DNA of 62,884 nucleotides. Source: Candidatus Binatia bacterium (lineage in GTDB: Bacteria > Desulfobacterota > Binatia > UTPRO1). Of the stretch, positions 1 to 62,884 are shown in pieces. Location of the stretch: NCBI GenBank assembly GCA_039917665.1, contig JBDSJB010000104.1, positions 1-62,884 on the forward strand, written 5' to 3'. Positions within the stretch are counted from its first letter, which is position 1. Every line of letters begins with the position of its first letter. Under the pieces are notes generated by a model, which saw only the letters and a list, made by a program, of their open reading frames with translations, had not been told where the DNA came from and searched no databases. A program made the position numbers and the translations under genes.

Positions 1-551
1 TCACCGCCGACCCCGACCTCGGCGGCACGACGCTCGTCCTGCAGTTCCTGAACGGCTTCGCGCCAGGCGCCGGGGCTCCCCTCACCGCCCTCGACGTGCC
101 GACCGCGCTCGTCGGCGATCCGGCCGCGGTCGAGGTCCAAGGTCTCGCACCCGGGGCAACCTTCGCGCCGAGCACCACGAACGGCCTCGTGGCGTTCGCG
201 GCGACGGGCGCGACGACCGCACTCCCCGCCGTGAGCCTCACGGGCAAGACCACCGTGAAGGAGAAGGGCAAACTTTCGCTGAAGGTTGCGCGCACGGGCG
301 ACGCCACCCAGCCACTCGTGGTGAGCTACACGATCGGCGGCCGCGCCACGAACGGAGTCGACTACGCGCCGCTCTCCGGCTCGATCGAGATCCCGGCGAA
401 GAAGAAGTCCGCAAAGCTCGTGGTGCAGACGTTTGCCGACGGCCTGATCGAGGCGCCCGAAACGCTGACGCTCACCATTACGCCGACCGCGACCTACGCC
501 CCAAGCGTCTTCGACGATGTGACGGCAACGATCATCAGCAAGAACAAATGA
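1..551 (+). CDS. Calx-beta domain secreted protein, C-terminal fragment (5' end outside window)
   Basis: Frame 3 is open from the window edge to TGA 549-551 (track ORF 96..551). VVSYTIGGRATNGVDYAPLSGSIEIPAKKKSAKLVVQTFADGLIEAPETLTLTI fits the Calx-beta pattern. Confidence 0.6.
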   Translation, partial: TADPDLGGTTLVLQFLNGFAPGAGAPLTALDVPTALVGDPAAVEVQGLAPGATFAPSTTNGLVAFAATGATTALPAVSLTGKTTVKEKGKLSLKVARTGDATQPLVVSYTIGGRATNGVDYAPLSGSIEIPAKKKSAKLVVQTFADGLIEAPETLTLTITPTATYAPSVFDDVTATIISKNK

Positions 552-648
552 TCCATAGCCACACCGTCACGAGGAATCTCGTCGAGGACGACACCACTCG
601 AGCGGTGATCGCACGGTGTGGACCCAGAGCTCGCTCGACTAGGAGGAA

Positions 649-1933
649 CTAGATCGAGAGCGGCGCGCGACGCTCGCGCCACTCGGTCGCCTGCTCGTAG
701 GCCTCCCGCCCGCAGCACCGTGCTCTCGTCGAATAAACGACCGACTAGCTGCAACCCGATGGGAAGCCCGGCGCGGGTGAAGCCGCATGGCAGCGAGAGC
801 GCGGGTAACCCCGTCACGTTGAACGGCGCGGTGCAGCGGATCATCGCCATCAAGATCGACTCTTCGACGCCGCCGTAGCCGATCGTCTCTTGCCCGCTCC
901 GGGCGGCAACGATGAGCGTAGTCGGCCGTCACCAAGAGATCGACGGATTCGAGCGTCTGTCGGATCGCGACGCAGATGCGTCACGCGCACGGAGCGCACC
1001 CATCAGCATGGGCCCGTCCGGCATCGGGTGGCGAGAACGTCGCGGACGTCGGCTCCGAAATTGCCCGGTCGCGTCCGGAGGCCTTCGGCGTGGATCTCCA
1101 GCGCCTCCGCCAGCACGAGGCCGAGGATCGCACCCACGCCTCGCTCGACGTCCGCGACTTCCACGTCGACGATCTCGGCCCCGAGCGCGCGAAGCTCGCC
1201 GATGGCCTGCGCGACGGCAGCGGCGACCTCATCGTCGAGCTGGGCATAGAAATACGAGCGCGGCACCCCAATGCGTAGGCCGCGGATGCCGCCGCCGAGC
1301 GCGGCCGTGTAATCGTCGACGGGAATACGGACGGTGCTCGGGTCGGCGGGGTCGTATCCGGCGAGGGCGTTCAGCATGAGCGCGGCGTCCTCGACCGTGC
1401 GGGTGATCGGCCCGGTATGATCGAAGAGGTACGAGAGCGGAAGCACGCCGGCCTTGCTGACGCGTCCGTACGTCGGTTTCAGACCGACGACACCGCAAAC
1501 GGACGCGGGCATGCGGATGCTGCCGCCGGTACCGGTCCCGGTCGTCGCCGTGGCGAGGCCTGCCGCAATCGCCGCACCCGAGCCGCCGCTCGAGCCACCG
1601 AGATGTGCTCGAGGTTCCACCGATTCCGCGTGGGGCCGAAGTGCGGGTTGTTGGTCGTGACGCCGAGGCGTACTCGTGCGTGTTCAGCTTGCCGAGGAGG
1701 ATCGTGCCGGCGTCACGCAGCTTGCGCGCGACCGTGCAATCCGCGGTCGGCACGTGGTCGGCGTGGATCTTTGCGCCCGCCGTCGTTCGGATGCCGGCGG
1801 TCTCGTACAGATCCTTGAGCGCAATCGGGATGCCGTGCAGTGGGCCCCGACCCTGCCCCGCCGTGAGCTCGTCCGTTGCGCGCCGCGCATCGGCCAACGC
1901 GCGCTCGGCCGTCACGGTGACGTAGGCGTTCAC
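649..1933 (-). pseudogene. amidase-signature family (GatA-like) pseudogene, N-terminally truncated and broken by several frameshifts
   Basis: Amidase pieces lie in different minus-strand frames. NPRVNAYVTV..GIPIALKDL..KLNTHEYA is in the frame of 1229..1933. GGSSGGSGAAIA..GSIRMPAS is in 1003..1620. VDLLVT is in the frame of 639..935. GQETIGYGG..APFNVTGLPALSLPCGF is in the frame of 494..853. AYEQATEWRERR ends at TAG 649-651. There is an in-frame TAA just upstream of NPRVNAY and only about 60 nt to the next gene. Confidence 0.7.
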
Positions 1934-1996
1934 GCGCGGATTCAGCTGCGCGTGTTACGAGTCTCGTTGTGATCCACGAGATTGATTCGAGCCTCT

Positions 1997-2875
1997 TCAC
2001 TTCAAAAAATCATTCACGGTAGCGAGGAACATTTCGAGCTGATCGTGATGCACCCAGTGACCGGCCTTCTCGACGTTCACGACGCGTGCATCCTTGAAGA
2101 AGCTCGCGCGACCGTCTTCGAGCGGGTTGCTGGCCCAGCTTTCCATGCCTCGGACGAGCAACGTCGGGCATGTAATACGACCCCAAAGCTCGCGTGCATC
2201 GTCTGGATTGAATGAATAGGGCGAAAACACGCGTATGTAGTTATCGAACTTCCATCCATACGTGCCGTCCTCGTTTTGATTGATGCCATGGACGGTCAGA
2301 TGGCGCGCCTGCTCGGGCGTGAGGCGTGGGTTCTCGGCCTGCATGCGACCCAGCGCTTCCTCGACCGAGGCGTAGCGGCGCGGCATGCGCCCAGCGAGGG
2401 CGCGCATCGACCCCATCCATTCGATCATGCGCTCGTGAAAACGGGTTTGCGCCCGCGCCGCGAGTATGGCCGGTGACGGCCCGAGCCCTTCGATCGCGAC
2501 CACCTTCGCGACCGTCTCGGGATGAATGCCCGTGTAGGACAGGCTGATCGCGCCACCGAGCGAGTGCCCGACGATCGTGACCGGCGCGAGCCTCTTTTGA
2601 TGGACCAGTTGCGCCAGGTCGTACACGTAGTCGACCATCGCGTAGTTCGAGCCGGTGACCCACCCGGAGTCGCCGTGCCCGCGGAGGTCCGGCGCGATCA
2701 CGTGCCATTCGCGGCGTAAGCGCTCCGCAACCCAATCCCAATTGCGGCAATGGTCCCGCCCGCCGTGGACGAGCACGAGCGGCGGAGCCGCGTCGTTACC
2801 CCAGTCGACGTAATGCAGCCGAAGGCGTTGCGACACGTAGAACTGAGAGGTCGGTCCTTCGAGAGCGAGCGCCAC
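1997..2875 (-). CDS. alpha/beta-fold hydrolase
   Basis: These are the last 292 codons of track ORF 1997..3817: LVLVHGG, nucleophile elbow GHSLGG, C-terminal GHWVHHD. Start placed at in-frame GTG 2875, 8 nt after the SDR stop. The rest of the 606-aa ORF is an Arg-rich out-of-frame overlap of the SDR gene. Confidence 0.75.
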   Translation of the reverse strand: MALALEGPTSQFYVSQRLRLHYVDWGNDAAPPLVLVHGGRDHCRNWDWVAERLRREWHVIAPDLRGHGDSGWVTGSNYAMVDYVYDLAQLVHQKRLAPVTIVGHSLGGAISLSYTGIHPETVAKVVAIEGLGPSPAILAARAQTRFHERMIEWMGSMRALAGRMPRRYASVEEALGRMQAENPRLTPEQARHLTVHGINQNEDGTYGWKFDNYIRVFSPYSFNPDDARELWGRITCPTLLVRGMESWASNPLEDGRASFFKDARVVNVEKAGHWVHHDQLEMFLATVNDFLK

Positions 2876-2883
2876 GATCCCGC

Positions 2884-3753
2884 TCAGGTCTCCGTCGTCC
2901 CGAGGAGCGCGCCCATCTGTTCGGGGCTCATGCCGATCCGCATCCAGCTTTCGAGGGCGGCGGCTTCGTCCCACGCTTGACGGGGTCCGACCGTGAGGCC
3001 CCCGTCGACCGCGAGGAACTGGCCCGTGACGAAGCGGCTGAGATCGCTCGCGAAGTACGCGACGGCGTTCCCGATGTCTTCCGGCGAACCGGCGATGCGA
3101 ATGGGCTGAAACCCATGGGCGCGCTCGCTGATGTCGCGAGCGCGTTGATCCGCGTCCGCAATCGATTCGCCGAGTGCCCGCCCGAAGATGGAGGTCGGAA
3201 TGAGACCGGGACAGATCGCATTGACGCGGATGGCGTCCTTCGCGAGCACCGCCGCAGCGACACGCGAGAGGTGGACGACCGCACCTTTGGCGACCGAGTA
3301 GGCGAAGGGACCGTACCCCGCCTGGAGCCCCGCGACGCTCGCCGTGTTGATGATCGATCCGCCGCCGCGAGCACTCATCGACGGCACCGCGTATTTCATC
3401 CCGAGCACGATGCTGTGCACCAGCAGTTTCTGGACCCGCTCGAAAATCGCGAGGTCGAAGGGATCCGAGCCGAGCGGCTCGGCGGCGCCGGCGTTGTTGA
3501 AGAGGATGTCGATACCGCCGAAGCGTTCGGTTACCTCGCCAAAGGCCGCCGCAACCTCGGCTTCTGCCGTGACATCGGCGTGGACGTACATCCCGTCGGC
3601 GCCGAGCTCCCCCGCGAGCGCTCGACCTTTCTCGTCCTGCACGTCGACGCACGCGACCTGCGCACCGGCACGGCGCAGCACGTTCACCGTACCGCGCCCG
3701 ATCCCGCTGCAACCTCCGGTCACGATCGCGACCTTGCCCTTCAATTCGATCAT
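2884..3753 (-). CDS. short-chain dehydrogenase/reductase (SDR)
   Basis: TGGCSGIGRG Rossmann motif, NNAG, catalytic YSVAK. ATGA start/stop overlap with the upstream gene. Confidence 0.85.
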   Translation of the reverse strand: MIELKGKVAIVTGGCSGIGRGTVNVLRRAGAQVACVDVQDEKGRALAGELGADGMYVHADVTAEAEVAAAFGEVTERFGGIDILFNNAGAAEPLGSDPFDLAIFERVQKLLVHSIVLGMKYAVPSMSARGGGSIINTASVAGLQAGYGPFAYSVAKGAVVHLSRVAAAVLAKDAIRVNAICPGLIPTSIFGRALGESIADADQRARDISERAHGFQPIRIAGSPEDIGNAVAYFASDLSRFVTGQFLAVDGGLTVGPRQAWDEAAALESWMRIGMSPEQMGALLGTTET

Positions 3754-5345
3754 GCTGCGGTTCTCCTTGCGGGCAACGCGTGCGCCAACGCGTTCGCCAC
3801 CTCGTATGCGGCTCCATACCCCGGCAGGAAAGTCACGCCAGGGCCTGGATGACAGGACGCGCCGCAGAGATACAAGCCGGCGATCGGGGTCGCATGCGCC
3901 GAGCCTGGCACCATGAGCCGTCCGCCGATCATTTGATCCGGGTGAATCAGGCCGTGCGTGAAATCGCCGTTGGTCGCCCCCTGCATCGTCGCGAAGTGCT
4001 CGGACGAAAAGACGGCCCGCTCGACGATGCAGTCACGAAGATCGGGGAGGAACTCGCTCAGACGATCGAGGATGTGCTCCGCCATCGCGTCGCGGAGTCG
4101 CCCGCGCGTCTCCTTCGGCGCTTCGCAGGGGAAGAAGAAGCCGTAGGTCGTCGCGATGTGGAAACCCGCGGGGGCAAGGCTCGGATCCATGACGGTCGGG
4201 ATCTGCATCCCGACCGGTGGATGCTCGGGCACCTCGCCACGCCGGCACGCTTCGTAGCTGGCTTGCTGCAGCTCGGGATCGGGAGCCAGCGTCGTATTGA
4301 AGCGCGTCCTCGGGTCGGCGTTCAGATACTGAAATGGGGGCCCGTACTGCGGCAGACGCCGCAGCTTGAACAGGAGATGCACGTACGCGCCGCGGTGCTC
4401 GACGCGTTCGACCTTGTGAATTGTGTCGGCGTCGAGGTGTTCACGTCCTACGAGCCCGAAGAACGTGGCTGGCTTGTCGAGGTTCGAGAGCACCGCGCGC
4501 GCCGTGATGCAGCGGCCGTCGCGGAGCTCGACCCCGACCGCACATCCGTGTTCGATCAGCACGCGCCGGACCGGCGTCTTCAGCTGCACCTCTCCGCCTT
4601 TGTCCGCAATCGACCGCGCCAGCGCCTCGGAGAGCGAGCCCATGCCGCCCTTCACGCGCCGCATGAGCCCGCCGCCCTCATTCTGCGCAAACGTGTACAC
4701 GAGACAGAGCGCACTGCCCGGCGTGAACGGTCCTTTGTACGTCGATTGCACGGCGGCAAAGGCCACGAGGGCGCGGAGCGTTCGATGCTTGCGCGCGTCG
4801 GGGAGAAAGCGATCGACCAAATCCATCGCGCTGCCCGTGAATGCGAGCGTCAGCTGCTGCCGTTTGCGTTCGTCGGGCGCGCTCGCGAGCAGCTCAACGA
4901 GCGTCGGCGGGATGCTGCGCGGGGTGAACCGGTGCATCACGCTCGCCGGGTACTTGCAGAACGCCATCAGCCGGACGAAGCCCGTCATGGCCCGCACGCC
5001 GAAATGCCGGAGCACGTACAGGGCCATGCGCAGCGGATTCGAATAGAAGATCGCCGGCGGCGAGCTCGGCGAGTTCAGGTTCGACGCCATGATCGGGAGG
5101 TCGATGAACTCGACGCCATACCGCGCGAGCTCGAGCTCCTCCGCCACGCCCTTGGCCAGCGGAAAGAGCAAGCTCGCCCCGACGTCGTTCCGGCAGCCCG
5201 TCAGGATCTCACGCGTACCCGCCATGCCACCGACGTAGGCGTTCTTCTCGAGGCACAGGACGCGGAACCCACGCGCGGCAAGTAGAGCGGTCGCCGCCAG
5301 GCCGTTGTGCCCGGCGCCGATGACGATGACGTCACGGTCGGGAAT
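3750..5345 (-). CDS. FAD-dependent oxidoreductase, phytoene desaturase (CrtI)-like family
   Basis: Track ORF 3750..5225 continues upstream in frame through the dinucleotide-binding motif RDVIVIGAGHNGLAATALLAARGFRVLCLEKNAYVGG. There is no ATG/GTG/TTG/CTG between the in-frame TGA and that motif. The best start is ATT 5345, with GAGGA 4 nt upstream. Confidence 0.7.
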   Translation of the reverse strand: MPDRDVIVIGAGHNGLAATALLAARGFRVLCLEKNAYVGGMAGTREILTGCRNDVGASLLFPLAKGVAEELELARYGVEFIDLPIMASNLNSPSSPPAIFYSNPLRMALYVLRHFGVRAMTGFVRLMAFCKYPASVMHRFTPRSIPPTLVELLASAPDERKRQQLTLAFTGSAMDLVDRFLPDARKHRTLRALVAFAAVQSTYKGPFTPGSALCLVYTFAQNEGGGLMRRVKGGMGSLSEALARSIADKGGEVQLKTPVRRVLIEHGCAVGVELRDGRCITARAVLSNLDKPATFFGLVGREHLDADTIHKVERVEHRGAYVHLLFKLRRLPQYGPPFQYLNADPRTRFNTTLAPDPELQQASYEACRRGEVPEHPPVGMQIPTVMDPSLAPAGFHIATTYGFFFPCEAPKETRGRLRDAMAEHILDRLSEFLPDLRDCIVERAVFSSEHFATMQGATNGDFTHGLIHPDQMIGGRLMVPGSAHATPIAGLYLCGASCHPGPGVTFLPGYGAAYEVANALAHALPARRTAA

Positions 5346-5793
5346 CGGATCCTCGCGCCGCGAGCCATCGCACCTGGCGTTCCTGGGCGGCCAGAAACAA
5401 GCCCATCGCGCAGCTGAAGCTCGTGAACAGGCTCATCGTGAAATAGATCCACGTGTGGCGAAGACCGCGGCGCGGACCGTCGATCATCGTCCAGAGCGGC
5501 AGCAGGACCAGGTTCGTGATGATCATGTCCTGCCCGACCGAGCCCGACGCTGGGTTGGCAAACAACATCCCGGTGAAGTGCAGCCAGCTGTACTCGTCGG
5601 GGTAACCGAACACGTAGCGGATGTTGAAGTACCACCCCGCACACACCGAGATGCCGGCCATGGCGTAGTAGACGCCCTCGACGAACGTAACATCGGCACC
5701 GGGCCAATCGCGCCGATAGAGGTACGCGTTCACGGAGTAGAAAATGTAGACCGTGAGCGCGCCGAGCGCCGCGTGGATGAGCAGTGAAAGCAC
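5332..5793 (-). CDS. small integral membrane protein (about 4 TM), family not recognised
   Basis: 153 aa with hydrophobic segments LLIHAALGALTVYIFYSV, YYAMAGISVCAGWYF, MIITNLVLLPLW and IYFTMSLFTSFSCAMGLFLAA. It is the first gene of the minus-strand operon 5793 to 1997. Confidence 0.55.
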   Translation of the reverse strand: MLSLLIHAALGALTVYIFYSVNAYLYRRDWPGADVTFVEGVYYAMAGISVCAGWYFNIRYVFGYPDEYSWLHFTGMLFANPASGSVGQDMIITNLVLLPLWTMIDGPRRGLRHTWIYFTMSLFTSFSCAMGLFLAAQERQVRWLAARGSDSRP

Positions 5794-5923
5794 CGAACAG
5801 CTCGCTACGCCCGACAGCCTGGCTCGGTCAAGGCATGGCGTGTCGCCATCGACGATTGCCGCGCCGCCAGAGACACGCTAGCTACACCGGCTCTCGGGCG
5901 TCACATCACGTCGACAAGGTAGC

Positions 5924-6640
5924 ATCGCGATCGCATCCCAACCGCTAGAGCCCCCGGCGTCGAGCTTCCGCGCGGCGATTCTCGTACCCGCGTACGATTG
6001 CGGCCAGACACTCGGAGCCGTGCTCGCGGACGCGAGCGCGTTCGACATGCCAATCATGGTCGTCGACGATGGATCGCGCGACGACACCGCCACGATCGCA
6101 CGCGCCAACGGCGCCGACGTGCTCGCGCACGGAACGAATCTCGGCAAGGGTGCGGCGCTCGTCACGGGGATGCGCGCCCTTCACGCCCGCGGGTTCACGC
6201 ACGCGCTCACAATGGACGGGGACGGCCAACACCTCGCGCGTGAGATCCCGAAGCTTCTCGCGACTGCCACCGCGGACCCGACGGCGATCGTCATCGGCGT
6301 GCGGCACCGCGGCGATCAAGAAGTTGCCGGCATCAACCTCTTTGGCAATCGCTTCGCGAATCTCTGCGTCCAGAGCGCCGCCGGAGTGCCACTCCCCGAC
6401 ACACAGTCGGGATTTCGCGTCTATCCGCTCGCAACGATGCTGCGTTTGCCACAGCAAGGCGAACATTTCGAATACGAATCGACGTCGATCATCTACGCCG
6501 CACGCGCCCGCGTGCCCATCCGCTCGATTTCCGTCGACGTCTACTACCCGCCGGTGACGGAGCGTCGCAGCCACTACCGCAAGGTCGTGGATACACTCCG
6601 CATCATACGCGTAGTCGCCCCCCTCCTCCTGCGACGTTGA
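5924..6640 (+). CDS. family 2 glycosyltransferase
   Basis: ILVPAYD, MVVDDGSRDDT, LGKGAAL, MDGDGQH, DTQSGFRVY. The track start (GTG 6020) would delete the ILVPAYD strand. The frame is open from 5882 with no canonical start. ATC 5924 has AAGG 4 nt upstream; the start is uncertain. Confidence 0.65.
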   Translation: MAIASQPLEPPASSFRAAILVPAYDCGQTLGAVLADASAFDMPIMVVDDGSRDDTATIARANGADVLAHGTNLGKGAALVTGMRALHARGFTHALTMDGDGQHLAREIPKLLATATADPTAIVIGVRHRGDQEVAGINLFGNRFANLCVQSAAGVPLPDTQSGFRVYPLATMLRLPQQGEHFEYESTSIIYAARARVPIRSISVDVYYPPVTERRSHYRKVVDTLRIIRVVAPLLLRR

Positions 6641-6762
6641 GGCAGCGGATTGCCACTTTTGCGGCGGCGTGCGGAGCGCTTATGCCCCCAAGACAGCGTG
6701 TACACGGGCGGGCGCCGTGGCATTCGTCTTGCTCCCTCTGCTGGTCTGGAGGGCATGCACAC

Positions 6763-7011
6763 GTGGATAGACTCGCACCCGTCATTCGCGATCTTCGAAG
6801 CCGTCTCGGCCTCACGCAAGAAGAATTCGCTCACGCACTCGGCATCACGGTCAGCACCGTGAACCGTTGGGAAAAGGGCCATTCGGTCCCCAGCAAGTTG
6901 GCACGCGCGTCGCTGGCGCGCTTTGCCGGGCGCCGCGGCGTCGCGGTGGAAAGCCTTCTCGAAGATGCATCGTCGGACGGCATGGCGCCGCGTTCGAGCT
7001 CGGTCAACTAA
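6763..7011 (+). CDS. XRE/Cro-type helix-turn-helix transcriptional regulator
   Basis: IRDLRSRLGLTQEEFAHALGITVSTVNRWEKGHSVP is a classic HTH_3 pattern. Start placed at GTG 6763 (GGAGGG 9 nt upstream). The first 42 codons of track ORF 6637..7011 look non-coding. Confidence 0.55.
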   Translation: MDRLAPVIRDLRSRLGLTQEEFAHALGITVSTVNRWEKGHSVPSKLARASLARFAGRRGVAVESLLEDASSDGMAPRSSSVN

Positions 7012-7113
7012 ACACCGCTTCCCGTTGCCACTACCCGCTTGTGAGCCGCATCCGCGGCACAGCGGCATACCTTCGATTCGCGAACCCCTACGAGAACGAA
7101 GATCAGAATGGCG

Positions 7114-7150
7114 CAGGGTCCGAGGCGGCAGGACGCCCCCTCGGACCCTG
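7114..7150. terminator. 12-bp perfect GC-rich hairpin between convergent genes
   Basis: CAGGGTCCGAGG (7114-7125), 13-nt loop, CCTCGGACCCTG (7139-7150). It lies between the ends of 6763..7011 (+) and 7159..10224 (-). There is no clear U-tract. Confidence 0.55.
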
Positions 7151-7158
7151 ATCACCGT

Positions 7159-10100
7159 TCACTTACAATCGAGCAGGCCGGGCTTGAAGATGCAGGCGGG
7201 TTTCGCCGGCGGCAAGCCGAAAGCCACCTCGCCGCACTGATTGCGCCCAGGAGTTCCGCCTGGCGGGAAGGCACCGTCGTTCAGCTCGAAGGTCACCCGC
7301 AGGGGCGCCTGAGAGCCGCTCGAGATCGGATACGTTCCGTTCTTCGCGATCAAGAAGACGGCGATCTGATTCGGCTCGACGCGCGACTGATCCTTCACGA
7401 CCAGCTTCCGGATGCCGTTGTGAGTCGGCGGCTTCTGGCGGTCGGTATAGATCCACTTGCTCGCCGGACTGCCGAAGGCTTTCCAGCCACTATTGCCGCC
7501 CGGGACGAGATCGCCACCAGGGATATGCTCGTCGACGATGATCGATCCCGTGCTGTCGATGATGCGGAGCTGGATGCCATGCCGTTCCGGCGCGAGCACG
7601 GGCAGCGTGCTCCCGGTCTTGAAGAACCCACGCATGCGAAGCGTCTGACTTCCAGGCGGACGGTTGAGTCGACCGAGGGTCACGCGCGGCTGGGTCCAGG
7701 CACCGGACGTACCGCGTGAGCACGGATCCTGACTCCCGATCGCAGGCGGGCGGAAGGTCAAGCCGAAGCAAAAGCCGTCGTTGTCGCTGTCGTTGTCGGT
7801 GTCGCCGGGGCAAAGGTCACACGCATCCCCGAAGATGTCGCCGTCGATGTTGCTCTGTCCGACATCGGACACCGACGGGCAGACGTCGACCTGGTCGCAG
7901 ACGCCGTCGAGGTCGCTGTCGACCGCACGGCAGGTGGCGGAGCAGCAGAGGTCGAGGCCGTTGTTCGCGCCCTGATCGCATTGCTCGCCAGCCGTGACGA
8001 TGCCGTTCCCGCATCCGGTCGGTCGGCAATTGGCGTCGCAGCCGTCACCATTCACGAGATTCTGATCGTCGCAGACCTCGCCCGGCCCGACGACGCCGTC
8101 GCCGCACGCTCCTTCGAGCGTGCACGTCGGACTGCATCCGTCAGCCGCGACGGTATTGCCGTCGTCACAGACTTCTCCCGCCGTCACGACGCCGTTCCCG
8201 CATCCGGTGGTCTGGCAATTGGAATCGCAGCCATCTCCGTCGATCACGTTGCCGTCGTCGCACGCTTCGCCACCCTCGGTCGTGCCGTCGCCGCAGGAGA
8301 GATCGTCGAAGGCGTAAACGGCCCCGGCGTCGATGGCCACGGTGTCGTCGAGTGGCGTTCCGACGACAATGCGTTGCCCGAGGACTGCGATCGACTCACC
8401 GAAATGGTCCTCGGTGACGGGGGCCGGCTTCTTGAAGGAGTCGAGCAGGGCGCCGGTGCCCGCGTGGTACACGTAGACCGCTCCCGAATTCAGCACCACG
8501 CTGTCCTCCAACCGCGCGCTGATCACCACGCGATCCGGCGGGATACCGACGACCGCGTAGCCAAAGGCATCGTTCAGAACGGGAACCGGGCTGGTGAAGG
8601 TGCGGAGCAAGGCGCCCGTCGTCGTGTTGTACAGGTAGACGGCGCCGCCGTTCACGGCGCCCTGGTCGATCACCGGGGCTCCTATCAGCGCATCCGCGCC
8701 GAGAGTGCTCACCGTCGAGCCGAAGAGGTCGCCGGTGGCGGGCGTCGGATTCGCGAACGTGCGAATCGCACTGCCCGTCGCGGGATTGAAGAGGTACGCC
8801 TCGCCGCAGTTCGGAGCCGCCGGGGTGTCGTGGTTCGGCGCCCCAACCAGAACGTTGCCTCCGACCGCAGCGATCGCGGACCCGAAGCGATCCCCAGCCG
8901 CCGGCGTCGGATTCAAGAACACCTGCAGGACCGCCCCGTTGGTCGTGTTGATGAGGTAGGCCGCACCACCCCCGCCGCCGCCCGACGCGTCACCGGGAGC
9001 GCCGACCAAGAGGTTGTTCCCGAGTGTAGCGATCGCCATCCCGAACCCATCGTTCACGCCCGGATCCGGATTGAGGAACGTGCGAATGAGGACGCCCGTC
9101 GCACTATTGAAGAGATAGACCGCGCCGGCGTTCGGTCCCGCGGTGTCGTCCGCGGGGGCGGCCACGAGAACGTTGCTGCCGAGCCCGGCAACGGCGGCAC
9201 CGAAATCGTCGCCGGGACCAGGATTAGGATTCTGGAAGGTGCGGAGCAGTGCTCCCGTTCCTCCGGCGAAGAGATGGGCGACGCCGGTATTGATGGCGTT
9301 GGTGACGTCGAACTGCGGAGCCCCCACGAGCAGATTCAGCCCGACCGCGGCGATCGCGCGCCCGAAGTGATCTCCCGCTGACGGAATGGGGTTGAGGAAC
9401 TCGCGCTCGCAATCCTCGGAACACCCGTCGCCGTTCAGGAGGTTCCCGTCGTCGCACTGCTCGGTGCCCGTCACGATGCCACTGCCACACCCGGTCGGGA
9501 GACAGCTCGCATCGCAGCCGTCCGCATTCACGAGGTTGCCGTCGTCGCAGGATTCGCCGGCGCTGATGATGCTGTTGCCGCAACCGGTCGCCGTGCAATT
9601 GGTATCGCAGCCGTCGCCGTTCACGAGGTTACCGTCGTCGCAGGCTTCGGTACCGGTGGTGACCCCATTGCCGCAGCCCGTGACCGTGCAGTTGGCATCA
9701 CAGCCGTCGCCACTCACCAGATTGCCGTCGTCGCACGTCTCGGTTCCGGTCGTGACCGCGTTCCCGCAACCAGTCACCGTGCAATTGGCGTCGCACCCGT
9801 CGCCGCTCACCATATTGCCGTCGTCACACGTTTCGGTTCCGGCCGTGATGCCGTTGCCGCAGGCCGTCACCTTGCAGTTGGCATCGCAGCCGTCACCGCT
9901 GACGAGATTCCCGTCATCGCAGGTCTCGGTTCCGGTCGTGACCCCGTTGCCGCAGGCCGTCACTTTGCAGTTGGCATCGCAGCCGTCACCGCTGACGAGA
10001 TTCCCGTCGTCGCAGGTCTCGGTTCCGGTCGTGATGCCGTTGCCGCAGGCGGTGATCGTACAATTGGCGTCGCAGCCATCGCCGCTCACCAAGTTGCCGT

Positions 10101-10224
10101 CGTCGCAGAGCTCTCCGGGATCGGGGACGAGGTCGCCACACACCGCGAAGGATGGGGTGGCGTAACAGCCAAGGACCAGTGTGACGAAGATCGCCAGAGC
10201 GGCGAAGCGACGGACTACCTGCAT
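7159..10224 (-). CDS. large secreted/lipoprotein-like repeat protein: Cys-rich repeats + FG-GAP-like propeller + TSP3-like Ca-binding region
   Basis: ATG 10224 has GGAGG 7 nt upstream; signal/lipobox-like FVTLVLGC. There are 8 tandem 31-aa CGNGxxxxGExCDDGNxxxGDGCxxxC repeats. Seven DxFGxAxAxxGxxxLVGAPxxD..GAVYLF blades follow, then 4 more Cys repeats. The Asp-rich stretch is DSDLDGVCDQVDVCP..DTDNDSDNDGFC, followed by a C-terminal domain of about 190 aa. Confidence 0.85.
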   Translation of the reverse strand: MQVVRRFAALAIFVTLVLGCYATPSFAVCGDLVPDPGELCDDGNLVSGDGCDANCTITACGNGITTGTETCDDGNLVSGDGCDANCKVTACGNGVTTGTETCDDGNLVSGDGCDANCKVTACGNGITAGTETCDDGNMVSGDGCDANCTVTGCGNAVTTGTETCDDGNLVSGDGCDANCTVTGCGNGVTTGTEACDDGNLVNGDGCDTNCTATGCGNSIISAGESCDDGNLVNADGCDASCLPTGCGSGIVTGTEQCDDGNLLNGDGCSEDCEREFLNPIPSAGDHFGRAIAAVGLNLLVGAPQFDVTNAINTGVAHLFAGGTGALLRTFQNPNPGPGDDFGAAVAGLGSNVLVAAPADDTAGPNAGAVYLFNSATGVLIRTFLNPDPGVNDGFGMAIATLGNNLLVGAPGDASGGGGGGAAYLINTTNGAVLQVFLNPTPAAGDRFGSAIAAVGGNVLVGAPNHDTPAAPNCGEAYLFNPATGSAIRTFANPTPATGDLFGSTVSTLGADALIGAPVIDQGAVNGGAVYLYNTTTGALLRTFTSPVPVLNDAFGYAVVGIPPDRVVISARLEDSVVLNSGAVYVYHAGTGALLDSFKKPAPVTEDHFGESIAVLGQRIVVGTPLDDTVAIDAGAVYAFDDLSCGDGTTEGGEACDDGNVIDGDGCDSNCQTTGCGNGVVTAGEVCDDGNTVAADGCSPTCTLEGACGDGVVGPGEVCDDQNLVNGDGCDANCRPTGCGNGIVTAGEQCDQGANNGLDLCCSATCRAVDSDLDGVCDQVDVCPSVSDVGQSNIDGDIFGDACDLCPGDTDNDSDNDGFCFGLTFRPPAIGSQDPCSRGTSGAWTQPRVTLGRLNRPPGSQTLRMRGFFKTGSTLPVLAPERHGIQLRIIDSTGSIIVDEHIPGGDLVPGGNSGWKAFGSPASKWIYTDRQKPPTHNGIRKLVVKDQSRVEPNQIAVFLIAKNGTYPISSGSQAPLRVTFELNDGAFPPGGTPGRNQCGEVAFGLPPAKPACIFKPGLLDCK
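9397..10140 (-). repeat. coding tandem repeat, 93-nt period x 8 (31-aa Cys-rich units), adjacent units nearly identical at DNA level
   Basis: Residues 60-307 of track ORF 7159..10317. Units such as CGNGITTGTETCDDGNLVSGDGCDANCKVTA and CGNGVTTGTETCDDGNLVSGDGCDANCKVTA differ by one residue, and the DNA shows long near-identical runs around 9850-10030. Confidence 0.85.
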
Positions 10225-10400
10225 GGGTGATGCCTCCGACTCGGGTTTAGTGGGGTACCCTTTGGAACGGCCGGACCCACGCGTGGAGAAACGCTTCACG
10301 TCGCCAGAAGCATCCACTCGTCCTATGGTCCGCTAGACAGCTCGTTCTCTTCGCGGGGGTAGTTTTCGAAGAGACGAGGTTCAGAATTCGCGTAGCAGAA

Positions 10401-10416
10401 AGCAATGCGCATGCCA
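10401..10416 (-). promoter_or_regulatory. candidate sigma54 (-24/-12) promoter upstream of the 7159..10224 gene
   Basis: The minus strand reads TGGCAT-GCGCA-TTGCT, against consensus TGGCAC-N5-TTGCW. It sits in a relatively AT-rich intergenic region about 175 nt upstream of ATG 10224. Confidence 0.45.
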
Positions 10417-10592
10417 CGAATATGCTGAGAAACCAATGATTCCTTTAGTAGAATTCCGAGTCACGCATCTCAGTGATGCACGTTTTTGCGCGAGCGCACG
10501 GAGAGGCAGCCCTATCACCAGACTTCGGTGAGGAAATTCCCCCCCTCCCCCGTGCTTCTGTTTCACTTCACCGATGGATAAGTAGACCCGCC

Positions 10593-11096
10593 ATGCGCCG
10601 TCTCCTGCTCCTCGCGATCCTCTGCGCCCTGTCCTGCACCAGCCCGCCAGCACGCGATCCCGCCGTCGTCGAGGACGTGCTCCAGTACGTCTCCAAGATC
10701 AAGAAATGGGCGAGGGTCGAGGGCGAGGCGCTCCAGGCGATCGCAGACGTGAAGCGGAGCCAATACGTCGATGACGAATACGTCGTCGCGACGCTCGGCG
10801 GCGCGATGGACGACATCCAGTTGCACCTCGCCGAGATCGCGCAATACCAACCCACCACGCCGGCCGTCGCCGAGGTACACACGCGCTATCGGAAAGCGTG
10901 GCAGGACCTCCACGACGCGTTCGCAGCCGTGATCGAGGCGATGCAGCGCAAGGATTACGTCGCGCTCGCCAAAGGGACCGAGGGGCTCAAGACCTCACGC
11001 GAAGAGCTCCTCATGGTGGCCGCCGCGCTGAGCATCCTCATGGAGGACTCCGGCCTGACGAATCCCGAGGACTCCCAAAAGCCCGCAGCGTCGTGA
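10593..11096 (+). CDS. lipoprotein, helical, function unknown
   Basis: MRRLLLLAILCALSC gives a lipobox ALSC. ATG 10593 lies within track ORF 10473..11096. Confidence 0.65.
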   Translation: MRRLLLLAILCALSCTSPPARDPAVVEDVLQYVSKIKKWARVEGEALQAIADVKRSQYVDDEYVVATLGGAMDDIQLHLAEIAQYQPTTPAVAEVHTRYRKAWQDLHDAFAAVIEAMQRKDYVALAKGTEGLKTSREELLMVAAALSILMEDSGLTNPEDSQKPAAS

Positions 11097-11887
11097 CCTC
11101 GCTCGATATCCTGGCAGAAGCGGCTGCCCTCATCCGAGACGCGGGGATGAGCGCCGAATGCGCGCGGCGCTATCGGACGCTCGCCACGACCATCGCCGAG
11201 CCGACATTCGACCGGACCCTGGCGCTCGGCTCGACGATCCGTCGCGCCGGCCGCGACCCCCTGGGCGCGGAACACGAGCTCATCGCCGCGGTCGAGGAGC
11301 TGCGGCAGCTGTTGGCATGCTCGCAGGCGGCCATCACGGAGGTTCGAGCGAGTGCGGGCTATTGCGAAGCCGTGGCCGCATTCACGGCAGGAGCCGTGGA
11401 ACGAACGGTACCCCTCGCCATCGAGGTCTTCACCGACGTCGTCGTCGGCGATAGCGCGGGCGTGGCAACGTGGGACGTCCCACTCGGCACCGGTCCTGGG
11501 GGCGAACACTTCGTGTCGCCGGAGGAATGCGCCGCGCGAATCGCGGGGATCGCGGGGGCCGGACTTCCCGCCGCCTCGCCGCCGCCCCAGCTCGGCGCCG
11601 ACGACACGATCACGCCCGTGACGCTCGGGATGGGGGTCGCCAACGCCGATGGTCCGGTGACGCTTGCGTTCGAGGTCGAGCAGCTGCCGGGTCCGATCTG
11701 CCGGCTCGCGCACAGCACGCTCGCGCTCTTCTACGCAGACCGCCTTCACGCACCATTCACAGTGCGCTGTGTTGCAGGCGTCACGGACGAATGGTGGAAC
11801 GTCCGTCCAGACGCTTACGCGAAGTGGATCGAGGCCCTAGGACCGCTCTTGCAGTCCCAGGGCCTCACCATGACGATGACGCCCTGA
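11093..11887 (+). CDS. hypothetical protein, translationally coupled to the lipoprotein gene
   Basis: GTG 11093 overlaps the upstream TGA (GTGA). 264 aa starting VTSLDILAEAAALIRDAG... with good GC3 coding bias. No family recognised. The upstream part of track ORF 10898..11887 is out-of-frame overlap. Confidence 0.55.
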   Translation: MTSLDILAEAAALIRDAGMSAECARRYRTLATTIAEPTFDRTLALGSTIRRAGRDPLGAEHELIAAVEELRQLLACSQAAITEVRASAGYCEAVAAFTAGAVERTVPLAIEVFTDVVVGDSAGVATWDVPLGTGPGGEHFVSPEECAARIAGIAGAGLPAASPPPQLGADDTITPVTLGMGVANADGPVTLAFEVEQLPGPICRLAHSTLALFYADRLHAPFTVRCVAGVTDEWWNVRPDAYAKWIEALGPLLQSQGLTMTMTP

Positions 11888-11900
11888 GTCGGGCACGACC

Positions 11901-12506
11901 TCAGCGATCGTCGCCGGATCCGTCTTCGAGCGCGGGCTCAACCGGCTGGATGGTCGCCTCGACCGGCGCTACCGCCACGGTCTCGGTCAGCTCTGCAGCT
12001 TCGATCTCAGCACGCCCGTCGAGGACGATCGGCTCGCGGCCGCGGATCGTGTAGTGCTCGCGTACGACCGGCCGGACATTGCTGAACTCGTAGTGCTCGG
12101 TGCGGTCGAGATGATCGGGGCGGATGAAATAGTCGCCCTCGACCGTCGGACGCCACATCGACCGCGCCGTACGGAGGTCGCCACCGGTCAGCCAGCCTTC
12201 GACGCCACCCAGGTGGGCGCCGACGATACCGACTACCAGACGAACCGGCGTGTAGAAAACGCTGAGCACCGTCGAGGCGACGCCCATACCCAACTCGGCA
12301 CCAGCGCTGTGGTAATCCTCGACCACCACGTCACGGAAAGGAGGAGTTTGGTGCACCTCCATTCGCTCTTGGACGACGCGCCTCGACGCCTCGATCTCCA
12401 CTGCCGGAACGGGCCGTCGATCCAGATCGTCGACGACACTGCCGCCGTACGCCGGACTCCCTGCCGCCACCGCTGCCACCACAACACCGACGAGGATGGA
12501 TCGCAT
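11901..12506 (-). CDS. secreted hypothetical protein
   Basis: Signal-peptide-like N-terminus MRSILVGVVVAAVAAGSPAYG; 201 aa; no family recognised. Confidence 0.5.
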   Translation of the reverse strand: MRSILVGVVVAAVAAGSPAYGGSVVDDLDRRPVPAVEIEASRRVVQERMEVHQTPPFRDVVVEDYHSAGAELGMGVASTVLSVFYTPVRLVVGIVGAHLGGVEGWLTGGDLRTARSMWRPTVEGDYFIRPDHLDRTEHYEFSNVRPVVREHYTIRGREPIVLDGRAEIEAAELTETVAVAPVEATIQPVEPALEDGSGDDR

Positions 12507-12641
12507 CGCCTCACCTCCGCGGAAAGTTGCCTTATGTTGCCAGCCTCACCACGGACGCGCAATGACTTTTCAATAGCGCCGTGGCCCGGCGGCTGGTGCC
12601 CCTCCCCCACAGCTCGTTCCCCGCCGCCGCCCCGCTACTCC

Positions 12642-13949
12642 TCAGAGCCTCTCCTCCAAAGACGTCACCAACCGCCGGACCTCGGCGTCGCATGACCGGC
12701 GCGCCTCGATAGCGCGCACGGCATGCAAGACCGTCGTATGGTCCCGGCCGTAGCGTTCCCCGATGGCGGCGAACGAGAGGCCGATCTGCTTCCGCATCAA
12801 GTACATGCTCACTTGCCGTGCGAAGACGACGGGGCCACTGCGCTGCCCCGACACGAGAGTCGCCCTCGCGATGGCGAGAGCCTCGCTCACCAATGTTTCG
12901 ACGCGCTCGACGGGAACCCGGTCGGGTCGCGCCGGATACAACCGACCGAGCGTCTCCTCGGCCAAGGCGAGATCAATGGTGCGGCCGACGAGGGATGCCA
13001 TGGCCTTCAACCGGGTGAGCGCGCCTTCGAGCTCCCGGACACTCGCCGCACGGATTCTCTCGGTAAGGTAGTCGAGGACCGCTTCCGAAATCTCGATGCT
13101 CTGCTGAGTCGCCTTGGCCGCGAGAATGCGCCGACGCGTCTCACGGTCGGGCCGGGTGACCTCGACGATGAGGCCGCCTTCGAAGCGATTGCGGAGTCCG
13201 GCCTCGAGATTCGGGATCGCATGTGGTGGCTTTTCGGACGAGAGCACGATCTGCTTCCCGGCCGCCGCCAGCAAGTTGAAGGTATGGAGGAACTCTTCCT
13301 GCGTCCGCTCTTTCCCGGCGATGAACTGCACGTCGTCGACGACCAGTGTATCGATCTTCCGATAGCGTCGATGGAACTGCTCCATCTGTTGCCGACGCAG
13401 CGAGCTGACCATCTCATTGATGAAAAGCTCTGCTCCGATCGACAGTACGCGATAGCTGCGGTGTCGCAGCCGAACCGCGTTGGCGACGGCGTGCAACAAG
13501 TGCGTCTTCCCGAGCCCGACGCCACCATGAATGAAGAGCGGGTTGTAGACCCCGCCCGGGTTGTCGGCGACGGCCCGCGCGCCGCCGTGGGCGAGCTCGT
13601 TACACTGCCCGACGACGAAGTTGTCGAAGCTGAAGTTCAGGTGCGCCGGCGCTGCGCTCTTTTGGATGACGTGAACCGGTGACGCGACAACCTTCATCGG
13701 CAGCGGGATTCCGGCGCCCACTGAAATGGACACGGCAACCGGATGCCCGGCGACATGCGCCGCCGTGGAACGAATCCGATCGAGAAAATGCGTATGCACC
13801 CAATTGCGATGGAAGATGCTCGGCGCCTCGACAGCGAGCGCGTCGTCGAGCGTGGCCGACGTGCGCAGGCAAGCGATCCATGCGGTGTACTCTTGAACCG
13901 ACAATGACGACCGCAGCTCCATCCGCGTCTGGTCCCACAGCGATTGCAT
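12642..13949 (-). CDS. dnaA: chromosomal replication initiator protein DnaA
   Basis: MQSLWDQTRMELR.., Walker A GGVGLGKTHLL, Walker B LVVDDVQF, C-terminal DNA-binding signature GRDHTTVLHA. ATG 13949 has GGGAGG upstream. Confidence 0.95.
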   Translation of the reverse strand: MQSLWDQTRMELRSSLSVQEYTAWIACLRTSATLDDALAVEAPSIFHRNWVHTHFLDRIRSTAAHVAGHPVAVSISVGAGIPLPMKVVASPVHVIQKSAAPAHLNFSFDNFVVGQCNELAHGGARAVADNPGGVYNPLFIHGGVGLGKTHLLHAVANAVRLRHRSYRVLSIGAELFINEMVSSLRRQQMEQFHRRYRKIDTLVVDDVQFIAGKERTQEEFLHTFNLLAAAGKQIVLSSEKPPHAIPNLEAGLRNRFEGGLIVEVTRPDRETRRRILAAKATQQSIEISEAVLDYLTERIRAASVRELEGALTRLKAMASLVGRTIDLALAEETLGRLYPARPDRVPVERVETLVSEALAIARATLVSGQRSGPVVFARQVSMYLMRKQIGLSFAAIGERYGRDHTTVLHAVRAIEARRSCDAEVRRLVTSLEERL

Positions 13950-14395
13950 CACCCCGAAACCTCCCTCGACACACCCTCGCGCTCTCCTCCTCCTCACGCC
14001 ACCCAACCACCCGCGCCGCCCACGTCAACGTCACATCCGATACCGACACTGTCCACAGCTGGGGATACTTCCCGACGGCATGCGCGCTCGGGAACTTGCG
14101 CGCTTCGTGCAGGGTCTTGTGCACAGGGCACAGTCTCTCGCGTCGTTCCACCGTCGCTCGGCGGAAGATACTGCGACGCGCACTAGATGATTCCATAGAT
14201 ACAGTTTTGTGACGAAATAGTTGCGGAAAGATCGAAACAAGGCGTGATACTCTCGTCATGTCGCAAAGGCAAGAACAAAAAAATGGCGCGTGCGAAATTT
14301 CCACCAGGACCGCACTTTGCTTGACTTTGAATCCGCTTCTCACGTATCCCGTTGCGCGTTCGAGGCGACCAACCCGTGCAACCACAAGGAGGTAG
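13950..14395. promoter_or_regulatory. dnaA upstream region with DnaA-box-like 9-mers and an AT-richer stretch; candidate oriC / dnaA autoregulatory region
   Basis: CTGTCCACA (14049-14057) and TTGTGCACA (14117-14125) each match 8/9 of the high-GC-type box TTGTCCACA. A partial inverted box TGGGGATAC lies at 14060-14068. The sequence is visibly AT-richer at about 14185-14335. Confidence 0.4.
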
Positions 14396-15070
14396 ATGAT
14401 GAGAGTCAGAATGCGTTTCACGGTAGCGTGCGGGCTCATGATCACCTTCGCCGCAGGTTGCACGTGCATGCAGAAGCCGTGGGGCTACGGCGCGTTCGGT
14501 GGAGGCGTCGCTGGCGCCGTCGGCGGTGGCATCGCGACGGGCGCGGCGAGCAACAACACGGGCGCCTTCGACATCGGGAACGACAACGAGGACAAAGCCC
14601 TCGCGGTCGCGACGGGCGTGGTGGGTGGCGCGCTCCTCGGTGCGCTCGTCGGTCATTGCCTCTGGGATCAAGCGCCGATGCCTGCGGCGCCACCCCCGCC
14701 GCCGGCCGCGCCCGCATCCGCTCCCGTCGCGAAGAAGATCGTCCTCCGCGGCGTGAACTTCGACTTCGACAAATCGAACATTCGATCGGATGCAGCACCC
14801 GTCCTGAAGGAGGCCGCGAGCGTCCTGAAGGAGAACGCAAACCTCAAGGTGTCCGTCGAAGGGCACACCGACGCAAAAGGCACCGACGACTACAACCTCA
14901 AGCTGTCGATGCGTCGCGCCGCAGCCGTCAAGGCTTTCTTGATCCAGGAAGGCGTCGCCGAGAGTCGCCTCAGCACGCGCGGCCTCGGGGAGTCCCAACC
15001 GGTCGCCAGCAACGAGACCGACGACGGCCGCGCCCAGAATCGTCGGGTCGAGTTGAAGGTCGCCGAGTAG
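14396..15070 (+). CDS. OmpA/MotB-domain lipoprotein (Pal-like)
   Basis: AGGAGG precedes the start; lipobox FAAGC; Pro/Ala linker. OmpA C-like domain: VNFDFDKSNI, GHTDAKGTDDYNLKLSMRRAAAV, NRRVEL. Confidence 0.85.
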   Translation: MMRVRMRFTVACGLMITFAAGCTCMQKPWGYGAFGGGVAGAVGGGIATGAASNNTGAFDIGNDNEDKALAVATGVVGGALLGALVGHCLWDQAPMPAAPPPPPAAPASAPVAKKIVLRGVNFDFDKSNIRSDAAPVLKEAASVLKENANLKVSVEGHTDAKGTDDYNLKLSMRRAAAVKAFLIQEGVAESRLSTRGLGESQPVASNETDDGRAQNRRVELKVAE

Positions 15071-15093
15071 ATCTACTTCTCCATCTCGAATAA

Positions 15094-15127
15094 GAGGGGG
15101 GCGCTGGAGTATTCCAGCGCCCCCCTC
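15094..15127 (+). terminator. 15-bp perfect hairpin after the OmpA-like gene
   Basis: GAGGGGGGCGCTGGA-GTAT-TCCAGCGCCCCCCTC, followed by GTCGTTTCG (weak U-tract). Confidence 0.65.
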
Positions 15128-15554
15128 GTCGTTTCGAGGTGGGGCGAGTGCATAGTTCTTGGGTCTCAGGTGAGCGCTCTCGCCCTGCAGCCGTGCCGTA
15201 GATTCGTGGCTCGACGCCACCCCTTTCGACCCAAGTCGCTCGACAATTTGCCTAGCGTTCGCCAGGATTTACCTTTGCTGTGACATCCCCGGAGCGACTG
15301 CCGACGACCGCGAGTGGAACCCCATCTTGCATCATCGCAAAACCGTGCATTCTTGAACCCATAACCACTTGTGAATTCGATTACTTCCACCGGCATAAGC
15401 CTTGCTGAATTGGCTCGAAAGTTGTCGTTCAGAACCGATCTGTGCCGTGATGGAGCATCCCACCTTACTCGTGGCGCCCTTTCTGATCGGTCCGGCTCTT
15501 TCGAGTGACGATCTGACACATGGCTGTACGCTTCTTGAGGAGGAGACCCGGCGT

Positions 15555-18500
15555 ATGTTTCTCGAACCTTCGACCCCTGCTGAGCCAAATGTCCGGCGCC
15601 ACGATGACACTCCGCGCGCCCGATGGTCGCGGGGGTTCGTGACGAGCGCCATGGCCTTTGCGCTCAGCCTCGGTCTGTTCGTCACCCGGGCACCCGCCCT
15701 GACCGTTCCCTTCGATTCGTACTCGCTTCCGGTCAACGACAATCCGCAGGGCTTGAGCGCCGTCGACTGCGACGGTGACGAGATCCTCGACCTCATCTCC
15801 GCAAACTTCGACTCGGATACGGTTACCATCTTCCAGAACTCTGGCCCCGGAACCCTTCTTCACGACGCCAACATCACGACTGCCGACGAGCCGAGCGGCG
15901 CTACGTGTGCTGATTTCAACCACGACGGACGTGTCGATGCCGCCGTCGCCAGCTGGAAAGACAAGACGGTCACCGTCTACCTGCGACAGGAAGACGGTAC
16001 CTTCCTCCCGGGCGGCGTTTCGCCTGTTGGTAACCTGCCCCGCTCAGTGACGGCCGCTGATCTCAACGTCGACGGCGAGATGGACCTGGTTGTCGTCAAC
16101 GTTCAGTCGAGCGACCTCACCCTGCTCTTCGGAAACGGCTCGGGCGGATTCTCCGCAGCGGGCAACATTCGGATTCCTCGCCTTTCCGCGCCGGCGAGCC
16201 GCCCGGTTTCGGCGGCAATCGCCGATTTCAACGGCGATAACCTCCCCGACATCATCGTGGCGGCCAACCAGGCGGATCCGGCGCTCCACCTCCTGCTCGG
16301 GGACGGCTTCGGCTTCCATTTCGCGACGACGCCCCTGCCAGCGTCCGATCGTCTGCTGTACGTCGCGGCTGGCGACATCAACGGCGACCAGATCCCCGAC
16401 ATCGCGACCCTCGGCGTCGATGCCTCCATCAAGCTGTTCGCCGGTGTCGGCAATGGCACCTTCGTACCGCTCTCCATCATGTTGGCCGGTCCGAACGCCA
16501 AGGCGATCGCCCTCGGCGACTTCGACGGCGACGGTTTGACGGACCTTGCGGTCTCGAACTCCGACAGCAACAGCGTCCAAATCCTTCGAGCCGTCTCCCC
16601 CGGAAACTTCCGCACACCGCTCAACATCGCGTCCGCGAGCGTCATCGCTCCGCTGGCGACGGCACGCGTTCGACAAACCGCAACCGGCAACAACCAGATC
16701 GTCTTCATTGATCCAGCGGGCAAGCGCCTCTCCATGCTGCAGCTCCTCGATCTCACCGCACCGACCGTGACCCCGCTCGCGGGCCTGGCCGGCGTTCCCG
16801 ATTCGCTCGTCCTGGCCGACATGACCAACGACGGGATTCCCGACTCCGTCGTGCCGGCGCTCATCACCAAGAATAGCCTCGGCATCACCGTCCTTCGTGG
16901 AAACTCGGCGGGTGGCTTCGAGCTGCCTCCCACGACGCCCATCAACTGCGGCAACGGCGTTCTCGAGGCCGGAGAAACCTGCGACGACTTCAACGTGAAG
17001 AAGGGCGACGGCTGCAGCGTCAGCTGTCAGGCGGAAGTCGCCAAGACCCTCTTCTCCATTGATGCCGCCGACTTCAACGGTGACGGCAACAAGGATCTCG
17101 CCGTCGTGGACTCCAAGGGCGAGCTCCGCCTCTATCAGGGGAACGGCCTCGGCCAATTCGGCGTGGTCCGTCTCCTCACACAGGTGAAGCGGAAGACCGG
17201 CGCGGCCCTGGGTGATTTCAACGGCGACGGCATTCCTGACCTCGCGATCGTCCCGCGCAAGAAGAGCGGCGGGTCGATCACGCTGCTGCTGAACGACGGC
17301 CTCGGAAATTTCACCCCCCTCCCCGTGCTCGCACCCGCCAATCTGACGGGTCCGATCATCGCCGGCGATTTCGATCGCAATGGCTTCGACGACCTCCTCA
17401 CCATCCAGACCTCGAAGCCGAAGGGGCTGATGCTGCTCATGAGCGACGGTGCTGGTCCGCTCCGCGTCTTCCAGACTACGCCGGCTCCGACAGGCATCAC
17501 GACTCTCTCGGCCGCAGACTTCGACGAGAACGGGTACCTGGACGCGCTCGCCGAGTTCAAGAGCAAGAAGCAAGCGCCGATGCTCCTCTTGGGCGCTCTC
17601 GGTGGCCGTTTCAGCGTCGGTCCCGCCCTTCCCGCGGCCCAGGGCGTCGCGCGGTATGCGATCGCCGACGTCGATGAGGATCTCCACCAGGATCTGATCA
17701 GCTGTACGGCAGCCACGTCCCCGAGCTGTCGCGTGCTGTATGGTACGGGCCTCGGAAACTTCGCGGCCGCCCCGCTTCCTGCCGCACCCTCGATTGGTCG
17801 CGACGTGCGCGGCGCGGCCGCTGACGACTTCGATGGCGACGGCTTCGTCGATCTCGCCGGCGTGAGCCGTCAAGACAGTCGCCTGGTCGTCCATTTCGGT
17901 GGGCCGGCGCCGTCGAGCGTCGCGCTCGAGACGGGCCAGCTGCCGGAAGCGCTCGCCATCACCGATCTGAACGGCGACGACAAGCTGGATCTGCTCGCGG
18001 CCAACGCCGGATCGCAGGACATCAGCATTTTCCTCAACCAGGGTGGTCGTCAGTTCATCACCTTGGCGCGGACCAAGCTGCCGAACGGCACCGGTCACGT
18101 TTCGATCGCGATCGCGGACATCGACGGCGACGACAAGAAGGATCTCGCCGTCACGCAGTCCGAGAGCAATCGACTCACCATCTTCCACAATACGGGTGGC
18201 GCCGGCTTCGCCGTGCAGACCAACCTCGCCACCCCGAAGGAACCCCGCGGCGTCGCGATCGGCAACCTGAATGGTGACGGCTTCGCCGACATCGTGACCG
18301 CCAACCGCGGCAACAACACTGTCTCGATTTTCCTTTCGGATGCGAGCGGTGCGTACACCCGCACCGACATGTCGAGTCAGGGTTTCTCGCCCTGGGACGT
18401 CGTCCTTCCCGATCTCGACGGGAACACCTTTGACGACATCGTGGTTCTAAACGAGTTCGACACTTTGCCCGTTCCCACCAAGACCGCGACGCCGCAGCCG

Positions 18501-18974
18501 ACGCAGACGCCCACCCCGACGGTTACGTCCACGCCCGCGGGAACCTCGACTGCAGCGGCGACGAAGACTCCGACGCCGACCGCAACTGTTCCCGTCCCGA
18601 CGGCGACCGCGACGCCCTTCTCGGATTCGCAGGAAGGTAACGTCGTCTCCTTCCTGAACGACGGCACGGGTGGCTTCCCGAACATCACCGAGCGCCATAC
18701 CCGCGGCCGGCAAACGCCAATCGCGATGTGTGTCGGTGACTTCAATGGCGACACCGTTCCTGACATCGCCGTCGCGAGCGTGACCAGTAACGACATCATG
18801 GTGCTCCACGGCTCCGGCGACGGGCACTGGAGCCGCGACGAAAGAGATTACCCGGTCGGCAACCCCGTCGGTGGCCTGTCCTGCAACGACGCGGACGGCG
18901 ACGACCGTGCTGACATTGCCTTTGCGCGACGCCGCTCCAACGACGTCGGCGTCATTCTCACGAACTCCAATTAG
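15555..18974 (+). CDS. very large secreted FG-GAP/VCBS-repeat protein with one Cys-rich repeat and a Pro/Thr linker
   Basis: ATG 15555 has GGAGGAG upstream; signal-like FVTSAMAFALSLGLFVTRAPA. There are many DFNGDGxxD(L/I) repeats. One CGNGVLEAGETCDDFNVKKGDGCSVSC unit is present. The PT-rich linker is PVPTKTATPQPTQTPTPTVTSTP..PTATATP. Confidence 0.85.
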   Translation: MFLEPSTPAEPNVRRHDDTPRARWSRGFVTSAMAFALSLGLFVTRAPALTVPFDSYSLPVNDNPQGLSAVDCDGDEILDLISANFDSDTVTIFQNSGPGTLLHDANITTADEPSGATCADFNHDGRVDAAVASWKDKTVTVYLRQEDGTFLPGGVSPVGNLPRSVTAADLNVDGEMDLVVVNVQSSDLTLLFGNGSGGFSAAGNIRIPRLSAPASRPVSAAIADFNGDNLPDIIVAANQADPALHLLLGDGFGFHFATTPLPASDRLLYVAAGDINGDQIPDIATLGVDASIKLFAGVGNGTFVPLSIMLAGPNAKAIALGDFDGDGLTDLAVSNSDSNSVQILRAVSPGNFRTPLNIASASVIAPLATARVRQTATGNNQIVFIDPAGKRLSMLQLLDLTAPTVTPLAGLAGVPDSLVLADMTNDGIPDSVVPALITKNSLGITVLRGNSAGGFELPPTTPINCGNGVLEAGETCDDFNVKKGDGCSVSCQAEVAKTLFSIDAADFNGDGNKDLAVVDSKGELRLYQGNGLGQFGVVRLLTQVKRKTGAALGDFNGDGIPDLAIVPRKKSGGSITLLLNDGLGNFTPLPVLAPANLTGPIIAGDFDRNGFDDLLTIQTSKPKGLMLLMSDGAGPLRVFQTTPAPTGITTLSAADFDENGYLDALAEFKSKKQAPMLLLGALGGRFSVGPALPAAQGVARYAIADVDEDLHQDLISCTAATSPSCRVLYGTGLGNFAAAPLPAAPSIGRDVRGAAADDFDGDGFVDLAGVSRQDSRLVVHFGGPAPSSVALETGQLPEALAITDLNGDDKLDLLAANAGSQDISIFLNQGGRQFITLARTKLPNGTGHVSIAIADIDGDDKKDLAVTQSESNRLTIFHNTGGAGFAVQTNLATPKEPRGVAIGNLNGDGFADIVTANRGNNTVSIFLSDASGAYTRTDMSSQGFSPWDVVLPDLDGNTFDDIVVLNEFDTLPVPTKTATPQPTQTPTPTVTSTPAGTSTAAATKTPTPTATVPVPTATATPFSDSQEGNVVSFLNDGTGGFPNITERHTRGRQTPIAMCVGDFNGDTVPDIAVASVTSNDIMVLHGSGDGHWSRDERDYPVGNPVGGLSCNDADGDDRADIAFARRRSNDVGVILTNSN

Positions 18975-19003
18975 ATAGATCGGTAAAGAAGGGAAGCTCG
19001 GCC

Positions 19004-21322
19004 ATGAAAGAGCAAGCCACGGAGGGTGCACGTATGCGGCGGATGGCCATGGGCCTAATGACGGCCTTGATCACCGCTGGCGTGATCGTCGCCACGAGCA
19101 CGCGAACGGAAGCACTGCACCTCAAGAGTCCTCTCATCACCCAGGTCACCGACAAGCCATCTCAAACGCTCGATGGCGCTCATTTCACGATGGTGTCCAA
19201 CGTGATGATCTTCCACTCTGATGCCGACCTGCTCGGTAACGGCAACACGGTGCCGCAGATCTTCGTCTTCGACACGGCGAAGCGCATCCTCAAACACCAG
19301 CGCGCCTTTTATCAGCTGACGTTCGGCGACCAGGGCAGCTTCAGCCCGAGCGGCTCGCCCCGTGCGTCCACACTGGCCTTCCACTCGGCGGGTGATGTGC
19401 TCGCCAACGGGAGCACCGGCCGGCAGGTCTTCACCGCACGTCAGGTGAAATTCAAGCACCCTGAGAAGACCCAGCTCGTCCAGCTGACCAAGGGCGTTGG
19501 CGAGAGCTACGACGCCAAGCTCAACTTCTCTGGTCGCTACATCGTGTTCACCTCGACCGGCGATCTGGAGAAGAAGAACCTTCCTCCCGGAGAGCACCTC
19601 TATCGCGCGGACCCTCGCAAGCTCCGCAACAGCAAGTGCGGCAGCTACCCGTGTCCCTTTGGCGGTACCAATCCCGGCCTCGAGCTCGTGACGCCCGTGA
19701 CCGCGAGCGATCCGGCCATCAGCTCCAACGGCGACCAGGTCGCTTTCGTGTCGGCTGAGGATGCGGCTGGAAACGGCTGCTTCAACGGCGCCAAGCAAAT
19801 CTTCATCAAGAACTTCAAAGCGAGCACCGTTCAGCAACTGACTTTCGGTGCGGCCGACAGCACGAACCCGACCTACAGCCGCGACAGCCGCTTCATCTTC
19901 TTCGAATCGGCCGCCGATCTTGCTTTGAACGGAAATACCCGCACCCAAATCTTCCAGATCGACCTCACGGCGATTCCGCCGAAGCTCACGCAGCTCACGT
20001 TCGGCACCGATGGCGACAGCACCGATCCCGCCCCAGGGCCTGGTGGCGCCGTGCGCTTGTACTTCACGTCGACGGCCGACCTCTCGGACACTGGCACCGC
20101 AGGCGTGAAGCGTCTCTACGTGATGGAGTTCGTGCGCAATAAGGCGATCTACCGCCTCTCGGACAATCAGCAGATCGATACCGGCATCGACGGGAACTTT
20201 AGCTTCGTGATCTTCGTCAGCGACTCCGATTGGCTCGGGAACGGCAACAATCAGAAGCAGCTGTTCTTCTTGAACTCGTTCCGTATCGTCGGTGACCCTC
20301 CTGTCAAGCCGCCGAAGCCGACGCCTACGGCGACGCCGCGGGTCGGTGATCCGGCCACGCTCGGGCTCGCGCTCGAGACCAACCTTTCAGAGGACAACGG
20401 CGACGGTACGCTCACGACGGTCGTGGCCGGAACGGTTGCCGACTTCCAGGCAGCACCTGTGGCCGACGGCGTCCGTATCGACTTCTCGGTCCTCGCCCCG
20501 ACCAACGGTGCGGTGATCAGTGACGCCGACACCAACGGTGGGCCGAGTCCCGAGTGCAACCTGGTCGAATTCCAGGCTCGAACGGGTATCCCGATCATCA
20601 GTCAGCCCGGGAAGGCGTACGCGTGCCTGACGTACCCGCGCGAGCAGGTGAATACGATCCGTCAAATCCAAGGCACCGTCAGCTCGCAGTGCGTCGGCGG
20701 CAGCAACGATGCGCAGACGTGCTCGGTCGACTCGCAATGCCCGGGTGGCGCGTGCCTGAAGGGCTCGGCCACGGCAACGCAGTTCTTCACGCTGCCGGCG
20801 CCGGTTCGCGATTGCACCACGAACGGGACGCCCTGCAACGACTTCAATCCATGCACGCTGAACGACACCTGCGGCGGGGGCACCAGCACTTGTGTCGGCG
20901 GCACGAATACGGGTCTGGCCTGCACGACCAACTCACAGTGCGTGACAGCGACCGGTGGCTACTGTCAGCTGCCGACGTGTCAGCCGGGGACGCCGAAGAC
21001 ATGTGCAGACGACAGCAACCTCTGCACGGCTGACACCTGCGACTACTTTACGGGTCAGTGCTACACGCCGAAGCAATGCTTCGATGACGGCAACGTTTGC
21101 ACGGACGACGTGTGCGAGCCGACAACAGGCGTGTGTGGAGTTCCAAACACGGCACCCTGCACCGATGAGAATCCCTGCACCTTGACCGACGCCTGTGCGG
21201 CCGGCTCCTGCATCCCGGGCCCGCTCATGAGCTGCCTCAACGACGGCAATCCGTGCACGGAGGACATCTGCAACGTGGACACGGGCGAGTGCGGCGTACC
21301 GGGAGTGTGCGCCTGCCCGTAA
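19004..21322 (+). CDS. secreted TolB-like 7-bladed propeller protein with C-terminal slime-mold-type Cys-rich (CxDxNxCTxDxC) repeats
   Basis: Starts 29 nt after the previous gene. Seven repeats of the type (I/V)xFxSxxDLxGNGNxxxQIFxxD. The C-terminus has CNDFNPCTLNDTC, CADDSNLCTADTCD, CFDDGNVCTDDVCE, CTDENPCTLTDAC and CLNDGNPCTEDICN. The start could also be ATG 19034. Confidence 0.8.
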   Translation: MKEQATEGARMRRMAMGLMTALITAGVIVATSTRTEALHLKSPLITQVTDKPSQTLDGAHFTMVSNVMIFHSDADLLGNGNTVPQIFVFDTAKRILKHQRAFYQLTFGDQGSFSPSGSPRASTLAFHSAGDVLANGSTGRQVFTARQVKFKHPEKTQLVQLTKGVGESYDAKLNFSGRYIVFTSTGDLEKKNLPPGEHLYRADPRKLRNSKCGSYPCPFGGTNPGLELVTPVTASDPAISSNGDQVAFVSAEDAAGNGCFNGAKQIFIKNFKASTVQQLTFGAADSTNPTYSRDSRFIFFESAADLALNGNTRTQIFQIDLTAIPPKLTQLTFGTDGDSTDPAPGPGGAVRLYFTSTADLSDTGTAGVKRLYVMEFVRNKAIYRLSDNQQIDTGIDGNFSFVIFVSDSDWLGNGNNQKQLFFLNSFRIVGDPPVKPPKPTPTATPRVGDPATLGLALETNLSEDNGDGTLTTVVAGTVADFQAAPVADGVRIDFSVLAPTNGAVISDADTNGGPSPECNLVEFQARTGIPIISQPGKAYACLTYPREQVNTIRQIQGTVSSQCVGGSNDAQTCSVDSQCPGGACLKGSATATQFFTLPAPVRDCTTNGTPCNDFNPCTLNDTCGGGTSTCVGGTNTGLACTTNSQCVTATGGYCQLPTCQPGTPKTCADDSNLCTADTCDYFTGQCYTPKQCFDDGNVCTDDVCEPTTGVCGVPNTAPCTDENPCTLTDACAAGSCIPGPLMSCLNDGNPCTEDICNVDTGECGVPGVCACP

Positions 21323-21377
21323 ACCACTAGACCCCTCTGCCTCCCCGCGCCAAGCTATTCTCGCTTGGCAGGTTGTA

Positions 21378-21432
21378 CGGCCGCCCCTCTCGCCGAACCT
21401 CCCCACGGCGAGGGGGGCGGCCGATTTCTTTT
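21378..21432 (+). terminator. rho-independent terminator
   Basis: An 18-bp stem CGGCCGCCCCTCTCGCCG / CGGCGAGGGGGGCGGCCG (one G-U pair), a 10-nt loop, then ATTTCTTTT. Confidence 0.7.
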
Positions 21433-21449
21433 GGGACGTCTAGACGCGG

Positions 21450-22619
21450 TCAGGCGGGGCGAACGCGCGAAGCGTCCTGCCCAGGGGCCACCGGCACTCG
21501 ACCGCGCTGGCGATTGGTGAGCCGTAGGAGCACCTTCATGGAGTTCTCGAACTCCTCCATGGGTCGCACCTCGAAGAGCCCCTCCGCGACCATGCGGTTG
21601 AAGAGCTCTTCACCGCGCTCGGTGCGGAGGATCGTGATGGTCCAATCCATCGCGCCGACGCCGCCACACGAGATGTCGGCGAGCTCAGCCGAAAAGTCGC
21701 CGCAGTGGTGACACTCGGGTCGGGCGTACTCCTGAGCCTTCTTGAGCGGCATCTCCACCAGGGTGCCGTCCTTCTTGTAGATGAGGACTTTGCCCTTCAC
21801 GTTGAACTTCTTGATGTCGCCGAGCGGAATGCCCATCTCGTTCTGGATCTTGTCGACCATCAGACCGTCGTACGTGAAGACCTCGGTGCAGAGGAGGCCG
21901 ATGTTCAGGGCGACGCGGGCACCGTATCCCTTGAGGAACTTGCTCTGCCGCTCGATGTGCTTGTCCTTCTTGCGACCGTTCTCGAGGTAGCCGGCGTCGA
22001 CCAGCTGCATCTTGCGCACGGGCGTGACCTGGCAGGGAACACCGACGAACGCGACCTTCTCGAGGCCGAGTTTCTCGGCGTCCGCCAACGCGAGATTGTT
22101 CGGGCAGTACGTGTACCAAGAGCTCGCGCTGGCGAGAATCTCGTCGACACTGGTCACGAGCTTCGGCATCGGTTGTGCCGGGCGTTCGGGATCGGCAACC
22201 GAGACCGCAGCGCCGTCGATGATGCCGCGCTCGAAGGCCCACCGCAGCATCGCGGTCACGACGCCACCATCCTGAGCGCGTTCCATGATCTCTGGAGCCA
22301 CACACCGGGCGGCGACGATCCGACGATACACTCCGAAGGCGCCCTCGTAGGGGCGATCCGGGCCATAGAGCAGATCCGCGAGCTCGAACTCCCGAGGATT
22401 CAGGCGCGGACAGACCTGCGCACAGACGTCGCAGCCGATCCCTTCGCTGATGCCACAGAGATCGAAAGGTGCGGTCGCCTTCGCCACCTGCTTCGGCTTG
22501 CCGTCGACGTAGTCGATGACGTTATGAGGGCAGACCAGGACGCACGAACCGCATTCACAGCAGCTTCCGAAGGCGACGACCTCGTTCATCATCGTCTTGA
22601 AGCTCGGATTGGCAGGCAT
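21450..22619 (-). CDS. FrhB/FdhB-family (coenzyme F420 hydrogenase/dehydrogenase beta subunit-like) iron-sulfur flavoprotein
   Basis: ATG 22619. Two Cys clusters, CCECGSCVLVCP and CDVCAQVCP. Then QDGGVVTA, VGVPCQV and CHHCGDFSAELADISCGG. Confidence 0.7.
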   Translation of the reverse strand: MPANPSFKTMMNEVVAFGSCCECGSCVLVCPHNVIDYVDGKPKQVAKATAPFDLCGISEGIGCDVCAQVCPRLNPREFELADLLYGPDRPYEGAFGVYRRIVAARCVAPEIMERAQDGGVVTAMLRWAFERGIIDGAAVSVADPERPAQPMPKLVTSVDEILASASSWYTYCPNNLALADAEKLGLEKVAFVGVPCQVTPVRKMQLVDAGYLENGRKKDKHIERQSKFLKGYGARVALNIGLLCTEVFTYDGLMVDKIQNEMGIPLGDIKKFNVKGKVLIYKKDGTLVEMPLKKAQEYARPECHHCGDFSAELADISCGGVGAMDWTITILRTERGEELFNRMVAEGLFEVRPMEEFENSMKVLLRLTNRQRGRVPVAPGQDASRVRPA

Positions 22620-22678
22620 CGCGGGACAATAGGAGGCGACGGTACGAGGTGTCAATTTCGCACCCGCCAGCCGTAGCG

Positions 22679-23302
22679 TCAGGCTCGGCGGAGCATTCGT
22701 TCGATCATTCCGACGGTAGTCCCGTCGACGCCGCGGCGCTTCCAATCGGCGACGATGAGCTGTGCGGCTCGTTCGTCAGCGGTGCCGGCCGCATCCAGCG
22801 CCACATGGACGCGAATGCGGCGACGGAGCAGCGCTCGGACCGCCTGATCGAGACCGCCTTCGATCCCGGCACCGAACACGACGGCATCGCGTACACCCGC
22901 CGTGAGGTGATTGAACGCTCGAGCGTGTCCGACGTCACCGTCGGGAGCGAGCCCACAGCCACTGTCGAGATAGAGGGCATGTTCGCGGTCGAGCGGAGGC
23001 CCCTCGTCGGTGAGCTCGACACCCTTCCACACCTGTATGGGCAAGCGGGGAACGCATGCGGGGGGTCGCTCGTGGCCCGCGCCCGGTTGCAAACAATGCA
23101 GGGACGATCCTTGCATCGAGAATTCGGATTCAGGCGCATGACGACAGACGATCCCACCCTGTCGGAGGTCGAGGTCGCCGGCCAACACGAACAAATCTGC
23201 GACGCCACGAGCCTGCGCCGAGGTCACGAGCGGCCACGTCCCGCCGCACCACAGATCAGGCTGTACGCACACGTCCACGAAGAGCGTGGCCGCGGGATGC
23301 AT
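22679..23302 (-). CDS. divergent isochorismatase/nicotinamidase-like fold protein (tentative)
   Basis: LFVDVCVQPDLWCGG resembles the (L)LVD(L)QNDFCxGG N-terminus of the family. AVVFGAGIEGGLDQAVRALLRRRIRVHVALDAAG resembles the core strand-helix, but has Gly where the nucleophilic Cys is expected. The ATG overlaps the stop of the CDF gene (TGATG). Confidence 0.35.
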   Translation of the reverse strand: MHPAATLFVDVCVQPDLWCGGTWPLVTSAQARGVADLFVLAGDLDLRQGGIVCRHAPESEFSMQGSSLHCLQPGAGHERPPACVPRLPIQVWKGVELTDEGPPLDREHALYLDSGCGLAPDGDVGHARAFNHLTAGVRDAVVFGAGIEGGLDQAVRALLRRRIRVHVALDAAGTADERAAQLIVADWKRRGVDGTTVGMIERMLRRA

Positions 23303-24222
23303 CAGTGCGTCGGCTCGGTGTGGCGCCGACTGCTCATCTCGAGCTGGATCGTCACATGATGAATGTCGAAGCGCTCCGCGAGCCGCTCGGTCATGGCTTC
23401 CAGGACCGCGTCACTCACAACGCCCTCTTGGACGACGGCGTGAGCCGACAGTGCACAATGCCCCGTCGTCAGGCTCCAGACGTGCAGATCGTGAACCTCG
23501 CTCGCACCAGGGACTGCCTCCAACGTTCGGCGCAAATCGTCGAGATCGATGTGCCGGGGCACCGCCTCCATGAGCACATCGACCGCCTCCCGGACGAGCC
23601 CGAACGAGCTCACGAGAATCAACATTGCGATGATGACGCTCGCGACGGCGTCGGCCGCATTCCATCCCGTAACGAGGATCATCAGGCTCGACGCGATGAC
23701 GCCAATCGAGCCGATCAAATCCGAGAGCACATGGAGCAGCGCTCCACGGACGCTGAGGTTGTGGCTGGCCGCACCCGAGAGCAACCACGCAGCAACCAAG
23801 TTCACGGCCAATCCCACGGTCGCGACACCGAGAACGCCGGTCCCGTAGACCGCGGGTGGTTCCGCCATGCGCTGCCACGCTTCCCAGAACACCCACAGCA
23901 CGACGAGCCACAGGATGAGGCCATTGACCAAGGCCACGATGATCTCGGCGCGATGGTAGCCGTACGTCTTGTGCTCGGTTGCCGGCTGATCTGCGATCCA
24001 GACACCGAAGAGGCCGAGCGCCAGCGCGATCGCGTCGGTGAACATATGGGCCGCGTCGCTCAGGAGCGCGAGGCTGTTGGTCGCAAATCCTCCCGCGATC
24101 TCCACGCCCATGTAGCCGAGCGTCAGGAAGAGCGCGCTCGTAAGGGCCTTGCGGCCGGCCTGGCGCGCCGGGGCGGAACGCGAGCTCCCGGCCGGGGCAT
24201 CGTGCGCGTGCGCGTGCGACAT
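23302..24222 (-). CDS. cation diffusion facilitator (CzcD/ZitB-like) metal efflux transporter
   Basis: His-rich N-terminus MSHAHAHD; six TM segments; SDAAHMFTD and HVLSDLIGS metal-site motifs; C-terminal domain with HDLHVWSL. Confidence 0.9.
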   Translation of the reverse strand: MSHAHAHDAPAGSSRSAPARQAGRKALTSALFLTLGYMGVEIAGGFATNSLALLSDAAHMFTDAIALALGLFGVWIADQPATEHKTYGYHRAEIIVALVNGLILWLVVLWVFWEAWQRMAEPPAVYGTGVLGVATVGLAVNLVAAWLLSGAASHNLSVRGALLHVLSDLIGSIGVIASSLMILVTGWNAADAVASVIIAMLILVSSFGLVREAVDVLMEAVPRHIDLDDLRRTLEAVPGASEVHDLHVWSLTTGHCALSAHAVVQEGVVSDAVLEAMTERLAERFDIHHVTIQLEMSSRRHTEPTH

Positions 24223-24285
24223 CAGCCCTCAGCCTAGCGGACGGCGATGGTTCGCCTCAATGCGGAAGCGTCCGCGACGAGAAGA

Positions 24286-24813
24286 TCATTCGCCGTCGTA
24301 GCGGATCAGCGAAAAAACTTCCGGGACGTCCAACCGCTTGCGGCCGTCCAAGAATGCGAGCTCGACGACGAAAGCGCAGGCTTTCACCTCGCCGTCGAGT
24401 CGTCGCACGAGCTCGATCGCCGCCGAGGCCGTGCCGCCGGTGGCGAGCAAATCGTCGACGATCAGCACGCGACTATTGCTGCCGACCGCATCGCGATGAA
24501 TCTCGAGCGTATCGGTGCCGTACTCGAGCTCGTACTTCGCCGCGTAGGTTTTGTGCGGCAACTTGCCGGGCTTGCGTACCAGCGCGAGGCCGATCCCGAG
24601 CCGATAGGCGACGGCCGCACCGATGATGAACCCCCGTGACTCGATACCGAGCACGGTGTCGACGGTCCCCTGATACCGATCGGCGATATGGTCGACCACC
24701 GCCTGCAGAGCTTTTCCCGCCGCCAGCAGCGGCGTGATGTCTTTGAAGACGATGCCGGGCTTCGGGAAATCGGGAATGTCGCGGATGTAGGTACGGAGCT
24801 CTGCCTCGGTCAT
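24286..24813 (-). CDS. apt: adenine phosphoribosyltransferase
   Basis: IRDIPDFPKPGIVFKDITPLL, GIESRGFI, and PRPP loop VLIVDDLLATGGTA. Confidence 0.95.
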   Translation of the reverse strand: MTEAELRTYIRDIPDFPKPGIVFKDITPLLAAGKALQAVVDHIADRYQGTVDTVLGIESRGFIIGAAVAYRLGIGLALVRKPGKLPHKTYAAKYELEYGTDTLEIHRDAVGSNSRVLIVDDLLATGGTASAAIELVRRLDGEVKACAFVVELAFLDGRKRLDVPEVFSLIRYDGE

Positions 24814-25550
24814 GTCGGACTGTCCTTTGCGCGCTGAACGGTTTGGCTGGGGAGAAAATAGATCGGGTTCCGGGCGACGTTGTCCTTGCGGATCTCGAAA
24901 TGGAGATTCGGGCCCGAGGTGCGGCCGCTCCGTCCGACCTTACCAACCGGCTGACCTTGGCGGACTTTCGACCCGGCGTCTACGAGGTTTTCCTCGTTGT
25001 GCGCATAGACCGTCGCGTACCCACCCGCGTGCTGCACGATGACGACGTTCCCGTATCCGCGGAGCGTGTCGCTGTAGATGACGTCGCCGTCACGGGCCGC
25101 GCGAACCGCCGTTCCAGGCGCTGCGCCGATATCGATCCCGTCGTGAAAGCTGCGGCCCCGAGGACCAAATGACGACGTCAGCGTCCCACTCGTGAGCGGC
25201 CAAATGAACACGCTGTCACCCTGCGGTAGCTCGTTGCCCGCCGGCGCCTCGGTCACGGCGTGCTCGGGTGTGATCACATTGACCGGCAACTGGCGCTTTC
25301 CGCCTGGGACGAAAATACGCTGACCGACCTCGAGACGAGCCGCATCGGCAATGCCGTTGGCACGCGCCAAGTCGGTATGAGCCACGCCGTAGGCCTTCCC
25401 AATCCGGTAGAGGTTTTCACCCCGCCGCACTTGGTGGTAGACGCCGTCGCCTCTCGGCGCGACTTTCGGACCACCGTGGCCGAGACCGCAGCCCGCTAAC
25501 GCCAGAACCACGAAGGCGACGAGCGCCCCCCGCTTCCCCCACACCCCCAC
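24810..25550 (-). CDS. nlpD: LysM + M23 peptidase lipoprotein (NlpD-like)
   Basis: Start placed at GTG 25550, giving VGVWGKRGALVAFVVLALAGC (lipobox). LysM: YHQVRRGENLYRIGKAYGV. M23: HDGIDIG, GYGNVVIVQH, LHFEIR. The track start TTG 25631 would overlap pcm by 46 nt. Confidence 0.85.
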   Translation of the reverse strand: MGVWGKRGALVAFVVLALAGCGLGHGGPKVAPRGDGVYHQVRRGENLYRIGKAYGVAHTDLARANGIADAARLEVGQRIFVPGGKRQLPVNVITPEHAVTEAPAGNELPQGDSVFIWPLTSGTLTSSFGPRGRSFHDGIDIGAAPGTAVRAARDGDVIYSDTLRGYGNVVIVQHAGGYATVYAHNEENLVDAGSKVRQGQPVGKVGRSGRTSGPNLHFEIRKDNVARNPIYFLPSQTVQRAKDSPT

Positions 25551-25585
25551 ACGAGCCTCCCGGACTATCCAAGCCCTCGCAGCTC

Positions 25586-26227
25586 CTACCGCCGCCACCC
25601 ATAGCGTCCAACCAGCTTCACGAAGCGGCAATCGCCGAAGTACTCCTCGTGTAAGCCCCCCTCCTCCTTACGAATTCGGACGAGAGTTTGCAATTCTTCT
25701 TCACCCACCGGGAAGACCAGACGTCCCTCCATTCCGAGCTGTACAACGAGAGGTTGGGGGACCTGCGGGGTCCCTGCGGTGACAATGATCGCGTCGAACG
25801 GCGCCTCCTCGGCCCAGCCGAGGCTACCGTCTCCGACACGAGCGACCACGTTCGAGTACCCGAGACCGTCGAGCGTCGCCCTGGCCGCCGAAGCGAGCAC
25901 GGCGAGGCGCTCCACCGTGTAGACCGTCGCCGCGAGCTTCCCCAAGACCGCCGTCTGGTACCCGCACCCGGTGCCGATCTCGAGGACCCGCTCGTGGCCT
26001 TTGAGCTCGAGGGCTTGGGTCATCAAACCCACCATGTACGGTTGTGAGATCGTCTGACGCTCACCGATCGGCAGCGGCTTGTCATCGTACGCGCGAACCT
26101 GCAACGCCTCGGCCACGAAGTGATGCCGCTCGATCATCGAGATCGCCGCGAGCACCCTGAAGTCCGTAATGCCGCGATTGACGAGTTGTTCGTCGACCAT
26201 GCGCTCGCGCGCTCGGACGAAGTTCAT
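25586..26227 (-). CDS. pcm: protein-L-isoaspartate O-methyltransferase
   Basis: QTISQPYMV and the SAM motif VLEIGTGCGYQTAVL. ATG 26227 forms an ATGA overlap with the surE stop (track start GTG 26233). Confidence 0.93.
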   Translation of the reverse strand: MNFVRARERMVDEQLVNRGITDFRVLAAISMIERHHFVAEALQVRAYDDKPLPIGERQTISQPYMVGLMTQALELKGHERVLEIGTGCGYQTAVLGKLAATVYTVERLAVLASAARATLDGLGYSNVVARVGDGSLGWAEEAPFDAIIVTAGTPQVPQPLVVQLGMEGRLVFPVGEEELQTLVRIRKEEGGLHEEYFGDCRFVKLVGRYGWRR

Positions 26228-26973
26228 GGCCACTCCAACGGCAACGTTTCGAGCGCTGCGAAGGACGGGTAGTGCGTGAGATCGAGATGCACGGGCGTGA
26301 TCGACACCGCGCCTTCGAGAATCGCGGCGTAGTCCGTGCCCGGGGCTTGGATGAACCCGAGCTCGTCGCCGCCGATCCAGTAGTATTTCTTACCACGAGG
26401 GTCGACTTTCTCGATCAACGCTTCACCGAAGCGACGCTTGCCCTGCTTCGTGATGCGAAAGCCCGTCATGGCTTCTCGAGGAAGATCGGGGACGTTCACG
26501 TTGAGCAACGTGTCCGGTGGCAGTCCGCGCTCGATCACGCGCGCCACGAGGCGCGCGGCGAACTCGGCGGCGGGTCCGAAATCGAACTGCGTACGACCGG
26601 CAAGTGACATGGCGATCGAGGGAATGCCCAGCAACGTGCCTTCCATCGCCGCCGAGACCGTTCCCGAGTAAGTGATGTCGTCGCCGAGATTGGCGCCCTT
26701 GTTGATGCCGGATACCACCAGACCCGGGCGTCCGGGCAAGATCCCCGACACGGCCAGATTCACGCAGTCGGTCGGCGTCCCATCGATTGCGAACTGCCTG
26801 GGTCCGATCTCCTCGACCCGTAGTGGGCGATGCAGGGTCAACGAGTGCCCCGCCGCACTCTGCTCGCGGTCGGGGGCCACGACGAACACCTCGCCGTGCG
26901 GCTCCAGTGCACGCGCGAGGGCTTGGATCCCCTCAGAACGCACACCATCGTCATTGCAGACCAGAATGATCAT
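26224..26973 (-). CDS. surE: 5'/3'-nucleotidase SurE
   Basis: MIILVCNDDGVRSEGI.., GTPTDCV, SGINKGANLGDDITYSGTVSAAMEG. Start at ATG 26973 within track ORF 26224..27018. Confidence 0.93.
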   Translation of the reverse strand: MIILVCNDDGVRSEGIQALARALEPHGEVFVVAPDREQSAAGHSLTLHRPLRVEEIGPRQFAIDGTPTDCVNLAVSGILPGRPGLVVSGINKGANLGDDITYSGTVSAAMEGTLLGIPSIAMSLAGRTQFDFGPAAEFAARLVARVIERGLPPDTLLNVNVPDLPREAMTGFRITKQGKRRFGEALIEKVDPRGKKYYWIGGDELGFIQAPGTDYAAILEGAVSITPVHLDLTHYPSFAALETLPLEWP

Positions 26974-27152
26974 CCTACCGCCCCTGCACCCCTGCCCCCA
27001 CGTCAACGACCCGCGCACGGTATGTCATCCTAAACGTCGTTGACAACGCTTTTCTCGCGGTGAGCACGCTGCCCGGCCGCCGAACGGGCGGCACGGGCGT
27101 CGTGGAAGTCGGGACCACGTCGTCGTACCGAGCGCCGTGGAGCGACAGGTAG

Positions 27153-27226
27153 TCGGGGCGGCCGGATTTGAACCGGCGACCACACGCACCCCAAGCGTGT
27201 GCGCTACCAGGCTGCGCCACGCCCCG
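27153..27226 (-). tRNA. tRNA-Pro (anticodon GGG), CCA not encoded
   Basis: The minus strand folds by hand as CGGGGCG-TG-GCGC-AGCCTGGTA-GCGC-A-CACGC-TTGGGGT-GCGTG-TGGTC-GCCGG-TTCAAAT-CCGGC-CGCCCCG-A. This is a full cloverleaf with a GGG anticodon. Confidence 0.9.
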
Positions 27227-27461
27227 AGTGTTCGCAGCTTGCGAACGGAGGACGCGTACCATGGGCCATCTCGACGCGCAAGAAACACAGGATTAGTCAG
27301 GATTCTGACCCCAGCGCGAAGCATGGTGGCGAAGGACGGGCAAGTGCCAGAACGCGCGCGCGCGTCAAAATTGCCCGCACCCGAACGGCGTCAAGTGTCA
27401 ACTTTGTATCGTTGCAGGATGCTGTGTGATGCGAACGGTCGCGTGAACCCTCGCATCTGCG

Positions 27462-27477
27462 TGGCTTGCATCTTTCG
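27462..27477 (+). promoter_or_regulatory. weak sigma54-like element upstream of 27557..28030
   Basis: TGGCTT-GCATC-TTTCG: the GG and the spacing are correct, but the -12 GC is TC. It lies about 80 nt upstream of ATG 27557. Confidence 0.25.
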
Positions 27478-27556
27478 ACGCTAGTGGCCTGTCGTTTGCT
27501 GTCCCTCACTTCGTCCAAGCGATGGGACGAACTCACGGGGTCGAAGGAGACGCGAC

Positions 27557-28030
27557 ATGATGGAGAGCCAGGCCGGCGAGCGAGCGACGCTCGACATGAT
27601 GACCGAATCGGAACCGCGTCGCATTCCTGTGCGCGACAGCCTGAGCGACCTGCTCGGCCCAGACGTGATCCTGCCGCAACAGTTCTTCGAGGGGCCCCGG
27701 TGCGACAGCGACTTCTCCCCGGAGAAGGCTCTCATGCTCGCCATCCTGGAGGATGCGATCCGCTGCTTCCAGGAGTACTTCCGAACTACACGCGCTCGGC
27801 CGCGCATGCTGTCCCGACAGGCGGAGCGCTGGATCCGCACGCGTGACTGGAACTGGCCCTTCTCGTTCAACAACGTCTGCGAAGCACTCGGCATCGATTC
27901 GGACTGTATGCGAGATGCCTTGCTCCGAATGAAGTACGAGCACTTGATGACGCAGGAGCGCCCGCGGACCTACACGCGCCCGGCGCGCATCGTTCGCCTG
28001 AATGCGCGGGCCAAAGGCGGGAAACGCTAA
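27557..28030 (+). CDS. small uncharacterised protein, paralog A of the 40003..40332 product
   Basis: AAGGAG lies 7 nt upstream of the ATG. Residues 56-125 align ungapped with residues 14-83 of the 40003..40332 protein (30/70 identical by hand). No family recognised. Confidence 0.7.
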   Translation: MMESQAGERATLDMMTESEPRRIPVRDSLSDLLGPDVILPQQFFEGPRCDSDFSPEKALMLAILEDAIRCFQEYFRTTRARPRMLSRQAERWIRTRDWNWPFSFNNVCEALGIDSDCMRDALLRMKYEHLMTQERPRTYTRPARIVRLNARAKGGKR

Positions 28031-28305
28031 CTCGGGTTAATCGTCTTCTTGAGAACCTGACTCGCCTTGAAGGTGAGTACTTTGCGACCGGTAATGATGA
28101 TCTCTTCGCCGGTTTGCGGATTGCGTCCCTTGCGGGGTCGCTTTTGATTCACGACGAAATTTCCGAAGCCTGAGATCTTCACCTTGTCGCCGTTTTCGAG
28201 GCGACTCTTGATCACCTCGAAGATCGACTCGACGACCTCGGAGGCTTCCTTCTTGGAGAACCCGACCTTCTCGTAGATGCGCTCGACGATGTCCGCCTTG
28301 GTCAT
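28027..28305 (-). CDS. ihfA: integration host factor alpha subunit
   Basis: MTKADIVERIYEKVGFSKKEA..ISGFGNFVVNQKRPRKGRNPQTGEEIIITGRKVLTFKAS. Conserved position after pheT. An alternative start, ATG 28344, overlaps the pheT stop. Confidence 0.8.
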   Translation of the reverse strand: MTKADIVERIYEKVGFSKKEASEVVESIFEVIKSRLENGDKVKISGFGNFVVNQKRPRKGRNPQTGEEIIITGRKVLTFKASQVLKKTINPS

Positions 28306-28340
28306 CGTTGCGCCCTTGATCACCGTAGGCGTGCCATCGT

Positions 28341-30749
28341 TCACCGCCGCACCTCCAAAGGTAGTTCCCGGACAAGTCGTGCGACCAGTTGCTCGTGCAT
28401 GGCGTTGACCTCGTCGTCCGTGAGCGTTCGGTTGGGAGCTCGATATGCGATTGTATAGGCGAGGCTCTTCTTCCCAGACGGAATGGGAGACCCGGTGTAC
28501 TGGTCGAACACTCTGACATCCTCCACCAAAGGCTCGGCAACCTCCTCGACCGCATCGATCACTCGCTGCGCCGGAAATTCGTCGTCGACAACGACCGCGA
28601 TGTCCCTGGAGACGGCCGGAAAGCGCGGAAGTGGGCGAAAAATAACGCGGCGTGGACAGTACTGAACGACCCTCATCAAGTCAAGTTCAGCCACCCAGGG
28701 CTCCGCGTCGAGGTGCCGCTCGGCGATTGCGTTGGGATGTAGTGCACCCACGTAGCCACACGCCACCCCCCCGATCTCGATGCGTGCCGACTTGCCGGGA
28801 TGAAGATAGCCGGCCTCGGTACCCACTCGCTCCCAACGGACGCGATCGAGGTGGAGTTCGGCAAACATCAACCCGAGGACACCCTTCAGGTCGGCGAAAT
28901 CCACGGCACGCCGCGCCTCCCCCATCGTCGTCGCGGGCGGGCTGCCAGCAACCAACAGTGCGAGGGTCTGCAACTCTTGGTACCGATCGTCCTCGCGCGC
29001 GAATACGCGGCCAATCGTGAACCCTGCGACGTGCTCGGCCCCCTGGCGTCGATTTTCGCTGAACGCTCGCAGCATCCCGGGGAGGAGGCTCCTCCGCAGC
29101 TCAGCGGCGTCCACCGACAGCGGGTTGGCGAGCGTCACGGCGCGGCCGGTGAGCTCAGGCAATCCAGGAAAATCACGGTTGTCCTCGGCGGAGACCATGG
29201 CCAGCGTGACCATCTCGTCGAATCCGCCGCTCCGCAGGCGCTCGCGCAGTCGTTGCTCGACGTCTCGCGTCGGCCCCATGCCCGGTCCACCAGCGACGAT
29301 CGAGGGAACCGTGGCGGGTACGCGATCGTAACCGATCAGGCGCGCAACCTCCTCGACGAGATCCACCTCGTTTTGAATGTCGAAACGATGCGACGGTGGG
29401 ACGACTCGCCACGACGCCGATCCCTTGCCCGACACGACCGCTCCGAGCGCTTTCAGGGGACGCTCCATCTCGGTTGCTTTAAAGGTCGTCCCGAGGAGCG
29501 CATTGACCCGAGCTGGCCGCAGCCGGATCGCTGGCCGCGCCCGCCGGCCGGGTGCCCGCTGCTCGAGAACTCCACGCGCGATCTCCCCACCCGAGTGCGC
29601 AACGACCAACTCAGTCACGCGGTCGAGCGCGGTTCTCGTTCCCCCAGGGTCGACACCGCGCTCGAATCGATAGGAGGATTCTGTGTTCACTCCTAATCGG
29701 CGAGCCGTACGGCGAACGGTTTCGGGGACGAAGAACGCGCTCTCGAGCAGAATGTCCACGGTTTCGGCTCGAATCTCCGAGTCGGCCCCCCCGATCACCC
29801 CGGCCAGCGCAACCGGCCCTTCCGCATCCGCGATCACCAAGTCGTCAGGCAACAGCTCTCGCGTGACACCGTCGAGGGTTTCGTAGCGCTGACGGTTTCC
29901 TGCTCGACGCGCCGTGATGCGAGCACCTCGGATGCGGGCGAGGTCGAATGCATGCAGTGGTTGGCCGCGCTCGAGCATGACGTAGTTGGTTGCATCGACC
30001 ACGTTGTTGATGGGCCGAAGCCCGACCATCCCGAGTCGGGTTTGCATCCACAGCGGCGATGGGGCGATGCGTAGACCACGCACGACGCGGCCGCAGTAGC
30101 GCGAACAGAGGTCGGGAGCCTGCACTTCGATGCTGACGATCCGCGCGGCGGCGGCCTTACCCTCGACGATCTTCACCGCTGGAACGCGAAGCGTCGCGCC
30201 CGTCAACGCAGCGACCTCACGTGCCACTCCCAGCACGCTCAGGCAATCGCCGCGGTTGGGCGTAACGGAGAGCTCGAGAATGGTGTCCTCCGCGGAAAGA
30301 TACGACACCAACGACACGCCGATCTCCGCGTCGCGCGGAAGGATCATGATCCCGCCGCCATCCTCGTCCGACAACGCCAACTCGCGTGCCGAGCACAACA
30401 TACCGTGCGACGACTGACCGCGGATCGTCGCCTGCTCGATGTGCTTGCCATCCGGAAGTACCGTTCCAGGCACAGCCAGCGCGACGAGGTCGCCCGCCTG
30501 CATGTTGCTGGCGCCACACACGACGGCGACGCTTTCGTGGGCGCGTTTCACCTGGCAGAGCCGCAAGCGATCGGCATTCGGGTGTGGTTGAACGCTCTCG
30601 ATTCTCGCGATCTCGACGCTGCCCCAACTCGGACGACGCTCGTCGACAGATTCGACCTCGAGCCCGGCCATCACCAACGTGTCGGCCAGCTCGTCGGGCG
30701 ACAGCACGACATCGACGAGCTCGCGCAGCCAATTCAGGGTGATCTTCAC
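28341..30749 (-). CDS. pheT: phenylalanine--tRNA ligase beta subunit
   Basis: 802 aa starting MKITLNWLRELV. tRNA-binding, B3/B4, B5 and FDX-ACB regions are recognisable. Follows pheS. Confidence 0.95.
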   Translation of the reverse strand: MKITLNWLRELVDVVLSPDELADTLVMAGLEVESVDERRPSWGSVEIARIESVQPHPNADRLRLCQVKRAHESVAVVCGASNMQAGDLVALAVPGTVLPDGKHIEQATIRGQSSHGMLCSARELALSDEDGGGIMILPRDAEIGVSLVSYLSAEDTILELSVTPNRGDCLSVLGVAREVAALTGATLRVPAVKIVEGKAAAARIVSIEVQAPDLCSRYCGRVVRGLRIAPSPLWMQTRLGMVGLRPINNVVDATNYVMLERGQPLHAFDLARIRGARITARRAGNRQRYETLDGVTRELLPDDLVIADAEGPVALAGVIGGADSEIRAETVDILLESAFFVPETVRRTARRLGVNTESSYRFERGVDPGGTRTALDRVTELVVAHSGGEIARGVLEQRAPGRRARPAIRLRPARVNALLGTTFKATEMERPLKALGAVVSGKGSASWRVVPPSHRFDIQNEVDLVEEVARLIGYDRVPATVPSIVAGGPGMGPTRDVEQRLRERLRSGGFDEMVTLAMVSAEDNRDFPGLPELTGRAVTLANPLSVDAAELRRSLLPGMLRAFSENRRQGAEHVAGFTIGRVFAREDDRYQELQTLALLVAGSPPATTMGEARRAVDFADLKGVLGLMFAELHLDRVRWERVGTEAGYLHPGKSARIEIGGVACGYVGALHPNAIAERHLDAEPWVAELDLMRVVQYCPRRVIFRPLPRFPAVSRDIAVVVDDEFPAQRVIDAVEEVAEPLVEDVRVFDQYTGSPIPSGKKSLAYTIAYRAPNRTLTDDEVNAMHEQLVARLVRELPLEVRR

Positions 30750-30762
30750 GCGCGAGCCCGGG

Positions 30763-31803
30763 TCAAAATTGACTCAGGAACCGCAGGTCGTTCTGGTAGA
30801 AGTGCCGAATGTCGGTAATGCCGTACTTGAGCATCGCCATGCGCTCGACGCCCATGCCGAAGGCGAATCCGGACACCTTCTCCGGATCGTAGCCGACCGC
30901 GCGGAATACCTCCGGATGAATCAATCCGGAGCCGAGGATCTCGAGCCAGCCGGTCGCTTTGCACACGCGACACGGATCACCAGTCGCGAGCTTGCGCGAA
31001 CCCCGACAGATGACGCAGCTGATGTCGACCTCGGCGCTCGGTTCGGTGAAGGGAAAGAAGCTCGGACGAAACCGCACCCGCGTATCGTCTCCGAACATGC
31101 GCTGCACGAAGAGACCCAGCACACCCTTCAGATCGCCGAACGTCACATGCCGATCTACGAGGAAGCCTTCCACTTGGTGGAACATCGCCGAGTTCTTCAC
31201 CGTCTCGACTTCGTGGCGATAGACCGGACCCGGCACGATCGCGGCGATGGGCGGCTCCTGATTCTCCATGACCCGGATCTGCACGGGCGACGTATGGGTG
31301 CGCAAGACGTGCGTATCGTCCACGAAGAACGTGTCGTGCATGTCACGCGCGGGGTGATCCGCTGGGATGTTGAGCGCCGTGAAATTGTGGTGCTCGTCCT
31401 CGATGTGTGGGCCTTCGTAGATCGAGAAGCCGAGGCTCACGAGGATGCCAAGCGCGTCATCCAGCACGGCGGTCAGCGGATGAACGTGACCGTGGGCGAA
31501 CACCCTTCCCGGCAACGAGACGTCCACACGTTCGCTCGCCAACGCTTGCACGCGGCGTTCCGACTCCCAGCGATCGCGCAGTGCGCCGATGTGCTCGTCG
31601 ACGCGACGCTTGAGCTGATTGACCAACTCCCCGACAGCCGGTCGTTCCTCCGCCGGCAGCACCCCGACCCCGCGCATCACCTCGGTCAACCGCCCCTTGC
31701 GCCCGAGATAGGCGATCCGAATACGCTCGAGATCGTCGTCGCTGCGACACGCGTCGAGCGCTTCGTCGATCTCAACACCGAGGGCGTCGAGCGTAGCCTT
31801 CAT
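30763..31803 (-). CDS. pheS: phenylalanine--tRNA ligase alpha subunit
   Basis: HPARDMHDTFF, class II motifs FRPSFFPFTEPSAEVD and GFAFGMGVERMAMLKYGI. Confidence 0.95.
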   Translation of the reverse strand: MKATLDALGVEIDEALDACRSDDDLERIRIAYLGRKGRLTEVMRGVGVLPAEERPAVGELVNQLKRRVDEHIGALRDRWESERRVQALASERVDVSLPGRVFAHGHVHPLTAVLDDALGILVSLGFSIYEGPHIEDEHHNFTALNIPADHPARDMHDTFFVDDTHVLRTHTSPVQIRVMENQEPPIAAIVPGPVYRHEVETVKNSAMFHQVEGFLVDRHVTFGDLKGVLGLFVQRMFGDDTRVRFRPSFFPFTEPSAEVDISCVICRGSRKLATGDPCRVCKATGWLEILGSGLIHPEVFRAVGYDPEKVSGFAFGMGVERMAMLKYGITDIRHFYQNDLRFLSQF

Positions 31804-31938
31804 GGATGACGGGAACGGAGCTGTAAGCGCCCCACGACATCGTCAGCAGGACGCAACGACACCCTCTCCATCATCGGCGACCCGATCGCCCGCGTCCTTT
31901 GACGCCCCGGCGCGCCACTGAATCGCAATCGCCGATGT

Positions 31939-32286
31939 TCAGGCGACGGCGAGCCGGGCCAGGTCGCCAAAAGCTGCGGGATCCCGCACCGCGATGTCGG
32001 CGAGCACCTTACGGTCGAGGTCGATGCCTGCCTTCTTCAAGGCCGACATCAGACGGCTGTACGTCACGCCGTGCGTGCGTGCAGCCGCGTTGATCCGCAC
32101 GATCCAGAGACCTCGGAAATCGCGCTTCCGGACCTTGCGATCGCGGTACGCGTAGGTGAGCCCCTTCTCGACGGTGGAACGAGCTTGCCGGTAGCCCTTA
32201 CGACGACCACCGACGTTGCCCTTGGCGAGCTTCAACAGCTTCTTGTGGCGCTGCCGACCCTTCGTGCCTCGTTTTGCGCGTGGCAT
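31939..32286 (-). CDS. rplT: 50S ribosomal protein L20
   Basis: [48 protein letters not shown]. Confidence 0.95.
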
Positions 32287-32310
32287 TGATCTCTATTCCC
32301 TTCGCCCGCC

Positions 32311-32508
32311 CTACAGGTACGGGATCAGCTTGCGGATGTGCTCGTGATCGACCGCGGCCACGAGAGTCGAGCTGCGCAATTGGCGCTTCCGCTTACGGCC
32401 CTTGTGCGAAAGGATGTGGCGTCGGTACGCCTTGCCGCGCTTGATGCGGCCGCTTCCGGTCGTTTTGAAACGCTTCGCCGCCCCGCGGCACGTCTTGATC
32501 TTCGGCAT
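32311..32508 (-). CDS. rpmI: 50S ribosomal protein L35
   Basis: [33 protein letters not shown]. Confidence 0.93.
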
Positions 32509-32539
32509 CTCTACCCCTGGTCCCTCGAGGCCACCGCCG

Positions 32540-33055
32540 CTAGCGCGGTTGGAGCATCATGGACATGTTGCGGCCCTCGAGCCGCGGATTCAGTTCCATA
32601 TTGCTCAGATCCTTCACTTTTTCAAACACACCCAACAACTTGTCCCGTCCGATCTCCGGATGCGTGATCTCGCGGCCGCGGAAGAACACCGAAACCTTCA
32701 CACGCTGGCCGCGCTCGAGGAACTTGCGGATGTGCGCCACTTTGAAATCGATGTCGTGGCCATCGGTCCGGGAGCCCATCTTGACCTCTTTGACCGTGAC
32801 AAAGACCTGCTTCTTCTTGGATTCCTGAGTCTTTTTCTTCTTCTCGTACCGGAACTTGCCATAGTCCATGATGCGGCAGACCGGCGGCGTAGCGGTAGGA
32901 GCGATCTCGACGAGGTCGAGCTCTTTGGCCTCGGCCAGACGAAGCGCCTCGGGCGTCTCGAGCACACCGAGCTGCTCACCGTCTGCACCGATGACCCGGA
33001 TTTCACGAGCATGGATCTGGTAATTGATACGAGTTTGAGCCTCTTTGACGCTTAT
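32540..33055 (-). CDS. infC: translation initiation factor IF-3, non-canonical ATA start
   Basis: (M)[55 protein letters not shown] 33055 is preceded by GGAGG plus 6 nt and overlaps the thrS TAA. There is no canonical start before the conserved N-terminus. The 379-aa track ORF is an overlap artefact. Confidence 0.85.
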
Positions 33056-34983
33056 GGGACACCTCCTGCCATGGGCACGCGTATCTCCCCCATGGCCTTC
33101 TCGATCAGCTCTGACACGGAAATGGCAGGGAGGTTTCCGGCCCCGCGCCGACGTGGCGCCAACGTGCTCGAAGCCACTTCCTTGTCGCCAATCACCAAGA
33201 CGTAGGGAATCTTCTGAAGCTCCGCTTCGCGAATCTTGAAGCCGAGTTTTTCTTTCCGCAAATCGGCTTCCGCGCGCAAGCCCGCGGCACGAAGATCCGC
33301 GAGGGCCTTTTCCGCGTAAGCATGGTGCTCTTCGGTGACCGTCACGAGCCGCATCTGAATGGGTGCGAGCCACAGCGGAAAGTCTCCGGCGCAATGCTCG
33401 ATGAGGATCGCCATGAAGCGCTCGATCGATCCGAGCAGAGCGCGGTGAATCATCACCGGGCGCTCTTCCTGACCTGACGAGTTCACGAAATGCAGGTCGA
33501 ATCGTTCCGGCAGCCCATAGTCGAGCTGTACGGTTCCGAGCTGCCATTCCCGCCGCATCGCATCGAGAATGCAGAAGTCGATCTTCGGGCCGTAGAAGGC
33601 CCCATCGCCACGATTGACCTCGTAAGAAATCCCGCGCGACTGCAGGACCTCGGTCAGATTCGCCTCGGCCCGCTCCCACATCGCGTCGTCGCCGATCGAC
33701 TTCTCGGGTCGCGTGCCGAGATACACACGGCGCTCTGCAAACCCGAACAAATCGTACGTACGAAACAACATCTCGACGACGCGGCCGACCTCGCCTGCGA
33801 TCTGATCCGGCGTGCAGAAGATGTGCGCGTCATCCTGCGAGAAGGATCGCACTCGCGTGAGGCCAGCCGTGACGCCGGAACGCTCGTAGCGGTGCAAGCG
33901 ACCGAAGTCAGCGAAGCGGATCGGCAGATCGCGATAGGAGCGCGTCGACATCCCGTAGAGCAGACAGTGGCTCGGGCAGTTCATCGGCTTCACCGCCATG
34001 GCCCGCTCGTCGGCCTCGGTGAAGAACATGTTCTCGCGGTAGTTGTCGTAGTGCCCTGATCGCTTCCAGAGCTCGACGTCCAACACCTGCGGCGTCAACA
34101 CTTCTTGATAGCCGAACTGGTCGTAGAGCCGCCGAATATAGGCAATGAGCTCGTTGTAGATGATCGCGCCCTTGGGGTGGAAAAACGGGCTTGCCGGCGC
34201 TTCCGGATGGAAGCTGAAGAGATTCAAGTCGCGGCCGAGGCGACGATGGTCGCGACGTTTCGCCTCCTCCAACATCGCGAGGTGAGCCTTCAACTCTTTC
34301 GGGGACGCGAAGGCAGTTCCGTAGATCCGCTGCAGCATCTCGTTGTGCTCGCTGCCGCGCCAGTACGCGCCGGCGACGCTCGTGAGCTTGAACGCCTTCA
34401 AGCGACCCGTCGACGGGACGTGCGGGCCCCGGCAGAGGTCGGTGAAATCCCCCTGCGTGTAGAGCGAGACACGCCCTTCGGGGATACCTTCGATGATCTC
34501 GACCTTGTAGTGCTCGCCGAGCTCGCGGAAGAACGCGACCGCCTCGCTCTTGTCGACCTCTCGGCGCGAGACCGGGAAGTTCGCGTCGGCGAGCTCACGC
34601 ATCAACGCTTCGATCTTCTCGAGATCTTCCGGCGTGAAAGGCCGGGCGCGCTTGAAGTCGTAATAGAAGCCCGTCTCGATGACCGGTCCGATCGTCACCT
34701 GCGTCTCCGGGAACAGACGCTTGACCGCGTGGGCCATCAGATGTGCCGTCGAATGCCGGATGACCTCGAGCCCTTCGCGAGAGTCCGCGAAGACCGGACG
34801 CACGACGGCGTCGCTCTCCAGCGTCCGAGTGAGGTCGACGACCTGATCGTCGACACTCGCGGCGATTGCCTCGCCAATACGACGTTCGCCGAGCGCTCGC
34901 AGCGCATCGGCTACCGTCGAGCCCTTGGGGACCTCGACGGGATCTCCGTCGGGCCGGGCCACGCGAACGCTACCCGCGTTCAT
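33052..34983 (-). CDS. thrS: threonine--tRNA ligase
   Basis: Start at ATG 34983 (MNAGSVRVARPDGDPVEV, TGS domain); 643 aa. Editing-domain HSTAHLMAHA, then class II core and anticodon-binding domain. Confidence 0.95.
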   Translation of the reverse strand: MNAGSVRVARPDGDPVEVPKGSTVADALRALGERRIGEAIAASVDDQVVDLTRTLESDAVVRPVFADSREGLEVIRHSTAHLMAHAVKRLFPETQVTIGPVIETGFYYDFKRARPFTPEDLEKIEALMRELADANFPVSRREVDKSEAVAFFRELGEHYKVEIIEGIPEGRVSLYTQGDFTDLCRGPHVPSTGRLKAFKLTSVAGAYWRGSEHNEMLQRIYGTAFASPKELKAHLAMLEEAKRRDHRRLGRDLNLFSFHPEAPASPFFHPKGAIIYNELIAYIRRLYDQFGYQEVLTPQVLDVELWKRSGHYDNYRENMFFTEADERAMAVKPMNCPSHCLLYGMSTRSYRDLPIRFADFGRLHRYERSGVTAGLTRVRSFSQDDAHIFCTPDQIAGEVGRVVEMLFRTYDLFGFAERRVYLGTRPEKSIGDDAMWERAEANLTEVLQSRGISYEVNRGDGAFYGPKIDFCILDAMRREWQLGTVQLDYGLPERFDLHFVNSSGQEERPVMIHRALLGSIERFMAILIEHCAGDFPLWLAPIQMRLVTVTEEHHAYAEKALADLRAAGLRAEADLRKEKLGFKIREAELQKIPYVLVIGDKEVASSTLAPRRRGAGNLPAISVSELIEKAMGEIRVPMAGGVP

Positions 34984-35006
34984 GCCGAGAGGCTGAGCAG
35001 ACGGCT

Positions 35007-35081
35007 TGGTAGGCACGGGCGGGATTGAACCGCCGGCCTCTTCCGTGTCAAGGAAGCGCTCTCCCACTGAGCTACGTGCCT
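35007..35081 (-). tRNA. tRNA-Val (anticodon GAC), CCA encoded
   Basis: The minus strand folds by hand as AGGCACG-TA-GCTC-AGTGGGA-GAGC-G-CTTCC-TTGACAC-GGAAG-AGGCC-GGCGG-TTCAATC-CCGCC-CGTGCCT-A-CCA. Confidence 0.9.
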
Positions 35082-35097
35082 GAGATTCGATAACAGA

Positions 35098-36441
35098 TTG
35101 TTTCGGCTATCAATCGATACCAGGAGTGTCAAGCTGCGGAACGCGTCGAATGGCATTTTTAGGGCCATACTGCTCGCTGTTCTCACGCTCGGCTCCACCG
35201 CCACGGCTACCGACATGAGCGCGTCGAGTACGGCGCGAGAGACCTTCTCGGTCACCTACGACGTCACGATCGATGCCGCGGATCCTGCCCACGCGCGGGT
35301 GCGGTGGGAGCTCTCCGGTATCGACGAAATCGAACGCGTCCGACTCAGATTCGACCCAGAGCGATTCGAAGGCTTCGCGGGCAGCGGAACACTCGAGCGT
35401 CGTCGCGGGGAGATCGTCTGGACGCCGAACGGTCCCTACGCGGAGCTGCGCTACGTCGTGAACGTCGAGCATCGCCGCGTGTCAGGCAAAGGATACGACA
35501 GCCATGCGGGCGACGGTTGGATCTTGTCGCGCACGAGCGGCTTCTTCCCGCGGAGCGCCGTCCTTTTTCGAAGAGAGGTCGAGGCGCATCCGGAATCGCG
35601 TGCCCGACTCGTCCTGCGACTACCGTCGGAGTGGACCTCGGCTACGGTCATGCGGTCCGAAAGCAACGCGCACTACCTCGTCGAGACGCCGCGGCAGCGT
35701 TTCGATCATCCCCGCGGCTGGCTCGCGTTTGGTCGCTTGAAGCGCACCGACGCCACGGTCGCCAACACCGCATTGAGCATCGTCCGTGTTCCCGGTGTCA
35801 CGAACCGGGTCGAGCCCGTCCTCGAGTTGATGCAGCAGGCCCTGCCGATGGTCGCTACGCTGTTCGATCACTCCCTGGCTCGCCTCCTCATCGTCATCGC
35901 CCCCGATCCGATGTGGCGTGGAGGCCTGAGCGGGGAGGAGTCCTTCTACATGCACGCGGACCGGCCCCTCCGATCGCCCGATTATACGAGTCCCTATCTC
36001 CACGAGCTCTTTCACGTCGCGGCGCCATTTCGACCTCAGGCCGATGCCCATTGGGTGACCGAGGGCCTCGCGGAGTACTACTCCGTCGAGCTGCAACGCC
36101 GGATGGGCACGCTTTCCGAAGGCCACTTCCAACGCGCCCTCGAGCTCTTCGCCGAGCACGGCGTCTGGAACCAGGACTTCACCCACACGTCGGAGCCCGC
36201 CCTTCGCAACAACAGCGCCCCCCTGGTCATGTACGTACTCGATCAACGAATCCGGGCAGCCACCGGCAATCAACGCGGACTCGATGCGGTCGTCTCGAGC
36301 CTCGCCCGAGATGGCGGTCCCGTCTCGACGGCGCACTTCCTCGGGACCATCCAGCGGGTCTCCGGCAAGAGCTTCGCGAGCTTCTTTCGGCGCCACGTCT
36401 ATCGGGGTGAGCAACCCGCGATTTCCTCCTGGGCCCGCTGA
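35098..36441 (+). CDS. secreted gluzincin metallopeptidase (M1/M61-like HExxH..E)
   Basis: YLHELFHVAAPFRPQADAHWVTEGLAEYY (HExxH plus a downstream Glu); signal-like IFRAILLAVLTLGSTATA. The start is uncertain: track TTG 35098 is only 16 nt from the tRNA-Val 5' end, while CTG 35134 has AGGAG 7 nt upstream. Confidence 0.7.
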   Translation: MFRLSIDTRSVKLRNASNGIFRAILLAVLTLGSTATATDMSASSTARETFSVTYDVTIDAADPAHARVRWELSGIDEIERVRLRFDPERFEGFAGSGTLERRRGEIVWTPNGPYAELRYVVNVEHRRVSGKGYDSHAGDGWILSRTSGFFPRSAVLFRREVEAHPESRARLVLRLPSEWTSATVMRSESNAHYLVETPRQRFDHPRGWLAFGRLKRTDATVANTALSIVRVPGVTNRVEPVLELMQQALPMVATLFDHSLARLLIVIAPDPMWRGGLSGEESFYMHADRPLRSPDYTSPYLHELFHVAAPFRPQADAHWVTEGLAEYYSVELQRRMGTLSEGHFQRALELFAEHGVWNQDFTHTSEPALRNNSAPLVMYVLDQRIRAATGNQRGLDAVVSSLARDGGPVSTAHFLGTIQRVSGKSFASFFRRHVYRGEQPAISSWAR

Positions 36442-36518
36442 AGCCCCGACGTGCCGACCCGGCGATCCTCCGTCGCGGGCCGACGAGCCCTGCTTACCGG
36501 CCCCACCTTCGGGCTGTT

Positions 36519-38105
36519 ATGATCGCCGGGATGCGCATCGTCCCGTGGCGTTCCCTGCGCCTGCGCCTGATCGTCTTACTCGTGCTCTCCGTCGTCTGCG
36601 TCCTCGCCGCAGCGACGGCGCTCGAGATTCGCCTCTCCACGCGCCTCGCTGAGCGCAATCTCCAGGAACGCGCGCTCACGCTGGCGAAGGAGATCGATAT
36701 CCTCCTCGGCTCGCTGTGGGGCCGCACCGACCTGCGCAATTTTCACCATCGCTTGGCCGAGCTCGCCCGAACGCACCGCAACGTCGCCGACATCGAGATC
36801 CTCCTACCGGTTCGCGATCAATGGCGCCTGCTCGGGAGCTCGGGCCGCGCCGCGCCGACCGAGCCCATCGCGCTCGATCGTTTGGCGATGGAGCTCGATC
36901 AACCGATCTGGCAACTGCTGCCCGGAAGCTCGCATTTGGGTCTCGCCGTCGCGCCATTCCACCTCGGGCAACGGGTGATCGGGGCCATCCGCGTGAAAGC
37001 CTCCTTGTCCGAGGTCGAACGCCTCGCCAACGTCCAGGCCCAGCGCGCGTTGCTGCTGGCACTCTTCTCCGTCCTCGGTATCGCCGGCGTGCTCGGCGTC
37101 ATTCTCACGCGGACGATCGCCCGCCCGGTCGGATTGCTCGTCGACGCCATGAACGCCGCTCGGGCCGGCCACCTTGATACGCGCGTCCAGCTCCGCGGCA
37201 GCGACGAGCTCCAGCAACTCGGCGACCACTTCAACAGCATGCTCGAAACGATCGCACGGGCCGATCACGAGAAGCGCGAGTTGGTGGATCGCTTGAGCCG
37301 CTTCAACGACGAGCTCGAAAGCAGGGTCGCTGGCGCCACCGCGGACATCGCGGCCAAGAATCTCGAACTGCAACGGATCAACGAACAGCTCTGGCACGTG
37401 CAGAAACAACTCGGTCGCGCTGAACGATTGGCCGCCCTCGGTCAGATGACGGCCGCGATCGCGCACGAGCTCGGGACGCCACTCAACTCGGTGCTCGGCT
37501 ATACGCAATTGCTCGCCAAGGAAGTCACGACGCCCGACGGGCGTGAGAAGCTCGCGATCATCGAGTCCCAGGTTCGGGTCATGAGCCAAGCGATCCGCAA
37601 CGCGCTGGATCAGACACGCACGCCCAGCCTCGAGCGACGGCCAGTCGCCGTCGCGGGATTGATCGAGGAGACGCTCGCGCTTCTGGCCCCGGCGCTCAGC
37701 GCCAAGGGGATCGGCGTCGAACGCCAACTGGACGCCGCCCCAGCCGTCATCGCCGCGGATCCGCGCGGCTTGCAGCAAATCCTGCTGAACGTGCTCACCA
37801 ACGCCGTCGACGCGCTGGATCCGGGCGGACACATACGCGTCCGCGCCGACGTGCATCAGCCGAACGGCGGTCCTCCCGGCCTGCGTATGCGCATCACCGA
37901 CGACGGGAAGGGCATCGCGCCCGGAGATTTGGAGCACATCTTTCAGCCCTTCTTCACGACCAAGGAGATCGGCCGCGGTACGGGCCTCGGGCTGACGATC
38001 ACCCAGGACATCGCGCGCGCGCACGGTGGAACGGTCAAGGTCGAGAGTCGCCTCGGCGGCGGGACGACCATCGACATCACGATCGGCGGCGGAGCCAGCG
38101 CGTGA
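36519..38105 (+). CDS. sensor histidine kinase (TM-sensor-HAMP-HisKA-HATPase)
   Basis: N-terminal TM segment; second TM plus HAMP (ARPVGLLVDAMNAARAGHLD); H-box AAIAHELGTPLNSV; N, G1 and G2 boxes (LLNVLTNAVDA, DDGKGI, GTGLGL). Confidence 0.9.
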   Translation: MIAGMRIVPWRSLRLRLIVLLVLSVVCVLAAATALEIRLSTRLAERNLQERALTLAKEIDILLGSLWGRTDLRNFHHRLAELARTHRNVADIEILLPVRDQWRLLGSSGRAAPTEPIALDRLAMELDQPIWQLLPGSSHLGLAVAPFHLGQRVIGAIRVKASLSEVERLANVQAQRALLLALFSVLGIAGVLGVILTRTIARPVGLLVDAMNAARAGHLDTRVQLRGSDELQQLGDHFNSMLETIARADHEKRELVDRLSRFNDELESRVAGATADIAAKNLELQRINEQLWHVQKQLGRAERLAALGQMTAAIAHELGTPLNSVLGYTQLLAKEVTTPDGREKLAIIESQVRVMSQAIRNALDQTRTPSLERRPVAVAGLIEETLALLAPALSAKGIGVERQLDAAPAVIAADPRGLQQILLNVLTNAVDALDPGGHIRVRADVHQPNGGPPGLRMRITDDGKGIAPGDLEHIFQPFFTTKEIGRGTGLGLTITQDIARAHGGTVKVESRLGGGTTIDITIGGGASA

Positions 38106-39439
38106 CGCCGAACCTCCTGGTCATCGACGACGACGCCGTCACCCGCGAGCTTCTGACTGAGGTCTTGCAAGACGAGGGGTACACCGTCGAGGCATGCGAA
38201 AGCGGAAAGCTCGCGTTGGAGCGCGCCGCGCACGATACCTTCGATCTCGCCATCACCGACGTCCGGATGCCCGAGATGGATGGCATCGCCGTCACGCAGG
38301 CCCTGAAAGCGCAGCAACCTGCGCTGCAGGTCATCGTGATGACGGCGTTCGGCTCGGTCGAGACCGCGGTCGAGGCCATTCGGCATGGCGCCTTCGATTA
38401 CGTCAGCAAGCCGATGAACCTGGACGAGATCAAATCGACGGTACGACGCGCGCTGGCGGAACGGCATCTGACGGACGCTCCCTTCGAAGGGGGAACCCCG
38501 ATCAGCGACACGAGTGTCGTCATCGGCCGCAGTCCCGCCATGGTCGAGGTGTACCGCACCCTCGCGCGCGTCGCGCCGTCACGCAGCACCGTACTGATCG
38601 AAGGCGAGAGTGGAACTGGCAAGGAGCTCATCGCGGCGGCACTGCACCGCCACAGCGACCGTGCCGGTGGACGCTTCGTCGCCGTCGATTGCGGATCGCT
38701 CACGGATTCCCTGCTCGAGTCCGAGCTCTTCGGCTATGTCCGCGGCGCCTTCACCGGTGCGGTCGGCGAGAAGAAAGGTCTCTTCGAAGAAGCGACCGGC
38801 GGAACGATCTTTCTCGACGAGATCGGCGACATCGGGTCATCGATGCAAGCCAAGTTGCTGCGCGTGCTCCAAGAGTACGAAATCAAGCGCGTCGGCGGGC
38901 ACGAGTGGATCCCCGTCGACGTTCGCGTCGTCGCCGCGACCAATCGCCACCTCGAACACCTCGTCGAGAAGGGTACCTTTCGCGAGGATCTTTTCTATCG
39001 CCTGAAGGTCGTCATCATCACCTTGCCCCCGCTCCGTGATCGACGGGAGGACATTCCCCTCCTGGCCGAGTACTTCGTGCGCCGTTATGCCGCGCGGAGC
39101 GGCAAGGCCATCGCGCGGGTGACGCCCGAGGCCATGCAGCTCCTCACCGACCAAACCTGGCCCGGTAACATTCGAGAGCTTGAGCACTCCATCGAGCGCG
39201 CCGTGGCCTTGGCGAATGGCCAGGTGCTCACGCCCGACGATCTCGCTCCAGAGCTCAAGGGCAGCGTCGACTCGGCGCTCTTCCGCGGCGCCCCGACGCT
39301 CGAGGAGGTCAAGCGCCGCTACCTAGCGCACGTGCTGCAGGAGACCGGCGGCAACATCTCGCGCGCGGCTAGCATTCTCGGCGTCGAACGACGGTCGCTG
39401 CAGCGGATGCTCCGCCGGTACGGCTTGCGAGAGTCCTGA
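38102..39439 (+). CDS. sigma54-dependent response regulator (NtrC family bEBP)
   Basis: GTG start overlaps the HK stop (GTGA). Receiver LLVIDDD..DLAITDVRMPEMDG; AAA+ GESGTGKE; GAFTGA loop; C-terminal Fis-type HTH GNISRAASILGVERRSLQRMLR. Confidence 0.93.
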   Translation: MTPNLLVIDDDAVTRELLTEVLQDEGYTVEACESGKLALERAAHDTFDLAITDVRMPEMDGIAVTQALKAQQPALQVIVMTAFGSVETAVEAIRHGAFDYVSKPMNLDEIKSTVRRALAERHLTDAPFEGGTPISDTSVVIGRSPAMVEVYRTLARVAPSRSTVLIEGESGTGKELIAAALHRHSDRAGGRFVAVDCGSLTDSLLESELFGYVRGAFTGAVGEKKGLFEEATGGTIFLDEIGDIGSSMQAKLLRVLQEYEIKRVGGHEWIPVDVRVVAATNRHLEHLVEKGTFREDLFYRLKVVIITLPPLRDRREDIPLLAEYFVRRYAARSGKAIARVTPEAMQLLTDQTWPGNIRELEHSIERAVALANGQVLTPDDLAPELKGSVDSALFRGAPTLEEVKRRYLAHVLQETGGNISRAASILGVERRSLQRMLRRYGLRES

Positions 39440-39596
39440 GGCTTTCTGCCCCGCTGCCTGCGTCATTCGACCGCAGCGACCCAAATGGCTGATTTCATTT
39501 TGGTTTAGACACGGCGCGTTGGCTGCCTGCGACCTTTGATCCGGGAAGCCTCCATCATGACCGGGCCAAGTCATCGTTTTTATTCATCACGCGCGC

Positions 39597-39612
39597 TGGC
39601 ACCATGGTTGCT
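39597..39612 (+). promoter_or_regulatory. sigma54 promoter, perfect consensus
   Basis: TGGCAC-CATGG-TTGCT against consensus TGGCAC-N5-TTGCW. It lies in the 39440..39627 intergenic region immediately downstream of the bEBP gene. Confidence 0.6.
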
Positions 39613-39627
39613 CATGCATCAGTCACG

Positions 39628-39996
39628 ATGCGCATTCTGGTCATCGACGACGATGCAACATTCAGCCGCTACCTCGCCGAGGTGCTCACGCATCTCGGCC
39701 ACGATGCGGAGTCGGTGACCGACGGGCTCGTCGGCTTCGAACGCTGCCTCCGTGACCCGTACGACGTCGTGATCTGCGACGTGCGCATGCCGCTGATTCT
39801 CGGCACCGAGTTGGTGTCCGAGCTGCGGCGAGATCTGCCCGAGCTGCCCGTAGTGCTGATCTCGGCCTTCGCCGACGAGCAGCTGGAAGCGCAGGCACAT
39901 GAACGCGGGGCCTGGCTCCTGTCCAAGCCCTTCGATGCTGCGGTGTTGGGAGAAGTGCTGCAACGAGCGACCGGGCCGCAGCCCCTCGCTTCATAA
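39628..39996 (+). CDS. single-domain response regulator (CheY-like receiver)
   Basis: MRILVIDDDATF..DVVICDVRMP..VVLISAF..LSKPF. ATG 39628 is preferred over track ATG 39604, which lies inside the sigma54 promoter. Confidence 0.85.
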   Translation: MRILVIDDDATFSRYLAEVLTHLGHDAESVTDGLVGFERCLRDPYDVVICDVRMPLILGTELVSELRRDLPELPVVLISAFADEQLEAQAHERGAWLLSKPFDAAVLGEVLQRATGPQPLAS

Positions 39997-40002
39997 GGAG
40001 AC

Positions 40003-40332
40003 ATGATGACGAACGAACCTGCAACGATCCCTCTCGAGCGCGAGAGACGCCTCGTGCTCGCGATTCTCGAGGAAGCAGTTCGCAGCTACCAACGGTACGC
40101 CTTCGCCACCAACCGCCGCGGACGCCGCCTGTTCGGCGAGACCTGTGAATGGTTCGACGCGAAGGACGATCCCTGGATTTTCTCATTCGAGAACATCTGT
40201 CACGCACTGGATCTCGATCCCGACCACATCCGTGAGGGCCTCGCCCGTTGGCGCCGCGATCAAGCCCCGCGCCGTCCACTCGTCACCGTTCCCGTCGCGC
40301 CGGGCTACCGCCTGCGCCGCGCGGCCGGTTGA
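40003..40332 (+). CDS. small uncharacterised protein, paralog B of the 27557..28030 product
   Basis: Starts 6 nt after the receiver gene. LVLAILEEAVRSYQRY..W..DPWIFSFENICHALDLDPDHIREGLARW shares the core with paralog A. Confidence 0.7.
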   Translation: MMTNEPATIPLERERRLVLAILEEAVRSYQRYAFATNRRGRRLFGETCEWFDAKDDPWIFSFENICHALDLDPDHIREGLARWRRDQAPRRPLVTVPVAPGYRLRRAAG

Positions 40333-40348
40333 GCGGGAGCACCTTTAG

Positions 40349-40410
40349 CGCGCACTTAGGGGAGTGCGCGTGCGTCGGCGGCTGGCATGAATTGCCGCCG
40401 CCGACGCTTT
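40349..40410 (+). terminator. two consecutive GC-rich hairpins after paralog B
   Basis: Hairpin 1: CGCGCACT-TAGGGG-AGTGCGCG (40349-40370). Hairpin 2: GCGTCGGCGGC-14 nt-GCCGCCGACGC (40372-40407), followed by TTT. Confidence 0.5.
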
Positions 40411-40426
40411 CCGCCTAGAATGCCCC

Positions 40427-41419
40427 ATGGCTGAAGCGAAGCGCCGCGCCAAGCGTGCGGTACCCCCACGCAACGTGAACACTCTGCTGATAGAGGAGGC
40501 GTTCGCGACCTGGCTTCCGCCGGCGGTCGGTGCCGTCATCCTCGGCGCCACCATGCTGCTCGACGCGCTTGGGCTGATTGCTGAACCGATCGCGGCCCTG
40601 AGCGCGGTCTTCGCGCTCCTCATCCTCGGCATTTCGACCGCGCTCGGATCGTTACTGCGCGATGCTCATCCGCGGCTCGGCCCCGTTGCGCTCGCGGGTG
40701 TGGCTCTGGCGTGGATCATCGTGTTCGCCCTGCCCTTCAGCCTAAGACTTTTCCCCGGTCCGCCAGTCGCCACGACCTCACTCGAAGCGAAGCCCGCGAA
40801 TCCCGTGCTGCCGATCGGGGAAGGCCGGTTCGATCTCGTTCTGGATGCTCACCTCCCCCCCGCGACCGAGCACCAGACGCGCCAGCTGCACTATGCGCTG
40901 ACGCTGACCGATGGCGCTGGCCAATCGCAGCACTACGACGGGGAGCTCGGCGATCAATGGCAAACGCGACGCCTTGGGCGCCGCGGAACCGCACCCGTGC
41001 ACCTCGAGCATCTCTCCGCGACGCATGAGGTGGACTATCCCGCTGGTGGGACCGTGCGCCTCGACGACGTCGCGGTCTCCGGCATTCCCGAAGCTTCGGT
41101 CGCCGCGTCCTTCTACCATCGCCGCGTCCCTGGGTTGCTGTGGCTACTCGGGGGCGGGATCCTGCTCGGCATCGCTGCTCTCACCTTCGACCTGTGGTGG
41201 GACCCGCAACGCACGCCGACCGCAGCACTCCTGACGGCGACAGCCACGGGAGCCGTCGTCGTCTTCTGCAGCTCGGCCGCAGGCCATCCCGGGCTCCGAC
41301 AGGTATTCGGTTCGACCATCGTCGGCGGCATCGCCGGTGTCCCGACGATCGGCATCGTCGCATGGTTGGTGCGACGCTTCCCGGCACTCCGCCGCATCGC
41401 GCCCGGGCGCGCGACCTGA
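40427..41419 (+). CDS. integral membrane protein with central extracytoplasmic domain, unknown function
   Basis: 330 aa. N-terminal and C-terminal hydrophobic helices flank a soluble region of about 120 aa. No family recognised. Confidence 0.55.
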   Translation: MAEAKRRAKRAVPPRNVNTLLIEEAFATWLPPAVGAVILGATMLLDALGLIAEPIAALSAVFALLILGISTALGSLLRDAHPRLGPVALAGVALAWIIVFALPFSLRLFPGPPVATTSLEAKPANPVLPIGEGRFDLVLDAHLPPATEHQTRQLHYALTLTDGAGQSQHYDGELGDQWQTRRLGRRGTAPVHLEHLSATHEVDYPAGGTVRLDDVAVSGIPEASVAASFYHRRVPGLLWLLGGGILLGIAALTFDLWWDPQRTPTAALLTATATGAVVVFCSSAAGHPGLRQVFGSTIVGGIAGVPTIGIVAWLVRRFPALRRIAPGRAT

Positions 41420-41435
41420 CATTCCGAGGCCGCGG

Positions 41436-42491
41436 ATGGCTGAGCCGGCCACGTCCGAAGACCTCGCGGCACCGGTCCCACCCGTAGAGCGAGGCGGCCG
41501 CCGCTGGGTGGTTTGGCTCGCGGTATTCGGCGCGAGCGTTCTCGTCATCCTGGTCGCCCGCGCGGACCTCGATCAACTGATGCGCACCGCGCGCGGCATC
41601 GCGCCCGCGCTGCTGATGCTGCCGGTGCTCGCCACCGTCGGCAGCTACCTCACGATGGCCTGGTCCTACCAAGGCATCGCCCGCGCCGCTGGCTACACGT
41701 TGCCGTTCGCCGAGATGTGTCGCATCACGCTCGTCGCCAATACGGCGAATTATCTGCTCTCGACTGGAGGGCTCTCCGGGTTCGCGCTTCGCATGTACCT
41801 CTTCGCCCGACGCGGCATTCCAGCCGGCAGCGCCGTGCTGATCTCGCTCGTCCAAACCCTACTCACCAACCTCATTCTGCTGATCTTCGTGGGCTGGGGA
41901 TTCGTATTGTTGCTCTTCTCCCACCATCTGGTCGGCCGCGATCTCATCGCTGCGACCGTCTTGCTGGTCGCTTTCAGCCTCGTCGTAGTCGCCATGTGCA
42001 TCGCGCTACTCCGGCGGCGCTGGCGCCGCAGGCTTCTCTACGCGACGACCCTCTTCCTCGATCGCGTTCTCGAGCGCGTCGCGCCCCACCGACGACCGCC
42101 GCGTGCGACGCTCCGACGCTTTCGACACAACCTCAACGTCGGGTTCGATTTCCTGTTGCAGCGTCCGCACGACATGCTGGGCCCGACCGTCTACATCGTG
42201 TTCGACTGGCTCTTCACGTTGCTCGTGCTCTACAGCGCATTCGTCGCGATTGGATCGCCGATCGCCATGAGCCACGTGATCGCCGGCTTCGCAATCGGGA
42301 TGTTCTTCTCGATCGCGTCGCTGGTGCCGGGCGGCCTCGGGATCATGGAAGGGTCCATGGCGGCGGTCTTCGTCGGTCTCGGTGTGCAGTACGAGCAAGC
42401 CGTGGTGGCGATCCTGATCTTTCGCGCCGCCTACTACGGCCTGCCGATCATCGCGAGCCTGATGCTCGCACCGCGCATGCTGCGGACGTGA
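41436..42491 (+). CDS. flippase-like membrane protein (lysylphosphatidylglycerol synthase TM region / UPF0104-like)
   Basis: ATG 41436. Multi-TM protein with ANTANYLLSTGGLSGFALRMYLF and GGLGIMEGSMAAVF patterns typical of this family (tentative). Confidence 0.55.
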   Translation: MAEPATSEDLAAPVPPVERGGRRWVVWLAVFGASVLVILVARADLDQLMRTARGIAPALLMLPVLATVGSYLTMAWSYQGIARAAGYTLPFAEMCRITLVANTANYLLSTGGLSGFALRMYLFARRGIPAGSAVLISLVQTLLTNLILLIFVGWGFVLLLFSHHLVGRDLIAATVLLVAFSLVVVAMCIALLRRRWRRRLLYATTLFLDRVLERVAPHRRPPRATLRRFRHNLNVGFDFLLQRPHDMLGPTVYIVFDWLFTLLVLYSAFVAIGSPIAMSHVIAGFAIGMFFSIASLVPGGLGIMEGSMAAVFVGLGVQYEQAVVAILIFRAAYYGLPIIASLMLAPRMLRT

Positions 42492-42506
42492 CTCGGGTCG
42501 TCCAGG

Positions 42507-42983
42507 TCAGCGGGCGGGTCGGTCGAACTTGCCGGCGCGCGCGTCCGCTTCGAGGGCCTTGATCTTACCGACGCGTCGAACGTGCCGCTCGGCGTGCGAG
42601 AACCGCGCTACGAGGAAGGCGCGCAAGCATTCCGCGGCCGCCTCTTCGCCGATCACCCGCGCCCCGAGACAGAGCACGTTGAGATCGTCGTCCTCGACGC
42701 CTTGTCGCGCCGAAAACGTATCGTGGCAGAGCGCCGCACGCGCACCCGGCACCTTGTTTGCCGCGACCGATGCCCCGACGCCGCTGCCGCACACGAGGAC
42801 GCCACGCTCGGCGCGGCCCTCGACGACCGCGGTCGAAACGGCTCGCGCGAAGTCGGGATAATCCGACGGGGTGGTGTCGAACCCCCCGCAGTCGACGATC
42901 TCGTGCCCAGCCGCCTGCAGCTCACGCGCCATGCGCGCTTTCAGCGGGAACCCCGCATGGTCGCAACCGACGGCGATGATCAC
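42507..42983 (-). CDS. rpiB: ribose-5-phosphate isomerase B
   Basis: [53 protein letters not shown]. The start overlaps the tkt stop. Confidence 0.93.
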
Positions 42984-45001
42984 CTGGTGCCGCCTTCGGC
43001 GCTCGCCAGCAACGATCGCACACGAGCGGCCACGTTCTCCGCGGTGAAGCCGAGCTTCTCGAGATTCACCTCCCCCGGCGCCGACGCCCCGTAGCGATCG
43101 AGCCCGACCGCCGAACCACCATCACCGAGCCAACGCTCCCAGCCGAGCGTGACGCCGGCCTCGACCGACACGCGGGTACGCACGTCCGGCGGCAACACCG
43201 ACGCCCGATATGCCGCATCCTGCTCGGCGAAGAGCTCCCAACACGGCATCGACACGACGCGGGCCGGAATGCCCTCGCCGGCGAGCAGCTTCTGCGCCGC
43301 CACCGCCACGGACACTTCGGAGCCGGTGGCGAGCAACAGCGCCACGGGCTTTCCTTGCCCCGGATCGGCGACGACGTACGCTCCTCGCGCCGTGCCGCGC
43401 GCCACGGCCTGATCGATCACCGGCAGCTTCTGACGACTCAGCACGAGCGCCACGGGCCGATGACGCTGCTCGATCGCGAAGCGCCAGGCTTCCGCGGTCT
43501 CGTTCGGGTCGGCCGGTCGCATCACCGCGAGACCCGGCATCGCCCGCAGTGACATCAAGTGTTCGACCGGTTGATGAGTCGGCCCGTCCTCGCCGAGTGC
43601 GATCGAGTCGTGCGTCCAGACGAACGTGACGGGCAGCTCGTTCAGGGCCGCCAGTCGCACCGCGGGGCGCATGTAGTCCGAAAAACAGAAGAACGTCGCG
43701 ACGAACGTGCGGAGGCCGCCGTGATAGGCGATGCCGTTCGCGATCGCGCCCATCGCATGCTCACGCACGCCAAAATGGATGTTGCGGCCCGCGCCGGTCT
43801 GTCCATCGAACGAGCCACCGTCCTTGAGTGACGTGCTGGTGGAGACCGAGAGGTCGGCGTCACCGCCGATCAGCTCAGGCACGCGCGCCGCGATCGCGTT
43901 CAGCGCCTTGCCGGACGCTTGGCGGGTGGCCTGCGCATCCTTCTCACCGAAGGTCGGTAAGCCGCCGTCCCAATCCGCGGGAAGCTCGCCGGCCAACGCC
44001 CGACGCCATTCTGCGGCCAGCTCAGGATGCGCGCTCGCGTAGGCGCCGAATTGCTTCTCCCATTCGGCCTGCTGCGACGCCCCGCGCTCCACCGCCGAGC
44101 GCAGATGCGCCCCCGCCTCGGGCGGCACCACGAAAGACTTGTCGGGATCGAAGCCCAGCGTGCGCTTGGCGGCCGCCACTTCGTCGGGGCCGAGAGGGCT
44201 GCCGTGCGCCTCCGACGTGCCCTGCTTCTTCGGCGATCCGAATCCGATCGTCGTCTGAATGACGATCATCGAGGGTCGCGTCGTGTCGGCTTCGGCTTCG
44301 CTGATCGCGCGATCGATCGCCGCGAGATCCGTGTCACCGTTCTTCACGTGCAGCACTTGCCAGCCGTACGCGGCGTACCGTGCGCCCACGTCTTCGGTCG
44401 AAAAGGCCAGCGACGTCGGTCCGTCGAGCGAAATGTGATTACAGTCGTAGACGTAAATGAGCTTGCCGAGCTTCAGGTGACCGGCGAGTGACGCCGCCTC
44501 GGCCGAGATCCCTTCCATCAAGTCGCCGTCCGACACCAAGGCGTACGTGCGGTGATCGACGATCGTGTGGCCAGGTCGATTGAAGCGATGCGCGAGCGTG
44601 CGCTCGGCCATCGCCATGCCGACCGCGTTCGCCGTTCCCTGCCCGAGCGGCCCCGTCGTCGCTTCGACGCCAGGCGTGAGGAGCGTCTCCGGATGACCGG
44701 GAGTGCGACTCTCCCACTGACGAAACGCCTGCAGATCAGCGAGCGTGAGATCGTAACCCGTGAGATGCAGCAGGCAGTACAAGAGCATGCTACCGTGCCC
44801 AGCGGACAAGACGAACCGATCCCGATTGGCCCAGTGCGGGTTGCGGGGATTGTGGCGCAAATGGCGCTGCCACAAGACGTACGCCATGGCCGCGGCACCC
44901 ATCGGCAAACCGGGATGTCCCGAGTTCGCCTTCTGCACGGCATCGATAGCGAGCGTACGGATGGTGTTGACGGCTAGCTGCGCGAGATCCTCGTCCTTCA
45001 C
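42980..45001 (-). CDS. tkt: transketolase
   Basis: GTG 45001 has GGGGGAGG upstream. [33 protein letters not shown] and [10 protein letters not shown] motifs. Confidence 0.95.
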
Positions 45002-45067
45002 GGCGCCTCCCCCTTGTCTCGATCGCGACGGCGACCATGCACGCATATCGCGGACCGGAGGGACAGC

Positions 45068-47389
45068 TCAATCGCCCTTCTGGTCCAGGGCAGGAAGCGG
45101 CTGCACCTGGGCGAGCTGACGTGCGAGCGTCGCGGGGTCCGACGTGGGCGCCAAGCATCGGCCGCGCTCGCAGACGTAGGCGGTCGCAAGGCCATCGACC
45201 GCACGCTTCTCGCCGACAAAGGGCAGCGCGGCCTGTGCCGCGGCGAGCATCGATCCCTCGCGCGCCACCACGAACGCGCGGTTCGGGAGAAACGTGCTCC
45301 GCACGACCGCCTGCAAGGCGGTACTCCCCTCGTCGCCTTCGGCCGGCTCCACGATGACGATCTCGCGCGGCCGATCCAACAGCGCCTCGAGCACGCCGAG
45401 CAACCGCGGCGCGCTCGTCGGCACCCTCGTCAAGGCCCGGCCCAATGCACGGAGGCACTCGGTCGCACGCTGCCGCGCCCGGTCGTCGTCCCGGAACGTC
45501 GCCAAACGCAGGAGATTCTCGGCCGCGACGGCGTTGCCCGAAGGCAAGGCACCATCATCCAAAGACTTGGTCCGCGGCAGCCCCGAGTCGGTGTCGGCGA
45601 CGCTCGTCGTGAAGAAGCCGCCACTATCGTCGTCCCAGAACTCGTCCGCGAGCGTCGCATGGAGGGCTTCGGCTTCACGCAGCCAGCCCAGATCGAACGT
45701 CGCTTCGTAGAGATCCAGAAAGCCCGCGGCGAGAAACGCATAGTCGTCGAGGAACGCGGGTTGCCCCGCCGCTCCGCCCGCGTACACGCGCTGCAGCCGA
45801 CCCTGTGGTCGCAGGTGCGCAAGCACGAACTTCGCCGCCTCGATGGCGACGTTCACGTAGCGCGGCTCGGCGAGCGTCGCCCCGGCACGCGCAAATGCCG
45901 AGATGGCGAGGCCGTTCCACGCGACCAGAACCTTCGTGTCGACAAGCGGCGCCGGGCGTCGCGCACGCGCAGTGAGAAGCTTTTCACGACTGCCGGTCAC
46001 GAGCGTTCGGAATCGCCCCTGGTCGACTCCGAGCTCGGCCGCCACCACGTCCGAGTCGCGCGCAACGTGCAGCACAGTGCGACCGTCGAAGTTGCCGCTC
46101 GCATCCACCCCGAAGTACGCCCGCGCCGCAGCGGCGAGCTCCGCGGGCAAGACCGCGTCGACCTCCGCTGGCGTCCACGTGTAGAAGGCGCCCTCGCCCC
46201 CGGGATCGTCCGCATCGATCGCGGAGTAGAAGCCTCCGCCCGGTGCCCGAAACGTCCGCAACAGATCCTCGAGGATCCCGCGCGCGACCTCGGCGAAGCG
46301 TGGGTCGCCCGTCGCTTGCCGCGCGTTCAGATAGAGGCTCGCGAGCTGCGCATTGTCGTAGAGCATCTTTTCGAAGTGTGGGATCTGCCACGCTCGATCG
46401 GTCGCATATCGGTGGAACCCTCCTCCGATCTGATCGAGTATTCCTCCACGATCGAGCTGGTCGAGCGTGCGACGCACCATGGTCAAGGCAGAAGGCTCCT
46501 GAGTCCGGCGATGGTAGCGCAGCAAAAACTCGAAGCTCGCCGGCATCGGAAACTTGGGGGCTCGACCGAAGCCACCGAATGCTTCATCGAAGCTCGACCG
46601 ATACGCCGCGAAGGCTGCGTCCAGAACGGTCCGACCAGGGACGCCAGCCGCGGGTTCGACGTCCGCGAGCGCACGCACGCGCGCGGTCAGCTCACGCCCG
46701 CGCGCGACCAGACCGGCCGGATCCGCCCGATGGGCATCCGCGATTTGCCGCAGTAGCGAAAGGAAACCGATACGCGCGCCACGGACGCCGTCGCGCGGCG
46801 GGAAATACGTGCCGCCGAAGAACACCTCGCGATCGGGTGTCAGCCAGATAGTCATCGGCCAACCGCCGCCGCCCGTCATCAGCATCACCGCCTGAAGGTA
46901 CGTCGCGTCGACGTCCGGGCGCGCTTCGCGATCGACCTTGATGGCCACGTAGTCGGCATTCAGTCGTGCGGCGATCTCCTCGTCCTCGAACGACTCCTCC
47001 TCCATCACGTGGCACCAATGACAAGTCGCATAGCCGATGCTCAGGAGGATCGGCTTTCCTTCCGCCTTCGCGCGCGCGAACACCTCGTCGCCCCACGGGT
47101 ACCAGTCGACCGGGTTGTGCGCGTGCTGACGGAGGTACGGGCTACGCTCGAGGATGAGCCGATTGGTGTAGCGCGCACTGCCGTCCGGGCGCAGGTGGTG
47201 GGTCCGCGGTCGATACCCGTCGCCGAGCTCGGCGACGGCATCGCGGAGGCGCGCGACGAGCTCCGGGGACCGCGAGGACGCCCCCGGGAGCGGCTCGCTG
47301 GCCGACCCGTCCACGGCGTCGCGCGGCGCACACCCGACGAGCCCGGCGGCCACCAGCATCGCGATCACGGAGAGACGACGGAGGCGCAC
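45068..47389 (-). CDS. thioredoxin-fold DUF255/YyaL-like protein with (alpha/alpha)6-type C-terminal region, predicted lipoprotein
   Basis: GTG 47389 gives [20 protein letters not shown] (lipobox). [45 protein letters not shown]. The first 181 codons of the 954-aa track ORF are Arg-rich overlap and are rejected. Confidence 0.8.
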
Positions 47390-47418
47390 CGATCGTCGCC
47401 TACACCGCCGTGAGTCGT

Positions 47419-48210
47419 TCAGCGATCCGGGAGCGCGGCCAGCACCCCATCCTCGAGCCAACGCAGCATCAGGGACCCGGCGGTCGCGGGGGCCTCTTCG
47501 GCCGACACGACCGACGCCAACCGCTCGCAGAGATCGGCGAACGTATCTCCGGTCACGACCGCGGCAAGCGCTATTCGCTCCGCGGCATCCATCGATACCT
47601 GAAAAACCTGGTCGCCCTGCCGCCAAACCCGGAGATGGGTCGTGCTGGGACGGATCTCGCTCGACGGCAGCGCGGTTTCGACGGCCTGCCAGATTTCGTG
47701 GACTGGCCAGGCCGCGTCGAGCGTCACGACGGCGGGCACGAGGCTGAGGCGAAGCGTCGTCCACTCGTCGGGGGGAATGCGCCGAAGCGCGTCGATCTCG
47801 AGCAGCGGCGCATCGGGGGCGTCGAACACCGCCAAGCGGGCCCACTCGAGACGGGCCAGATCGACGAGAAACTCCGGAGCCCCGTCGAGCGGCGCCTGGT
47901 CGAGAAACTCGGCGAACCGAGCCCCGAACCATCGCAAAGACGGCTGCGTGGACGGGTGCGCATCGATGTAGGCGTGCGCGGCGGCACCGAAGGCCTCGGC
48001 ACCGAGGAGCGCGCCGACGCGGGGGTAGTCCTCGGTCAGCACGTCGACGAGTCGCGCACGATACATGCGCGCGTAGACGGCCAACCGTTCCGCCGGAGAT
48101 AGACGGGCGTTGCCTTGGATCTCGTCGAGGACGGGGGGCGGGCCTACCGTCGCACGCGACCCCGCGATCGCCCGGAAGAGATCACGCTGCAGATCAGGCA
48201 GTCGCCGCAT
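47419..48210 (-). CDS. DUF2063 family protein (HvfC/BufC-like partner of DUF692 enzymes)
   Basis: LQRDLFRAI.., [35 protein letters not shown]. The start overlaps the DUF692 gene by 17 nt. Confidence 0.8.
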
Positions 48211-49039
48211 GATCTCGTACGACCTCGCGCTCGACGACGCGCGCCCGCTCGGCTTCCGCGACGAGCTCGGACCATTCGGGAATGTGCTCGTCCCATTCGA
48301 CGAGCGTCGACACGGGGCCGATCCGTTCGATCACCCATCGATAGAGCGCCCACACTTCGGCGCGGACCGGGGCATCGTGCGTGTCGAGCAGATGCGTTCC
48401 GTGATCGCTGTGCCCCGCGAGATGAATTTGTCCGATCCGATCGGCCGGCACTCCGGCGAGGTAGCTGATCGGATCGAAGCCGTGATTCATCGCGCTCACA
48501 TAGACGTTGTTGACGTCGAGCAGGACGGCGCAATCGCTCCGCCGCGCCACCTCCGCGAGAAACTCCCACTCGGGCATCGCCGACGCCGCATACGTCAGGT
48601 AGCTGGAGACGTTCTCGACGAGAATCTGGCGACCGAGACGATCCTGCACGCGCATCACGCGCTCCACCACGTGGTCGACCGCTTCTTCGGTGTAAGGCAA
48701 CGGCAGCAGATCGTGCGCGTAATGTCCCCCCACGCTGCCCCAGCAGAGATGGTCGGAGATCCACGCCGGCTCGACGCGGGCGGCCAGAGCCGCCAGCGCG
48801 TTGAGGTAGTCCTCTCGCAACGGATCGGCCGATCCGAGCGAGAGCGATACGCCATGCAAGACGACGGGCGCCAGCGCCCTGGCCTGATCCAGGACCCGGA
48901 GCGGTCGCCCGCCCCCCACCATGAAATTCTCCGAAATGACCTCGAACCAGTCGACGCGCGCGGTTCCCGCCTGCACCTCTGGAAAGTGCGTACTGCGAAG
49001 GCCCACGCCGTGGCCGAGGTACGGCAGTTGAATGCTCAT
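48194..49039 (-). CDS. DUF692/UPF0276 family multinuclear non-haem iron oxidase (MbnB/HvfB/BufB-like)
   Basis: ATG 49039. LGHGVGLR, WFEVISENF, HGVSLSLGS, ISDHLCW, LVENVSSY, LLDVNNVYVS, IHLAGH, LLDTHD, LVEWD. Confidence 0.85.
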   Translation of the reverse strand: MSIQLPYLGHGVGLRSTHFPEVQAGTARVDWFEVISENFMVGGGRPLRVLDQARALAPVVLHGVSLSLGSADPLREDYLNALAALAARVEPAWISDHLCWGSVGGHYAHDLLPLPYTEEAVDHVVERVMRVQDRLGRQILVENVSSYLTYAASAMPEWEFLAEVARRSDCAVLLDVNNVYVSAMNHGFDPISYLAGVPADRIGQIHLAGHSDHGTHLLDTHDAPVRAEVWALYRWVIERIGPVSTLVEWDEHIPEWSELVAEAERARVVEREVVRDHAATA

Positions 49040-49331
49040 TGCGTTCCGTCCGTTCTGCTCCGGTCCCTGTCCGTTTTCCACCTACTCCTTGCATACTGCG
49101 AACACGGTTCGTTGGATGCCGGACCGGGGCCACGCGTCGGGTCGAACCTCCGAATGGAGATCTAAAACTCCCCGGACCGCATTTTCATGTTGACAGCTGG
49201 GGGGCACTCCTGGTTCTCCGGAGTCAGCGAGAGCGTTTTCAACCAACGAGAGACCGATGCCGGCGACCCACGGGGTTCCCATAGCGCGCAACCTGCTGAA
49301 CGGCGCGCACGAGTCGGCCCAGCCGATTGGG

Positions 49332-49859
49332 ATGCCCGATCGAAGTCGTCGCCGCTCCGGATGGATGGCTCTGGCACAGGGCGGTGACGGTATCGCCTAT
49401 CGGGCTCTGCTCGACGATCTCGGGCCGGTCGTCGTCAAGTTTCTCGGTCGCCGCTTGCGGGATCGCCAGGATCTCGCCGACGCCTATCAGGACACGTTTC
49501 TGGCCATGCACCGTGCGCGTCACAGCTACCAGCCGCGGCGCCCGATCGAACCATGGATCTTCGCGATCGCCCGCAACGTCGCGGCCGACTACGGACGCCG
49601 TCACGTGCGGCGGGCGCGCCACGAGATCTTGACGGACGTGACCCCCGAAACCGCGAACGAGCCCGAGCGCGATCCCAGCACCCGGCTCGAATCGATCCTC
49701 GGCGCGCTTCCCATCCGGCAGCGCGAAGCCCTGCAGCTCCTCAAGGTGCAGGGCCTCACGGTGAACGAGGCGGCGGCGCGTGTCGGGACGACGCCAGGCG
49801 CGCTCAAGATCCGCGCCCACCGCGCCTACATCGCCGTCAGGGCCGCCTTTCGGAAGTGA
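49332..49859 (+). CDS. ECF-type RNA polymerase sigma factor
   Basis: Region 2: DLADAYQDTFLAMHRARHSY..PWIFAIARNVAADY. Region 4: LPIRQREALQLLKVQGLTVNEAAARVGTTPGALKIRAHRA. The start is uncertain (ATG 49257, 49332 or 49365). Confidence 0.85.
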   Translation: MPDRSRRRSGWMALAQGGDGIAYRALLDDLGPVVVKFLGRRLRDRQDLADAYQDTFLAMHRARHSYQPRRPIEPWIFAIARNVAADYGRRHVRRARHEILTDVTPETANEPERDPSTRLESILGALPIRQREALQLLKVQGLTVNEAAARVGTTPGALKIRAHRAYIAVRAAFRK

Positions 49860-49942
49860 GCCCCGGCGCCGCCCCAATTGATCCCCCTTCGGCGAGTTGA
49901 TACCTCGGACCGAGACTTGGGAGCCGGGAGCAGGAGGGGTCG

Positions 49943-50539
49943 ATGGAGACGTTCGGAATGATGATCCGCGAGTACCGCTGGTTAGCGCTCGCCCTGCTGC
50001 TCGCCGCTGCCACTGCCACCGGCATCGTCAGCTGCGGTGGAGGAAGCAGTGGCGGTACGGACGGTGGCCTGTGCGAGCAATGCGGTCAGACCGACGGACC
50101 CTGCATCTCGCCAGCGCTCATCGTACCCGGTGCAAACGAGCCGGCCCCCTGCCCGACGGCTCCGCTTCCAGAAACCTGCGTCGCTCGCGAGCTGATCTGC
50201 CGCCGCGGCGTCGACACTGCGCGGCAGCGCTGCTACCCCGCCAACGCCAGCGGTACGGACGTCGATGCCGGCTTCCGATGCAAAGGGACGCGGCCTGGTT
50301 CCACGCTGGCACCATCGACCGCGACGCCATCGGCGGCGACGGCCGTCCCGACTCCCACCAAGACGGCAGACCTGAACGCGCTTTGCGGCGACGGCAGCAT
50401 TCAGGGACTCGAGCAGTGCGAGGGAAGCAACTTTGGAAGCGCCTCGTGTGCCAACCAATGCAGCGGTGACGGCACCGGCCGTCTGCAGTGTTTCGGCTGC
50501 CAGATCGATACGACCCTCTGCGACGGGCCCTGCCCTTAG
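49943..50539 (+). CDS. Cys-rich lipoprotein (17 Cys), function unknown
   Basis: GGAGG lies 5 nt upstream of the ATG; lipobox GIVSC. Cys pairs are scattered through the protein. The C-terminus LCGDGSIQGLEQCEGSNFGSASCANQCSGDGTGRLQCFGCQIDTTLCDGPC loosely resembles the Cys-rich repeat of the large proteins. Confidence 0.7.
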   Translation: METFGMMIREYRWLALALLLAAATATGIVSCGGGSSGGTDGGLCEQCGQTDGPCISPALIVPGANEPAPCPTAPLPETCVARELICRRGVDTARQRCYPANASGTDVDAGFRCKGTRPGSTLAPSTATPSAATAVPTPTKTADLNALCGDGSIQGLEQCEGSNFGSASCANQCSGDGTGRLQCFGCQIDTTLCDGPCP

Positions 50540-50717
50540 GTCTCGACGCGCTTTCGTCAACTTCCTGCGGCGTGAATGCCCTGCGCCGTAGGGACGCCAT
50601 CGCATTCCCTCGCTCCGGCAGCGTGCGCCGACACCACTTCGCGCCTTGATCTTCTGACAATTGCTACGATATGGTCCTATCCCGCAGGGCGCTTGGAGTC
50701 GTAAAGGAGGCGTGGAG

Positions 50718-50900
50718 ATGGAGCTGCCAAAGTGCCAGAAGTGCAATAACGGATTGTTGATACCGTTGTCTGACTATGGACAGGAGGGGGCAACCGTCGT
50801 CTTCAAGGCGTGGGTGTGCACCAATCCAGAATGCGGATTCTCGCTCCGAGTCGACAAAGGTGATGTGACCTACGGCAAGAAGATCGAGCACAAGCACTGA
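50718..50900 (+). CDS. 60-aa zinc-ribbon protein (CxxC ... CxxxxC)
   Basis: AAAGGAGG lies 7 nt upstream of ATG 50718. MELPKCQKCNNGLLIPL..AWVCTNPECGFSLRV. 53% GC by hand count, with A/T-ending codons. A textbook terminator follows. Confidence 0.65.
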   Translation: MELPKCQKCNNGLLIPLSDYGQEGATVVFKAWVCTNPECGFSLRVDKGDVTYGKKIEHKH

Positions 50901-50927
50901 GCACCGGCATTTCCCGCCCGGACTCGA

Positions 50928-50959
50928 GGAAGCGCGATGCCCTGCGCTTCCTTTTTTTT
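50928..50959 (+). terminator. canonical rho-independent terminator
   Basis: GGAAGCGC-GATGCCCT-GCGCTTCC followed by T8 (50952-50959). Confidence 0.85.
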
Positions 50960-50984
50960 CGCCTGCTGGCGGCTTCGGTACCCG

Positions 50985-52817
50985 TTAGATCGCCGCGACG
51001 ATCCGGGTGCCCTCGACGGCATCCGACGGCACGCTGACGAAGATTCGCGTGCCGTGATTGGGCCGCGACGTCACGCGGAACACCCCGCCGAAATGGGCTA
51101 CCCGCTCGCGCATCCCGATCAGGCCGAGCCCGACCGACCGCGGCGGCGTCCGGAAGTAGGCCTGGGAGTCGAACCCGACCCCGTCGTCGCCGATCTCGAG
51201 GACGATGGCGCGTTCCTCGAGCCCCAAGCGGACGTGGACGCGGGTCGCCTGGGCATACTTGACGACATTGATCATCGCCTCCTGGAAGATGCGAAACACG
51301 AGAAGCTCGAGCGCCGGCGCAAACCGCAGCGCGCTGTCGTCACATTCGATCCGGATCTGGATGTCGGACGTCGCTCGGTATTTCTCGGCCACGGACTCGA
51401 TGGCGGCGATGGCCCCGAAGTCATCGAGCGCGGGCGGATAGATCAGGTGCGACATCTGTCGCACGCTCTGCACGACGTCCAAGACTTGCGAACGGACGTC
51501 GCGCACGGCCACGCGCGGATCGGGCTCGAGCGAGGGCAGCTGACGTTCCAGGAGCGCCAAGTCGAGCTTGATCACCATGAGCGCCTGACACGTGCCGTCG
51601 TGGAGCTCGCGCGAGATCCGACGCATGCTCTCCTCCACGACATCGAGGCGCTTGTTGGAGAGTTGCTGCAACTCTGCCCGATGCTGCAGCACGAGCGCGT
51701 AGAGCCGCGCGTTGCCGATCGCCATCGCCGCACTGTTGCCGAGCGTCGCCGCGGTATCCACGAAGCTCGCTTCGAGCGGGCGCGAGTCTCCGCCAGCGTC
51801 CGCGAGGATCAGGCCGACGAGCTCAGACTGATACTGCAGCGGCAAGCGCAACACACGCGCTGGCGCCGCCCCGCTCGCGTACATGAGATCGCGCAGATCG
51901 TCGGCATCCGGCTCGAGCAGTGCCGGCCGTGCGTCGGAGGCGACGTTCAAAACGGATTCCCATCGGCCAGGGTCGGTCGTGAGCGGCCGGAGCGTCACCC
52001 GCTCGCCATCCGCCTCGGCCTGCAATGCCTGCAACTCGCCGTCGGGTGTCGGCCGCCATACCAGCCACAGGCGCTGCAGACGAAGCGCGTGCAGCACGCT
52101 TTGACAGACCCGCCACAGCACCTGCTCGATCTCGAGCGTGGCCGTGACCGAGCGGGTCACGTCGTAGACCATGGCGGCTTGCTGGTCGCGGGTGCGCGTG
52201 AGCAACAGACGCTGATGGAAGATCGCCCGGCGGTGGGCGTCGAGCAGGAGTGCCCCGATGCTCGAGCTGGCACCAGCACCGGCGACGCTGATGAGCGCGT
52301 ACGGCGGGGGCAACTCCCCGCGCACGCCGAGCACGAGCGCCGTCACGTACGCCCCGAACGTGAAGAAGACGAGTGGAATCTGCCACGTTCCCCACGGATA
52401 GATCAACGGCACGCCGGTCATGAAGATGATCAGCGCAAACGCCAAGGCGTCGCCGCTGGCACCGGCCGCCACGACGTATCCGGTGACACAGAACGCGATA
52501 GCACTGGTCACCACGCAGATGATGCCGACGATGTAGCGGTGCAGTCCGAGCCCGTAGATCGTACTCAGTCCGAGCACGCAGAGCACCAGCTCCGTCCCGA
52601 AGCTGTAGAGCAACGGCCGCGCGCGGTCGGGCCAGTACGAAATTTCGATGAGTCCCGCGATCGTCACCAAGGTGACGAAGAACACGATACCGCCGGGGAC
52701 GCGCCGCGCCATGATCCGACGTGTATCGGCCCGAAAGGCCTCGAGGACGTGGGGCTCCAATTCGTGGGCCATGGAGGGGTCGGTTGGGACGGTCGGCCAA
52801 TTGTCCAATGAAGTCAA
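50985..52817 (-). CDS. membrane sensor histidine kinase, GAF + HisKA_3 (NarX/LiaS-type) + HATPase
   Basis: N-terminal multi-TM region and a GAF-like segment. H-box ISRELHDGTCQALMVIKLDL; DDGVGFD; GLGLIGMRERV. No LuxR-type regulator is adjacent. The start is either TTG 52817 or ATG 52769. Confidence 0.85.
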   Translation of the reverse strand: MTSLDNWPTVPTDPSMAHELEPHVLEAFRADTRRIMARRVPGGIVFFVTLVTIAGLIEISYWPDRARPLLYSFGTELVLCVLGLSTIYGLGLHRYIVGIICVVTSAIAFCVTGYVVAAGASGDALAFALIIFMTGVPLIYPWGTWQIPLVFFTFGAYVTALVLGVRGELPPPYALISVAGAGASSSIGALLLDAHRRAIFHQRLLLTRTRDQQAAMVYDVTRSVTATLEIEQVLWRVCQSVLHALRLQRLWLVWRPTPDGELQALQAEADGERVTLRPLTTDPGRWESVLNVASDARPALLEPDADDLRDLMYASGAAPARVLRLPLQYQSELVGLILADAGGDSRPLEASFVDTAATLGNSAAMAIGNARLYALVLQHRAELQQLSNKRLDVVEESMRRISRELHDGTCQALMVIKLDLALLERQLPSLEPDPRVAVRDVRSQVLDVVQSVRQMSHLIYPPALDDFGAIAAIESVAEKYRATSDIQIRIECDDSALRFAPALELLVFRIFQEAMINVVKYAQATRVHVRLGLEERAIVLEIGDDGVGFDSQAYFRTPPRSVGLGLIGMRERVAHFGGVFRVTSRPNHGTRIFVSVPSDAVEGTRIVAAI

Positions 52818-52862
52818 GCCTCAAGCTTGCGAGGGCTGACCCCTTCCCCTATCGTCCCGGCC

Positions 52863-54017
52863 GTGAACTTCGACCTCACCCCGGAACAAGACATGCTCCG
52901 TCGAACCGTCCGCGAGTTCGCGGAGCGCGAGATCGCGCCACGCATGCTGGAGCTCGACGAGCGCGAGGAGTTTTCCTGCGACTTGACCCGCGCGATGGGC
53001 GAGCTCGGTCTCTTCGGCATGACGGTGTCGCCCGACTACGGCGGCCACGGGCTCGACTACCTGTCGTACATCATCGCGGTCGAAGAGATCGCGCGCGTGA
53101 ACGGCTCGCAGGCGGCAACGGTCGCCGCCGAGAACTCGCTCGGGATCGGGCCGCTCTATTATTTCGGTACCGAGGAGCAGAAGCGGCGGTATCTGCCCGA
53201 TCTCTGTTCCGGAAAATCGCTCTGGGGCTTCGGGCTTACGGAACCGTCGGCCGGCTCCGACGCGGGCGGCAGCAAGACGACCGCGCGCCTCGAAGGCGAC
53301 CGCTGGATCATCAACGGCAGCAAGATCTTCATCACCAACGCCGGCTCGCCGATGACGGCGGGCTCGACCGTCCAATGCGTCACCGGCACCCGCCCCGATG
53401 GCAGCAAGGAAATGAGCTGCATCATCGTCGACCAGGACACGCCCGGGTTCACCACCCGCCCCATGCACCGCAAGCTGGTGTGGCGCGCATCCAACACGGC
53501 TGAGCTCTACTTCGACAACGTTAGCGTCCCGCGCGAGAACCTGCTCGGCGAGCGCGGCAGCGGTTTTCGACAGATGCTGCAGACGCTCGACTCTGGGCGC
53601 CTCTCGATCGCGGCCATGGGTCTCGGCGGCGCGCAGGGCGCGTTCGAAGCCGCGCTCGCCTACGCCAAGGAACGCCAGCAATTCGGCAAAGCCATCAGCC
53701 AGTTTCAGGCGAACGCGTTCAAGCTCGCCGACATGGCCATGGAGATCGAGACGGCGCGCAACCTCCTGTACAAAGCCTGCTGGCTCCGCGACGAGGGTCG
53801 ACCGTTTCAGAAGGAAGCGGCCATGGCGAAGCTCTGGACGTCGGAGGTCATGCGGCGCGTGACACACGCCGCGGTCCAGATCTTTGGTGGCTATGGCCTG
53901 ATGGAAGAATACCCGGTCGCGCGGTTCTATCGCGATCAGCGTTTGCTCGAGATCGGCGAGGGCACGTCGGAAGTTCAGCGACTCGTGATCTCGCGCCTGC
54001 TCGGTTGCTACGACTGA
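52863..54017 (+). CDS. acyl-CoA dehydrogenase
   Basis: VNFDLTPEQDMLRRTVREFAEREI.., GLTEPSAGSD, QIFGGYGLMEEYPVARFYRDQRLLEIGEGTSEVQ. Start placed at GTG 52863. Confidence 0.9.
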   Translation: MNFDLTPEQDMLRRTVREFAEREIAPRMLELDEREEFSCDLTRAMGELGLFGMTVSPDYGGHGLDYLSYIIAVEEIARVNGSQAATVAAENSLGIGPLYYFGTEEQKRRYLPDLCSGKSLWGFGLTEPSAGSDAGGSKTTARLEGDRWIINGSKIFITNAGSPMTAGSTVQCVTGTRPDGSKEMSCIIVDQDTPGFTTRPMHRKLVWRASNTAELYFDNVSVPRENLLGERGSGFRQMLQTLDSGRLSIAAMGLGGAQGAFEAALAYAKERQQFGKAISQFQANAFKLADMAMEIETARNLLYKACWLRDEGRPFQKEAAMAKLWTSEVMRRVTHAAVQIFGGYGLMEEYPVARFYRDQRLLEIGEGTSEVQRLVISRLLGCYD

Positions 54018-54023
54018 GCGGCG

Positions 54024-54596
54024 CTACTTGATTACGCGCTGCACGGCCTTGAACTCGGGGATCTCGGCCGTCCGCAGCAACTCGAGCAACGCAGTTTCGA
54101 TCGTCGTCGCGATGACACCAGCCTTCACCATCTTGCCCCACCCGACGACGTAGTCCTCGGCACGACGCGAAGACGTCGCGTCGTACGCCACGTGAACCTG
54201 ATAACCGGCGTGCATCAGGTCGTGGGCGGTCTGATTCACGCACGCGTGCGCCTCGATCCCGACGATCAGCACCTGCCGCCGCCCGAGCTTTTCGAGGGCC
54301 GACATGAAAACTTCGGCGCCGCAGCAGCTCATCGTCATCTTCTGAATCGGTACGAGGTCCGGCGGAAAGTGCTGCGCGACCTCGGCGACCGTCGGACCGA
54401 CGCCCTTCGGATACTGCTCGGTCGCCAGCACGGGAACGCCGAGAATCTTCGCGCCCTGAATGGCTCGCGCCACCGCTGCGGCCACGCGGTCGTACTCGAA
54501 CAGCACCGACCGGTAGGCCTCTTGGACGTCGATCACGACCACGACTGCGGATGCCCGGTCGAGCAACTGGGGATGGCGTCCGCGCGAATCCGTCAT
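54024..54596 (-). CDS. isochorismatase-family hydrolase
   Basis: VVVIDVQEAY.., LIVGIEAHACVNQTAHDL (nucleophilic Cys present). Confidence 0.8.
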   Translation of the reverse strand: MTDSRGRHPQLLDRASAVVVVIDVQEAYRSVLFEYDRVAAAVARAIQGAKILGVPVLATEQYPKGVGPTVAEVAQHFPPDLVPIQKMTMSCCGAEVFMSALEKLGRRQVLIVGIEAHACVNQTAHDLMHAGYQVHVAYDATSSRRAEDYVVGWGKMVKAGVIATTIETALLELLRTAEIPEFKAVQRVIK

Positions 54597-54598
54597 GC

Positions 54599-54862
54599 TC
54601 AGTGGCGGGTCAAGTTGGCGTCGTCCTCATCCAATCCGAGCAGGGTCCCGAGCGCGGCACACGCGTCGTGCAGCGGCCCGTCGATCGTGTCGCTGACCAA
54701 TTGCTCCACGGCCGCCAAATCATCGGGGCCGGGCGGCTCGGACTCGTGATGCATGCCATGCAGGGCCCAGGCGACCGTGCTCAAGCGGTTCCGAACCTCG
54801 GCAAGTAGTCCCAACGCCTTCTCGGGCGACATCTCGGGGGAATCTTTGCCCTTGTCTGCCAT
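54599..54862 (-). CDS. small acidic hypothetical protein
   Basis: ATG 54862 has GGAGGA 5 nt upstream; 87 aa. The stop is 2 nt before the isochorismatase ATG. Confidence 0.5.
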   Translation of the reverse strand: MADKGKDSPEMSPEKALGLLAEVRNRLSTVAWALHGMHHESEPPGPDDLAAVEQLVSDTIDGPLHDACAALGTLLGLDEDDANLTRH

Positions 54863-54947
54863 GTGTCCTCCTGGGGGTATGCAGCCCGATCGGTCCCACC
54901 TTATGCGGGGGAGCCGACGCCGGCAATTGCGGGGTGACGTGCGATCG

Positions 54948-55874
54948 TCAGGGCGCCGGGGAGAGCGGCAGGGACCAGGTGTCGCCGACATGGCGAATCA
55001 CGACGCGGTCGGCGGCGGGACCTGCGGCCGCCAGGAGTCGCGTCATCGCCTCGCCGAGCGGCTCTTTGCCGAGCCGAAACGTGTCCCAATGCACCGGGAG
55101 GAGATACGAAGCCCCGCTCTCCTGGAACATGCGCCAGACCTGCTCGGGATTGGCGTGATTCATCACCCAAGGATCGTACGCGCCGGCCCCGAGCACGACG
55201 ACCTGCACGCCGCGCTCGCGCCCGACAGCGCCGAGCTTGGGAGTGTACGCGGTATCACTCGCGAACAGCACCCGTACCTCGCCGCGCGTGAACAGGTAGC
55301 CGTTGTAACCCCGGAACCGATCCCACGGCCATCGCTCGCCCCAATGATTCACGTCCACGGCCTCGATCGTGACCTCGCCGGCGCTCACATGCTCGCCCCA
55401 GGGAAGCTCTTGGATCCGCGCGAACGATACACCCGCCACGATGTCCTTCGTTCGTGTCGGCAAAACGAGCAGCGGTGCCGACGTCACGCGCGCGAGCGAA
55501 GGCAGATCGAGACTGTCGAGGTGTGCGTGCGTCACGACGACGGCGTCGAGGGGCGGCAGCTCGTCGGGCGCGAGCGCGGCTTTGACGACGCGTTTCGGGC
55601 CGAGCGTGACGGGACCGATGCTCAAACCGATCCGATCGAAGAACGTCGGATCGGTCAGGATGCGGGTCCCGCCGAAGTCGATCAGGATCGACGCGTGGCC
55701 GACATAGGCGATCGTGAGATCCGACGACGACCACTGTGCCGGAATCGGCCGCACCGGCGCGTCGACCGTCGGCTGCAGCACCACGCCGCAGGCATAGGCG
55801 AAGCCGGCGAGCACCGCGCCGAGGAGCAGCGCGACCCCGAGGAGTCGCCGTCGCAGCACCCCGCCACCGCTCAC
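54948..55874 (-). CDS. MBL-fold metallo-hydrolase with N-terminal TM/signal segment
   Basis: GTG 55874 overlaps the crotonase stop (GTGA). LLGVALLLGAVLAGFAYA; YVGHASILIDFGGTRILTDP; VVVTHAHLDSLD. Confidence 0.8.
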   Translation of the reverse strand: MSGGGVLRRRLLGVALLLGAVLAGFAYACGVVLQPTVDAPVRPIPAQWSSSDLTIAYVGHASILIDFGGTRILTDPTFFDRIGLSIGPVTLGPKRVVKAALAPDELPPLDAVVVTHAHLDSLDLPSLARVTSAPLLVLPTRTKDIVAGVSFARIQELPWGEHVSAGEVTIEAVDVNHWGERWPWDRFRGYNGYLFTRGEVRVLFASDTAYTPKLGAVGRERGVQVVVLGAGAYDPWVMNHANPEQVWRMFQESGASYLLPVHWDTFRLGKEPLGEAMTRLLAAAGPAADRVVIRHVGDTWSLPLSPAP

Positions 55875-56632
55875 GAGCGTCGCAGCAATCGCTCGCGCAT
55901 CTCGCCCATACGACGGCGGCCGCTTTCCGAGAACCACACGTCGAGAAACTCGCGATTCACCCGCTCCCGGGTGGCCGCATATTCAGCAAGCGCCGGGGCC
56001 AGTAGATGCGCCTTCAGCGTCGCGTATGCCTCCAGCGAATCGGGTGCGACCGAACGCGCAGCTGCCACGGCGCGCGCAATCAGGTCGGACGGCGGAACGA
56101 CCTCGTCGACGAGGCCGCGGGCCAGCGCGTCGGCTGGCGCGTGAAGCCGACCGAACAACATCACCTCGCGGAGATGCGACGGAGAGAGGGCGTGCCGCAT
56201 GACGGCCAGCGGGATCGCGGGGAACGGAATCCCGACTTGGACCTCGTTCACACCCACGGTCACGTCACGGTCGACGGCAACCCGGAGATCACACGCGAGC
56301 GCCAAGACGCAACCCCCAGCGATCGCGTGACCGTTCACGGCCGCGACCGTGGGTCGCGGGAGCGAGAACCACGCCAAGACGGTCTCATCCAGCCGATCGA
56401 CGAAGCTCCTGAGCGTGACCCGATCGAGGTCGTAGAGCTCGCGCAGATCGAGACCCGCGCAGAAGCAGCGGCCGTGCCCCGTCAGCACGACCGGCAGCGC
56501 GTCGCCGCTTTGCAGCTCGGCGATCGCGGCCTGCATGTCGCTGAAGAAGTCGCCGTTCATCGCGTTGACCTTGTTCGAGGTCATCGTGACGACGTGAACG
56601 TCGTCGACGCGCGCGATGCTCCAACGACCCAT
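55871..56632 (-). CDS. enoyl-CoA hydratase/isomerase (crotonase) family protein
   Basis: VVLTGHGRCFCAGLDLRE; AAVNGHAIAGGCVLALACD. Confidence 0.85.
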   Translation of the reverse strand: MGRWSIARVDDVHVVTMTSNKVNAMNGDFFSDMQAAIAELQSGDALPVVLTGHGRCFCAGLDLRELYDLDRVTLRSFVDRLDETVLAWFSLPRPTVAAVNGHAIAGGCVLALACDLRVAVDRDVTVGVNEVQVGIPFPAIPLAVMRHALSPSHLREVMLFGRLHAPADALARGLVDEVVPPSDLIARAVAAARSVAPDSLEAYATLKAHLLAPALAEYAATRERVNREFLDVWFSESGRRRMGEMRERLLRRS

Positions 56633-56655
56633 GGGGTCAGGCTCGCGACGACGCG

Positions 56656-57258
56656 CTAGGGCGTGACGCGCGTCACCGACTCGATCACGACCGGCGTTTC
56701 GGGGACGTTCTGGTGCGGCGGACGCGCAGTGGTCTTCACCGCCTCGATCTTCTTCACGACATCCATGCCAGCCGTCACCTTCCCGAAGACGGCATAGCCG
56801 AAGCCGGCGGGCGACTCGTCGCGGTGGTTCAGCTGGGCGTTGTCAGCCACGTTGATGAAGAACTGCGAGGTCGCGCTGTCGACGATGCCCGTCCGCGCCA
56901 TCGCGAGCGTACCCGTCGCGTTCTTCAGACCGTTTCCGGCTTCGTTCTTGATCGGAGCCTTGGTGGGCTTCTGCTGCATGTTGGGCGTGAAACCGCCGCC
57001 CTGGATCATGAAGCCCGGAATCACGCGGTGGTAGATGGTGCCGTCGTAGAATTTGCTGTCGACGTAATCGAGGAAATTCTTGACGCTGATCGGAGCCTGC
57101 AGCTGGTCGAGCTCGATCGTGATTTCACCCATCGACGTCTTCATCAGCACCGACGGATTCTTGCTGGGTGACGGCTTCGGGCTCGGATCCGCAGCCTGCG
57201 CGGTCGCGACCGAAATGAACAGCATCGAGAACACTGCGAGCGTCGACGTCAACGTCAT
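56656..57258 (-). CDS. periplasmic peptidyl-prolyl cis-trans isomerase (cyclophilin type)
   Basis: Signal peptide [22 protein letters not shown]; [20 protein letters not shown]; SATSQFFIN. Confidence 0.92.
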
Positions 57259-57628
57259 GATGGCCTCCCCAGCGACGATGGTTGTGAAAGACGAGCCCGT
57301 ATTTCACGCACCACCATGGGGGTCAAGACAGCTGGCGTGAGACAAGGCTCCTCCCGGCGGCGTAGAGCGCCGCGACACCGAGCACGTAGATGAAGAGCGC
57401 CAGCACGATCAGCAAACGGAATCCGATGGTCATCGCGAGCACCGTGCGCGAGACCGACCCACCACCGAAAACGCGCCGTTCACCGGAAGCGGGTCGCGAC
57501 GCGAAGGTCGCTCGTGGCCATCGCGGGGCGACCGATCTACCTCGCCACCCCGCTTTCGTCCGCAAACCGACTCAAGCATCTGGCGCCCGAACGGCGCGAG
57601 CCGCTATGAAAGCGCGAGGAGGCTATCC

Positions 57629-58084
57629 ATGCGTACCGTGAACGGTCTCGAAGAACTGCAGTCACTCGTCGGGCAGGAGCTCGGCGTGAGCGATTGGCAT
57701 ACCGTGCCCCAAGCCGAGGTTGATCTATTTGCCAAGGCCACCCACGATCATCAGTGGATTCACGTCGACCCGGAACGCTGCAAACGCGAATCCCCGTTCG
57801 GCGGTCCGATCGCGCACGGCTACTACACGATCGCGCTCGCCCCGGCGCTGCTCGCCCAGGTGCTCGAGGTGAAAGGCATTCGGATGGGCGTGAATTATGG
57901 GCTCAACAAGATGCGCTTGCCGAGCCCCGTGCCCGTCGGATCACGGGTTCGCTTGCGCGCCTCGCTCGCGGGCTACGAGGCCACCCCCGGCGGCGGCGCC
58001 GCCACGATCGGCCTCAGCTTCGAGGTCGACGGGCAGGCGAAACCCGCGTGTGTCGCCGAGGTGATCTACCGCTACTACGCGTGA
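57629..58084 (+). CDS. MaoC-like (hotdog fold) dehydratase
   Basis: FAKATHDHQWIHVDPERCKRESPFGGPIAHGYYT. Confidence 0.85.
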   Translation: MRTVNGLEELQSLVGQELGVSDWHTVPQAEVDLFAKATHDHQWIHVDPERCKRESPFGGPIAHGYYTIALAPALLAQVLEVKGIRMGVNYGLNKMRLPSPVPVGSRVRLRASLAGYEATPGGGAATIGLSFEVDGQAKPACVAEVIYRYYA

Positions 58085-59091
58085 GCTTCGGTAGGGGCGT
58101 CGTCGAGCAGCTCGACCTCGCCCTCGACCGTGAATCCCATCGTCTCGACGAGCGTCCGCGTCGGCGCAGTCGCGAGGCCGGGCGTGGTGAGGTAGCCCTC
58201 GACGAAGACGGAATTGGCCGGGTACAGCGCGAGGCCTTGCCACGCGCCGAGGTTCCGCTCGCGACCGCCGGCCGCGCGAATGTCGCTCGCGGGATTGGTG
58301 AAGCGCATGAGACAGAGCGCACGAAGGGCACGGGTCGCCGACACCTGCCCGCGATCGGCGAGGGGCGTGCCGTCGATCGACAACAGGAAATTGAGCGGCA
58401 GCGAGTCGACGCCGAGCTCGCGCAGCGCGAAGGCGAGATCGACGACATCCTCGTCGCCCTCCCCCATGCCGATGATGCCGCCGCAACACACCGAGAGCCC
58501 GGCGCTCTTCACCGCCTGGATCGTGCCGACGCGGTCGGCGTACGTGTGCGTCGTGCAGATCTCCGCATGGAAACGCTCGCTCGTGTTGAGATTGTGATTC
58601 ACCCAGCCGACGCCGGCAGCCTTCAGCTCGCGCGCCTGGGTCTCGTCCATGATGCCGAGCGAGACGCAAATCTCGAGGTCGGGATACTCGCTCTTGATGG
58701 CACGCGTCGCCGTTCCGAGCTGGCCGATGTCCCGCGCGCTCGGGCCGCGACCGCTCGTCACCATGCAGTAGCGACGTGCACCTCGCGCCACCGCGGCGCG
58801 CGCGCCGTCCACGAGCTCTTCGGTCGGCTGCAACCGGTACGTCTCGATCGGCGCGTTCGAAACGGCCGATTGGGAGCAGTAGTGACAATCCTCGGGGCAG
58901 AGACCGCTACGCGCGTTCCGCAGCATGCAGAGCTTGACCTGACGGCCCCAGTGACGCTCGCGCACCTGAAACGCCGCGAGGAGGAGATCGCGCAGGTCGT
59001 CGTCCGGCGACTGGAGAATCGCGAGCGCCTCGGCGCGCGAGGGGGCGTCGCCCGCTAGGGCGCGCGCGGCGTATTCGTCGTAGCGGCTCAT
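58075..59091 (-). CDS. bioB: biotin synthase
   Basis: Radical-SAM CPEDCHYCSQS; YCMVTSGRG; NHNLNTS; GIIGMGE. ATG 59091 forms an ATGA overlap with the upstream stop. Confidence 0.9.
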   Translation of the reverse strand: MSRYDEYAARALAGDAPSRAEALAILQSPDDDLRDLLLAAFQVRERHWGRQVKLCMLRNARSGLCPEDCHYCSQSAVSNAPIETYRLQPTEELVDGARAAVARGARRYCMVTSGRGPSARDIGQLGTATRAIKSEYPDLEICVSLGIMDETQARELKAAGVGWVNHNLNTSERFHAEICTTHTYADRVGTIQAVKSAGLSVCCGGIIGMGEGDEDVVDLAFALRELGVDSLPLNFLLSIDGTPLADRGQVSATRALRALCLMRFTNPASDIRAAGGRERNLGAWQGLALYPANSVFVEGYLTTPGLATAPTRTLVETMGFTVEGEVELLDDAPTEAHA

Positions 59092-61112
59092 GACCACCCC
59101 CGCTGCTCCGCGTAGAAAAACGGGCCGCCGAGATACATCGCGAAGCCGAGCGCGTAGACGAAGGCCAGGTCGGCCTCTTCCTTCGACGCGACGATGCCGC
59201 GACCGAGCAGGTCACGCGCCTTCAGCCACATCGAGCGCACGCAGCGATCCACGATCTCGTCGGGCTCGGCGACACGACTCCCGCGTGGAGCAGCGAGCGC
59301 CGGCAGCTCACTCCACGGCGCGCCCTTCTTGGCCCCCTCCCAGTCGTAGAACCCGCCGCCCGACTTCACGCCGAAACGACCGCGATCCCGCAGCACCGTC
59401 ACGAGTGGCGGCGAGGGCGGCGGCGCGGTCCGCGCGATGACGTCGAACATGCCGGCAGCGACGTCGACCCCCGCCTGGTCGGCGACCTCGAACGGGCCGA
59501 GCGGGAACACCCGGTCGCGCATCACCAGATCGATGCGCTCGATCGGCGTGCCCTCGCGGTAGAGCGCTTCCGCCTCGCGGAAGTATTCGGCCAGCGCGGC
59601 GTTCACCAAGAAGCCCGGCGAGCCGTCCTGCAAGAGCACCGGCACCTTGCCGATCTTGCGGACGAAGCCGTGTAGCGCGACCAGCACATCGGGCGGCGTC
59701 GCGCTCGTCCGGATCACCTCGACCAGGGCGCGTTGAGGATGCTCGGCGGGGCTGAAGAAATGCAGATTGACGAAGCTCGCCGGATCGCCGCCACCCTCCT
59801 TGAAGTACTCCGCGAGAAAGCCCGGTCCCATCGAGCTGCTGTTGGAGCTCACGATCGTATCCGGTCGAACGACCTTGGCGAGCGCGCGATAGAAAGATGC
59901 CTTGGCAACTGGATCCTCTTTCCGCGCCTCGATCACGAGATCGCAATCGGCGAACGCCGACAGATCCGTAGCGACTTTGACCGACCCCACTTCGGCATCG
60001 GCGGTGGCGGCGTCGACACGCCCGCGTTTCAGCAGCGGCTCGTACTTCTGGCGCATGCGTCCGGGCGCATTCGCCGCCAGCTCGGGGACGGGCACATGAC
60101 CCACGACCTCGAAGCCGGCCCGGCGCGCGAGGAACGCGATGGCATTGCCCATGAAGCCGTCGAAGCCGTCGATGCCGACTTTGCGGATGGGCCGCGGCGT
60201 CACCTTGGCGAGCGCGGTGGGGAGCTTGTTCACTCCCTGCTGCGTGAAGAAGAAGCGCATACCGGCCTTCCCTTCCGCACTCGTCGCGACTTCGAGGAAC
60301 CGGTCGCGCTCGAGCTTCACGCCCTCGCGCAGCGATTTCTGGACGCCCGCCGTCACGACCTCGAGCGCGACGTACGGGGCCCGCGGGTTCTGCCGGCCTG
60401 ACGTCGCCTTCGCGATCGTCGGAAGGATCATCGGCGCGATCTGCCCCGCGCTCGACAGATCGGGCGCCGGACGCTGCAGCGTCGGCAGCGTCTCACGCAC
60501 GAACCGGATCGCGAAGGCCTGCAGCTCCTCGCCCTCGGGAACCACCGCGTCGATCATGTGAATCGCCAGCGCCTGCTCGGCACGCAGCGATTTGCCCTGC
60601 AAGATGATGGAGAGCCCCGCGTCGCCACCGACGGGATCATTGGCGTTCACGAGCCCGGCTCGACGTGGCAGCCGTTGCGTCCCGCCGAGCCCCGGAAAGA
60701 TGTTGAGACCCATTTCTGGCAACCCGACCGACGACTTCTTCGTCGCCACGATGGCGCGGCACGCGAGCGCGAGCTCGTAGATGCCGCCGAGCGCGACGCC
60801 GTCGACGGCGGCTACCCACGGCACCGGACCTTCCTCGATCCGGAACAGCACCTCGTCACCACGATCGATCAGCGTCGTGAGGTCGGCCGCGCTCCCCTGC
60901 ATCAGCTCGCCGATGTTGGCGCCGGCGCCGAGACCAAAACGATTGCCGCTGAGGACGACGCCGACGAGCGGCGTTTGTGCATGCTGCGTCCGAATCGCTG
61001 CCTCGACCGCGTCGAGCTCCTCGATGGCCGCGCGGGAGAGCGTATTCATCGTGCCCTGATCGAACGTGACCAACGCCACGCCATTCTCGTACCGAGTCGT
61101 CAAGGTTGCCAT
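59088..61112 (-). CDS. bifunctional enoyl-CoA hydratase / 3-hydroxyacyl-CoA dehydrogenase (FadB/FadJ-like)
   Basis: N-terminal crotonase domain (FGLGAGANIGE, AAVDGVALGGIYELALAC). NAD-binding domain VGIDGFDGFMGNAIA, then 3HCDH C-terminal repeats. Confidence 0.88.
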   Translation of the reverse strand: MATLTTRYENGVALVTFDQGTMNTLSRAAIEELDAVEAAIRTQHAQTPLVGVVLSGNRFGLGAGANIGELMQGSAADLTTLIDRGDEVLFRIEEGPVPWVAAVDGVALGGIYELALACRAIVATKKSSVGLPEMGLNIFPGLGGTQRLPRRAGLVNANDPVGGDAGLSIILQGKSLRAEQALAIHMIDAVVPEGEELQAFAIRFVRETLPTLQRPAPDLSSAGQIAPMILPTIAKATSGRQNPRAPYVALEVVTAGVQKSLREGVKLERDRFLEVATSAEGKAGMRFFFTQQGVNKLPTALAKVTPRPIRKVGIDGFDGFMGNAIAFLARRAGFEVVGHVPVPELAANAPGRMRQKYEPLLKRGRVDAATADAEVGSVKVATDLSAFADCDLVIEARKEDPVAKASFYRALAKVVRPDTIVSSNSSSMGPGFLAEYFKEGGGDPASFVNLHFFSPAEHPQRALVEVIRTSATPPDVLVALHGFVRKIGKVPVLLQDGSPGFLVNAALAEYFREAEALYREGTPIERIDLVMRDRVFPLGPFEVADQAGVDVAAGMFDVIARTAPPPSPPLVTVLRDRGRFGVKSGGGFYDWEGAKKGAPWSELPALAAPRGSRVAEPDEIVDRCVRSMWLKARDLLGRGIVASKEEADLAFVYALGFAMYLGGPFFYAEQRGWS

Positions 61113-61215
61113 GGGCGCCTTTACTTCCGGGGAGGCGCCGAGTTGTCAACCCTGCGAAGTCGCTCCAGTTCACCACGGAATTGCGTCCGACCGTGCATCC
61201 TGTGAGAAGCGGACC

Positions 61216-62884
61216 GTGCGCACGTCCGACGTCGACGACCCCGCCCAATCGCCACCGCCACGGCGCCGCCGCGGCAGGCGGGCCGCGATCGCGCTGGTCG
61301 TGCTGCTCGCAATCCTCGTGGGCAGCGTCGCGTTGGCGCCCTCCGTGTCCACGCCCTTCCTCGCTCGGCGATTGTCCGCGGCTACCGGCGCCGACGTCCG
61401 CATCGGCTGGATCAGTTGGAACCCGCTGCGCGGCCGCATCGACCTGCATCGGATCGCCATCGCACCCCATGCGGACGAGCCGGCCGTCGTGACCGTCCAC
61501 GCGCTCACCATCGACGTCGCGCTGCAGCGCTGGCTGCACGGCGAGCGCGCCCTCGACGGGATCGTGCTCCGCCGGCCGTGGATCGCGCTTCGTCGCACGG
61601 GGCCCGGCGACTTCAATCTCGCGTCGCTCTTTCCGGGGCTCGTCGCCGACGTCGACGCGAAGGCCGCCGCCCCGCCAACCGCTCCGGGCCCACCGACGCC
61701 GTTTCGGATCGGAACGCTCCGGATCGTGAGCGGCAGCGTCGAGTTTCGCGACGAGACCATCACGCCCGCGCTCGAAACGTCCCTGCACCTCGACGATGCC
61801 AGCGCGCGCGATCTCGTGCTCGCCAACGATGGCAGCGCCGGCCTCGCCTTTCACATCGAGAGCCGAATCGAGGACGAGCCCCTCACCCTCGACGTCCGCT
61901 ACGACACCGCGGCGGACAGCTCGCACCTGACGGCCAAGCTGGAGGCCGCCGATGCGTCACTGGCGCGCGCGCTCCTCTACGTGCCGCTCGGCTGGCAGCG
62001 CACCGCGGGGACGATGGACGCGACGATCACGTACGAACGGCGCTTCGAGAAGAACGCGCTCCGCCAGCACGGGCTGAAAGCCAATCTCACCGTCCACGAT
62101 CTCGCGCTCACCGAGCCGTGGGCGAGTGAGCCCATGCTGCGCGCCAAGCGCGTACGCGTTCCGGCGCTCGCCGTCGACCTCGTGAAGCAACGCACCGATC
62201 TCGGCGCGATCCAGGTCGACGACTACCAGGCGCTGGTATTGCGGGACGCGAAGGGCGTGCACGTGCCGCTGGCCAGCGGCTCGCCCGGTACCGAGAAGTC
62301 GACGTGGCAGACGACGCTCGATCGTGTCGCCCTCGGCAAAGGCACCGCGACCCTCCGCAAAGTGATCACCGAGGCCGGCCCCGACTTGGTCGTGCCGCTG
62401 ACGAGCGGCACCATACGCTTGCCAGCGGATCAGGTGAGCTTCCAATTCGTCGGGACGCTCGCCGGGGGTCGGGTCACGCTCGAGGGTCAGGCCCGTGGCG
62501 CTGCGACGACGCTCGCGTTCGCGCTCGACGATCTCGCGCTGGCAGATGCGGCGCCGCTCGTCGGCCTCCCGCTCGGATTCACCAAAGGCCGGCTGCAAGG
62601 AACAGTGAACCTCGCGATGGGGGAAGCGACGCCGACCGTCAGCGCCACGCTGACGTCGACCGACACCAGCACGGCGCCGAGCCGCGCGCACCCGGAGGAG
62701 ATTCTCGCGTGGCAGCGTCTCGACGTGACGCTCGCGGCGAGTCCCCTCGATCCACTGCGCCTGCATCTCACGCAGGCGACGGTGACGTGGCCGTACGTCA
62801 TGCTGCATCGGCGGAGCGACGGCGTCTTTCCGCTCACGCTCGGCGACAGCGGATCATCGGCGGCGGCGCCAGCAGCGACGACCG
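61216..62884 (+). CDS. AsmA-like / DUF748-like membrane-anchored protein, 3' end outside window (not in ORF track)
   Basis: I checked frame 1 codon by codon and it is open from 61081 to the window end (over 550 codons from GTG 61216), with strong G/C third-position bias. The N-terminus RRRRGRRAAIALVVLLAILVGSVALA is a TM anchor. It is followed by long beta-rich segments (IGWISWNPLRGRIDLHRIAI, LRRPWIALRRTGPGDFNL). The family call is tentative. Confidence 0.6.
   Translation, partial: MRTSDVDDPAQSPPPRRRRGRRAAIALVVLLAILVGSVALAPSVSTPFLARRLSAATGADVRIGWISWNPLRGRIDLHRIAIAPHADEPAVVTVHALTIDVALQRWLHGERALDGIVLRRPWIALRRTGPGDFNLASLFPGLVADVDAKAAAPPTAPGPPTPFRIGTLRIVSGSVEFRDETITPALETSLHLDDASARDLVLANDGSAGLAFHIESRIEDEPLTLDVRYDTAADSSHLTAKLEAADASLARALLYVPLGWQRTAGTMDATITYERRFEKNALRQHGLKANLTVHDLALTEPWASEPMLRAKRVRVPALAVDLVKQRTDLGAIQVDDYQALVLRDAKGVHVPLASGSPGTEKSTWQTTLDRVALGKGTATLRKVITEAGPDLVVPLTSGTIRLPADQVSFQFVGTLAGGRVTLEGQARGAATTLAFALDDLALADAAPLVGLPLGFTKGRLQGTVNLAMGEATPTVSATLTSTDTSTAPSRAHPEEILAWQRLDVTLAASPLDPLRLHLTQATVTWPYVMLHRRSDGVFPLTLGDSGSSAAAPAATT

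What the first reader, a model, noticed from the sequence alone, without database searches (positions are those of the whole stretch)
39453..39628. Perfect sigma54 promoter directly after the bEBP gene, with upstream direct repeats and an IHF-like site, implying a near-leaderless receiver mRNA
Seen: TGGCAC-CATGG-TTGCT at 39597-39612 matches TGGCAC-N5-TTGCW exactly. A 10-nt direct repeat GCTGCCTGCG occurs at 39453-39462 and 39522-39531, about 145 and 75 bp upstream. Between the repeats, the minus strand at 39482-39494 reads AATCAGCCATTTG, which fits the IHF consensus WATCARNNNNTTR. An AT-rich tract follows. Inference: the NtrC-type regulator encoded at 38102..39439 (and IHF; ihfA is in this window) probably activates the receiver plus small-protein operon. 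A start about 12 nt after the -12 GC would fall near 39623. That is only about 5 nt before ATG 39628, which has no SD, so the transcript would be leaderless or nearly so. The track start ATG 39604 lies inside the promoter.
Basis: partly seen in the sequence, partly recalled or inferred. Interest (0 to 1): 0.6.

Follow-up and report, generated by a model that had tools for sequence, protein, structure and literature searches.

The report
Sigma-54 promoter abutting a start codon
In an uncultured Binatia bacterium, a conserved activator-dependent (sigma-54) promoter ends only 15 bases before the start codon of a small signalling gene, so its mRNA should have almost no leader and no ribosome-binding site. 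This layout recurs across the genome and in some related families, and I found no paper describing it.

Summary
TGGCACCATGGTTGCT (39597-39612) is the only exact TGGCAC-N5-TTGCW in the window. TGGCAY-N5-TTGCW is kept in all 16 orthologous Binatia loci while the flanks diverge.

The genome has rpoN, about 25 enhancer-binding proteins, and IHF alpha and beta. The conserved start of the receiver (MRILVIDDD, ATG 39628) lies 10-17 nt after the -12 box in every ortholog. Seven orthologs have no other in-frame start. There is no Shine-Dalgarno sequence, whereas the second gene has AAGGAG. A 0-7 nt leader is therefore the best reading; ATG 39604 is a miscall inside the promoter.

The 10-nt direct repeat is specific to this lineage. 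The conserved units are 17-bp dyad-like sites (TGAGGC-N5-GCCYC, TGCGTC-N5-GNCGCA, TGCGAC-N5). The IHF-like site is kept in position in 10 of 16 loci, but such sites are not enriched at other sigma-54 promoters.

About a third of the sigma-54 sites in the genome abut a start codon, including two pilin genes. Sigma-70-like promoters do the same. The habit is confined to some Binatia families (f1, f10, f15).

No transcript data could be obtained, so the start point, the activator and IHF binding remain inferred.

The parts
36531..38105 (+). Sensor histidine kinase (HAMP-HisKA-HATPase_c), the likely partner of the activator. Its true start is probably ATG 36531 rather than ATG 36519.
   Evidence: Pfam. 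The sequence shows TATGAT at 36518-36523, 7 nt before ATG 36531.
38102..39439 (+). NtrC-type enhancer-binding protein (REC, sigma-54 interaction AAA+ domain with GAFTGA, Fis-type HTH). Its start overlaps the kinase stop.
   Evidence: Pfam and NCBIfam. GAFTGA is visible in the translation. It lies upstream of the promoter in all 16 loci.
39437..39453 (.). Site A: conserved dyad-like 17-mer TGAGGC-TTTCT-GCCCCG overlapping the activator's stop codon. It is a candidate activator-binding site, about -178 from the predicted start.
   Evidence: Conserved block 39431-39455. A dyad of 5-6/6 matching arm positions is found at the same place in 11 of 15 orthologs.
39453..39462 (+). Only its 3' part (CTGCG) belongs to conserved site B.
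39459..39475 (.). Site B: TGCGTC-ATTCG-ACCGCA, a dyad-like 17-mer and candidate activator-binding site, about -156.
   Evidence: Conserved block 39458-39478. It is a perfect TGCGTC-N5-GACGCA in L043 and 5/6 in L032, L034 and L036.
39482..39494 (-). Distal IHF-like site AATCAGCCATTTG, centred about -135.
   Evidence: Exact consensus match. A <=1-mismatch site at -113 to -116 in 10 of 16 loci. Conserved block 39482-39499.
39522..39531 (+).
39528..39544 (.). Site C: TGCGAC-CTTTG-ATCCGG. The left half-site and spacer are conserved and the right half is degenerate. It is a candidate promoter-proximal activator site, about -87.
   Evidence: Conserved block 39528-39535; alignment.
39567..39579 (-). 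Proximal IHF-like site next to a T-rich tract. In this genome it is degenerate (AAACGATGACTTG, 2 mismatches). It is centred about -50.
   Evidence: A <=1-mismatch site at -30 from the -24 box in 5 of the 15 orthologs (L032, L033, L034, L043, L045). The AA and T-tract columns are conserved.
39597..39612 (+). Sigma-54 promoter, -24 TGGCAC and -12 TTGCT.
   Evidence: Conserved as TGGCAY-N5-TTGCW in 16 of 16 loci.
39613..39627 (+). Unconserved 15-nt stretch that holds the predicted start point (about 39621-39626) and no Shine-Dalgarno sequence.
   Evidence: Information content is near zero. Its length is 10-17 nt in the orthologs. The start position is inferred from the canonical sigma-54 geometry.
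39628..39996 (+). Stand-alone receiver (CheY-like, 122 aa) with the acidic pocket DD, the phospho-acceptor Asp in VICDVRMP, and the SKPF Lys.
   Evidence: Pfam Response_reg covers residues 3-110. The conserved N-terminus MR(I/V)L(V/I)IDDD is seen.
39995..40000 (+). Shine-Dalgarno sequence AAGGAG for the second gene.
   Evidence: Sequence.
40003..40332 (+). Small protein (109 aa) with no Pfam or NCBIfam match, from a family with many copies per genome.
   Evidence: There are 12 copies in this genome and 1-18 per genome in all 61 Binatia genomes searched.
40347..40409 (+). Two GC-rich hairpins followed by TTT, the probable end of the operon.
   Evidence: Read from the sequence. They do not meet the T-run criterion of the terminator scan.

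Best explanation
This is a functional, enhancer-dependent sigma-54 promoter. It drives a two-gene operon: a stand-alone receiver and a small uncharacterised protein.

Proposed sequence of events:
1. The kinase and the NtrC-type activator encoded just upstream sense an unknown signal.
2. The phosphorylated activator assembles on conserved 17-bp dyad-like sites about 90-180 bp upstream. A conserved IHF-like site (or sites) possibly helps by bending the DNA.
3. The activator uses ATP to open the sigma-54 holoenzyme complex at TGGCAC-N5-TTGCT.
4. Transcription begins about 11-14 nt after the -12 box, around 39621-39626, which is 2-7 nt before ATG 39628.
5. The receiver is therefore translated from a leaderless or near-leaderless 5' end without a Shine-Dalgarno sequence. 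The second gene uses an ordinary AAGGAG site.

The receiver, which resembles the activator's own receiver domain, may act as a phosphate sink that feeds back on the kinase.

Shown: the motif, its conservation, the fixed start codon, the lack of a Shine-Dalgarno sequence, and the presence of the machinery.
Inferred: the exact start point, which activator acts, IHF binding, and the feedback role.
For: - Motif: exact at 39597-39612. Genome-wide there are 22 exact sites against about 3.4 expected.
- Conservation: TGGCAY-N5-TTGCW is kept in 16 of 16 orthologous loci from several genera, while the 10-17 nt after it and most of the spacer are not.
- Start codon: 10-17 nt after the -12 box in all 16 loci. 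Seven have no in-frame alternative start, and L037 has a stop 3 nt upstream. Response_reg begins at residue 3.
- Translation signals: no Shine-Dalgarno sequence before 39628, but AAGGAG before 40003. The first 61 nt of the predicted mRNA fold less well than shuffles (z +1.65).
- Machinery: rpoN, about 25 activators, an adjacent activator with GAFTGA and HTH_8, and IHF alpha and beta above the NCBIfam cut-offs.
- Same geometry elsewhere in the genome: 14 of 41 TGGCAY-N5-TTGCW sites have a start codon 9-16 nt downstream. These include two type IV pilins whose N-methylation motif starts at residues 1-4. With <=1 mismatch the count is 46 of 154, against 5-24% (mostly 7-12%) for permuted or mis-spaced motifs.
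- Sigma-70-like promoters also peak 6-9 nt before start codons (30 of 149 against 5 of 123 for the control).
- In the window's own family of Binatia genomes, ATG counts at 0-8, 9-17 and 18-26 nt after the motif are 30, 146 and 78.
Against: - No 5' end has been mapped.
- With the canonical start point the leader here is about 5 nt, and up to 7 nt in close relatives. In E. coli, extra 5' nucleotides weaken leaderless translation (Krishnan 2010, listed in the references shown).
- No terminator separates the activator gene from the promoter, so read-through transcripts may also carry the receiver gene.
- The genome has about 25 activators, and the dyad motif identifies no further targets, so the link to the adjacent activator rests on synteny alone.
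- IHF-consensus sites are not enriched at the other 38 sigma-54 promoters (1 found against 0.75 expected).
- The perfect IHF-like site lies between putative activator sites rather than between them and the promoter.
Confidence: 0.75

Rival explanations
1. The promoter is real and gives the near-leaderless transcript, but it is switched on by another of the roughly 25 enhancer-binding proteins rather than by the one encoded next to it. The conserved upstream blocks would then bind that other regulator or an unrelated factor.
For: There are about 25 Sigma54_activat genes in the genome. Nothing ties the dyad-like sites to this activator's HTH. A genome scan with the dyad finds no regulon.
Against: The order kinase, activator, promoter, receiver, small gene is kept in all 16 loci, with the conserved sites starting at the activator's stop codon. 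Two-component sigma-54 activators commonly control adjacent operons (general knowledge).
Confidence: 0.15
2. The receiver is made mainly from a longer read-through transcript of the kinase-activator operon, by internal initiation without a Shine-Dalgarno sequence. The sigma-54 promoter would contribute little, or only under rare conditions.
For: There is no terminator-like site between 39439 and 39597. The intergenic RNA has no exceptional fold (z -1.0).
Against: This does not explain the strict conservation of the -24/-12 element, or of its 10-17 nt distance to the start codon, in 16 of 16 loci. Internal starts in this genome do use Shine-Dalgarno sequences, for example AAGGAG at 39995.
Confidence: 0.07
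3. The motif is a chance match, or a relic with no function. The receiver would start at ATG 39604, as automatic gene calls have it.
For: A public gene call uses ATG 39604. One exact match in 63 kb is not impossible by chance.
Against: ATG 39604 is absent from the orthologs, and the residues it would add are not conserved. The motif is kept in 16 of 16 loci while its neighbours diverge. The motif is about 6-fold enriched in the genome and is positioned before genes.
Confidence: 0.03

Closest known systems
NtrB-NtrC / glnAp2 and AtoS-AtoC type two-component sigma-54 control (E. coli)
   Same: The same parts are present: a histidine kinase, a REC-AAA+(GAFTGA)-HTH_8 activator, upstream dyad-like sites of 6-N5-6 geometry about 90-180 bp from a TGGCAC-N5-TTGC promoter, and rpoN. 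The best NCBIfam matches are AtoC, NtrC, ZraR and AtoS.
   Different: All equivalog scores are below the cut-offs, so this is not an ortholog of any named system. The target is a stand-alone receiver plus an unknown small protein. The promoter ends 15 nt before the start codon, whereas, to my knowledge, the E. coli examples have leaders of tens of nucleotides with Shine-Dalgarno sites.
IHF-assisted sigma-54 promoters (K. pneumoniae nifH, P. putida Pu, E. coli glnHp2)
   Same: There is a consensus WATCAR-N4-TTR site in the upstream region, it is conserved in position, and IHF alpha and beta genes are present.
   Different: The perfect site lies between putative activator sites (about -135), not between the activator sites and the promoter. 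The better-placed proximal site (about -50) is degenerate in this genome. There is no enrichment at other sigma-54 promoters.
[quoted passage not shown]
   Same: The promoter element directly abuts the ORF, there is no Shine-Dalgarno sequence, and the AUG is at or close to the 5' end. This genome shows the sigma-70-type version too.
   Different: Here the abutting promoter is the enhancer-dependent -24/-12 class. The searches for 'leaderless' with sigma54, sigma-54, RpoN or 'enhancer binding protein' returned no paper whose title or abstract treats this pairing; I opened only two of them.
PilS-PilR / sigma-54 control of pilA (Pseudomonas, Myxococcus, Geobacter)
   Same: Two pilin genes in this genome sit behind TGGCAY-N5-TTGCT.
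   Different: Their ATG lies 12-13 nt after the -12 box, which is the same leaderless geometry as at the receiver gene.

Membership tests
Sigma-54 (-24/-12) enhancer-dependent promoter | GG and GC doublets exactly 10 nt apart within TGGCAC-N5-TTGCW | tested here: met
   Exact match at 39597-39612.
Sigma-54 (-24/-12) enhancer-dependent promoter | The organism encodes sigma-54 and enhancer-binding proteins with GAFTGA | tested here: met
   rpoN at C528; about 25 Sigma54_activat genes; the adjacent activator has GAFTGA.
Sigma-54 (-24/-12) enhancer-dependent promoter | The element is under selection and sits before a gene | tested here: met
   Kept in 16 of 16 orthologs with diverged flanks.
Sigma-54 (-24/-12) enhancer-dependent promoter | Upstream activator sequences are bound by the cognate activator | tested here: inconclusive
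   Conserved dyad-like blocks A, B and C exist, but binding was not tested and no further genomic targets were found.
Sigma-54 (-24/-12) enhancer-dependent promoter | Transcription depends on rpoN and starts about 12 nt after the -12 GC | not testable with these tools
Leaderless / near-leaderless mRNA | The primary 5' end lies within about 0-5 nt of the start codon | not testable with these tools
   Inferred from the geometry only: the start codon is 10-17 nt after the -12 box in 16 loci.
Leaderless / near-leaderless mRNA | No Shine-Dalgarno sequence, and no room for one, before a securely placed start codon | tested here: met
   The 15 nt CATGCATCAGTCACG hold no GGAG-like tract. The start is fixed by conservation and by in-frame stops. 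Response_reg begins at residue 3.
Leaderless / near-leaderless mRNA | The organism uses the leaderless layout more widely | tested here: met
   Distance peaks for sigma-54 and sigma-70-like motifs; pilins with ATG 12-13 nt after the -12 box.
IHF-assisted sigma-54 promoter | IHF alpha and beta are encoded | tested here: met
   NF001401 scores 134.4 bits against a cut-off of 111; NF001222 scores 117.4 against 115.
IHF-assisted sigma-54 promoter | A consensus IHF site lies between the activator sites and the promoter | tested here: inconclusive
   The exact site at 39482-39494 is conserved in 10 of 16 loci but lies between sites B and C. The proximal site at -30 from the -24 box is good in 5 orthologs and poor here.
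IHF-assisted sigma-54 promoter | IHF sites recur at the organism's other sigma-54 promoters | tested here: not met
   1 hit in 39 promoters against 0.75 expected.
AtoSC / NtrBC / ZraSR orthologs | The score reaches the NCBIfam equivalog cut-off | tested here: not met
   AtoC 479.8 against 714; NtrC 453.9 against 558.6; ZraR 442.7 against 760; AtoS 198.8 against 646.

The most novel reading that the evidence does not exclude
In some Binatia families (f1, f10 and f15 of the 19 sampled), sigma-54 holoenzyme routinely launches mRNAs that begin at, or within a few bases of, the start codon. An all-or-none, activator-gated promoter class would then be coupled directly to translation initiation that needs no Shine-Dalgarno sequence. 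This would be a distinct expression mode for pilins, flagellar, nitrogen and signalling genes. Unchecked notes from this scan suggest it also exists in Polyangia, Acidobacteriota and Verrucomicrobiota, and I found no experimental description of it.
Probability: 0.55. Interest if true: 0.6.

Novelty: new variant of a known kind. Interest (0 to 1): 0.45.

Why it matters
Sigma-54 promoters and leaderless mRNAs are each textbook subjects, but I found no description of them combined as a regular design.

If the predicted 5' ends are real, three things follow:
- Automatic gene callers systematically misplace start codons at such loci. Here they put ATG 39604 inside the promoter and ATG 36519 inside a -10 box.
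- Sigma-54 regulons in uncultured soil phyla could be predicted more sharply by requiring the motif-to-ATG distance.
- The start site of sigma-54 holoenzyme, and the tolerance of ribosomes for 0-7 nt leaders, become testable with a naturally conserved series of spacings (10-17 nt).

For this locus it also defines a compact circuit: kinase, then activator, then a receiver decoy plus a small protein. That circuit gives the large uncharacterised small-protein family a regulatory context.

Tried and rejected
- Exact-protein look-up for transcript-derived contigs: the 122-aa product is not on record. The 130-aa miscalled product is on one 4.2-kb DNA contig only.
- ATG 39604 as the start: rejected, because it is not conserved and lies in the promoter spacer.
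- Sites A and B as an RNA terminator or structure: the fold is unexceptional (z -1.0), no T-run follows, the terminator scan found none, and conservation is of sequence rather than of pairing.
- Genome scan with the dyads TGCGTC-N5-GACGCA and TGAGGC-N5-GCCTCA to find a regulon: only scattered GC-rich hits turned up, none was checked for a nearby sigma-54 site, and the locus's own sites fall outside the <=1-mismatch net.
- Dyad symmetry alone is not significant, since by my rough estimate about 1.6 dyads with 5 of 6 matching arm positions are expected per 200 nt. Only the positional conservation counts.
- IHF-site enrichment at other sigma-54 promoters: none.
- Literature searches for 'leaderless' with sigma54, sigma-54, RpoN, 'enhancer binding protein' or Binatia: by title and abstract, no listed paper treats the pairing; I opened only two.

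Full report
**What is there.**
The window is contig C104 of a 5.28-Mb, 68% GC metagenome-assembled genome. The record titles of its closest relatives name Candidatus Binatia or 'Deltaproteobacteria' MAGs. Around the finding the genes are:
- a HAMP-HisKA-HATPase histidine kinase (to 38105);
- an overlapping NtrC-type activator (38102-39439; REC, Sigma54_activat with GAFTGA, HTH_8);
- a 188-nt intergenic region;
- a stand-alone receiver (39628-39996);
- a 109-aa protein with no family match (40003-40332).

All equivalog scores for the kinase and the activator are below the cut-offs, so the pair is not AtoSC, NtrBC or ZraSR.

**Checking the observation.**
- TGGCACCATGGTTGCT sits at 39597-39612 and is the only exact TGGCAC-N5-TTGCW in the window.
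- The genome has 22 exact copies against about 3.4 expected from composition.
- The genome has rpoN and about 25 enhancer-binding proteins.
- The decamer GCTGCCTGCG is present twice, at the stated coordinates.
- The IHF-like 13-mer is present on the minus strand at 39482-39494. Taken alone it is not unusual, since 25 of 100 shuffles gave a match.

**Comparative evidence for the promoter and the start codon.**
Fifteen orthologous loci from several genera of the family (L032-L046) keep the order activator, spacer, receiver, small gene. TGGCAY-N5-TTGCW is present in all of them at the same place. The sequence just after it and most of the spacer have diverged; per-column information content falls to about zero between 39613 and 39624 and rises again at the ATG.

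The conserved N-terminus MR(I/V)L(V/I)IDDD begins with ATG (GTG in two loci) 10-17 nt after the W of the -12 box in all 16 loci. Seven loci have no in-frame start codon further upstream, and L037 has an in-frame stop 3 nt before the ATG. The Pfam receiver model begins at residue 3.

No Shine-Dalgarno-like tract lies before 39628, whereas the second gene has AAGGAG 2 nt before ATG 40003 (5 nt before the in-frame ATG 40006). The first 61 nt of the predicted mRNA fold less well than shuffled versions (z +1.65).

With the usual sigma-54 geometry the start falls about 11-14 nt after the -12 box (own knowledge). The leader would then be about 2-7 nt here and 0-7 nt across the orthologs.

**Upstream elements.**
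Phylogenetic footprinting gives five blocks in the spacer.
- Site A, 39437-39453: TGAGGC-N5-GCCYC, overlapping the activator's stop. It is a perfect TGAGGC-N5-GCCTCA dyad in four orthologs.
- Site B, 39459-39475: TGCGTC-N5-GNCGCA, perfect in L043.
- The distal IHF-like site. It has <=1 mismatch at -113 to -116 in 10 of 16 loci, against a background of 7e-5 per position.
- Site C, 39528-39544: the conserved left half TGCGAC plus a YTTYG spacer.
- A proximal A/T-rich IHF-like site at -30 from the -24 box. It is good in five orthologs and has 2 mismatches here.

However, dyads of this quality are expected by chance, and only their fixed positions carry weight. A genome scan with them found no further targets.

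IHF alpha (in the window, 28027-28344) and IHF beta (C50) pass the NCBIfam cut-offs. Even so, IHF-consensus sites are not enriched at the other sigma-54 promoters (1 against 0.75 expected). IHF binding therefore stays a hypothesis.

No terminator lies between the activator gene and the promoter.

**The layout is a habit, not a one-off.**
Of 41 TGGCAY-N5-TTGCW sites in the genome, 14 have the first long-ORF start 9-16 nt downstream. These include:
- two type IV pilins whose N-methylation motif begins at residues 1-4, which fixes their ATG 12-13 nt after the -12 box;
- a FliK-like protein;
- a molybdopterin oxidoreductase;
- a YkuD transpeptidase;
- a thioredoxin.

With <=1 mismatch, 46 of 154 sites fall in the 9-17 nt bin, against 5-24% (mostly 7-12%) for permuted motifs or wrong spacers.

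Sigma-70-like -35/-10 pairs also peak 6-9 nt before start codons (30 of 149 against 5 of 123). This locus shows two possible cases: TATGAT 7 nt before ATG 36531 of the kinase, and TAGAAT 5 nt before ATG 40427. The organism therefore seems to use leaderless mRNAs generally, and the sigma-54 cases are part of that.

Across 101 Binatia genomes I counted ATGs 0-8, 9-17 and 18-26 nt after the motif. The counts are:
- 30, 146 and 78 in the window's own family;
- 21, 98 and 48 in family f10;
- 3, 17 and 3 in f15;
- flat in most other families (for example 8, 20 and 25 in f7, and 13, 10 and 3 in f8).

Reversed-pattern controls gave about 0-1 per genome. The 18-26 bin is rich in short leaders that carry GGAGG.

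**Mechanism proposed.**
The kinase phosphorylates the activator. The activator assembles on sites A, B and C, and a bend (IHF or intrinsic) brings it to the closed sigma-54 complex. ATP hydrolysis opens the complex and transcription starts a few bases before ATG 39628. Ribosomes load on the 5'-proximal AUG without a Shine-Dalgarno sequence, and the small gene is translated from AAGGAG. Two GC-rich hairpins (40347-40409) probably end the transcript.

The receiver has an intact acidic pocket, phospho-acceptor Asp and conserved Lys, and its best match is to NtrC-type receivers. A role as a phosphate sink or feedback element is a reasonable guess, but it was not tested.

**Comparison with what is known.**
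The parts match the classical NtrC-type, IHF-assisted sigma-54 promoter. The difference is the direct abutment of the promoter on the start codon. Full-text searches combining 'leaderless' with sigma54, sigma-54, RpoN or 'enhancer binding protein' listed genome-wide TSS maps and one Myxococcus study. Of these I opened two:
- in the Myxococcus study, the leaderless gene is the sigma-A-driven pexR, not a sigma-54 target;
- the passages shown from the Sinorhizobium TSS map do not link leaderless mRNAs to sigma-54.

By title and abstract, none of the others treats sigma-54-dependent leaderless mRNAs as a class, and nothing was found on Binatia.

Notes from this scan report the same geometry in Polyangia, Acidobacteriota, Verrucomicrobiota and others. 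They are unchecked AI notes and I use them only as context. They mean that this locus is one more instance, in a new clade, of a recurring and apparently undescribed layout.

**Limits.**
- No transcript 5' end was seen.
- The organism is uncultured.
- The activator-promoter link rests on synteny.
- IHF binding and the feedback role are inferences.

Noticed in passing
window 36494-36533: The kinase gene may itself be leaderless. TTACCG-18 nt-TATGAT ends 7 nt before ATG 36531 (MRIVPW...). The ORF-list start ATG 36519 lies inside the TATGAT.
   Followed up: partly
window 40392-40429: A sigma-70-like promoter, TTGCCG-18-TAGAAT, ends 5 nt before ATG 40427 of the 330-aa membrane protein, and it overlaps the 3' arm of the operon's second hairpin. 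This gives that gene a promoter of its own, again with leaderless geometry.
   Followed up: partly
window 6718-6733 (+), 6899-6914 (+), 10401-10416 (-): Three further sigma-54-like sites with one mismatch each. The one at 6718 lies about 29 nt before an ORF for a small XRE-type HTH protein.
   Followed up: no
window 40003-40332; own genome C44:3187-3423, C27:2926-3168, C359:212-448 and others: The small protein belongs to a family with 12 copies in this genome and 1-18 copies in each of the 61 Binatia genomes searched. It has no Pfam or NCBIfam match.
   Followed up: partly
own genome C500:23494 (+), C592 (- strand): Two type IV pilin genes have TGGCAY-N5-TTGCT 12-13 nt before their ATG. The prepilin N-methylation motif at residues 1-4 pins the start codon.
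   Followed up: yes
Binatia class survey (G000-G107): The start-codon-abutting sigma-54 layout is lineage-specific. It is strong in families f1, f10 and f15, and absent or weak in f3, f7, f8, f9 and f12.
   Followed up: yes
window 39437-39453 and orthologs: A strongly conserved TGAGGC-N5-GCCTCA dyad includes the activator gene's own stop codon. A regulatory site therefore overlaps the end of the coding sequence.
   Followed up: partly

What the first reader, a model, noticed from the sequence alone, without database searches (positions are those of the whole stretch)
40003..40332. Uncharacterised small-protein family present twice in the window (40003..40332 and 27557..28030)
Seen: residues 14-83 of the 109-aa protein align without gaps to residues 56-125 of the 157-aa protein at 27557..28030. 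I count 30/70 identities by hand. The shared core is L-x-LAILE(D/E)A(I/V)R-x-(F/Y)Q-x-Y ... W ... W-x-FSF-x-N(V/I)C-x-AL-x-(I/L)D-x-D-x-x-R-x-x-L-x-R. The FSFxNxCxALxxDxDxxR part reads like a helix-turn-helix. Both genes have good ribosome-binding context. One follows a CheY-like receiver by 6 nt, behind a consensus sigma54 promoter. The other stands alone between tRNA-Pro and ihfA. I do not recognise the family.
Basis: seen in the sequence. Interest (0 to 1): 0.7.

Follow-up and report, generated by a model that had tools for sequence, protein, structure and literature searches.

The report
Uncharacterised small helical proteins behind sigma-54 promoters
Two real, strongly conserved small genes in this window belong to a very large protein family that matches no described family or solved structure, and each sits behind its own conserved sigma-54 promoter, which suggests small regulators that nobody has studied.

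Summary
A (40003..40332, 109 aa) and B (27557..28030, 157 aa) are paralogues: 30/71 identities, E=2e-17.

Both are real genes. dN/dS is 0.01-0.19 against orthologues in Candidatus Binatia metagenome-assembled genomes.

Neither matches Pfam, NCBIfam, PHROGs, PADLOC, PDB sequences or PDB folds. Yet a profile of the family finds 10,270 clusters (50% identity) in 1.84 billion proteins. It is a large, undescribed, multi-copy family.

TGGC and TTGC are kept while the spacer varies in 22 of 30 orthologous loci. The CheY-A unit has one too (39597..39611), kept in most orthologous loci.

A tracks the adjacent histidine kinase and NtrC-type activator, not the receiver, which is missing in some orthologues. 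Other paralogues sit in suf/Rrf2, DegP, Usp, glutamate-cysteine ligase and activator contexts.

AlphaFold gives a confident four-helix core whose last two helices have helix-turn-helix geometry, but no HTH family is matched significantly. One cysteine is invariant (444/445).

Best guess: small DNA-binding (or polymerase/activator-binding) regulators made on sigma-54 activation. The function is inferred, not shown.

The parts
40003..40332 (+). Gene A, 109 aa. Family member with a four-helix core (residues 9-87) and a basic tail.
   Evidence: ORF and translation. Paralogy with B. Orthologues at 65-98% identity. dN/dS 0.015-0.19. AlphaFold model pLDDT 84, core 90-98.
27557..28030 (+). Gene B, 157 aa. 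Family member with an extra N-terminal PDxxLPxQF motif, the same core (residues 55-133) and a basic tail.
   Evidence: ORF. 161 homologues. Synteny surE / B / ihfA / pheT in about 30 loci. dN/dS 0.013-0.145. AlphaFold pLDDT 80, core 94-97.
39597..39611 (+). Sigma-54 -24/-12 promoter (TGGCACCATGGTTGC) of the receiver-A unit.
   Evidence: The only exact match in the 62.9-kb window. TGGCA[CT]-N5-TTGC is kept at the same place in 26 of 37 A-type loci, with a variable spacer. No sigma-70-like site upstream.
27485..27499 (+). Sigma-54 -24/-12 promoter (TGGCCTGTCGTTTGC) of B, 58 nt before its ATG.
   Evidence: TGGC-N7-TTGC found upstream of B in 22 of 30 orthologous loci with variable spacers. Background is 0.046 hits per kb per strand. 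No sigma-70-like site upstream.
39628..39996 (+). Single-domain CheY-like receiver, co-transcribed with A. The longest ORF starts at 39604, inside the promoter, so the likely start is 39628.
   Evidence: Pfam Response_reg, E=1.8e-20. Present in most A loci but absent in L081/L082 and L113.
38102..39439 (+). NtrC-family sigma-54 activator (receiver + AAA+ + Fis-type HTH), the probable activator of the promoter at 39597.
   Evidence: Pfam Sigma54_activat E=1.4e-68, Response_reg, HTH_8. Generic AtoC/NtrC/ZraR-like, below the curated cut-offs. Always upstream of A.
36519..38105 (+). HAMP histidine kinase, overlapping the activator gene by 4 nt.
   Evidence: Pfam HAMP, HisKA, HATPase_c. Conserved with A.
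35098..36441 (+). 447-aa protein with no family match, always upstream of the kinase.
   Evidence: No Pfam or NCBIfam hit. Conserved at 52-93% identity in A loci.
39437..39475 (+). Two dyad elements just after the activator's stop codon, about 125-160 nt upstream of the -24 element. Candidate enhancer sites.
   Evidence: Conserved blocks in the alignment of 16 A-unit upstream regions. TGAGGC-N5-GCCTCA is near-perfect in several orthologues. Their function is inferred.
27296..27406 (+). Conserved upstream elements of B: palindrome GTCAGGATTCTGAC (27296-27309), CGCGTCAAAATTG (27361-27373) and GTGTCAACTTTG (27395-27406). Candidate enhancer sites.
   Evidence: Conserved islands in the alignment of 18 B upstream regions. 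GTGTCAA is kept even in divergent loci. Their function is inferred.
40348..40407 (+). Two tandem GC-rich hairpins after A, the probable end of the receiver-A transcript.
   Evidence: RNA fold -56.6 kcal/mol, z = -5.06, 0 of 200 shuffles as stable. No T-tract, so the terminator scan does not call it. A sigma-70-like site follows at 40392..40421.

Best explanation
A and B are two paralogues of a very large, undescribed family of small, stand-alone proteins.

The shared unit is a core of about 80 residues with four helices: a long helical hairpin followed by a short helix, a turn and a long helix. B and most of the wider family also carry a short N-terminal motif (PDxxLPxQF). A disordered, strongly basic C-terminal tail follows in most Binatia members.

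In this genome, a Candidatus Binatia bacterium, each copy is the product of its own sigma-54 promoter. It is therefore made only when an enhancer-binding protein fires.

For A the likely chain is as follows. The adjacent HAMP histidine kinase phosphorylates the adjacent NtrC-type activator. The activator binds the dyads just downstream of its own gene. It then opens the sigma-54 promoter at 39597, and a short transcript encoding a CheY-like receiver and A is made and ends at the hairpins after A.

B is a single-gene sigma-54 unit with different upstream elements, so probably a different activator.

The most likely job of the proteins is as second-tier regulators. The last two helices would bind DNA as a helix-turn-helix, probably as a dimer, helped by the basic tail. 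The single invariant cysteine in the first HTH helix may be a structural residue or a thiol switch.

What is shown:
- paralogy;
- purifying selection;
- absence from known families;
- the size and multi-copy nature of the family;
- conserved gene contexts;
- conserved -24/-12 elements;
- a confident helical fold.

What is inferred:
- sigma-54 dependence in vivo;
- which activator acts on which promoter;
- DNA binding;
- any role of the cysteine.
For: - **Paralogy:** E=2e-17.
- **Real genes:** dN/dS 0.013-0.19 over 17 pairwise comparisons, and good ribosome-binding sites.
- **Family size:** 10,270 clusters at E<=1e-3 and 5,844 at E<=1e-10 among 1.84 billion representatives. 4,513 hits in the word-indexed search. 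At least 552 loci in species-representative genomes, with two to three copies per MAG visible among the top 80 alone.
- **No known family:**
- **Fold:** four helices, core pLDDT 90-98.
- **HTH hints:** the sequence FENICEALGLDPEYLRRGL has a small residue, Gly and hydrophobic residues at the classical HTH positions (read from the sequence). Sub-threshold hits are almost all HTH families and fall on that stretch: HTH_29 in 6 of 101 members, HTH_23, PaaX, HTH_Tnp_1.
- **Sigma-54 promoters:** conserved with variable spacers. No sigma-70-like site upstream of either unit.
- **A is the conserved output of the kinase/activator pair:** this holds even where the receiver is missing.
- **Paralogues each in their own conserved operon, as is usual for families of transcription factors:** suf/Rrf2 in two different gene orders, Rieske/MoaA, DegP-YchF, Usp/HPF, glutamate-cysteine ligase, bEBP.
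- **Tails:** pI 12.
Against: - No HTH family reaches significance. hhalign against Fis-type HTH domains gives 0.35% probability. Foldseek against the PDB gives nothing better than E=0.85.
- The core is not basic (pI 6.1 for A, 7.7 for B). The putative recognition helix has only one invariant Arg.
- In suf operons a bona fide regulator (Rrf2) is already encoded next door. A second DNA-binding regulator there is less obviously needed, so an accessory or partner role is possible.
- The receiver's start lies only about 5 nt after the predicted transcription start, an unusual leader.
- No shared upstream motif links the A and B promoters.
- Nothing was tested experimentally.
Confidence: 0.45

Rival explanations
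1. The proteins bind other proteins, not DNA. They would act as small adaptors or feedback modulators of the transcription machinery: the activator's AAA+ domain, sigma-54, the polymerase or the co-encoded receiver. The model here is PspA acting on PspF or HrpV on HrpS. A would then close a feedback loop on the adjacent kinase/activator system.
For: - A is the conserved product of a sigma-54 promoter placed directly after the activator gene. From established knowledge, that is the layout of known negative-feedback partners of such activators.
- Some paralogues sit directly before an activator gene (L064, L065).
- The core is near neutral. It has conserved acidic residues (E56, E65, D66) and short linear motifs at both ends (N-terminal PDxxLPxQF, C-terminal YRL..R) that look like docking peptides.
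- No HTH family is matched significantly.
Against: - Most paralogues, including B and the dominant suf/Rrf2 type, have no activator, receiver or sigma-54 promoter nearby.
- There is no similarity to PspA, HrpV or other known modulators.
Confidence: 0.25
2. The family is a thiol- or iron-sulfur-linked sensor or accessory protein. The invariant cysteine, with a second cysteine in most members, would carry a redox switch, a persulfide or a bridging cluster. That would tie the family to Fe-S assembly and thiol homeostasis. A and B would be sigma-54-controlled versions.
For: - One cysteine is present in 444 of 445 members and a second in 83%. The A clade has moved the second cysteine to another helix rather than losing it.
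- Paralogues are embedded in Fe-S and thiol contexts in several independent gene orders: cysteine desulfurase-IscA-SufB-Rrf2-FAM (FAM = the family gene); FAM-Rieske-Rrf2-SufCDSU; FAM-DUF971-Rieske-MoaA; and beside glutamate-cysteine ligase.
Against: - Only one cysteine is obligatory. 26 members lack both second positions, too few ligands for a conventional cluster unless it is shared in an oligomer.
- The invariant cysteine sits at the small-residue packing position of the putative HTH, so it may be structural.
- The contexts of A and B have no Fe-S or thiol genes.
- The distance between the cysteines in the models could not be measured, because coordinates are not exposed.
Confidence: 0.2
3. 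The receiver and A together form a split response regulator. The stand-alone receiver would be phosphorylated by the kinase and would then dock on A, which serves as its detached output domain.
For: The receiver and A are 6 nt apart, co-transcribed, and co-conserved in most orthologous loci.
Against: - The receiver is absent in the 65-76% identical orthologues L081/L082 and L113, where A directly follows the activator.
- B and nearly all other paralogues have no receiver neighbour.
- No fusion of the family to a receiver was seen among the top 150 representatives, all 108-242 aa.
Confidence: 0.1

Closest known systems
Fis and the C-terminal DNA-binding domain of NtrC-type activators (Pfam HTH_8)
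   Same: Small all-helical unit in which long helices are followed by a short helix, a turn and a recognition helix. The stretch C-E-A-L-G-(I/L)-D-x-x-x-(L/M)-R-x-x-L lines up in register with A-x-x-L-G-V-D-R-x-x-L-x-R-x-L of the activators in these loci.
   Different: There is no statistical support: hhalign probability 0.35%, no Pfam HTH_8 hit and no Foldseek hit to Fis or NtrC structures. The family has its own invariant residues (L59, W92, C108, R119 in B numbering) that are not HTH_8 hallmarks.
Transposase-type and winged HTH domains (Pfam HTH_29, HTH_23, HTH_Tnp_1, PaaX)
   Same: These are the only recurring sub-threshold Pfam hits. Where the matched coordinates were reported (PaaX, HTH_Tnp_1) they fall on the last two helices.
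   Different: The best E-values are 0.009-0.15 per protein, far below the gathering scores. Only 6 of 101 members hit HTH_29.
Uncharacterised proteins of uncultured Caudovirales phages (BFVD A0A6J5LQ74, A0A6J5S871, A0A6J5S2T1 and others)
   Same: The only significant fold matches: E=2e-4, probability 1.00, TM 0.65/0.68, 21-26% identity, similar length.
   Different: They are uncharacterised too. No PHROG matches A or B, and tblastn of the family consensus finds nothing in 50,697 phage genomes. The link is structural only.
Hypothetical 96-97 aa proteins on MOBH/MPF_F conjugative plasmids of Marinobacter and Microbulbifer (WP_041335755.1, WP_152456537.1); a Vibrio tubiashii plasmid gives a similar match over the core
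   Same: Sequence relatives of the core, 35-38 bits against the family profile. They keep the W...PFSF..C...G(V)DP motif and the invariant Cys and Trp.
   Different: They lack the invariant Arg of the last helix and the N- and C-terminal motifs. They sit between VWA and toprim genes in a plasmid backbone. They are unannotated and unstudied.
Small feedback partners of sigma-54 activators (PspA/PspF, HrpV/HrpS)
   Same: As in those systems, a small protein is made from a sigma-54 promoter next to the activator gene. This is an analogy from established knowledge, with the layout seen.
   Different: There is no sequence or fold similarity, and most family members are not near activators.

Membership tests
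Any curated protein family (Pfam-A, NCBIfam, PHROGs, PADLOC) | Profile match at or above the curated or significance threshold | tested here: not met
   A and B have no hit better than E=0.15. For 101 diverse members, the best is HTH_29 at E=0.0089 in 6 members and nothing in NCBIfam below 0.009. The precomputed Pfam column is '-' for all listed hits.
Helix-turn-helix DNA-binding domains | Significant sequence-profile similarity to an HTH family | tested here: not met
   Only sub-threshold hits. hhalign against Fis-type HTH gives 0.35% probability. PDB profile searches return noise only.
Helix-turn-helix DNA-binding domains | Short helix, tight turn and longer helix packed on a helical core, with the classical small/Gly/hydrophobic pattern | tested here: inconclusive
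   AlphaFold gives A H62-68 / 4-residue turn / H73-87 and B H104-111 / turn / H115-133, with pLDDT above 93. The family consensus places Cys, Gly and Leu at the expected positions.
Helix-turn-helix DNA-binding domains | Fold similarity to solved HTH proteins | tested here: not met
   Foldseek against the PDB gives a best E of 0.85 (A) and 1.2 (B). XRE, ClgR and homeodomain entries appear only at E above 1.8 with TM 0.2-0.3.
Helix-turn-helix DNA-binding domains | Binds DNA | not testable with these tools
   Needs EMSA, DAP-seq or ChIP.
Sigma-54-dependent transcription units | -24 GG and -12 GC elements (TGGC-N7-TTGC) at exact spacing upstream of the gene | tested here: met
   TGGCACCATGGTTGC at 39597..39611 is the only exact match in the window. 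TGGCCTGTCGTTTGC lies at 27485..27499.
Sigma-54-dependent transcription units | The elements are conserved in orthologous loci beyond the background conservation of the flanking DNA | tested here: met
   B: 22 of 30 loci, with spacers differing while TGGC and TTGC stay invariant. Background is 0.046 hits per kb per strand. A: 26 of 37 loci.
Sigma-54-dependent transcription units | A cognate enhancer-binding protein and upstream binding sites | tested here: inconclusive
   For A, an NtrC-type activator is encoded directly upstream, and conserved dyads lie about 125-160 nt before the -24 element. For B, conserved palindromic elements exist but no activator gene is adjacent. Binding was not tested.
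Sigma-54-dependent transcription units | Transcription requires sigma-54 and an activator | not testable with these tools
   Needs transcription start mapping or a reporter assay. No rpoN gene was looked for in the window.
Iron-sulfur or thiol-switch regulators (Rrf2/IscR, WhiB-like, Spx-like) | Homology to one of these families, and a conserved set of three to four ligand cysteines or a CxxC motif | tested here: not met
   No profile match. Only one cysteine is invariant (444/445) and a second is present in 83%. No CxxC motif.
Response-regulator output domains (split regulator with the adjacent receiver) | Constant pairing or fusion with a receiver domain | tested here: not met
   The receiver is absent in L081/L082 and L113. 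There is none beside B or most paralogues. No fused forms appear among the top 150 representatives.

The most novel reading that the evidence does not exclude
This is a new class of small, cysteine-dependent transcription factors or cofactors, with tens of thousands of members and relatives on phages and conjugative plasmids. They would act as terminal outputs of sigma-54 activator cascades and of stress and Fe-S operons in Binatia and other uncultured phyla, through a fold and mechanism not represented in the PDB.
Probability: 0.2. Interest if true: 0.7.

Novelty: new variant of a known kind. Interest (0 to 1): 0.5.

Why it matters
A family with more than 10,000 clusters at 50% identity and no model in Pfam or NCBIfam is a real gap in annotation. 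It also has no solved relative and no significant PDB fold match. It has stayed invisible mainly because it lives in uncultured lineages such as Binatia.

Two handles make it testable. First, members are the direct and sometimes sole products of conserved sigma-54 promoters placed next to a kinase/activator pair. That gives a defined input-output circuit that could be rebuilt in a heterologous host. Second, other members are embedded in suf/Rrf2, DegP, Usp and glutamate-cysteine ligase operons and carry one invariant cysteine, which points to a stress or redox role.

Even the modest outcome would improve annotation of thousands of metagenomic genes. That outcome is a new HTH-like regulator family worth a Pfam entry. 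It would also help to describe sigma-54 regulons in a phylum with no cultured member.

Tried and rejected
- **Known-family searches: all negative.** Pfam, NCBIfam and PHROGs on A and B; Pfam and NCBIfam also on 101 diverse members; PADLOC on A and B.
- **PDB sequence-profile searches with two alignments:** noise only.
- **Foldseek of both models against the PDB:** nothing below E=0.85. Only the viral predicted-structure library gave matches, to uncharacterised phage proteins.
- **hhalign of the family against Fis-type HTH domains** collected from activators in the fetched loci: right register but 0.35% probability. I therefore do not file the family under HTH_8.
- **Shared enhancer motif between the A and B promoters:** none of 9 nt or more. 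A common activator is not supported.
- **Obligatory cysteine pair:** rejected. Only one cysteine is obligatory.
- **Sigma-54 promoters as a family-wide property:** rejected. They precede the B clade, the A clade and a few others (L021, L064, L065, L068), not the suf, DegP or Usp types.
- **Measuring Cys-Cys distances in the models:** not possible, because no coordinates are exposed.
- **tblastn of the family consensus against phage genomes:** no hit.
- **Literature searches** ('Binatota' with 'sigma-54'; DUF3150/VWA/toprim/conjugative): nothing relevant.
- **Names in public sources:** all 'hypothetical protein'.
Full report
**1. The observation**

Both ORFs are present as described. A is at 40003..40332 (+, 109 aa) and B at 27557..28030 (+, 157 aa). 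BLASTP aligns A 14-84 with B 56-126 without gaps, 30/71 identical, E=2e-17 for the single comparison.

Both have strong Shine-Dalgarno sequences: AAGGAG 5 nt before A's ATG and GAAGGAG 8 nt before B's. A six-frame search of the window with a family profile finds only these two copies.

There is a shared basic C-terminal tail, (Y/V)RL..R. B-type and most other members also carry an N-terminal PDxxLPxQF motif that A lacks.

**2. Real genes**

A has 57 and B has 161 homologues in the word-indexed search. The few named ones are 'hypothetical protein' from Candidatus Binatia, 'Deltaproteobacteria bacterium' and, in single cases, other metagenome-assembled genomes, so the window is probably from a Binatia genome.

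Nei-Gojobori dN/dS against nine A orthologues is 0.015-0.19. Against eight B orthologues it is 0.013-0.145. dS is near or above 1, so the ratios are rough, but the direction is unambiguous.

**3. No known family, but a very large one**

- Pfam, NCBIfam, PHROGs and PADLOC give nothing for A or B.
- Scanning 101 diverse members one by one gives only sub-threshold hits. The recurring ones are HTH families (HTH_29 in 6 members, best E=0.0089; HTH_23; PaaX). NCBIfam gives noise.
- Profile searches of PDB sequences give noise.

A profile of 101 A/B-type sequences, scored against 1.84 billion cluster representatives, finds 10,270 proteins at E<=1e-3, 5,844 at E<=1e-10 and 294 at E<=1e-30. A broader profile finds 4,513 hits among the 8,000 candidates scored.

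The best 80 are nearly all MAGs labelled Binatia or 'Deltaproteobacteria'. Some are labelled Syntrophobacteraceae, Verrucomicrobiia, Udaeobacter, Acidiferrales, UBP10 or Margulisiibacteriota, and several MAGs appear with two or three copies. Ten sampled clusters carry no name other than 'hypothetical protein'.

**4. Fold**

AlphaFold2 with these alignments gives confident models. A has mean pLDDT 84 (90-98 over residues 11-90) with helices 9-32, 38-52, 62-68 and 73-87. B has pLDDT 80 (94-97 over the core) with helices 55-74, 80-94, 104-111 and 115-133. B's N-terminal 50 residues and both tails have low confidence.

The last two helices have helix-turn-helix geometry. The consensus F-E-N-I-C-E-A-L-G-L-D-P-E-Y-L-R-R-G-L puts Cys, Gly and hydrophobic residues at the classical HTH positions. 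This is my reading of the sequence.

The HTH reading is not statistically supported:
- Foldseek against the PDB gives nothing better than E=0.85. XRE, ClgR and homeodomain entries appear only as noise-level hits.
- hhalign against Fis-type HTH domains taken from activators in the fetched loci aligns the turn and second helix in register, but at 0.35% probability.

The only significant fold matches are uncharacterised proteins of uncultured Caudovirales in the viral predicted-structure library (E=2e-4, probability 1.0, TM 0.65/0.68).

By sequence, tblastn of the family consensus finds nothing in phage genomes. It does find 96-97 aa hypothetical proteins on MOBH/MPF_F conjugative plasmids of Marinobacter and Microbulbifer, lying between VWA and toprim genes. 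These score 35-38 bits against the family profile and keep the W...PFSF..C...GxDP core. Two Vibrio plasmids gave weaker tblastn matches that I did not examine further. Pfam gives them only HTH_Tnp_1 at E=0.039.

**5. Conserved residues**

Over 101 diverse representatives (24% mean identity), L59, W92 and C108 (B numbering) are invariant. R119 is 100/101, and E56, A62, L64, F102, S103, F104 and L122 are at least 95%.

In 445 aligned members the cysteine is present in 444. A second cysteine (B C70) is present in 83%. The A clade has Ser there but a Cys two residues before the invariant Trp. 26 members have neither, so only one cysteine is obligatory.

The cores are near neutral (pI 6.1 for A, 7.7 for B), while the tails have pI 12.

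**6. Context of A**

Pfam confirms the layout: a HAMP histidine kinase (36519..38105), an NtrC-type activator (38102..39439), a single-domain receiver, then A. These are followed by a 330-aa membrane protein with no family and a flippase-like LPG_synthase_TM protein.

The same order recurs in the A-type loci L081-L118 (37 loci, excluding the unrelated L083): unknown 447-aa protein, kinase, activator, receiver, A, membrane protein, flippase-like protein. Contig ends truncate it in some. In L081/L082 (65% identical A) and L113 the receiver is absent and A directly follows the activator. There A is followed by convergent rpiB/tkt and is the only gene of the unit. A therefore tracks the kinase/activator pair, not the receiver.

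An exact TGGCAC-N5-TTGC lies at 39597..39611. It is the only exact match in the window; with one mismatch allowed there are 6 matches, against 3.2 expected by chance. TGGCA[CT]-N5-TTGC recurs at the same position, with varying spacers, in 26 of 37 A-type loci. Where the receiver is missing it lies 84 nt before A.

The motif overlaps the longest receiver ORF. The receiver therefore probably starts at 39628 (MRILVIDDD), only about 5 nt after the predicted transcription start. This spacing is conserved.

Just after the activator's stop codon lie conserved dyads: 39437..39452, near-perfect TGAGGC-N5-GCCTCA in several orthologues, and 39459..39475. They sit about 125-160 nt upstream of the -24 element, the usual place for enhancer sites. 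That they are enhancer sites is an inference.

No sigma-70-like promoter precedes the unit. After A come two very stable hairpins (40348..40407, -56.6 kcal/mol, z=-5.1) and then a sigma-70-like site at 40392..40421. The sigma-54 transcript is therefore probably just receiver plus A.

**7. Context of B**

B lies between surE/tRNA-Pro and convergent ihfA-pheT. This arrangement is kept in about 30 loci, down to 44% protein identity.

TGGC-N7-TTGC is found at the corresponding place in 22 of 30 B loci, with spacers that differ between loci. The background rate of the pattern over 1.8 Mb of fetched DNA is 0.046 per kb per strand, and these promoter hits are themselves included in that count.

Further upstream, three blocks are conserved: GTCAGGATTCTGAC (27296..27309), CGCGTCAAAATTG (27361..27373) and GTGTCAACTTTG (27395..27406). 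The GTGTCAA core is kept even in divergent loci.

No sigma-70-like site is found upstream. The A and B upstream regions share no motif of 9 nt or more, so different activators are likely.

**8. Other paralogues**

Clustering the neighbours in 127 loci, with Pfam checks, shows several further conserved contexts, where FAM marks the family gene:
- cysteine desulfurase-IscA-SufB-cysteine desulfurase-Rrf2-FAM-lipid A acyltransferase-like. This type accounts for about 23 of the 80 genome loci; the 152-aa proteins that top the broad profile search are the same length as its members and probably belong to it, though their contexts were not checked;
- FAM-Rieske-Rrf2-SufC-SufD-SufS-SufU;
- FAM-DUF971-Rieske-MoaA;
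- Usp-FAM-Usp-HPF/cold-shock;
- FAM-DegP-YchF;
- beside a glutamate-cysteine ligase;
- FAM-activator.

Sigma-54 motifs precede only the A clade, the B clade and a few others. The family is not tied to receivers or activators in general. Its contexts lean towards stress, redox and Fe-S functions.

**9. Interpretation**

The following are secure: paralogy, reality of the genes, novelty of the family, its size, the conserved sigma-54 promoters, and the link of A to the kinase/activator pair.

The function is inferred. I favour small DNA-binding regulators (about 0.45) for four reasons: the HTH-like geometry, the exclusively HTH-type weak hits, the basic tails, and the pattern of one paralogue per conserved operon. 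A protein-binding adaptor or feedback role (0.25) and a thiol or Fe-S-linked role (0.2) remain open and are not mutually exclusive with regulation. A split response regulator is unlikely (0.1).

**10. Novelty and score**

The family itself is undescribed. The likely kind, a small helical regulator under sigma-54 control, is familiar, so I rate it a new variant of a known kind.

Interest is 0.5. It is a sizeable annotation gap with a testable circuit, but the function is unknown and no surprising mechanism has been demonstrated.

Noticed in passing
It is conserved in 22 of 30 orthologous loci, with variable spacers.
   Followed up: yes
window 27296..27406: Three conserved upstream blocks before B's promoter: palindrome GTCAGGATTCTGAC, CGCGTCAAAATTG and GTGTCAACTTTG. 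They are possible enhancer sites for an unidentified activator.
   Followed up: partly
window 39437..39475: Conserved dyads start at the activator's stop codon (TGAGGC-N5-GCCTCA type, then TGCGTC-N5-ACCGCA). They could be enhancer sites or a stem-loop ending the activator gene.
   Followed up: partly
window 39597..39640: The longest receiver ORF (start 39604) overlaps the sigma-54 promoter. The likely start, 39628, leaves a leader of only about 5 nt with no Shine-Dalgarno sequence, while A has a strong one. This spacing is conserved in orthologues and suggests unequal translation of the two genes.
   Followed up: partly
window 28027..28030: B (+) and ihfA (-) converge, and their stop codons overlap (CTAA). 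Sigma-54-driven transcription of B would therefore run antisense into ihfA. The gap is 10-500 nt in orthologues, so the overlap is not conserved.
   Followed up: no
window 35098..36441: A 447-aa protein with no Pfam or NCBIfam match is always encoded directly upstream of the kinase in A-type loci (52-93% identity). It is another uncharacterised component of this two-component module.
   Followed up: partly
window 40427..42491: A 330-aa membrane protein with no family is followed by a flippase-like LPG_synthase_TM protein. Both are conserved downstream of A but are probably on their own sigma-70-like promoter (40392..40421). They may hint that the system deals with the membrane.
   Followed up: partly
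L032:1131-7564 and L151:603-7666 (also L033-L062, L130, L136, L150-L156): Other family members are embedded in suf Fe-S assembly operons next to an Rrf2 regulator, in two different gene orders. This type accounts for about 23 of the 80 genome loci.
   Followed up: partly
L166:4986-5279, L167:4878-5168: Distant relatives of the family core (35-38 bits) are encoded on MOBH/MPF_F conjugative plasmids of cultured Marinobacter and Microbulbifer. They lie in a conserved AAA ATPase-DUF3150-VWA-x-toprim block. A Vibrio tubiashii plasmid hit matches the same core segment at the same identity but was not examined.
   Followed up: partly
window 10402..10416 (-), 6718..6732 (+), 3773..3787 (-), 6899..6913 (+), 42747..42761 (+): Five further one-mismatch matches to TGGCAC-N5-TTGC. 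The total of six is not more than chance gives (3.2 expected; 14 of 100 shuffles reach 6). They were not examined.
   Followed up: no

What the first reader, a model, noticed from the sequence alone, without database searches (positions are those of the whole stretch)
49257..50539. ECF sigma factor without an anti-sigma gene; its downstream partner is a 17-Cys lipoprotein, divergent from the MNIO operon
Seen: the ECF sigma gene is followed after 83 nt by a gene with its own strong SD. That gene encodes a lipoprotein (lipobox GIVSC) with 17 Cys and a Pro/Thr/Ala linker. No zf-HC2 or TM anti-sigma-like ORF is present. Established: ECF sigma genes are normally co-transcribed with their anti-sigma factor. 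As far as I recall, DUF692/DUF2063 (bufferin-type) operons in Caulobacter belong to an ECF (SigF) metal-stress regulon. Inference: this sigma may control the divergent MNIO operon. The exported Cys-rich lipoprotein is the nearest plausible substrate or metal-binding partner.
Basis: partly seen in the sequence, partly recalled or inferred. Interest (0 to 1): 0.6.

Follow-up and report, generated by a model that had tools for sequence, protein, structure and literature searches.

The report
Orphan sigma factor of split bufferin system
The sigma factor gene lost its neighbouring anti-sigma gene by deletion and so ended up beside an unrelated cysteine-rich lipoprotein gene, while the real substrate of the nearby peptide-modifying enzymes is a small copper-binding peptide precursor encoded elsewhere in the genome.

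Summary
An ECF sigma gene (49257-49859) is followed after 83 nt by a gene with an AGGAGG ribosome-binding site. That gene encodes a 198-aa lipoprotein with 17 Cys. No anti-sigma gene is present, and a BufB/BufC (MNIO/DUF2063) operon lies divergently.

The sigma is the orthologue of the SigF that sits in bufferin clusters of sister Binatia genomes, where nrsF (its anti-sigma gene) follows it directly. In this lineage nrsF was deleted. The 36 nt that follow nrsF in a same-genus genome follow the sigma stop codon here.

The lipoprotein is not a conserved partner. Same-genus genomes have sigma + NrsF, or sigma alone, with no lipoprotein at this site. The lipoprotein belongs to a small Binatia-only family with unlinked paralogues. 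It matches no bufferin model.

The genome does carry a proper BufA2 precursor on another contig, at a site conserved across the genus. So this is the regulator-plus-maturase half of a split bufferin-2 system with an orphan SigF.

I could not show sigma control of the MNIO operon. No robust shared promoter motif was found.

This is a new variant of a known kind, of modest interest.

The parts
49257..49859 (+). ECF sigma factor, orthologue of the bufferin-associated SigF. The start is uncertain (49257, 49332 or 49365).
   Evidence: Sigma70_r2 and r4_2 domains. It is 73% identical to the G131 sigma and 61% to the L016 sigma, both followed by NrsF. It is only 48-51% identical to the two own-genome paralogues. 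dN/dS is 0.11-0.14 within the NrsF-less clade.
49869..49904 (+). Deletion scar. This 36-nt segment lies just after the nrsF stop codon in same-genus genome G131.
   Evidence: blastn gives 86% identity over 36 nt, E 6e-7, to L032:10202-10237, which is 14 nt after the nrsF stop. Here the segment starts 10 nt after the sigma stop.
49943..50539 (+). Cys-rich lipoprotein (LIPO), 198 aa. Signal peptide plus lipobox Cys31; Gly-rich tether; 8-Cys N-domain (residues 44-115, coordinates 50072-50287); Pro/Thr/Ala linker; 8-Cys C-terminal module (residues 148-197).
   Evidence: No Pfam or NCBIfam family. AF2 pLDDT is 84-92 for residues 41-120, with no PDB fold match. The family has 61 clusters among 1.84 billion representatives. 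dN/dS is 0.17-0.23.
48194..49039 (-). BufB, the MNIO bufferin maturase.
   Evidence: NF050167 at 381.7 bits (cut-off 310) and PF05114 at 366.8 bits. It is the only MNIO in the genome. dN/dS is 0.07-0.11.
47419..48210 (-). BufC, the DUF2063 partner protein; it overlaps the BufB stop.
   Evidence: PF09836 at 79.9 bits. The HvfC model scores 76.7 bits, below its cut-off. dN/dS is about 0.2.
45068..47359 (-). DUF255 thioredoxin-like lipoprotein, third gene of the operon.
   Evidence: PF03190 at 228.9 bits. It is conserved after BufC in L001, L007, L016 and G131, and reduced to a remnant in G083.
49190..49219 (.). Conserved footprint in the bufB-sigma intergenic region. The + strand reads TTGACA-N14-CTGGTTCTCC. 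The - strand reads GAGAACC-N16-TGTCAA (17 nt between AACC and GTC), an ECF-like promoter pointing at bufB.
   Evidence: Both blocks, at constant spacing, are conserved in window, L001, L004, G083 and G131. The assignment to a sigma factor is inference.
49288..49313 (+). Weak SigF-like motif GCAACC-N16-CGAG (2 mismatches to GTAACC-N16-CGAA).
   Evidence: It is conserved in L001 and degenerate in L004. Such matches occur about once per kb by chance. It does not align with the perfect promoters of G131 and G147.
50718..50900 (+). 60-aa zinc-ribbon protein, the conserved right-hand neighbour of the variable slot.
   Evidence: It is 93-100% identical in all related loci, with dN/dS 0.00-0.03. A terminator lies at 50926-50953.

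Best explanation
This locus is the regulator-plus-maturase half of a split bufferin-2 system in an uncultured Candidatus Binatia bacterium.

BufB (an MNIO enzyme) and BufC (DUF2063) most likely modify the cysteines of a six-Cys, Sec-exported BufA2 precursor. That precursor gene stands alone on another contig (C49), at a site conserved across the genus.

The divergent ECF sigma gene is the orthologue of the SigF that, in sister genomes, is followed directly by its membrane anti-sigma gene nrsF. In this lineage nrsF was deleted, and an arsS-like radical SAM gene present in sister genera is also absent. As a result the sigma gene now abuts the next surviving gene of a variable slot.

That gene encodes a lipoprotein of a small Binatia-only family, with an 8-Cys N-terminal domain of unknown function. 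It is probably a disulfide-stabilised or metal-binding periplasmic protein.

Shown here: the gene identities, the orthology, the deletion scar, the variable occupancy of the slot, the unlinked BufA2, and purifying selection on all genes.

Inferred: that this sigma still drives bufBC and bufA2; that without NrsF it acts constitutively or is controlled at the level of its own transcription; and that the lipoprotein is co-transcribed with it.
For: 1. BufB scores above the equivalog cut-off and is the only MNIO in the genome.

2. BufA2 (NF050166, 71.3 bits against a cut-off of 60) is at C49:5286-5555. Orthologues at 85-88% identity sit in the same context in G083 and G131, far from bufB.

3. Slot occupancy:
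- G147/L016 has bufA2-bufB-bufC-DUF255 divergent from sigma-NrsF-ArsS-LIPO-ZNR.
- G131 and G049 have sigma-NrsF-ZNR.
- G083, G058 and G107 have sigma-ZNR.
- The window and L001-L005 have sigma-LIPO-ZNR.

4. The deletion scar is the 36 nt shared with the post-nrsF sequence of G131.

5. In the ECF tree the window clade has 98/96 support, and the own-genome paralogues sit on branches of 1.3-1.6.

6. dN/dS within the NrsF-less, bufA2-unlinked clade: BufB 0.07-0.11, BufC 0.2, sigma 0.11-0.14, LIPO 0.17-0.23.

7. The LIPO family is confined to one Binatia family, with 1-3 copies per genome, mostly unlinked to bufB. It has no BufA HMM hit, and hhalign against BufA2 gives probability 0.07%.

8. Precedents: SigF/NrsF regulate buf1 and buf2 in Caulobacter (PMC11626156, PMC3511200). 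Stand-alone bufferin precursors are common (PMC12452194).
Against: - No promoter motif shared by bufB, bufA2 and the sigma gene could be established in this genome. The SigF consensus is matched only with 2 mismatches, at chance frequency.
- The genome is a 706-contig MAG. Assignment of contig C49 to the same organism rests on conserved synteny in two same-genus genomes.
- LIPO lies within 1.5-5 kb of bufB in four genera (g2-g5) and in part of a fifth (g1). In G147 it sits in what looks like the sigma-nrsF-arsS operon. A functional tie to the stress regulon is therefore not excluded.
Confidence: 0.72

Rival explanations
1. The lipoprotein is a substrate of BufB/BufC, that is, a new lipid-anchored class of bufferin-like metallophore.
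For: - It is exported, Cys-rich and encoded about 0.9 kb from bufB.
- LIPO lies within 1.5-5 kb of bufB in four genera (g2-g5) and in part of a fifth, g1.
- About 16% of Buf2 bufferins carry lipoprotein signal peptides, and precursor recognition involves the core peptide (PMC12452194, PMC11626156).
- bufBC stay under purifying selection without an adjacent precursor.
Against: - A canonical BufA2 exists in the genome and is conserved across the genus.
- LIPO has no similarity to BufA1 or BufA2 and lacks the C-x-G-x-N-x-C-K-G repeats.
- Five same-genus genomes keep the sigma with no LIPO at this site; four of them show bufB alongside, and the fetched G049 stretch does not reach it.
- LIPO paralogues sit far from bufB, 810 kb away in G131.
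- The linkage is embedded in a block of conserved housekeeping synteny (transketolase ... acyl-CoA dehydrogenase), so it carries little functional weight.
Confidence: 0.06
2. The lipoprotein is a genuine functional partner of the sigma factor. It would be either a periplasmic Cys-rich sensor or metal-binding effector co-transcribed with the sigma, or a replacement for the sensing role of NrsF.
For: - The gap is 83 nt with no terminator or stable hairpin.
- In G147 the order sigma-nrsF-arsS-LIPO has gaps of 16-57 nt, so it is probably one operon.
- In sister genera the slot also holds a CopA-type ATPase and ArsS, a metal-stress setting.
Against: - LIPO has no cytoplasmic or transmembrane part that could bind a sigma factor.
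- NrsF-less sigma genes exist without LIPO in G083, G058 and G107.
- Genus g3 genomes keep LIPO without the sigma.
- The LIPO gene has its own strong SD, and a conserved upstream element (49874-49913) is also present in G131, where no LIPO follows.
Confidence: 0.12
3. The sigma factor is not truly orphan. It is held in check in trans by one of the two NrsF paralogues encoded elsewhere in the genome (contigs C671 and C66).
For: The genome has three SigF-like sigmas and two NrsF proteins. All three sigmas share 48-51% identity.
Against: - Each NrsF sits in its own sigma-nrsF operon.
- They share only 31-39% identity with the NrsF of the orthologous locus.
- ECF/anti-sigma pairs are usually specific (established knowledge).
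Confidence: 0.2

Closest known systems
Caulobacter vibrioides buf2 system (bufA2-bufB2-bufC2, CCNA_02999-03001) under SigF/NrsF control (PMC11626156, PMC3511200)
   Same: It has a BufB MNIO and a DUF2063 partner, a six-Cys Sec-exported BufA2 precursor, no DoxX gene, and an associated SigF-type ECF sigma.
   Different: - Here the precursor gene is unlinked, on another contig.
- The sigma gene sits directly divergent from bufB.
- nrsF has been deleted.
- A DUF255 thioredoxin-like lipoprotein is the third operon gene.
- The GTAACC-N16-CGAA promoter is not recognisable.
Complete Binatia bufferin-2 cluster in G147/L016 (MAG MFD04944.bin.3.280)
   Same: Orthologous BufB (71% identity), BufC, DUF255, sigma (61%), LIPO and zinc-ribbon genes lie in the same order and orientation.
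   Different: L016 keeps bufA2 next to bufB. It also keeps nrsF and an arsS-like radical SAM gene between the sigma and LIPO, and a perfect GTAACC-N15-CGTA promoter before the sigma gene.
Stand-alone bufferin precursors and split bufferin clusters described in the MNIO landscape survey (PMC12452194)
   Same: The survey reports that a sizeable fraction of Buf1 and Buf2 precursor genes are not next to an MNIO gene.
   Different: The survey reports sigma and NrsF genes in Buf1 but not in Buf2 clusters. Here a SigF-type sigma accompanies a Buf2-type system and lacks NrsF.

Membership tests
SigF-type ECF sigma factors (ECF16-like, NrsF-regulated) | A two-domain sigma with regions 2 and 4 only | tested here: met
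   PF04542 at 50.6 bits and PF08281 at 36.7 bits, with no other domain. TIGR02937 scores 68.5 bits against a cut-off of 42.9.
SigF-type ECF sigma factors (ECF16-like, NrsF-regulated) | A cognate anti-sigma NrsF (DUF1109, PF06532) encoded directly downstream | tested here: not met
   There is no NrsF in the window. The orthologous sigma genes in G131, G049 and G147 do have it (PF06532 at 90.3 and 66.2 bits), and a deletion scar is present here.
SigF-type ECF sigma factors (ECF16-like, NrsF-regulated) | An autoregulatory or target promoter GTAACC-N16-CGAA (PMC3511200) | tested here: inconclusive
   Only 2-mismatch matches occur, at 49288-49313 (+) and 49133-49108 (-), at a chance rate of about 1 per kb. 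Perfect GTAACC-N15/16-CGTA is present before the sigma gene in G131 and G147 only.
Bufferin biosynthetic gene cluster (Buf2 type) | A BufB-type MNIO enzyme | tested here: met
   NF050167 at 381.7 bits against a cut-off of 310.
Bufferin biosynthetic gene cluster (Buf2 type) | A DUF2063 partner protein (BufC) | tested here: met
   PF09836 at 79.9 bits against a cut-off of 27.2. The gene overlaps the bufB stop.
Bufferin biosynthetic gene cluster (Buf2 type) | A precursor gene (BufA2, six Cys, Sec signal peptide) adjacent to bufB | tested here: not met
   There is no small Cys-rich ORF upstream of bufB. BufA2 is present in the genome but on contig C49 (NF050166 at 71.3 bits against a cut-off of 60).
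Bufferin precursors (BufA1 DUF2282 / BufA2), as a home for the 17-Cys lipoprotein | A match to the family profile and the repeated C-x-G-x-N-x-C-K-G motif | tested here: not met
   No Pfam or NCBIfam BufA hit even at E up to 10. hhalign of the LIPO N-domain against BufA2 gives probability 0.07%. The motif is absent from the sequence.
Bacterial lipoproteins | A signal peptide ending in a lipobox [LVI][ASTVI][GAS]C | tested here: met
   A hydrophobic h-region is followed by I-V-S-C31. S30-C31 is invariant in all 27 family members. Lipidation itself cannot be tested with these tools.
Myxococcus-type cysteine-rich repeat (TIGR02232 / PF13948), for the C-terminal module | A profile match | tested here: not met
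   No hit at E up to 10 in Pfam or NCBIfam. The CGDG...E.C resemblance is recalled from memory only.

The most novel reading that the evidence does not exclude
Several Binatia lineages have dropped the NrsF anti-sigma factor, possibly more than once, while keeping SigF under strong purifying selection. All six NrsF-less loci examined also lack the SigF-type autoregulatory promoter. This would be a natural rewiring of an ECF switch from post-translational (anti-sigma) control to purely transcriptional or constitutive control. In this reading the 8-Cys lipoprotein, drawn into the sigma transcription unit, is a new periplasmic metal-binding effector of the copper-stress regulon.
Probability: 0.15. 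Interest if true: 0.55.

Novelty: new variant of a known kind. Interest (0 to 1): 0.3.

Why it matters
Bufferins are a recently described and very widespread class of copper-binding modified peptides. This case shows three things.

- An apparently precursor-less MNIO operon can be explained by an unlinked BufA2 gene that a DUF2282-only search misses.
- Gene adjacency next to an ECF sigma can be a deletion artefact rather than a functional pairing.
- The bufferin-associated SigF can persist for a long time without its anti-sigma factor. This raises a testable question about how such orphan ECF sigmas are controlled.

It also flags a small, uncharacterised family of 8-Cys lipoproteins specific to Binatia.

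Tried and rejected
- PF10048 (DUF2282) search of the own genome: no hit. This was misleading, because the precursor is a BufA2 and was found by tblastn, a motif scan and NF050166.
- Remnants of bufA2 or nrsF in the window intergenic regions: none.
- SigF consensus scans upstream of bufB, LIPO and 14 bufA2 genes of Binatia: no consistent motif. A perfect -35/-10 pair upstream of bufA2 in L016 has an odd N18 spacing.
- Shared 9-mers between the bufA2 and bufB upstream regions (for example GGCATC, CGTGGGTCG): judged not distinguishable from chance in GC-rich DNA.
- Sigma-54 reading of the conserved CTGGCATC upstream of bufA2: rejected because there is no GC at the -12 position (by inspection).
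- Foldseek of the lipoprotein model against PDB: nothing below E = 1.
- G091 has LIPO but no BufB or BufA2. It also lacks the universally conserved zinc-ribbon gene, so the syntenic region is probably missing from that 89%-complete assembly. I did not use it as evidence.

Full report
**What is there.** The window is a whole 62,884-bp contig of a 5.3-Mb MAG (95% complete, 706 contigs). Its relatives are labelled Candidatus Binatia. The genes around the finding are:
- transketolase, 42980-45046 (-)
- a DUF255 thioredoxin-like lipoprotein, about 45068-47359 (-)
- BufC/DUF2063, 47419-48210 (-)
- BufB/MNIO, 48194-49039 (-)
- the ECF sigma gene, 49257-49859 (+)
- the Cys-rich lipoprotein gene, 49943-50539 (+)
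- a 60-aa zinc-ribbon gene, 50718-50900 (+)
- a HisKA_3 histidine kinase, 50985-52817 (-)
- an acyl-CoA dehydrogenase, 52827-54017 (+)

The gap is 83 nt, AGGAGG lies 5 nt before the ATG, the lipobox is IVSC, there are 17 Cys and a Pro/Thr/Ala linker, and no anti-sigma-like ORF is present. BufB scores 381.7 bits on the BufB equivalog model (cut-off 310). It is the only MNIO in the genome.

**The sigma factor.** It has only regions 2 and 4. The genome holds two paralogues at 48-51% identity, each followed by an NrsF (PF06532) gene. The window's sigma is much closer to sigma genes at the same syntenic position in other Binatia. It is 73% identical to G131 (same genus) and 61% to G147/L016 (another genus). 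In both of those, and in G049, nrsF follows directly. In a maximum-likelihood tree the two own-genome paralogues sit on long branches (1.3-1.6). The syntenic sigmas form a tight set, and the window clade has 98/96 support. So this is the orthologue of a SigF/NrsF-type sigma. This is the type that controls buf1 and buf2 in Caulobacter (PMC11626156, PMC3511200).

**Loss of nrsF.** The 36 nt that begin 10 nt after the sigma stop codon (49869-49904, GCCCCAATTGATCCC...TTGATACC) are 86% identical to the sequence that begins 14 nt after the nrsF stop codon in G131. That is the signature of a clean deletion of nrsF.

The slot between the sigma gene and the zinc-ribbon gene varies between genomes:
- sigma-NrsF-ArsS-LIPO in G147
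- ArsS-(CopA-type ATPase)-LIPO without sigma in genus g3 (L007-L009, L011)
- sigma-NrsF in G131 and G049
- sigma alone in G083, G058 and G107
- sigma-LIPO in the window and the metagenomic relatives L001-L005

The sigma-lipoprotein adjacency is therefore specific to one sub-clade. It results from gene loss in a variable region, which itself lies inside a block of conserved housekeeping synteny.

**The substrate of BufB/BufC.** A Pfam DUF2282 search of the genome was negative. However, tblastn with the precursor of L016 and a motif scan found an 89-aa ORF on contig C49 (5286-5555, minus strand). It has a Sec-type signal peptide and six Cys in C-x-G-x-N-x-C-K-G repeats. It scores 71.3 bits on NF050166, the BufA2 model (cut-off 60). 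Orthologues at 85-88% identity occupy the same context, near an acyl-CoA dehydrogenase paralogue, in G083 and G131. There they lie on another contig, or 4.1 Mb from bufB. In G147, G013, G022, G067 and G015 a BufA2 gene still sits next to bufB. L011 keeps only a remnant. So the genus carries a split bufferin-2 system, an arrangement already reported for bufferins (PMC12452194). Within the clade that lacks both an adjacent precursor and nrsF, all genes are under purifying selection:

| Gene | dN/dS |
|---|---|
| BufB | 0.07-0.11 |
| BufC | about 0.2 |
| sigma | 0.11-0.14 |
| lipoprotein | 0.17-0.23 |

**The lipoprotein.** It comprises a lipobox Cys, a Gly-rich tether, a conserved 8-Cys N-domain (C-x2-C-x6-C ... 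C ... C-x5-C-x10-C ... C), a Pro/Thr linker and a variable C-terminal part. The C-terminal part is an 8-Cys module here, a different domain in some paralogues, and absent in G147. A profile search of 301 Binatia genomes found strong matches only in one family, with 1-3 copies per genome; there were two weak hits in a second family. An exhaustive HMMER search of 1.84 billion cluster representatives found only 61 clusters. In these the domain generally lies directly behind the signal peptide. The lipoprotein matches no Pfam or NCBIfam family. The AlphaFold model is confident for residues 41-120 (pLDDT 84-92), but Foldseek finds no similar PDB structure. Profile-profile comparison with BufA2 gives probability 0.07%. 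Most paralogues are unlinked to bufB. Taken together with the presence of a canonical BufA2, this makes the substrate idea unlikely, though not impossible.

**Regulation.** The Caulobacter SigF site is GTAACC-N16-CGAA (PMC3511200). In the window there are only 2-mismatch matches, at 49288-49313 (+) and 49133-49108 (-). That is the chance frequency, about one per kb. There is none upstream of the lipoprotein gene.

Perfect GTAACC-N15/16-CGTA sites precede the sigma gene in the NrsF-positive genomes G131 and G147. They lie in a segment that is absent from all six NrsF-less loci and from G049. This may mean that positive autoregulation was lost along with the anti-sigma factor, but the sample is small.

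The bufB-sigma intergenic region carries a footprint conserved in five genomes (49190-49219). On the minus strand it reads GAGAACC-N16-TGTCAA (17 nt between AACC and GTC), an ECF-like promoter pointing at bufB. On the plus strand it reads as a TTGACA box without a credible -10. Upstream of bufA2 the genus conserves ACAACT-N16-CGTA. No common motif emerged across 14 Binatia bufA2 genes. There is no terminator or stable hairpin between the sigma and lipoprotein genes, so co-transcription is possible. Sigma control of bufBC and bufA2 remains an inference from orthology and precedent.

**Verdict.** The partner-or-substrate half is not supported. This is a variant of a known system: a split bufferin-2 cluster with an orphan SigF, next to a lineage-specific Cys-rich lipoprotein of unknown function. 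Earlier notes of this scan on split or stand-alone BufA2 genes in other genomes agree with this picture, but I did not use them as evidence.

Noticed in passing
window 50718-50900 (+), terminator 50926-50953: The 60-aa zinc-ribbon protein is extraordinarily conserved: 93-100% identical across genera whose BufB is only 70% identical, with dN/dS 0.00-0.03. It always marks the right edge of the variable slot. Its function is unknown.
   Followed up: partly
window 45068-47359 (-): A DUF255 thioredoxin-like lipoprotein is the conserved third gene after bufB-bufC in this Binatia family, where Caulobacter buf1 has DoxX. In G083 it is reduced to a remnant of about 100 aa.
   Followed up: partly
L007:5707-6786, L008:2746-3822 and 3826-6126, L011:3468-4457 and 4599-7205, L016:5804-6943: In sister genera the variable slot holds an ArsS-type radical SAM gene (TIGR04167 at 432 bits). 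In L008 and L011 it also holds a CopA-like P-type ATPase with repeated CxxC metal-binding motifs. The slot looks like a metal or metalloid stress islet.
   Followed up: partly
G000 contigs C671 (L025:3899-5173) and C66 (L026, about 4800-6100): There are two further sigF-nrsF pairs in the same genome. One is preceded by a NosD-like beta-helix protein gene. The other lies beside an MsrP-like molybdopterin oxidoreductase gene (PF00174).
   Followed up: partly
L032:about 8950-8980 and L016:4527-4552: Perfect SigF-type promoters (GTAACC-N15/16-CGTA) precede the sigma gene only in the NrsF-positive genomes G131 and G147. They are missing from all six NrsF-less loci and from the NrsF-positive G049.
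   Followed up: partly
window 49253-49269: The sequence GATGCCGGCGACCCA around the annotated sigma start codon is conserved at the DNA level in most of the same-genus loci examined, while the 36-52 codons that follow are not conserved as protein. The true start codon and the role of this element are unclear.
   Followed up: no
G099:C1:1247794-1248567 and G155:C3:126188-126959: In these two genomes BufB is split into several frames or carries an in-frame TGA. This is either decay of the maturase or an assembly error.
   Followed up: no
L011:3271-3363 (-): A truncated BufA2 remnant, with only the second N-x-C-K-G half, lies directly upstream of an intact bufB. It catches precursor-gene loss in progress.
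   Followed up: partly
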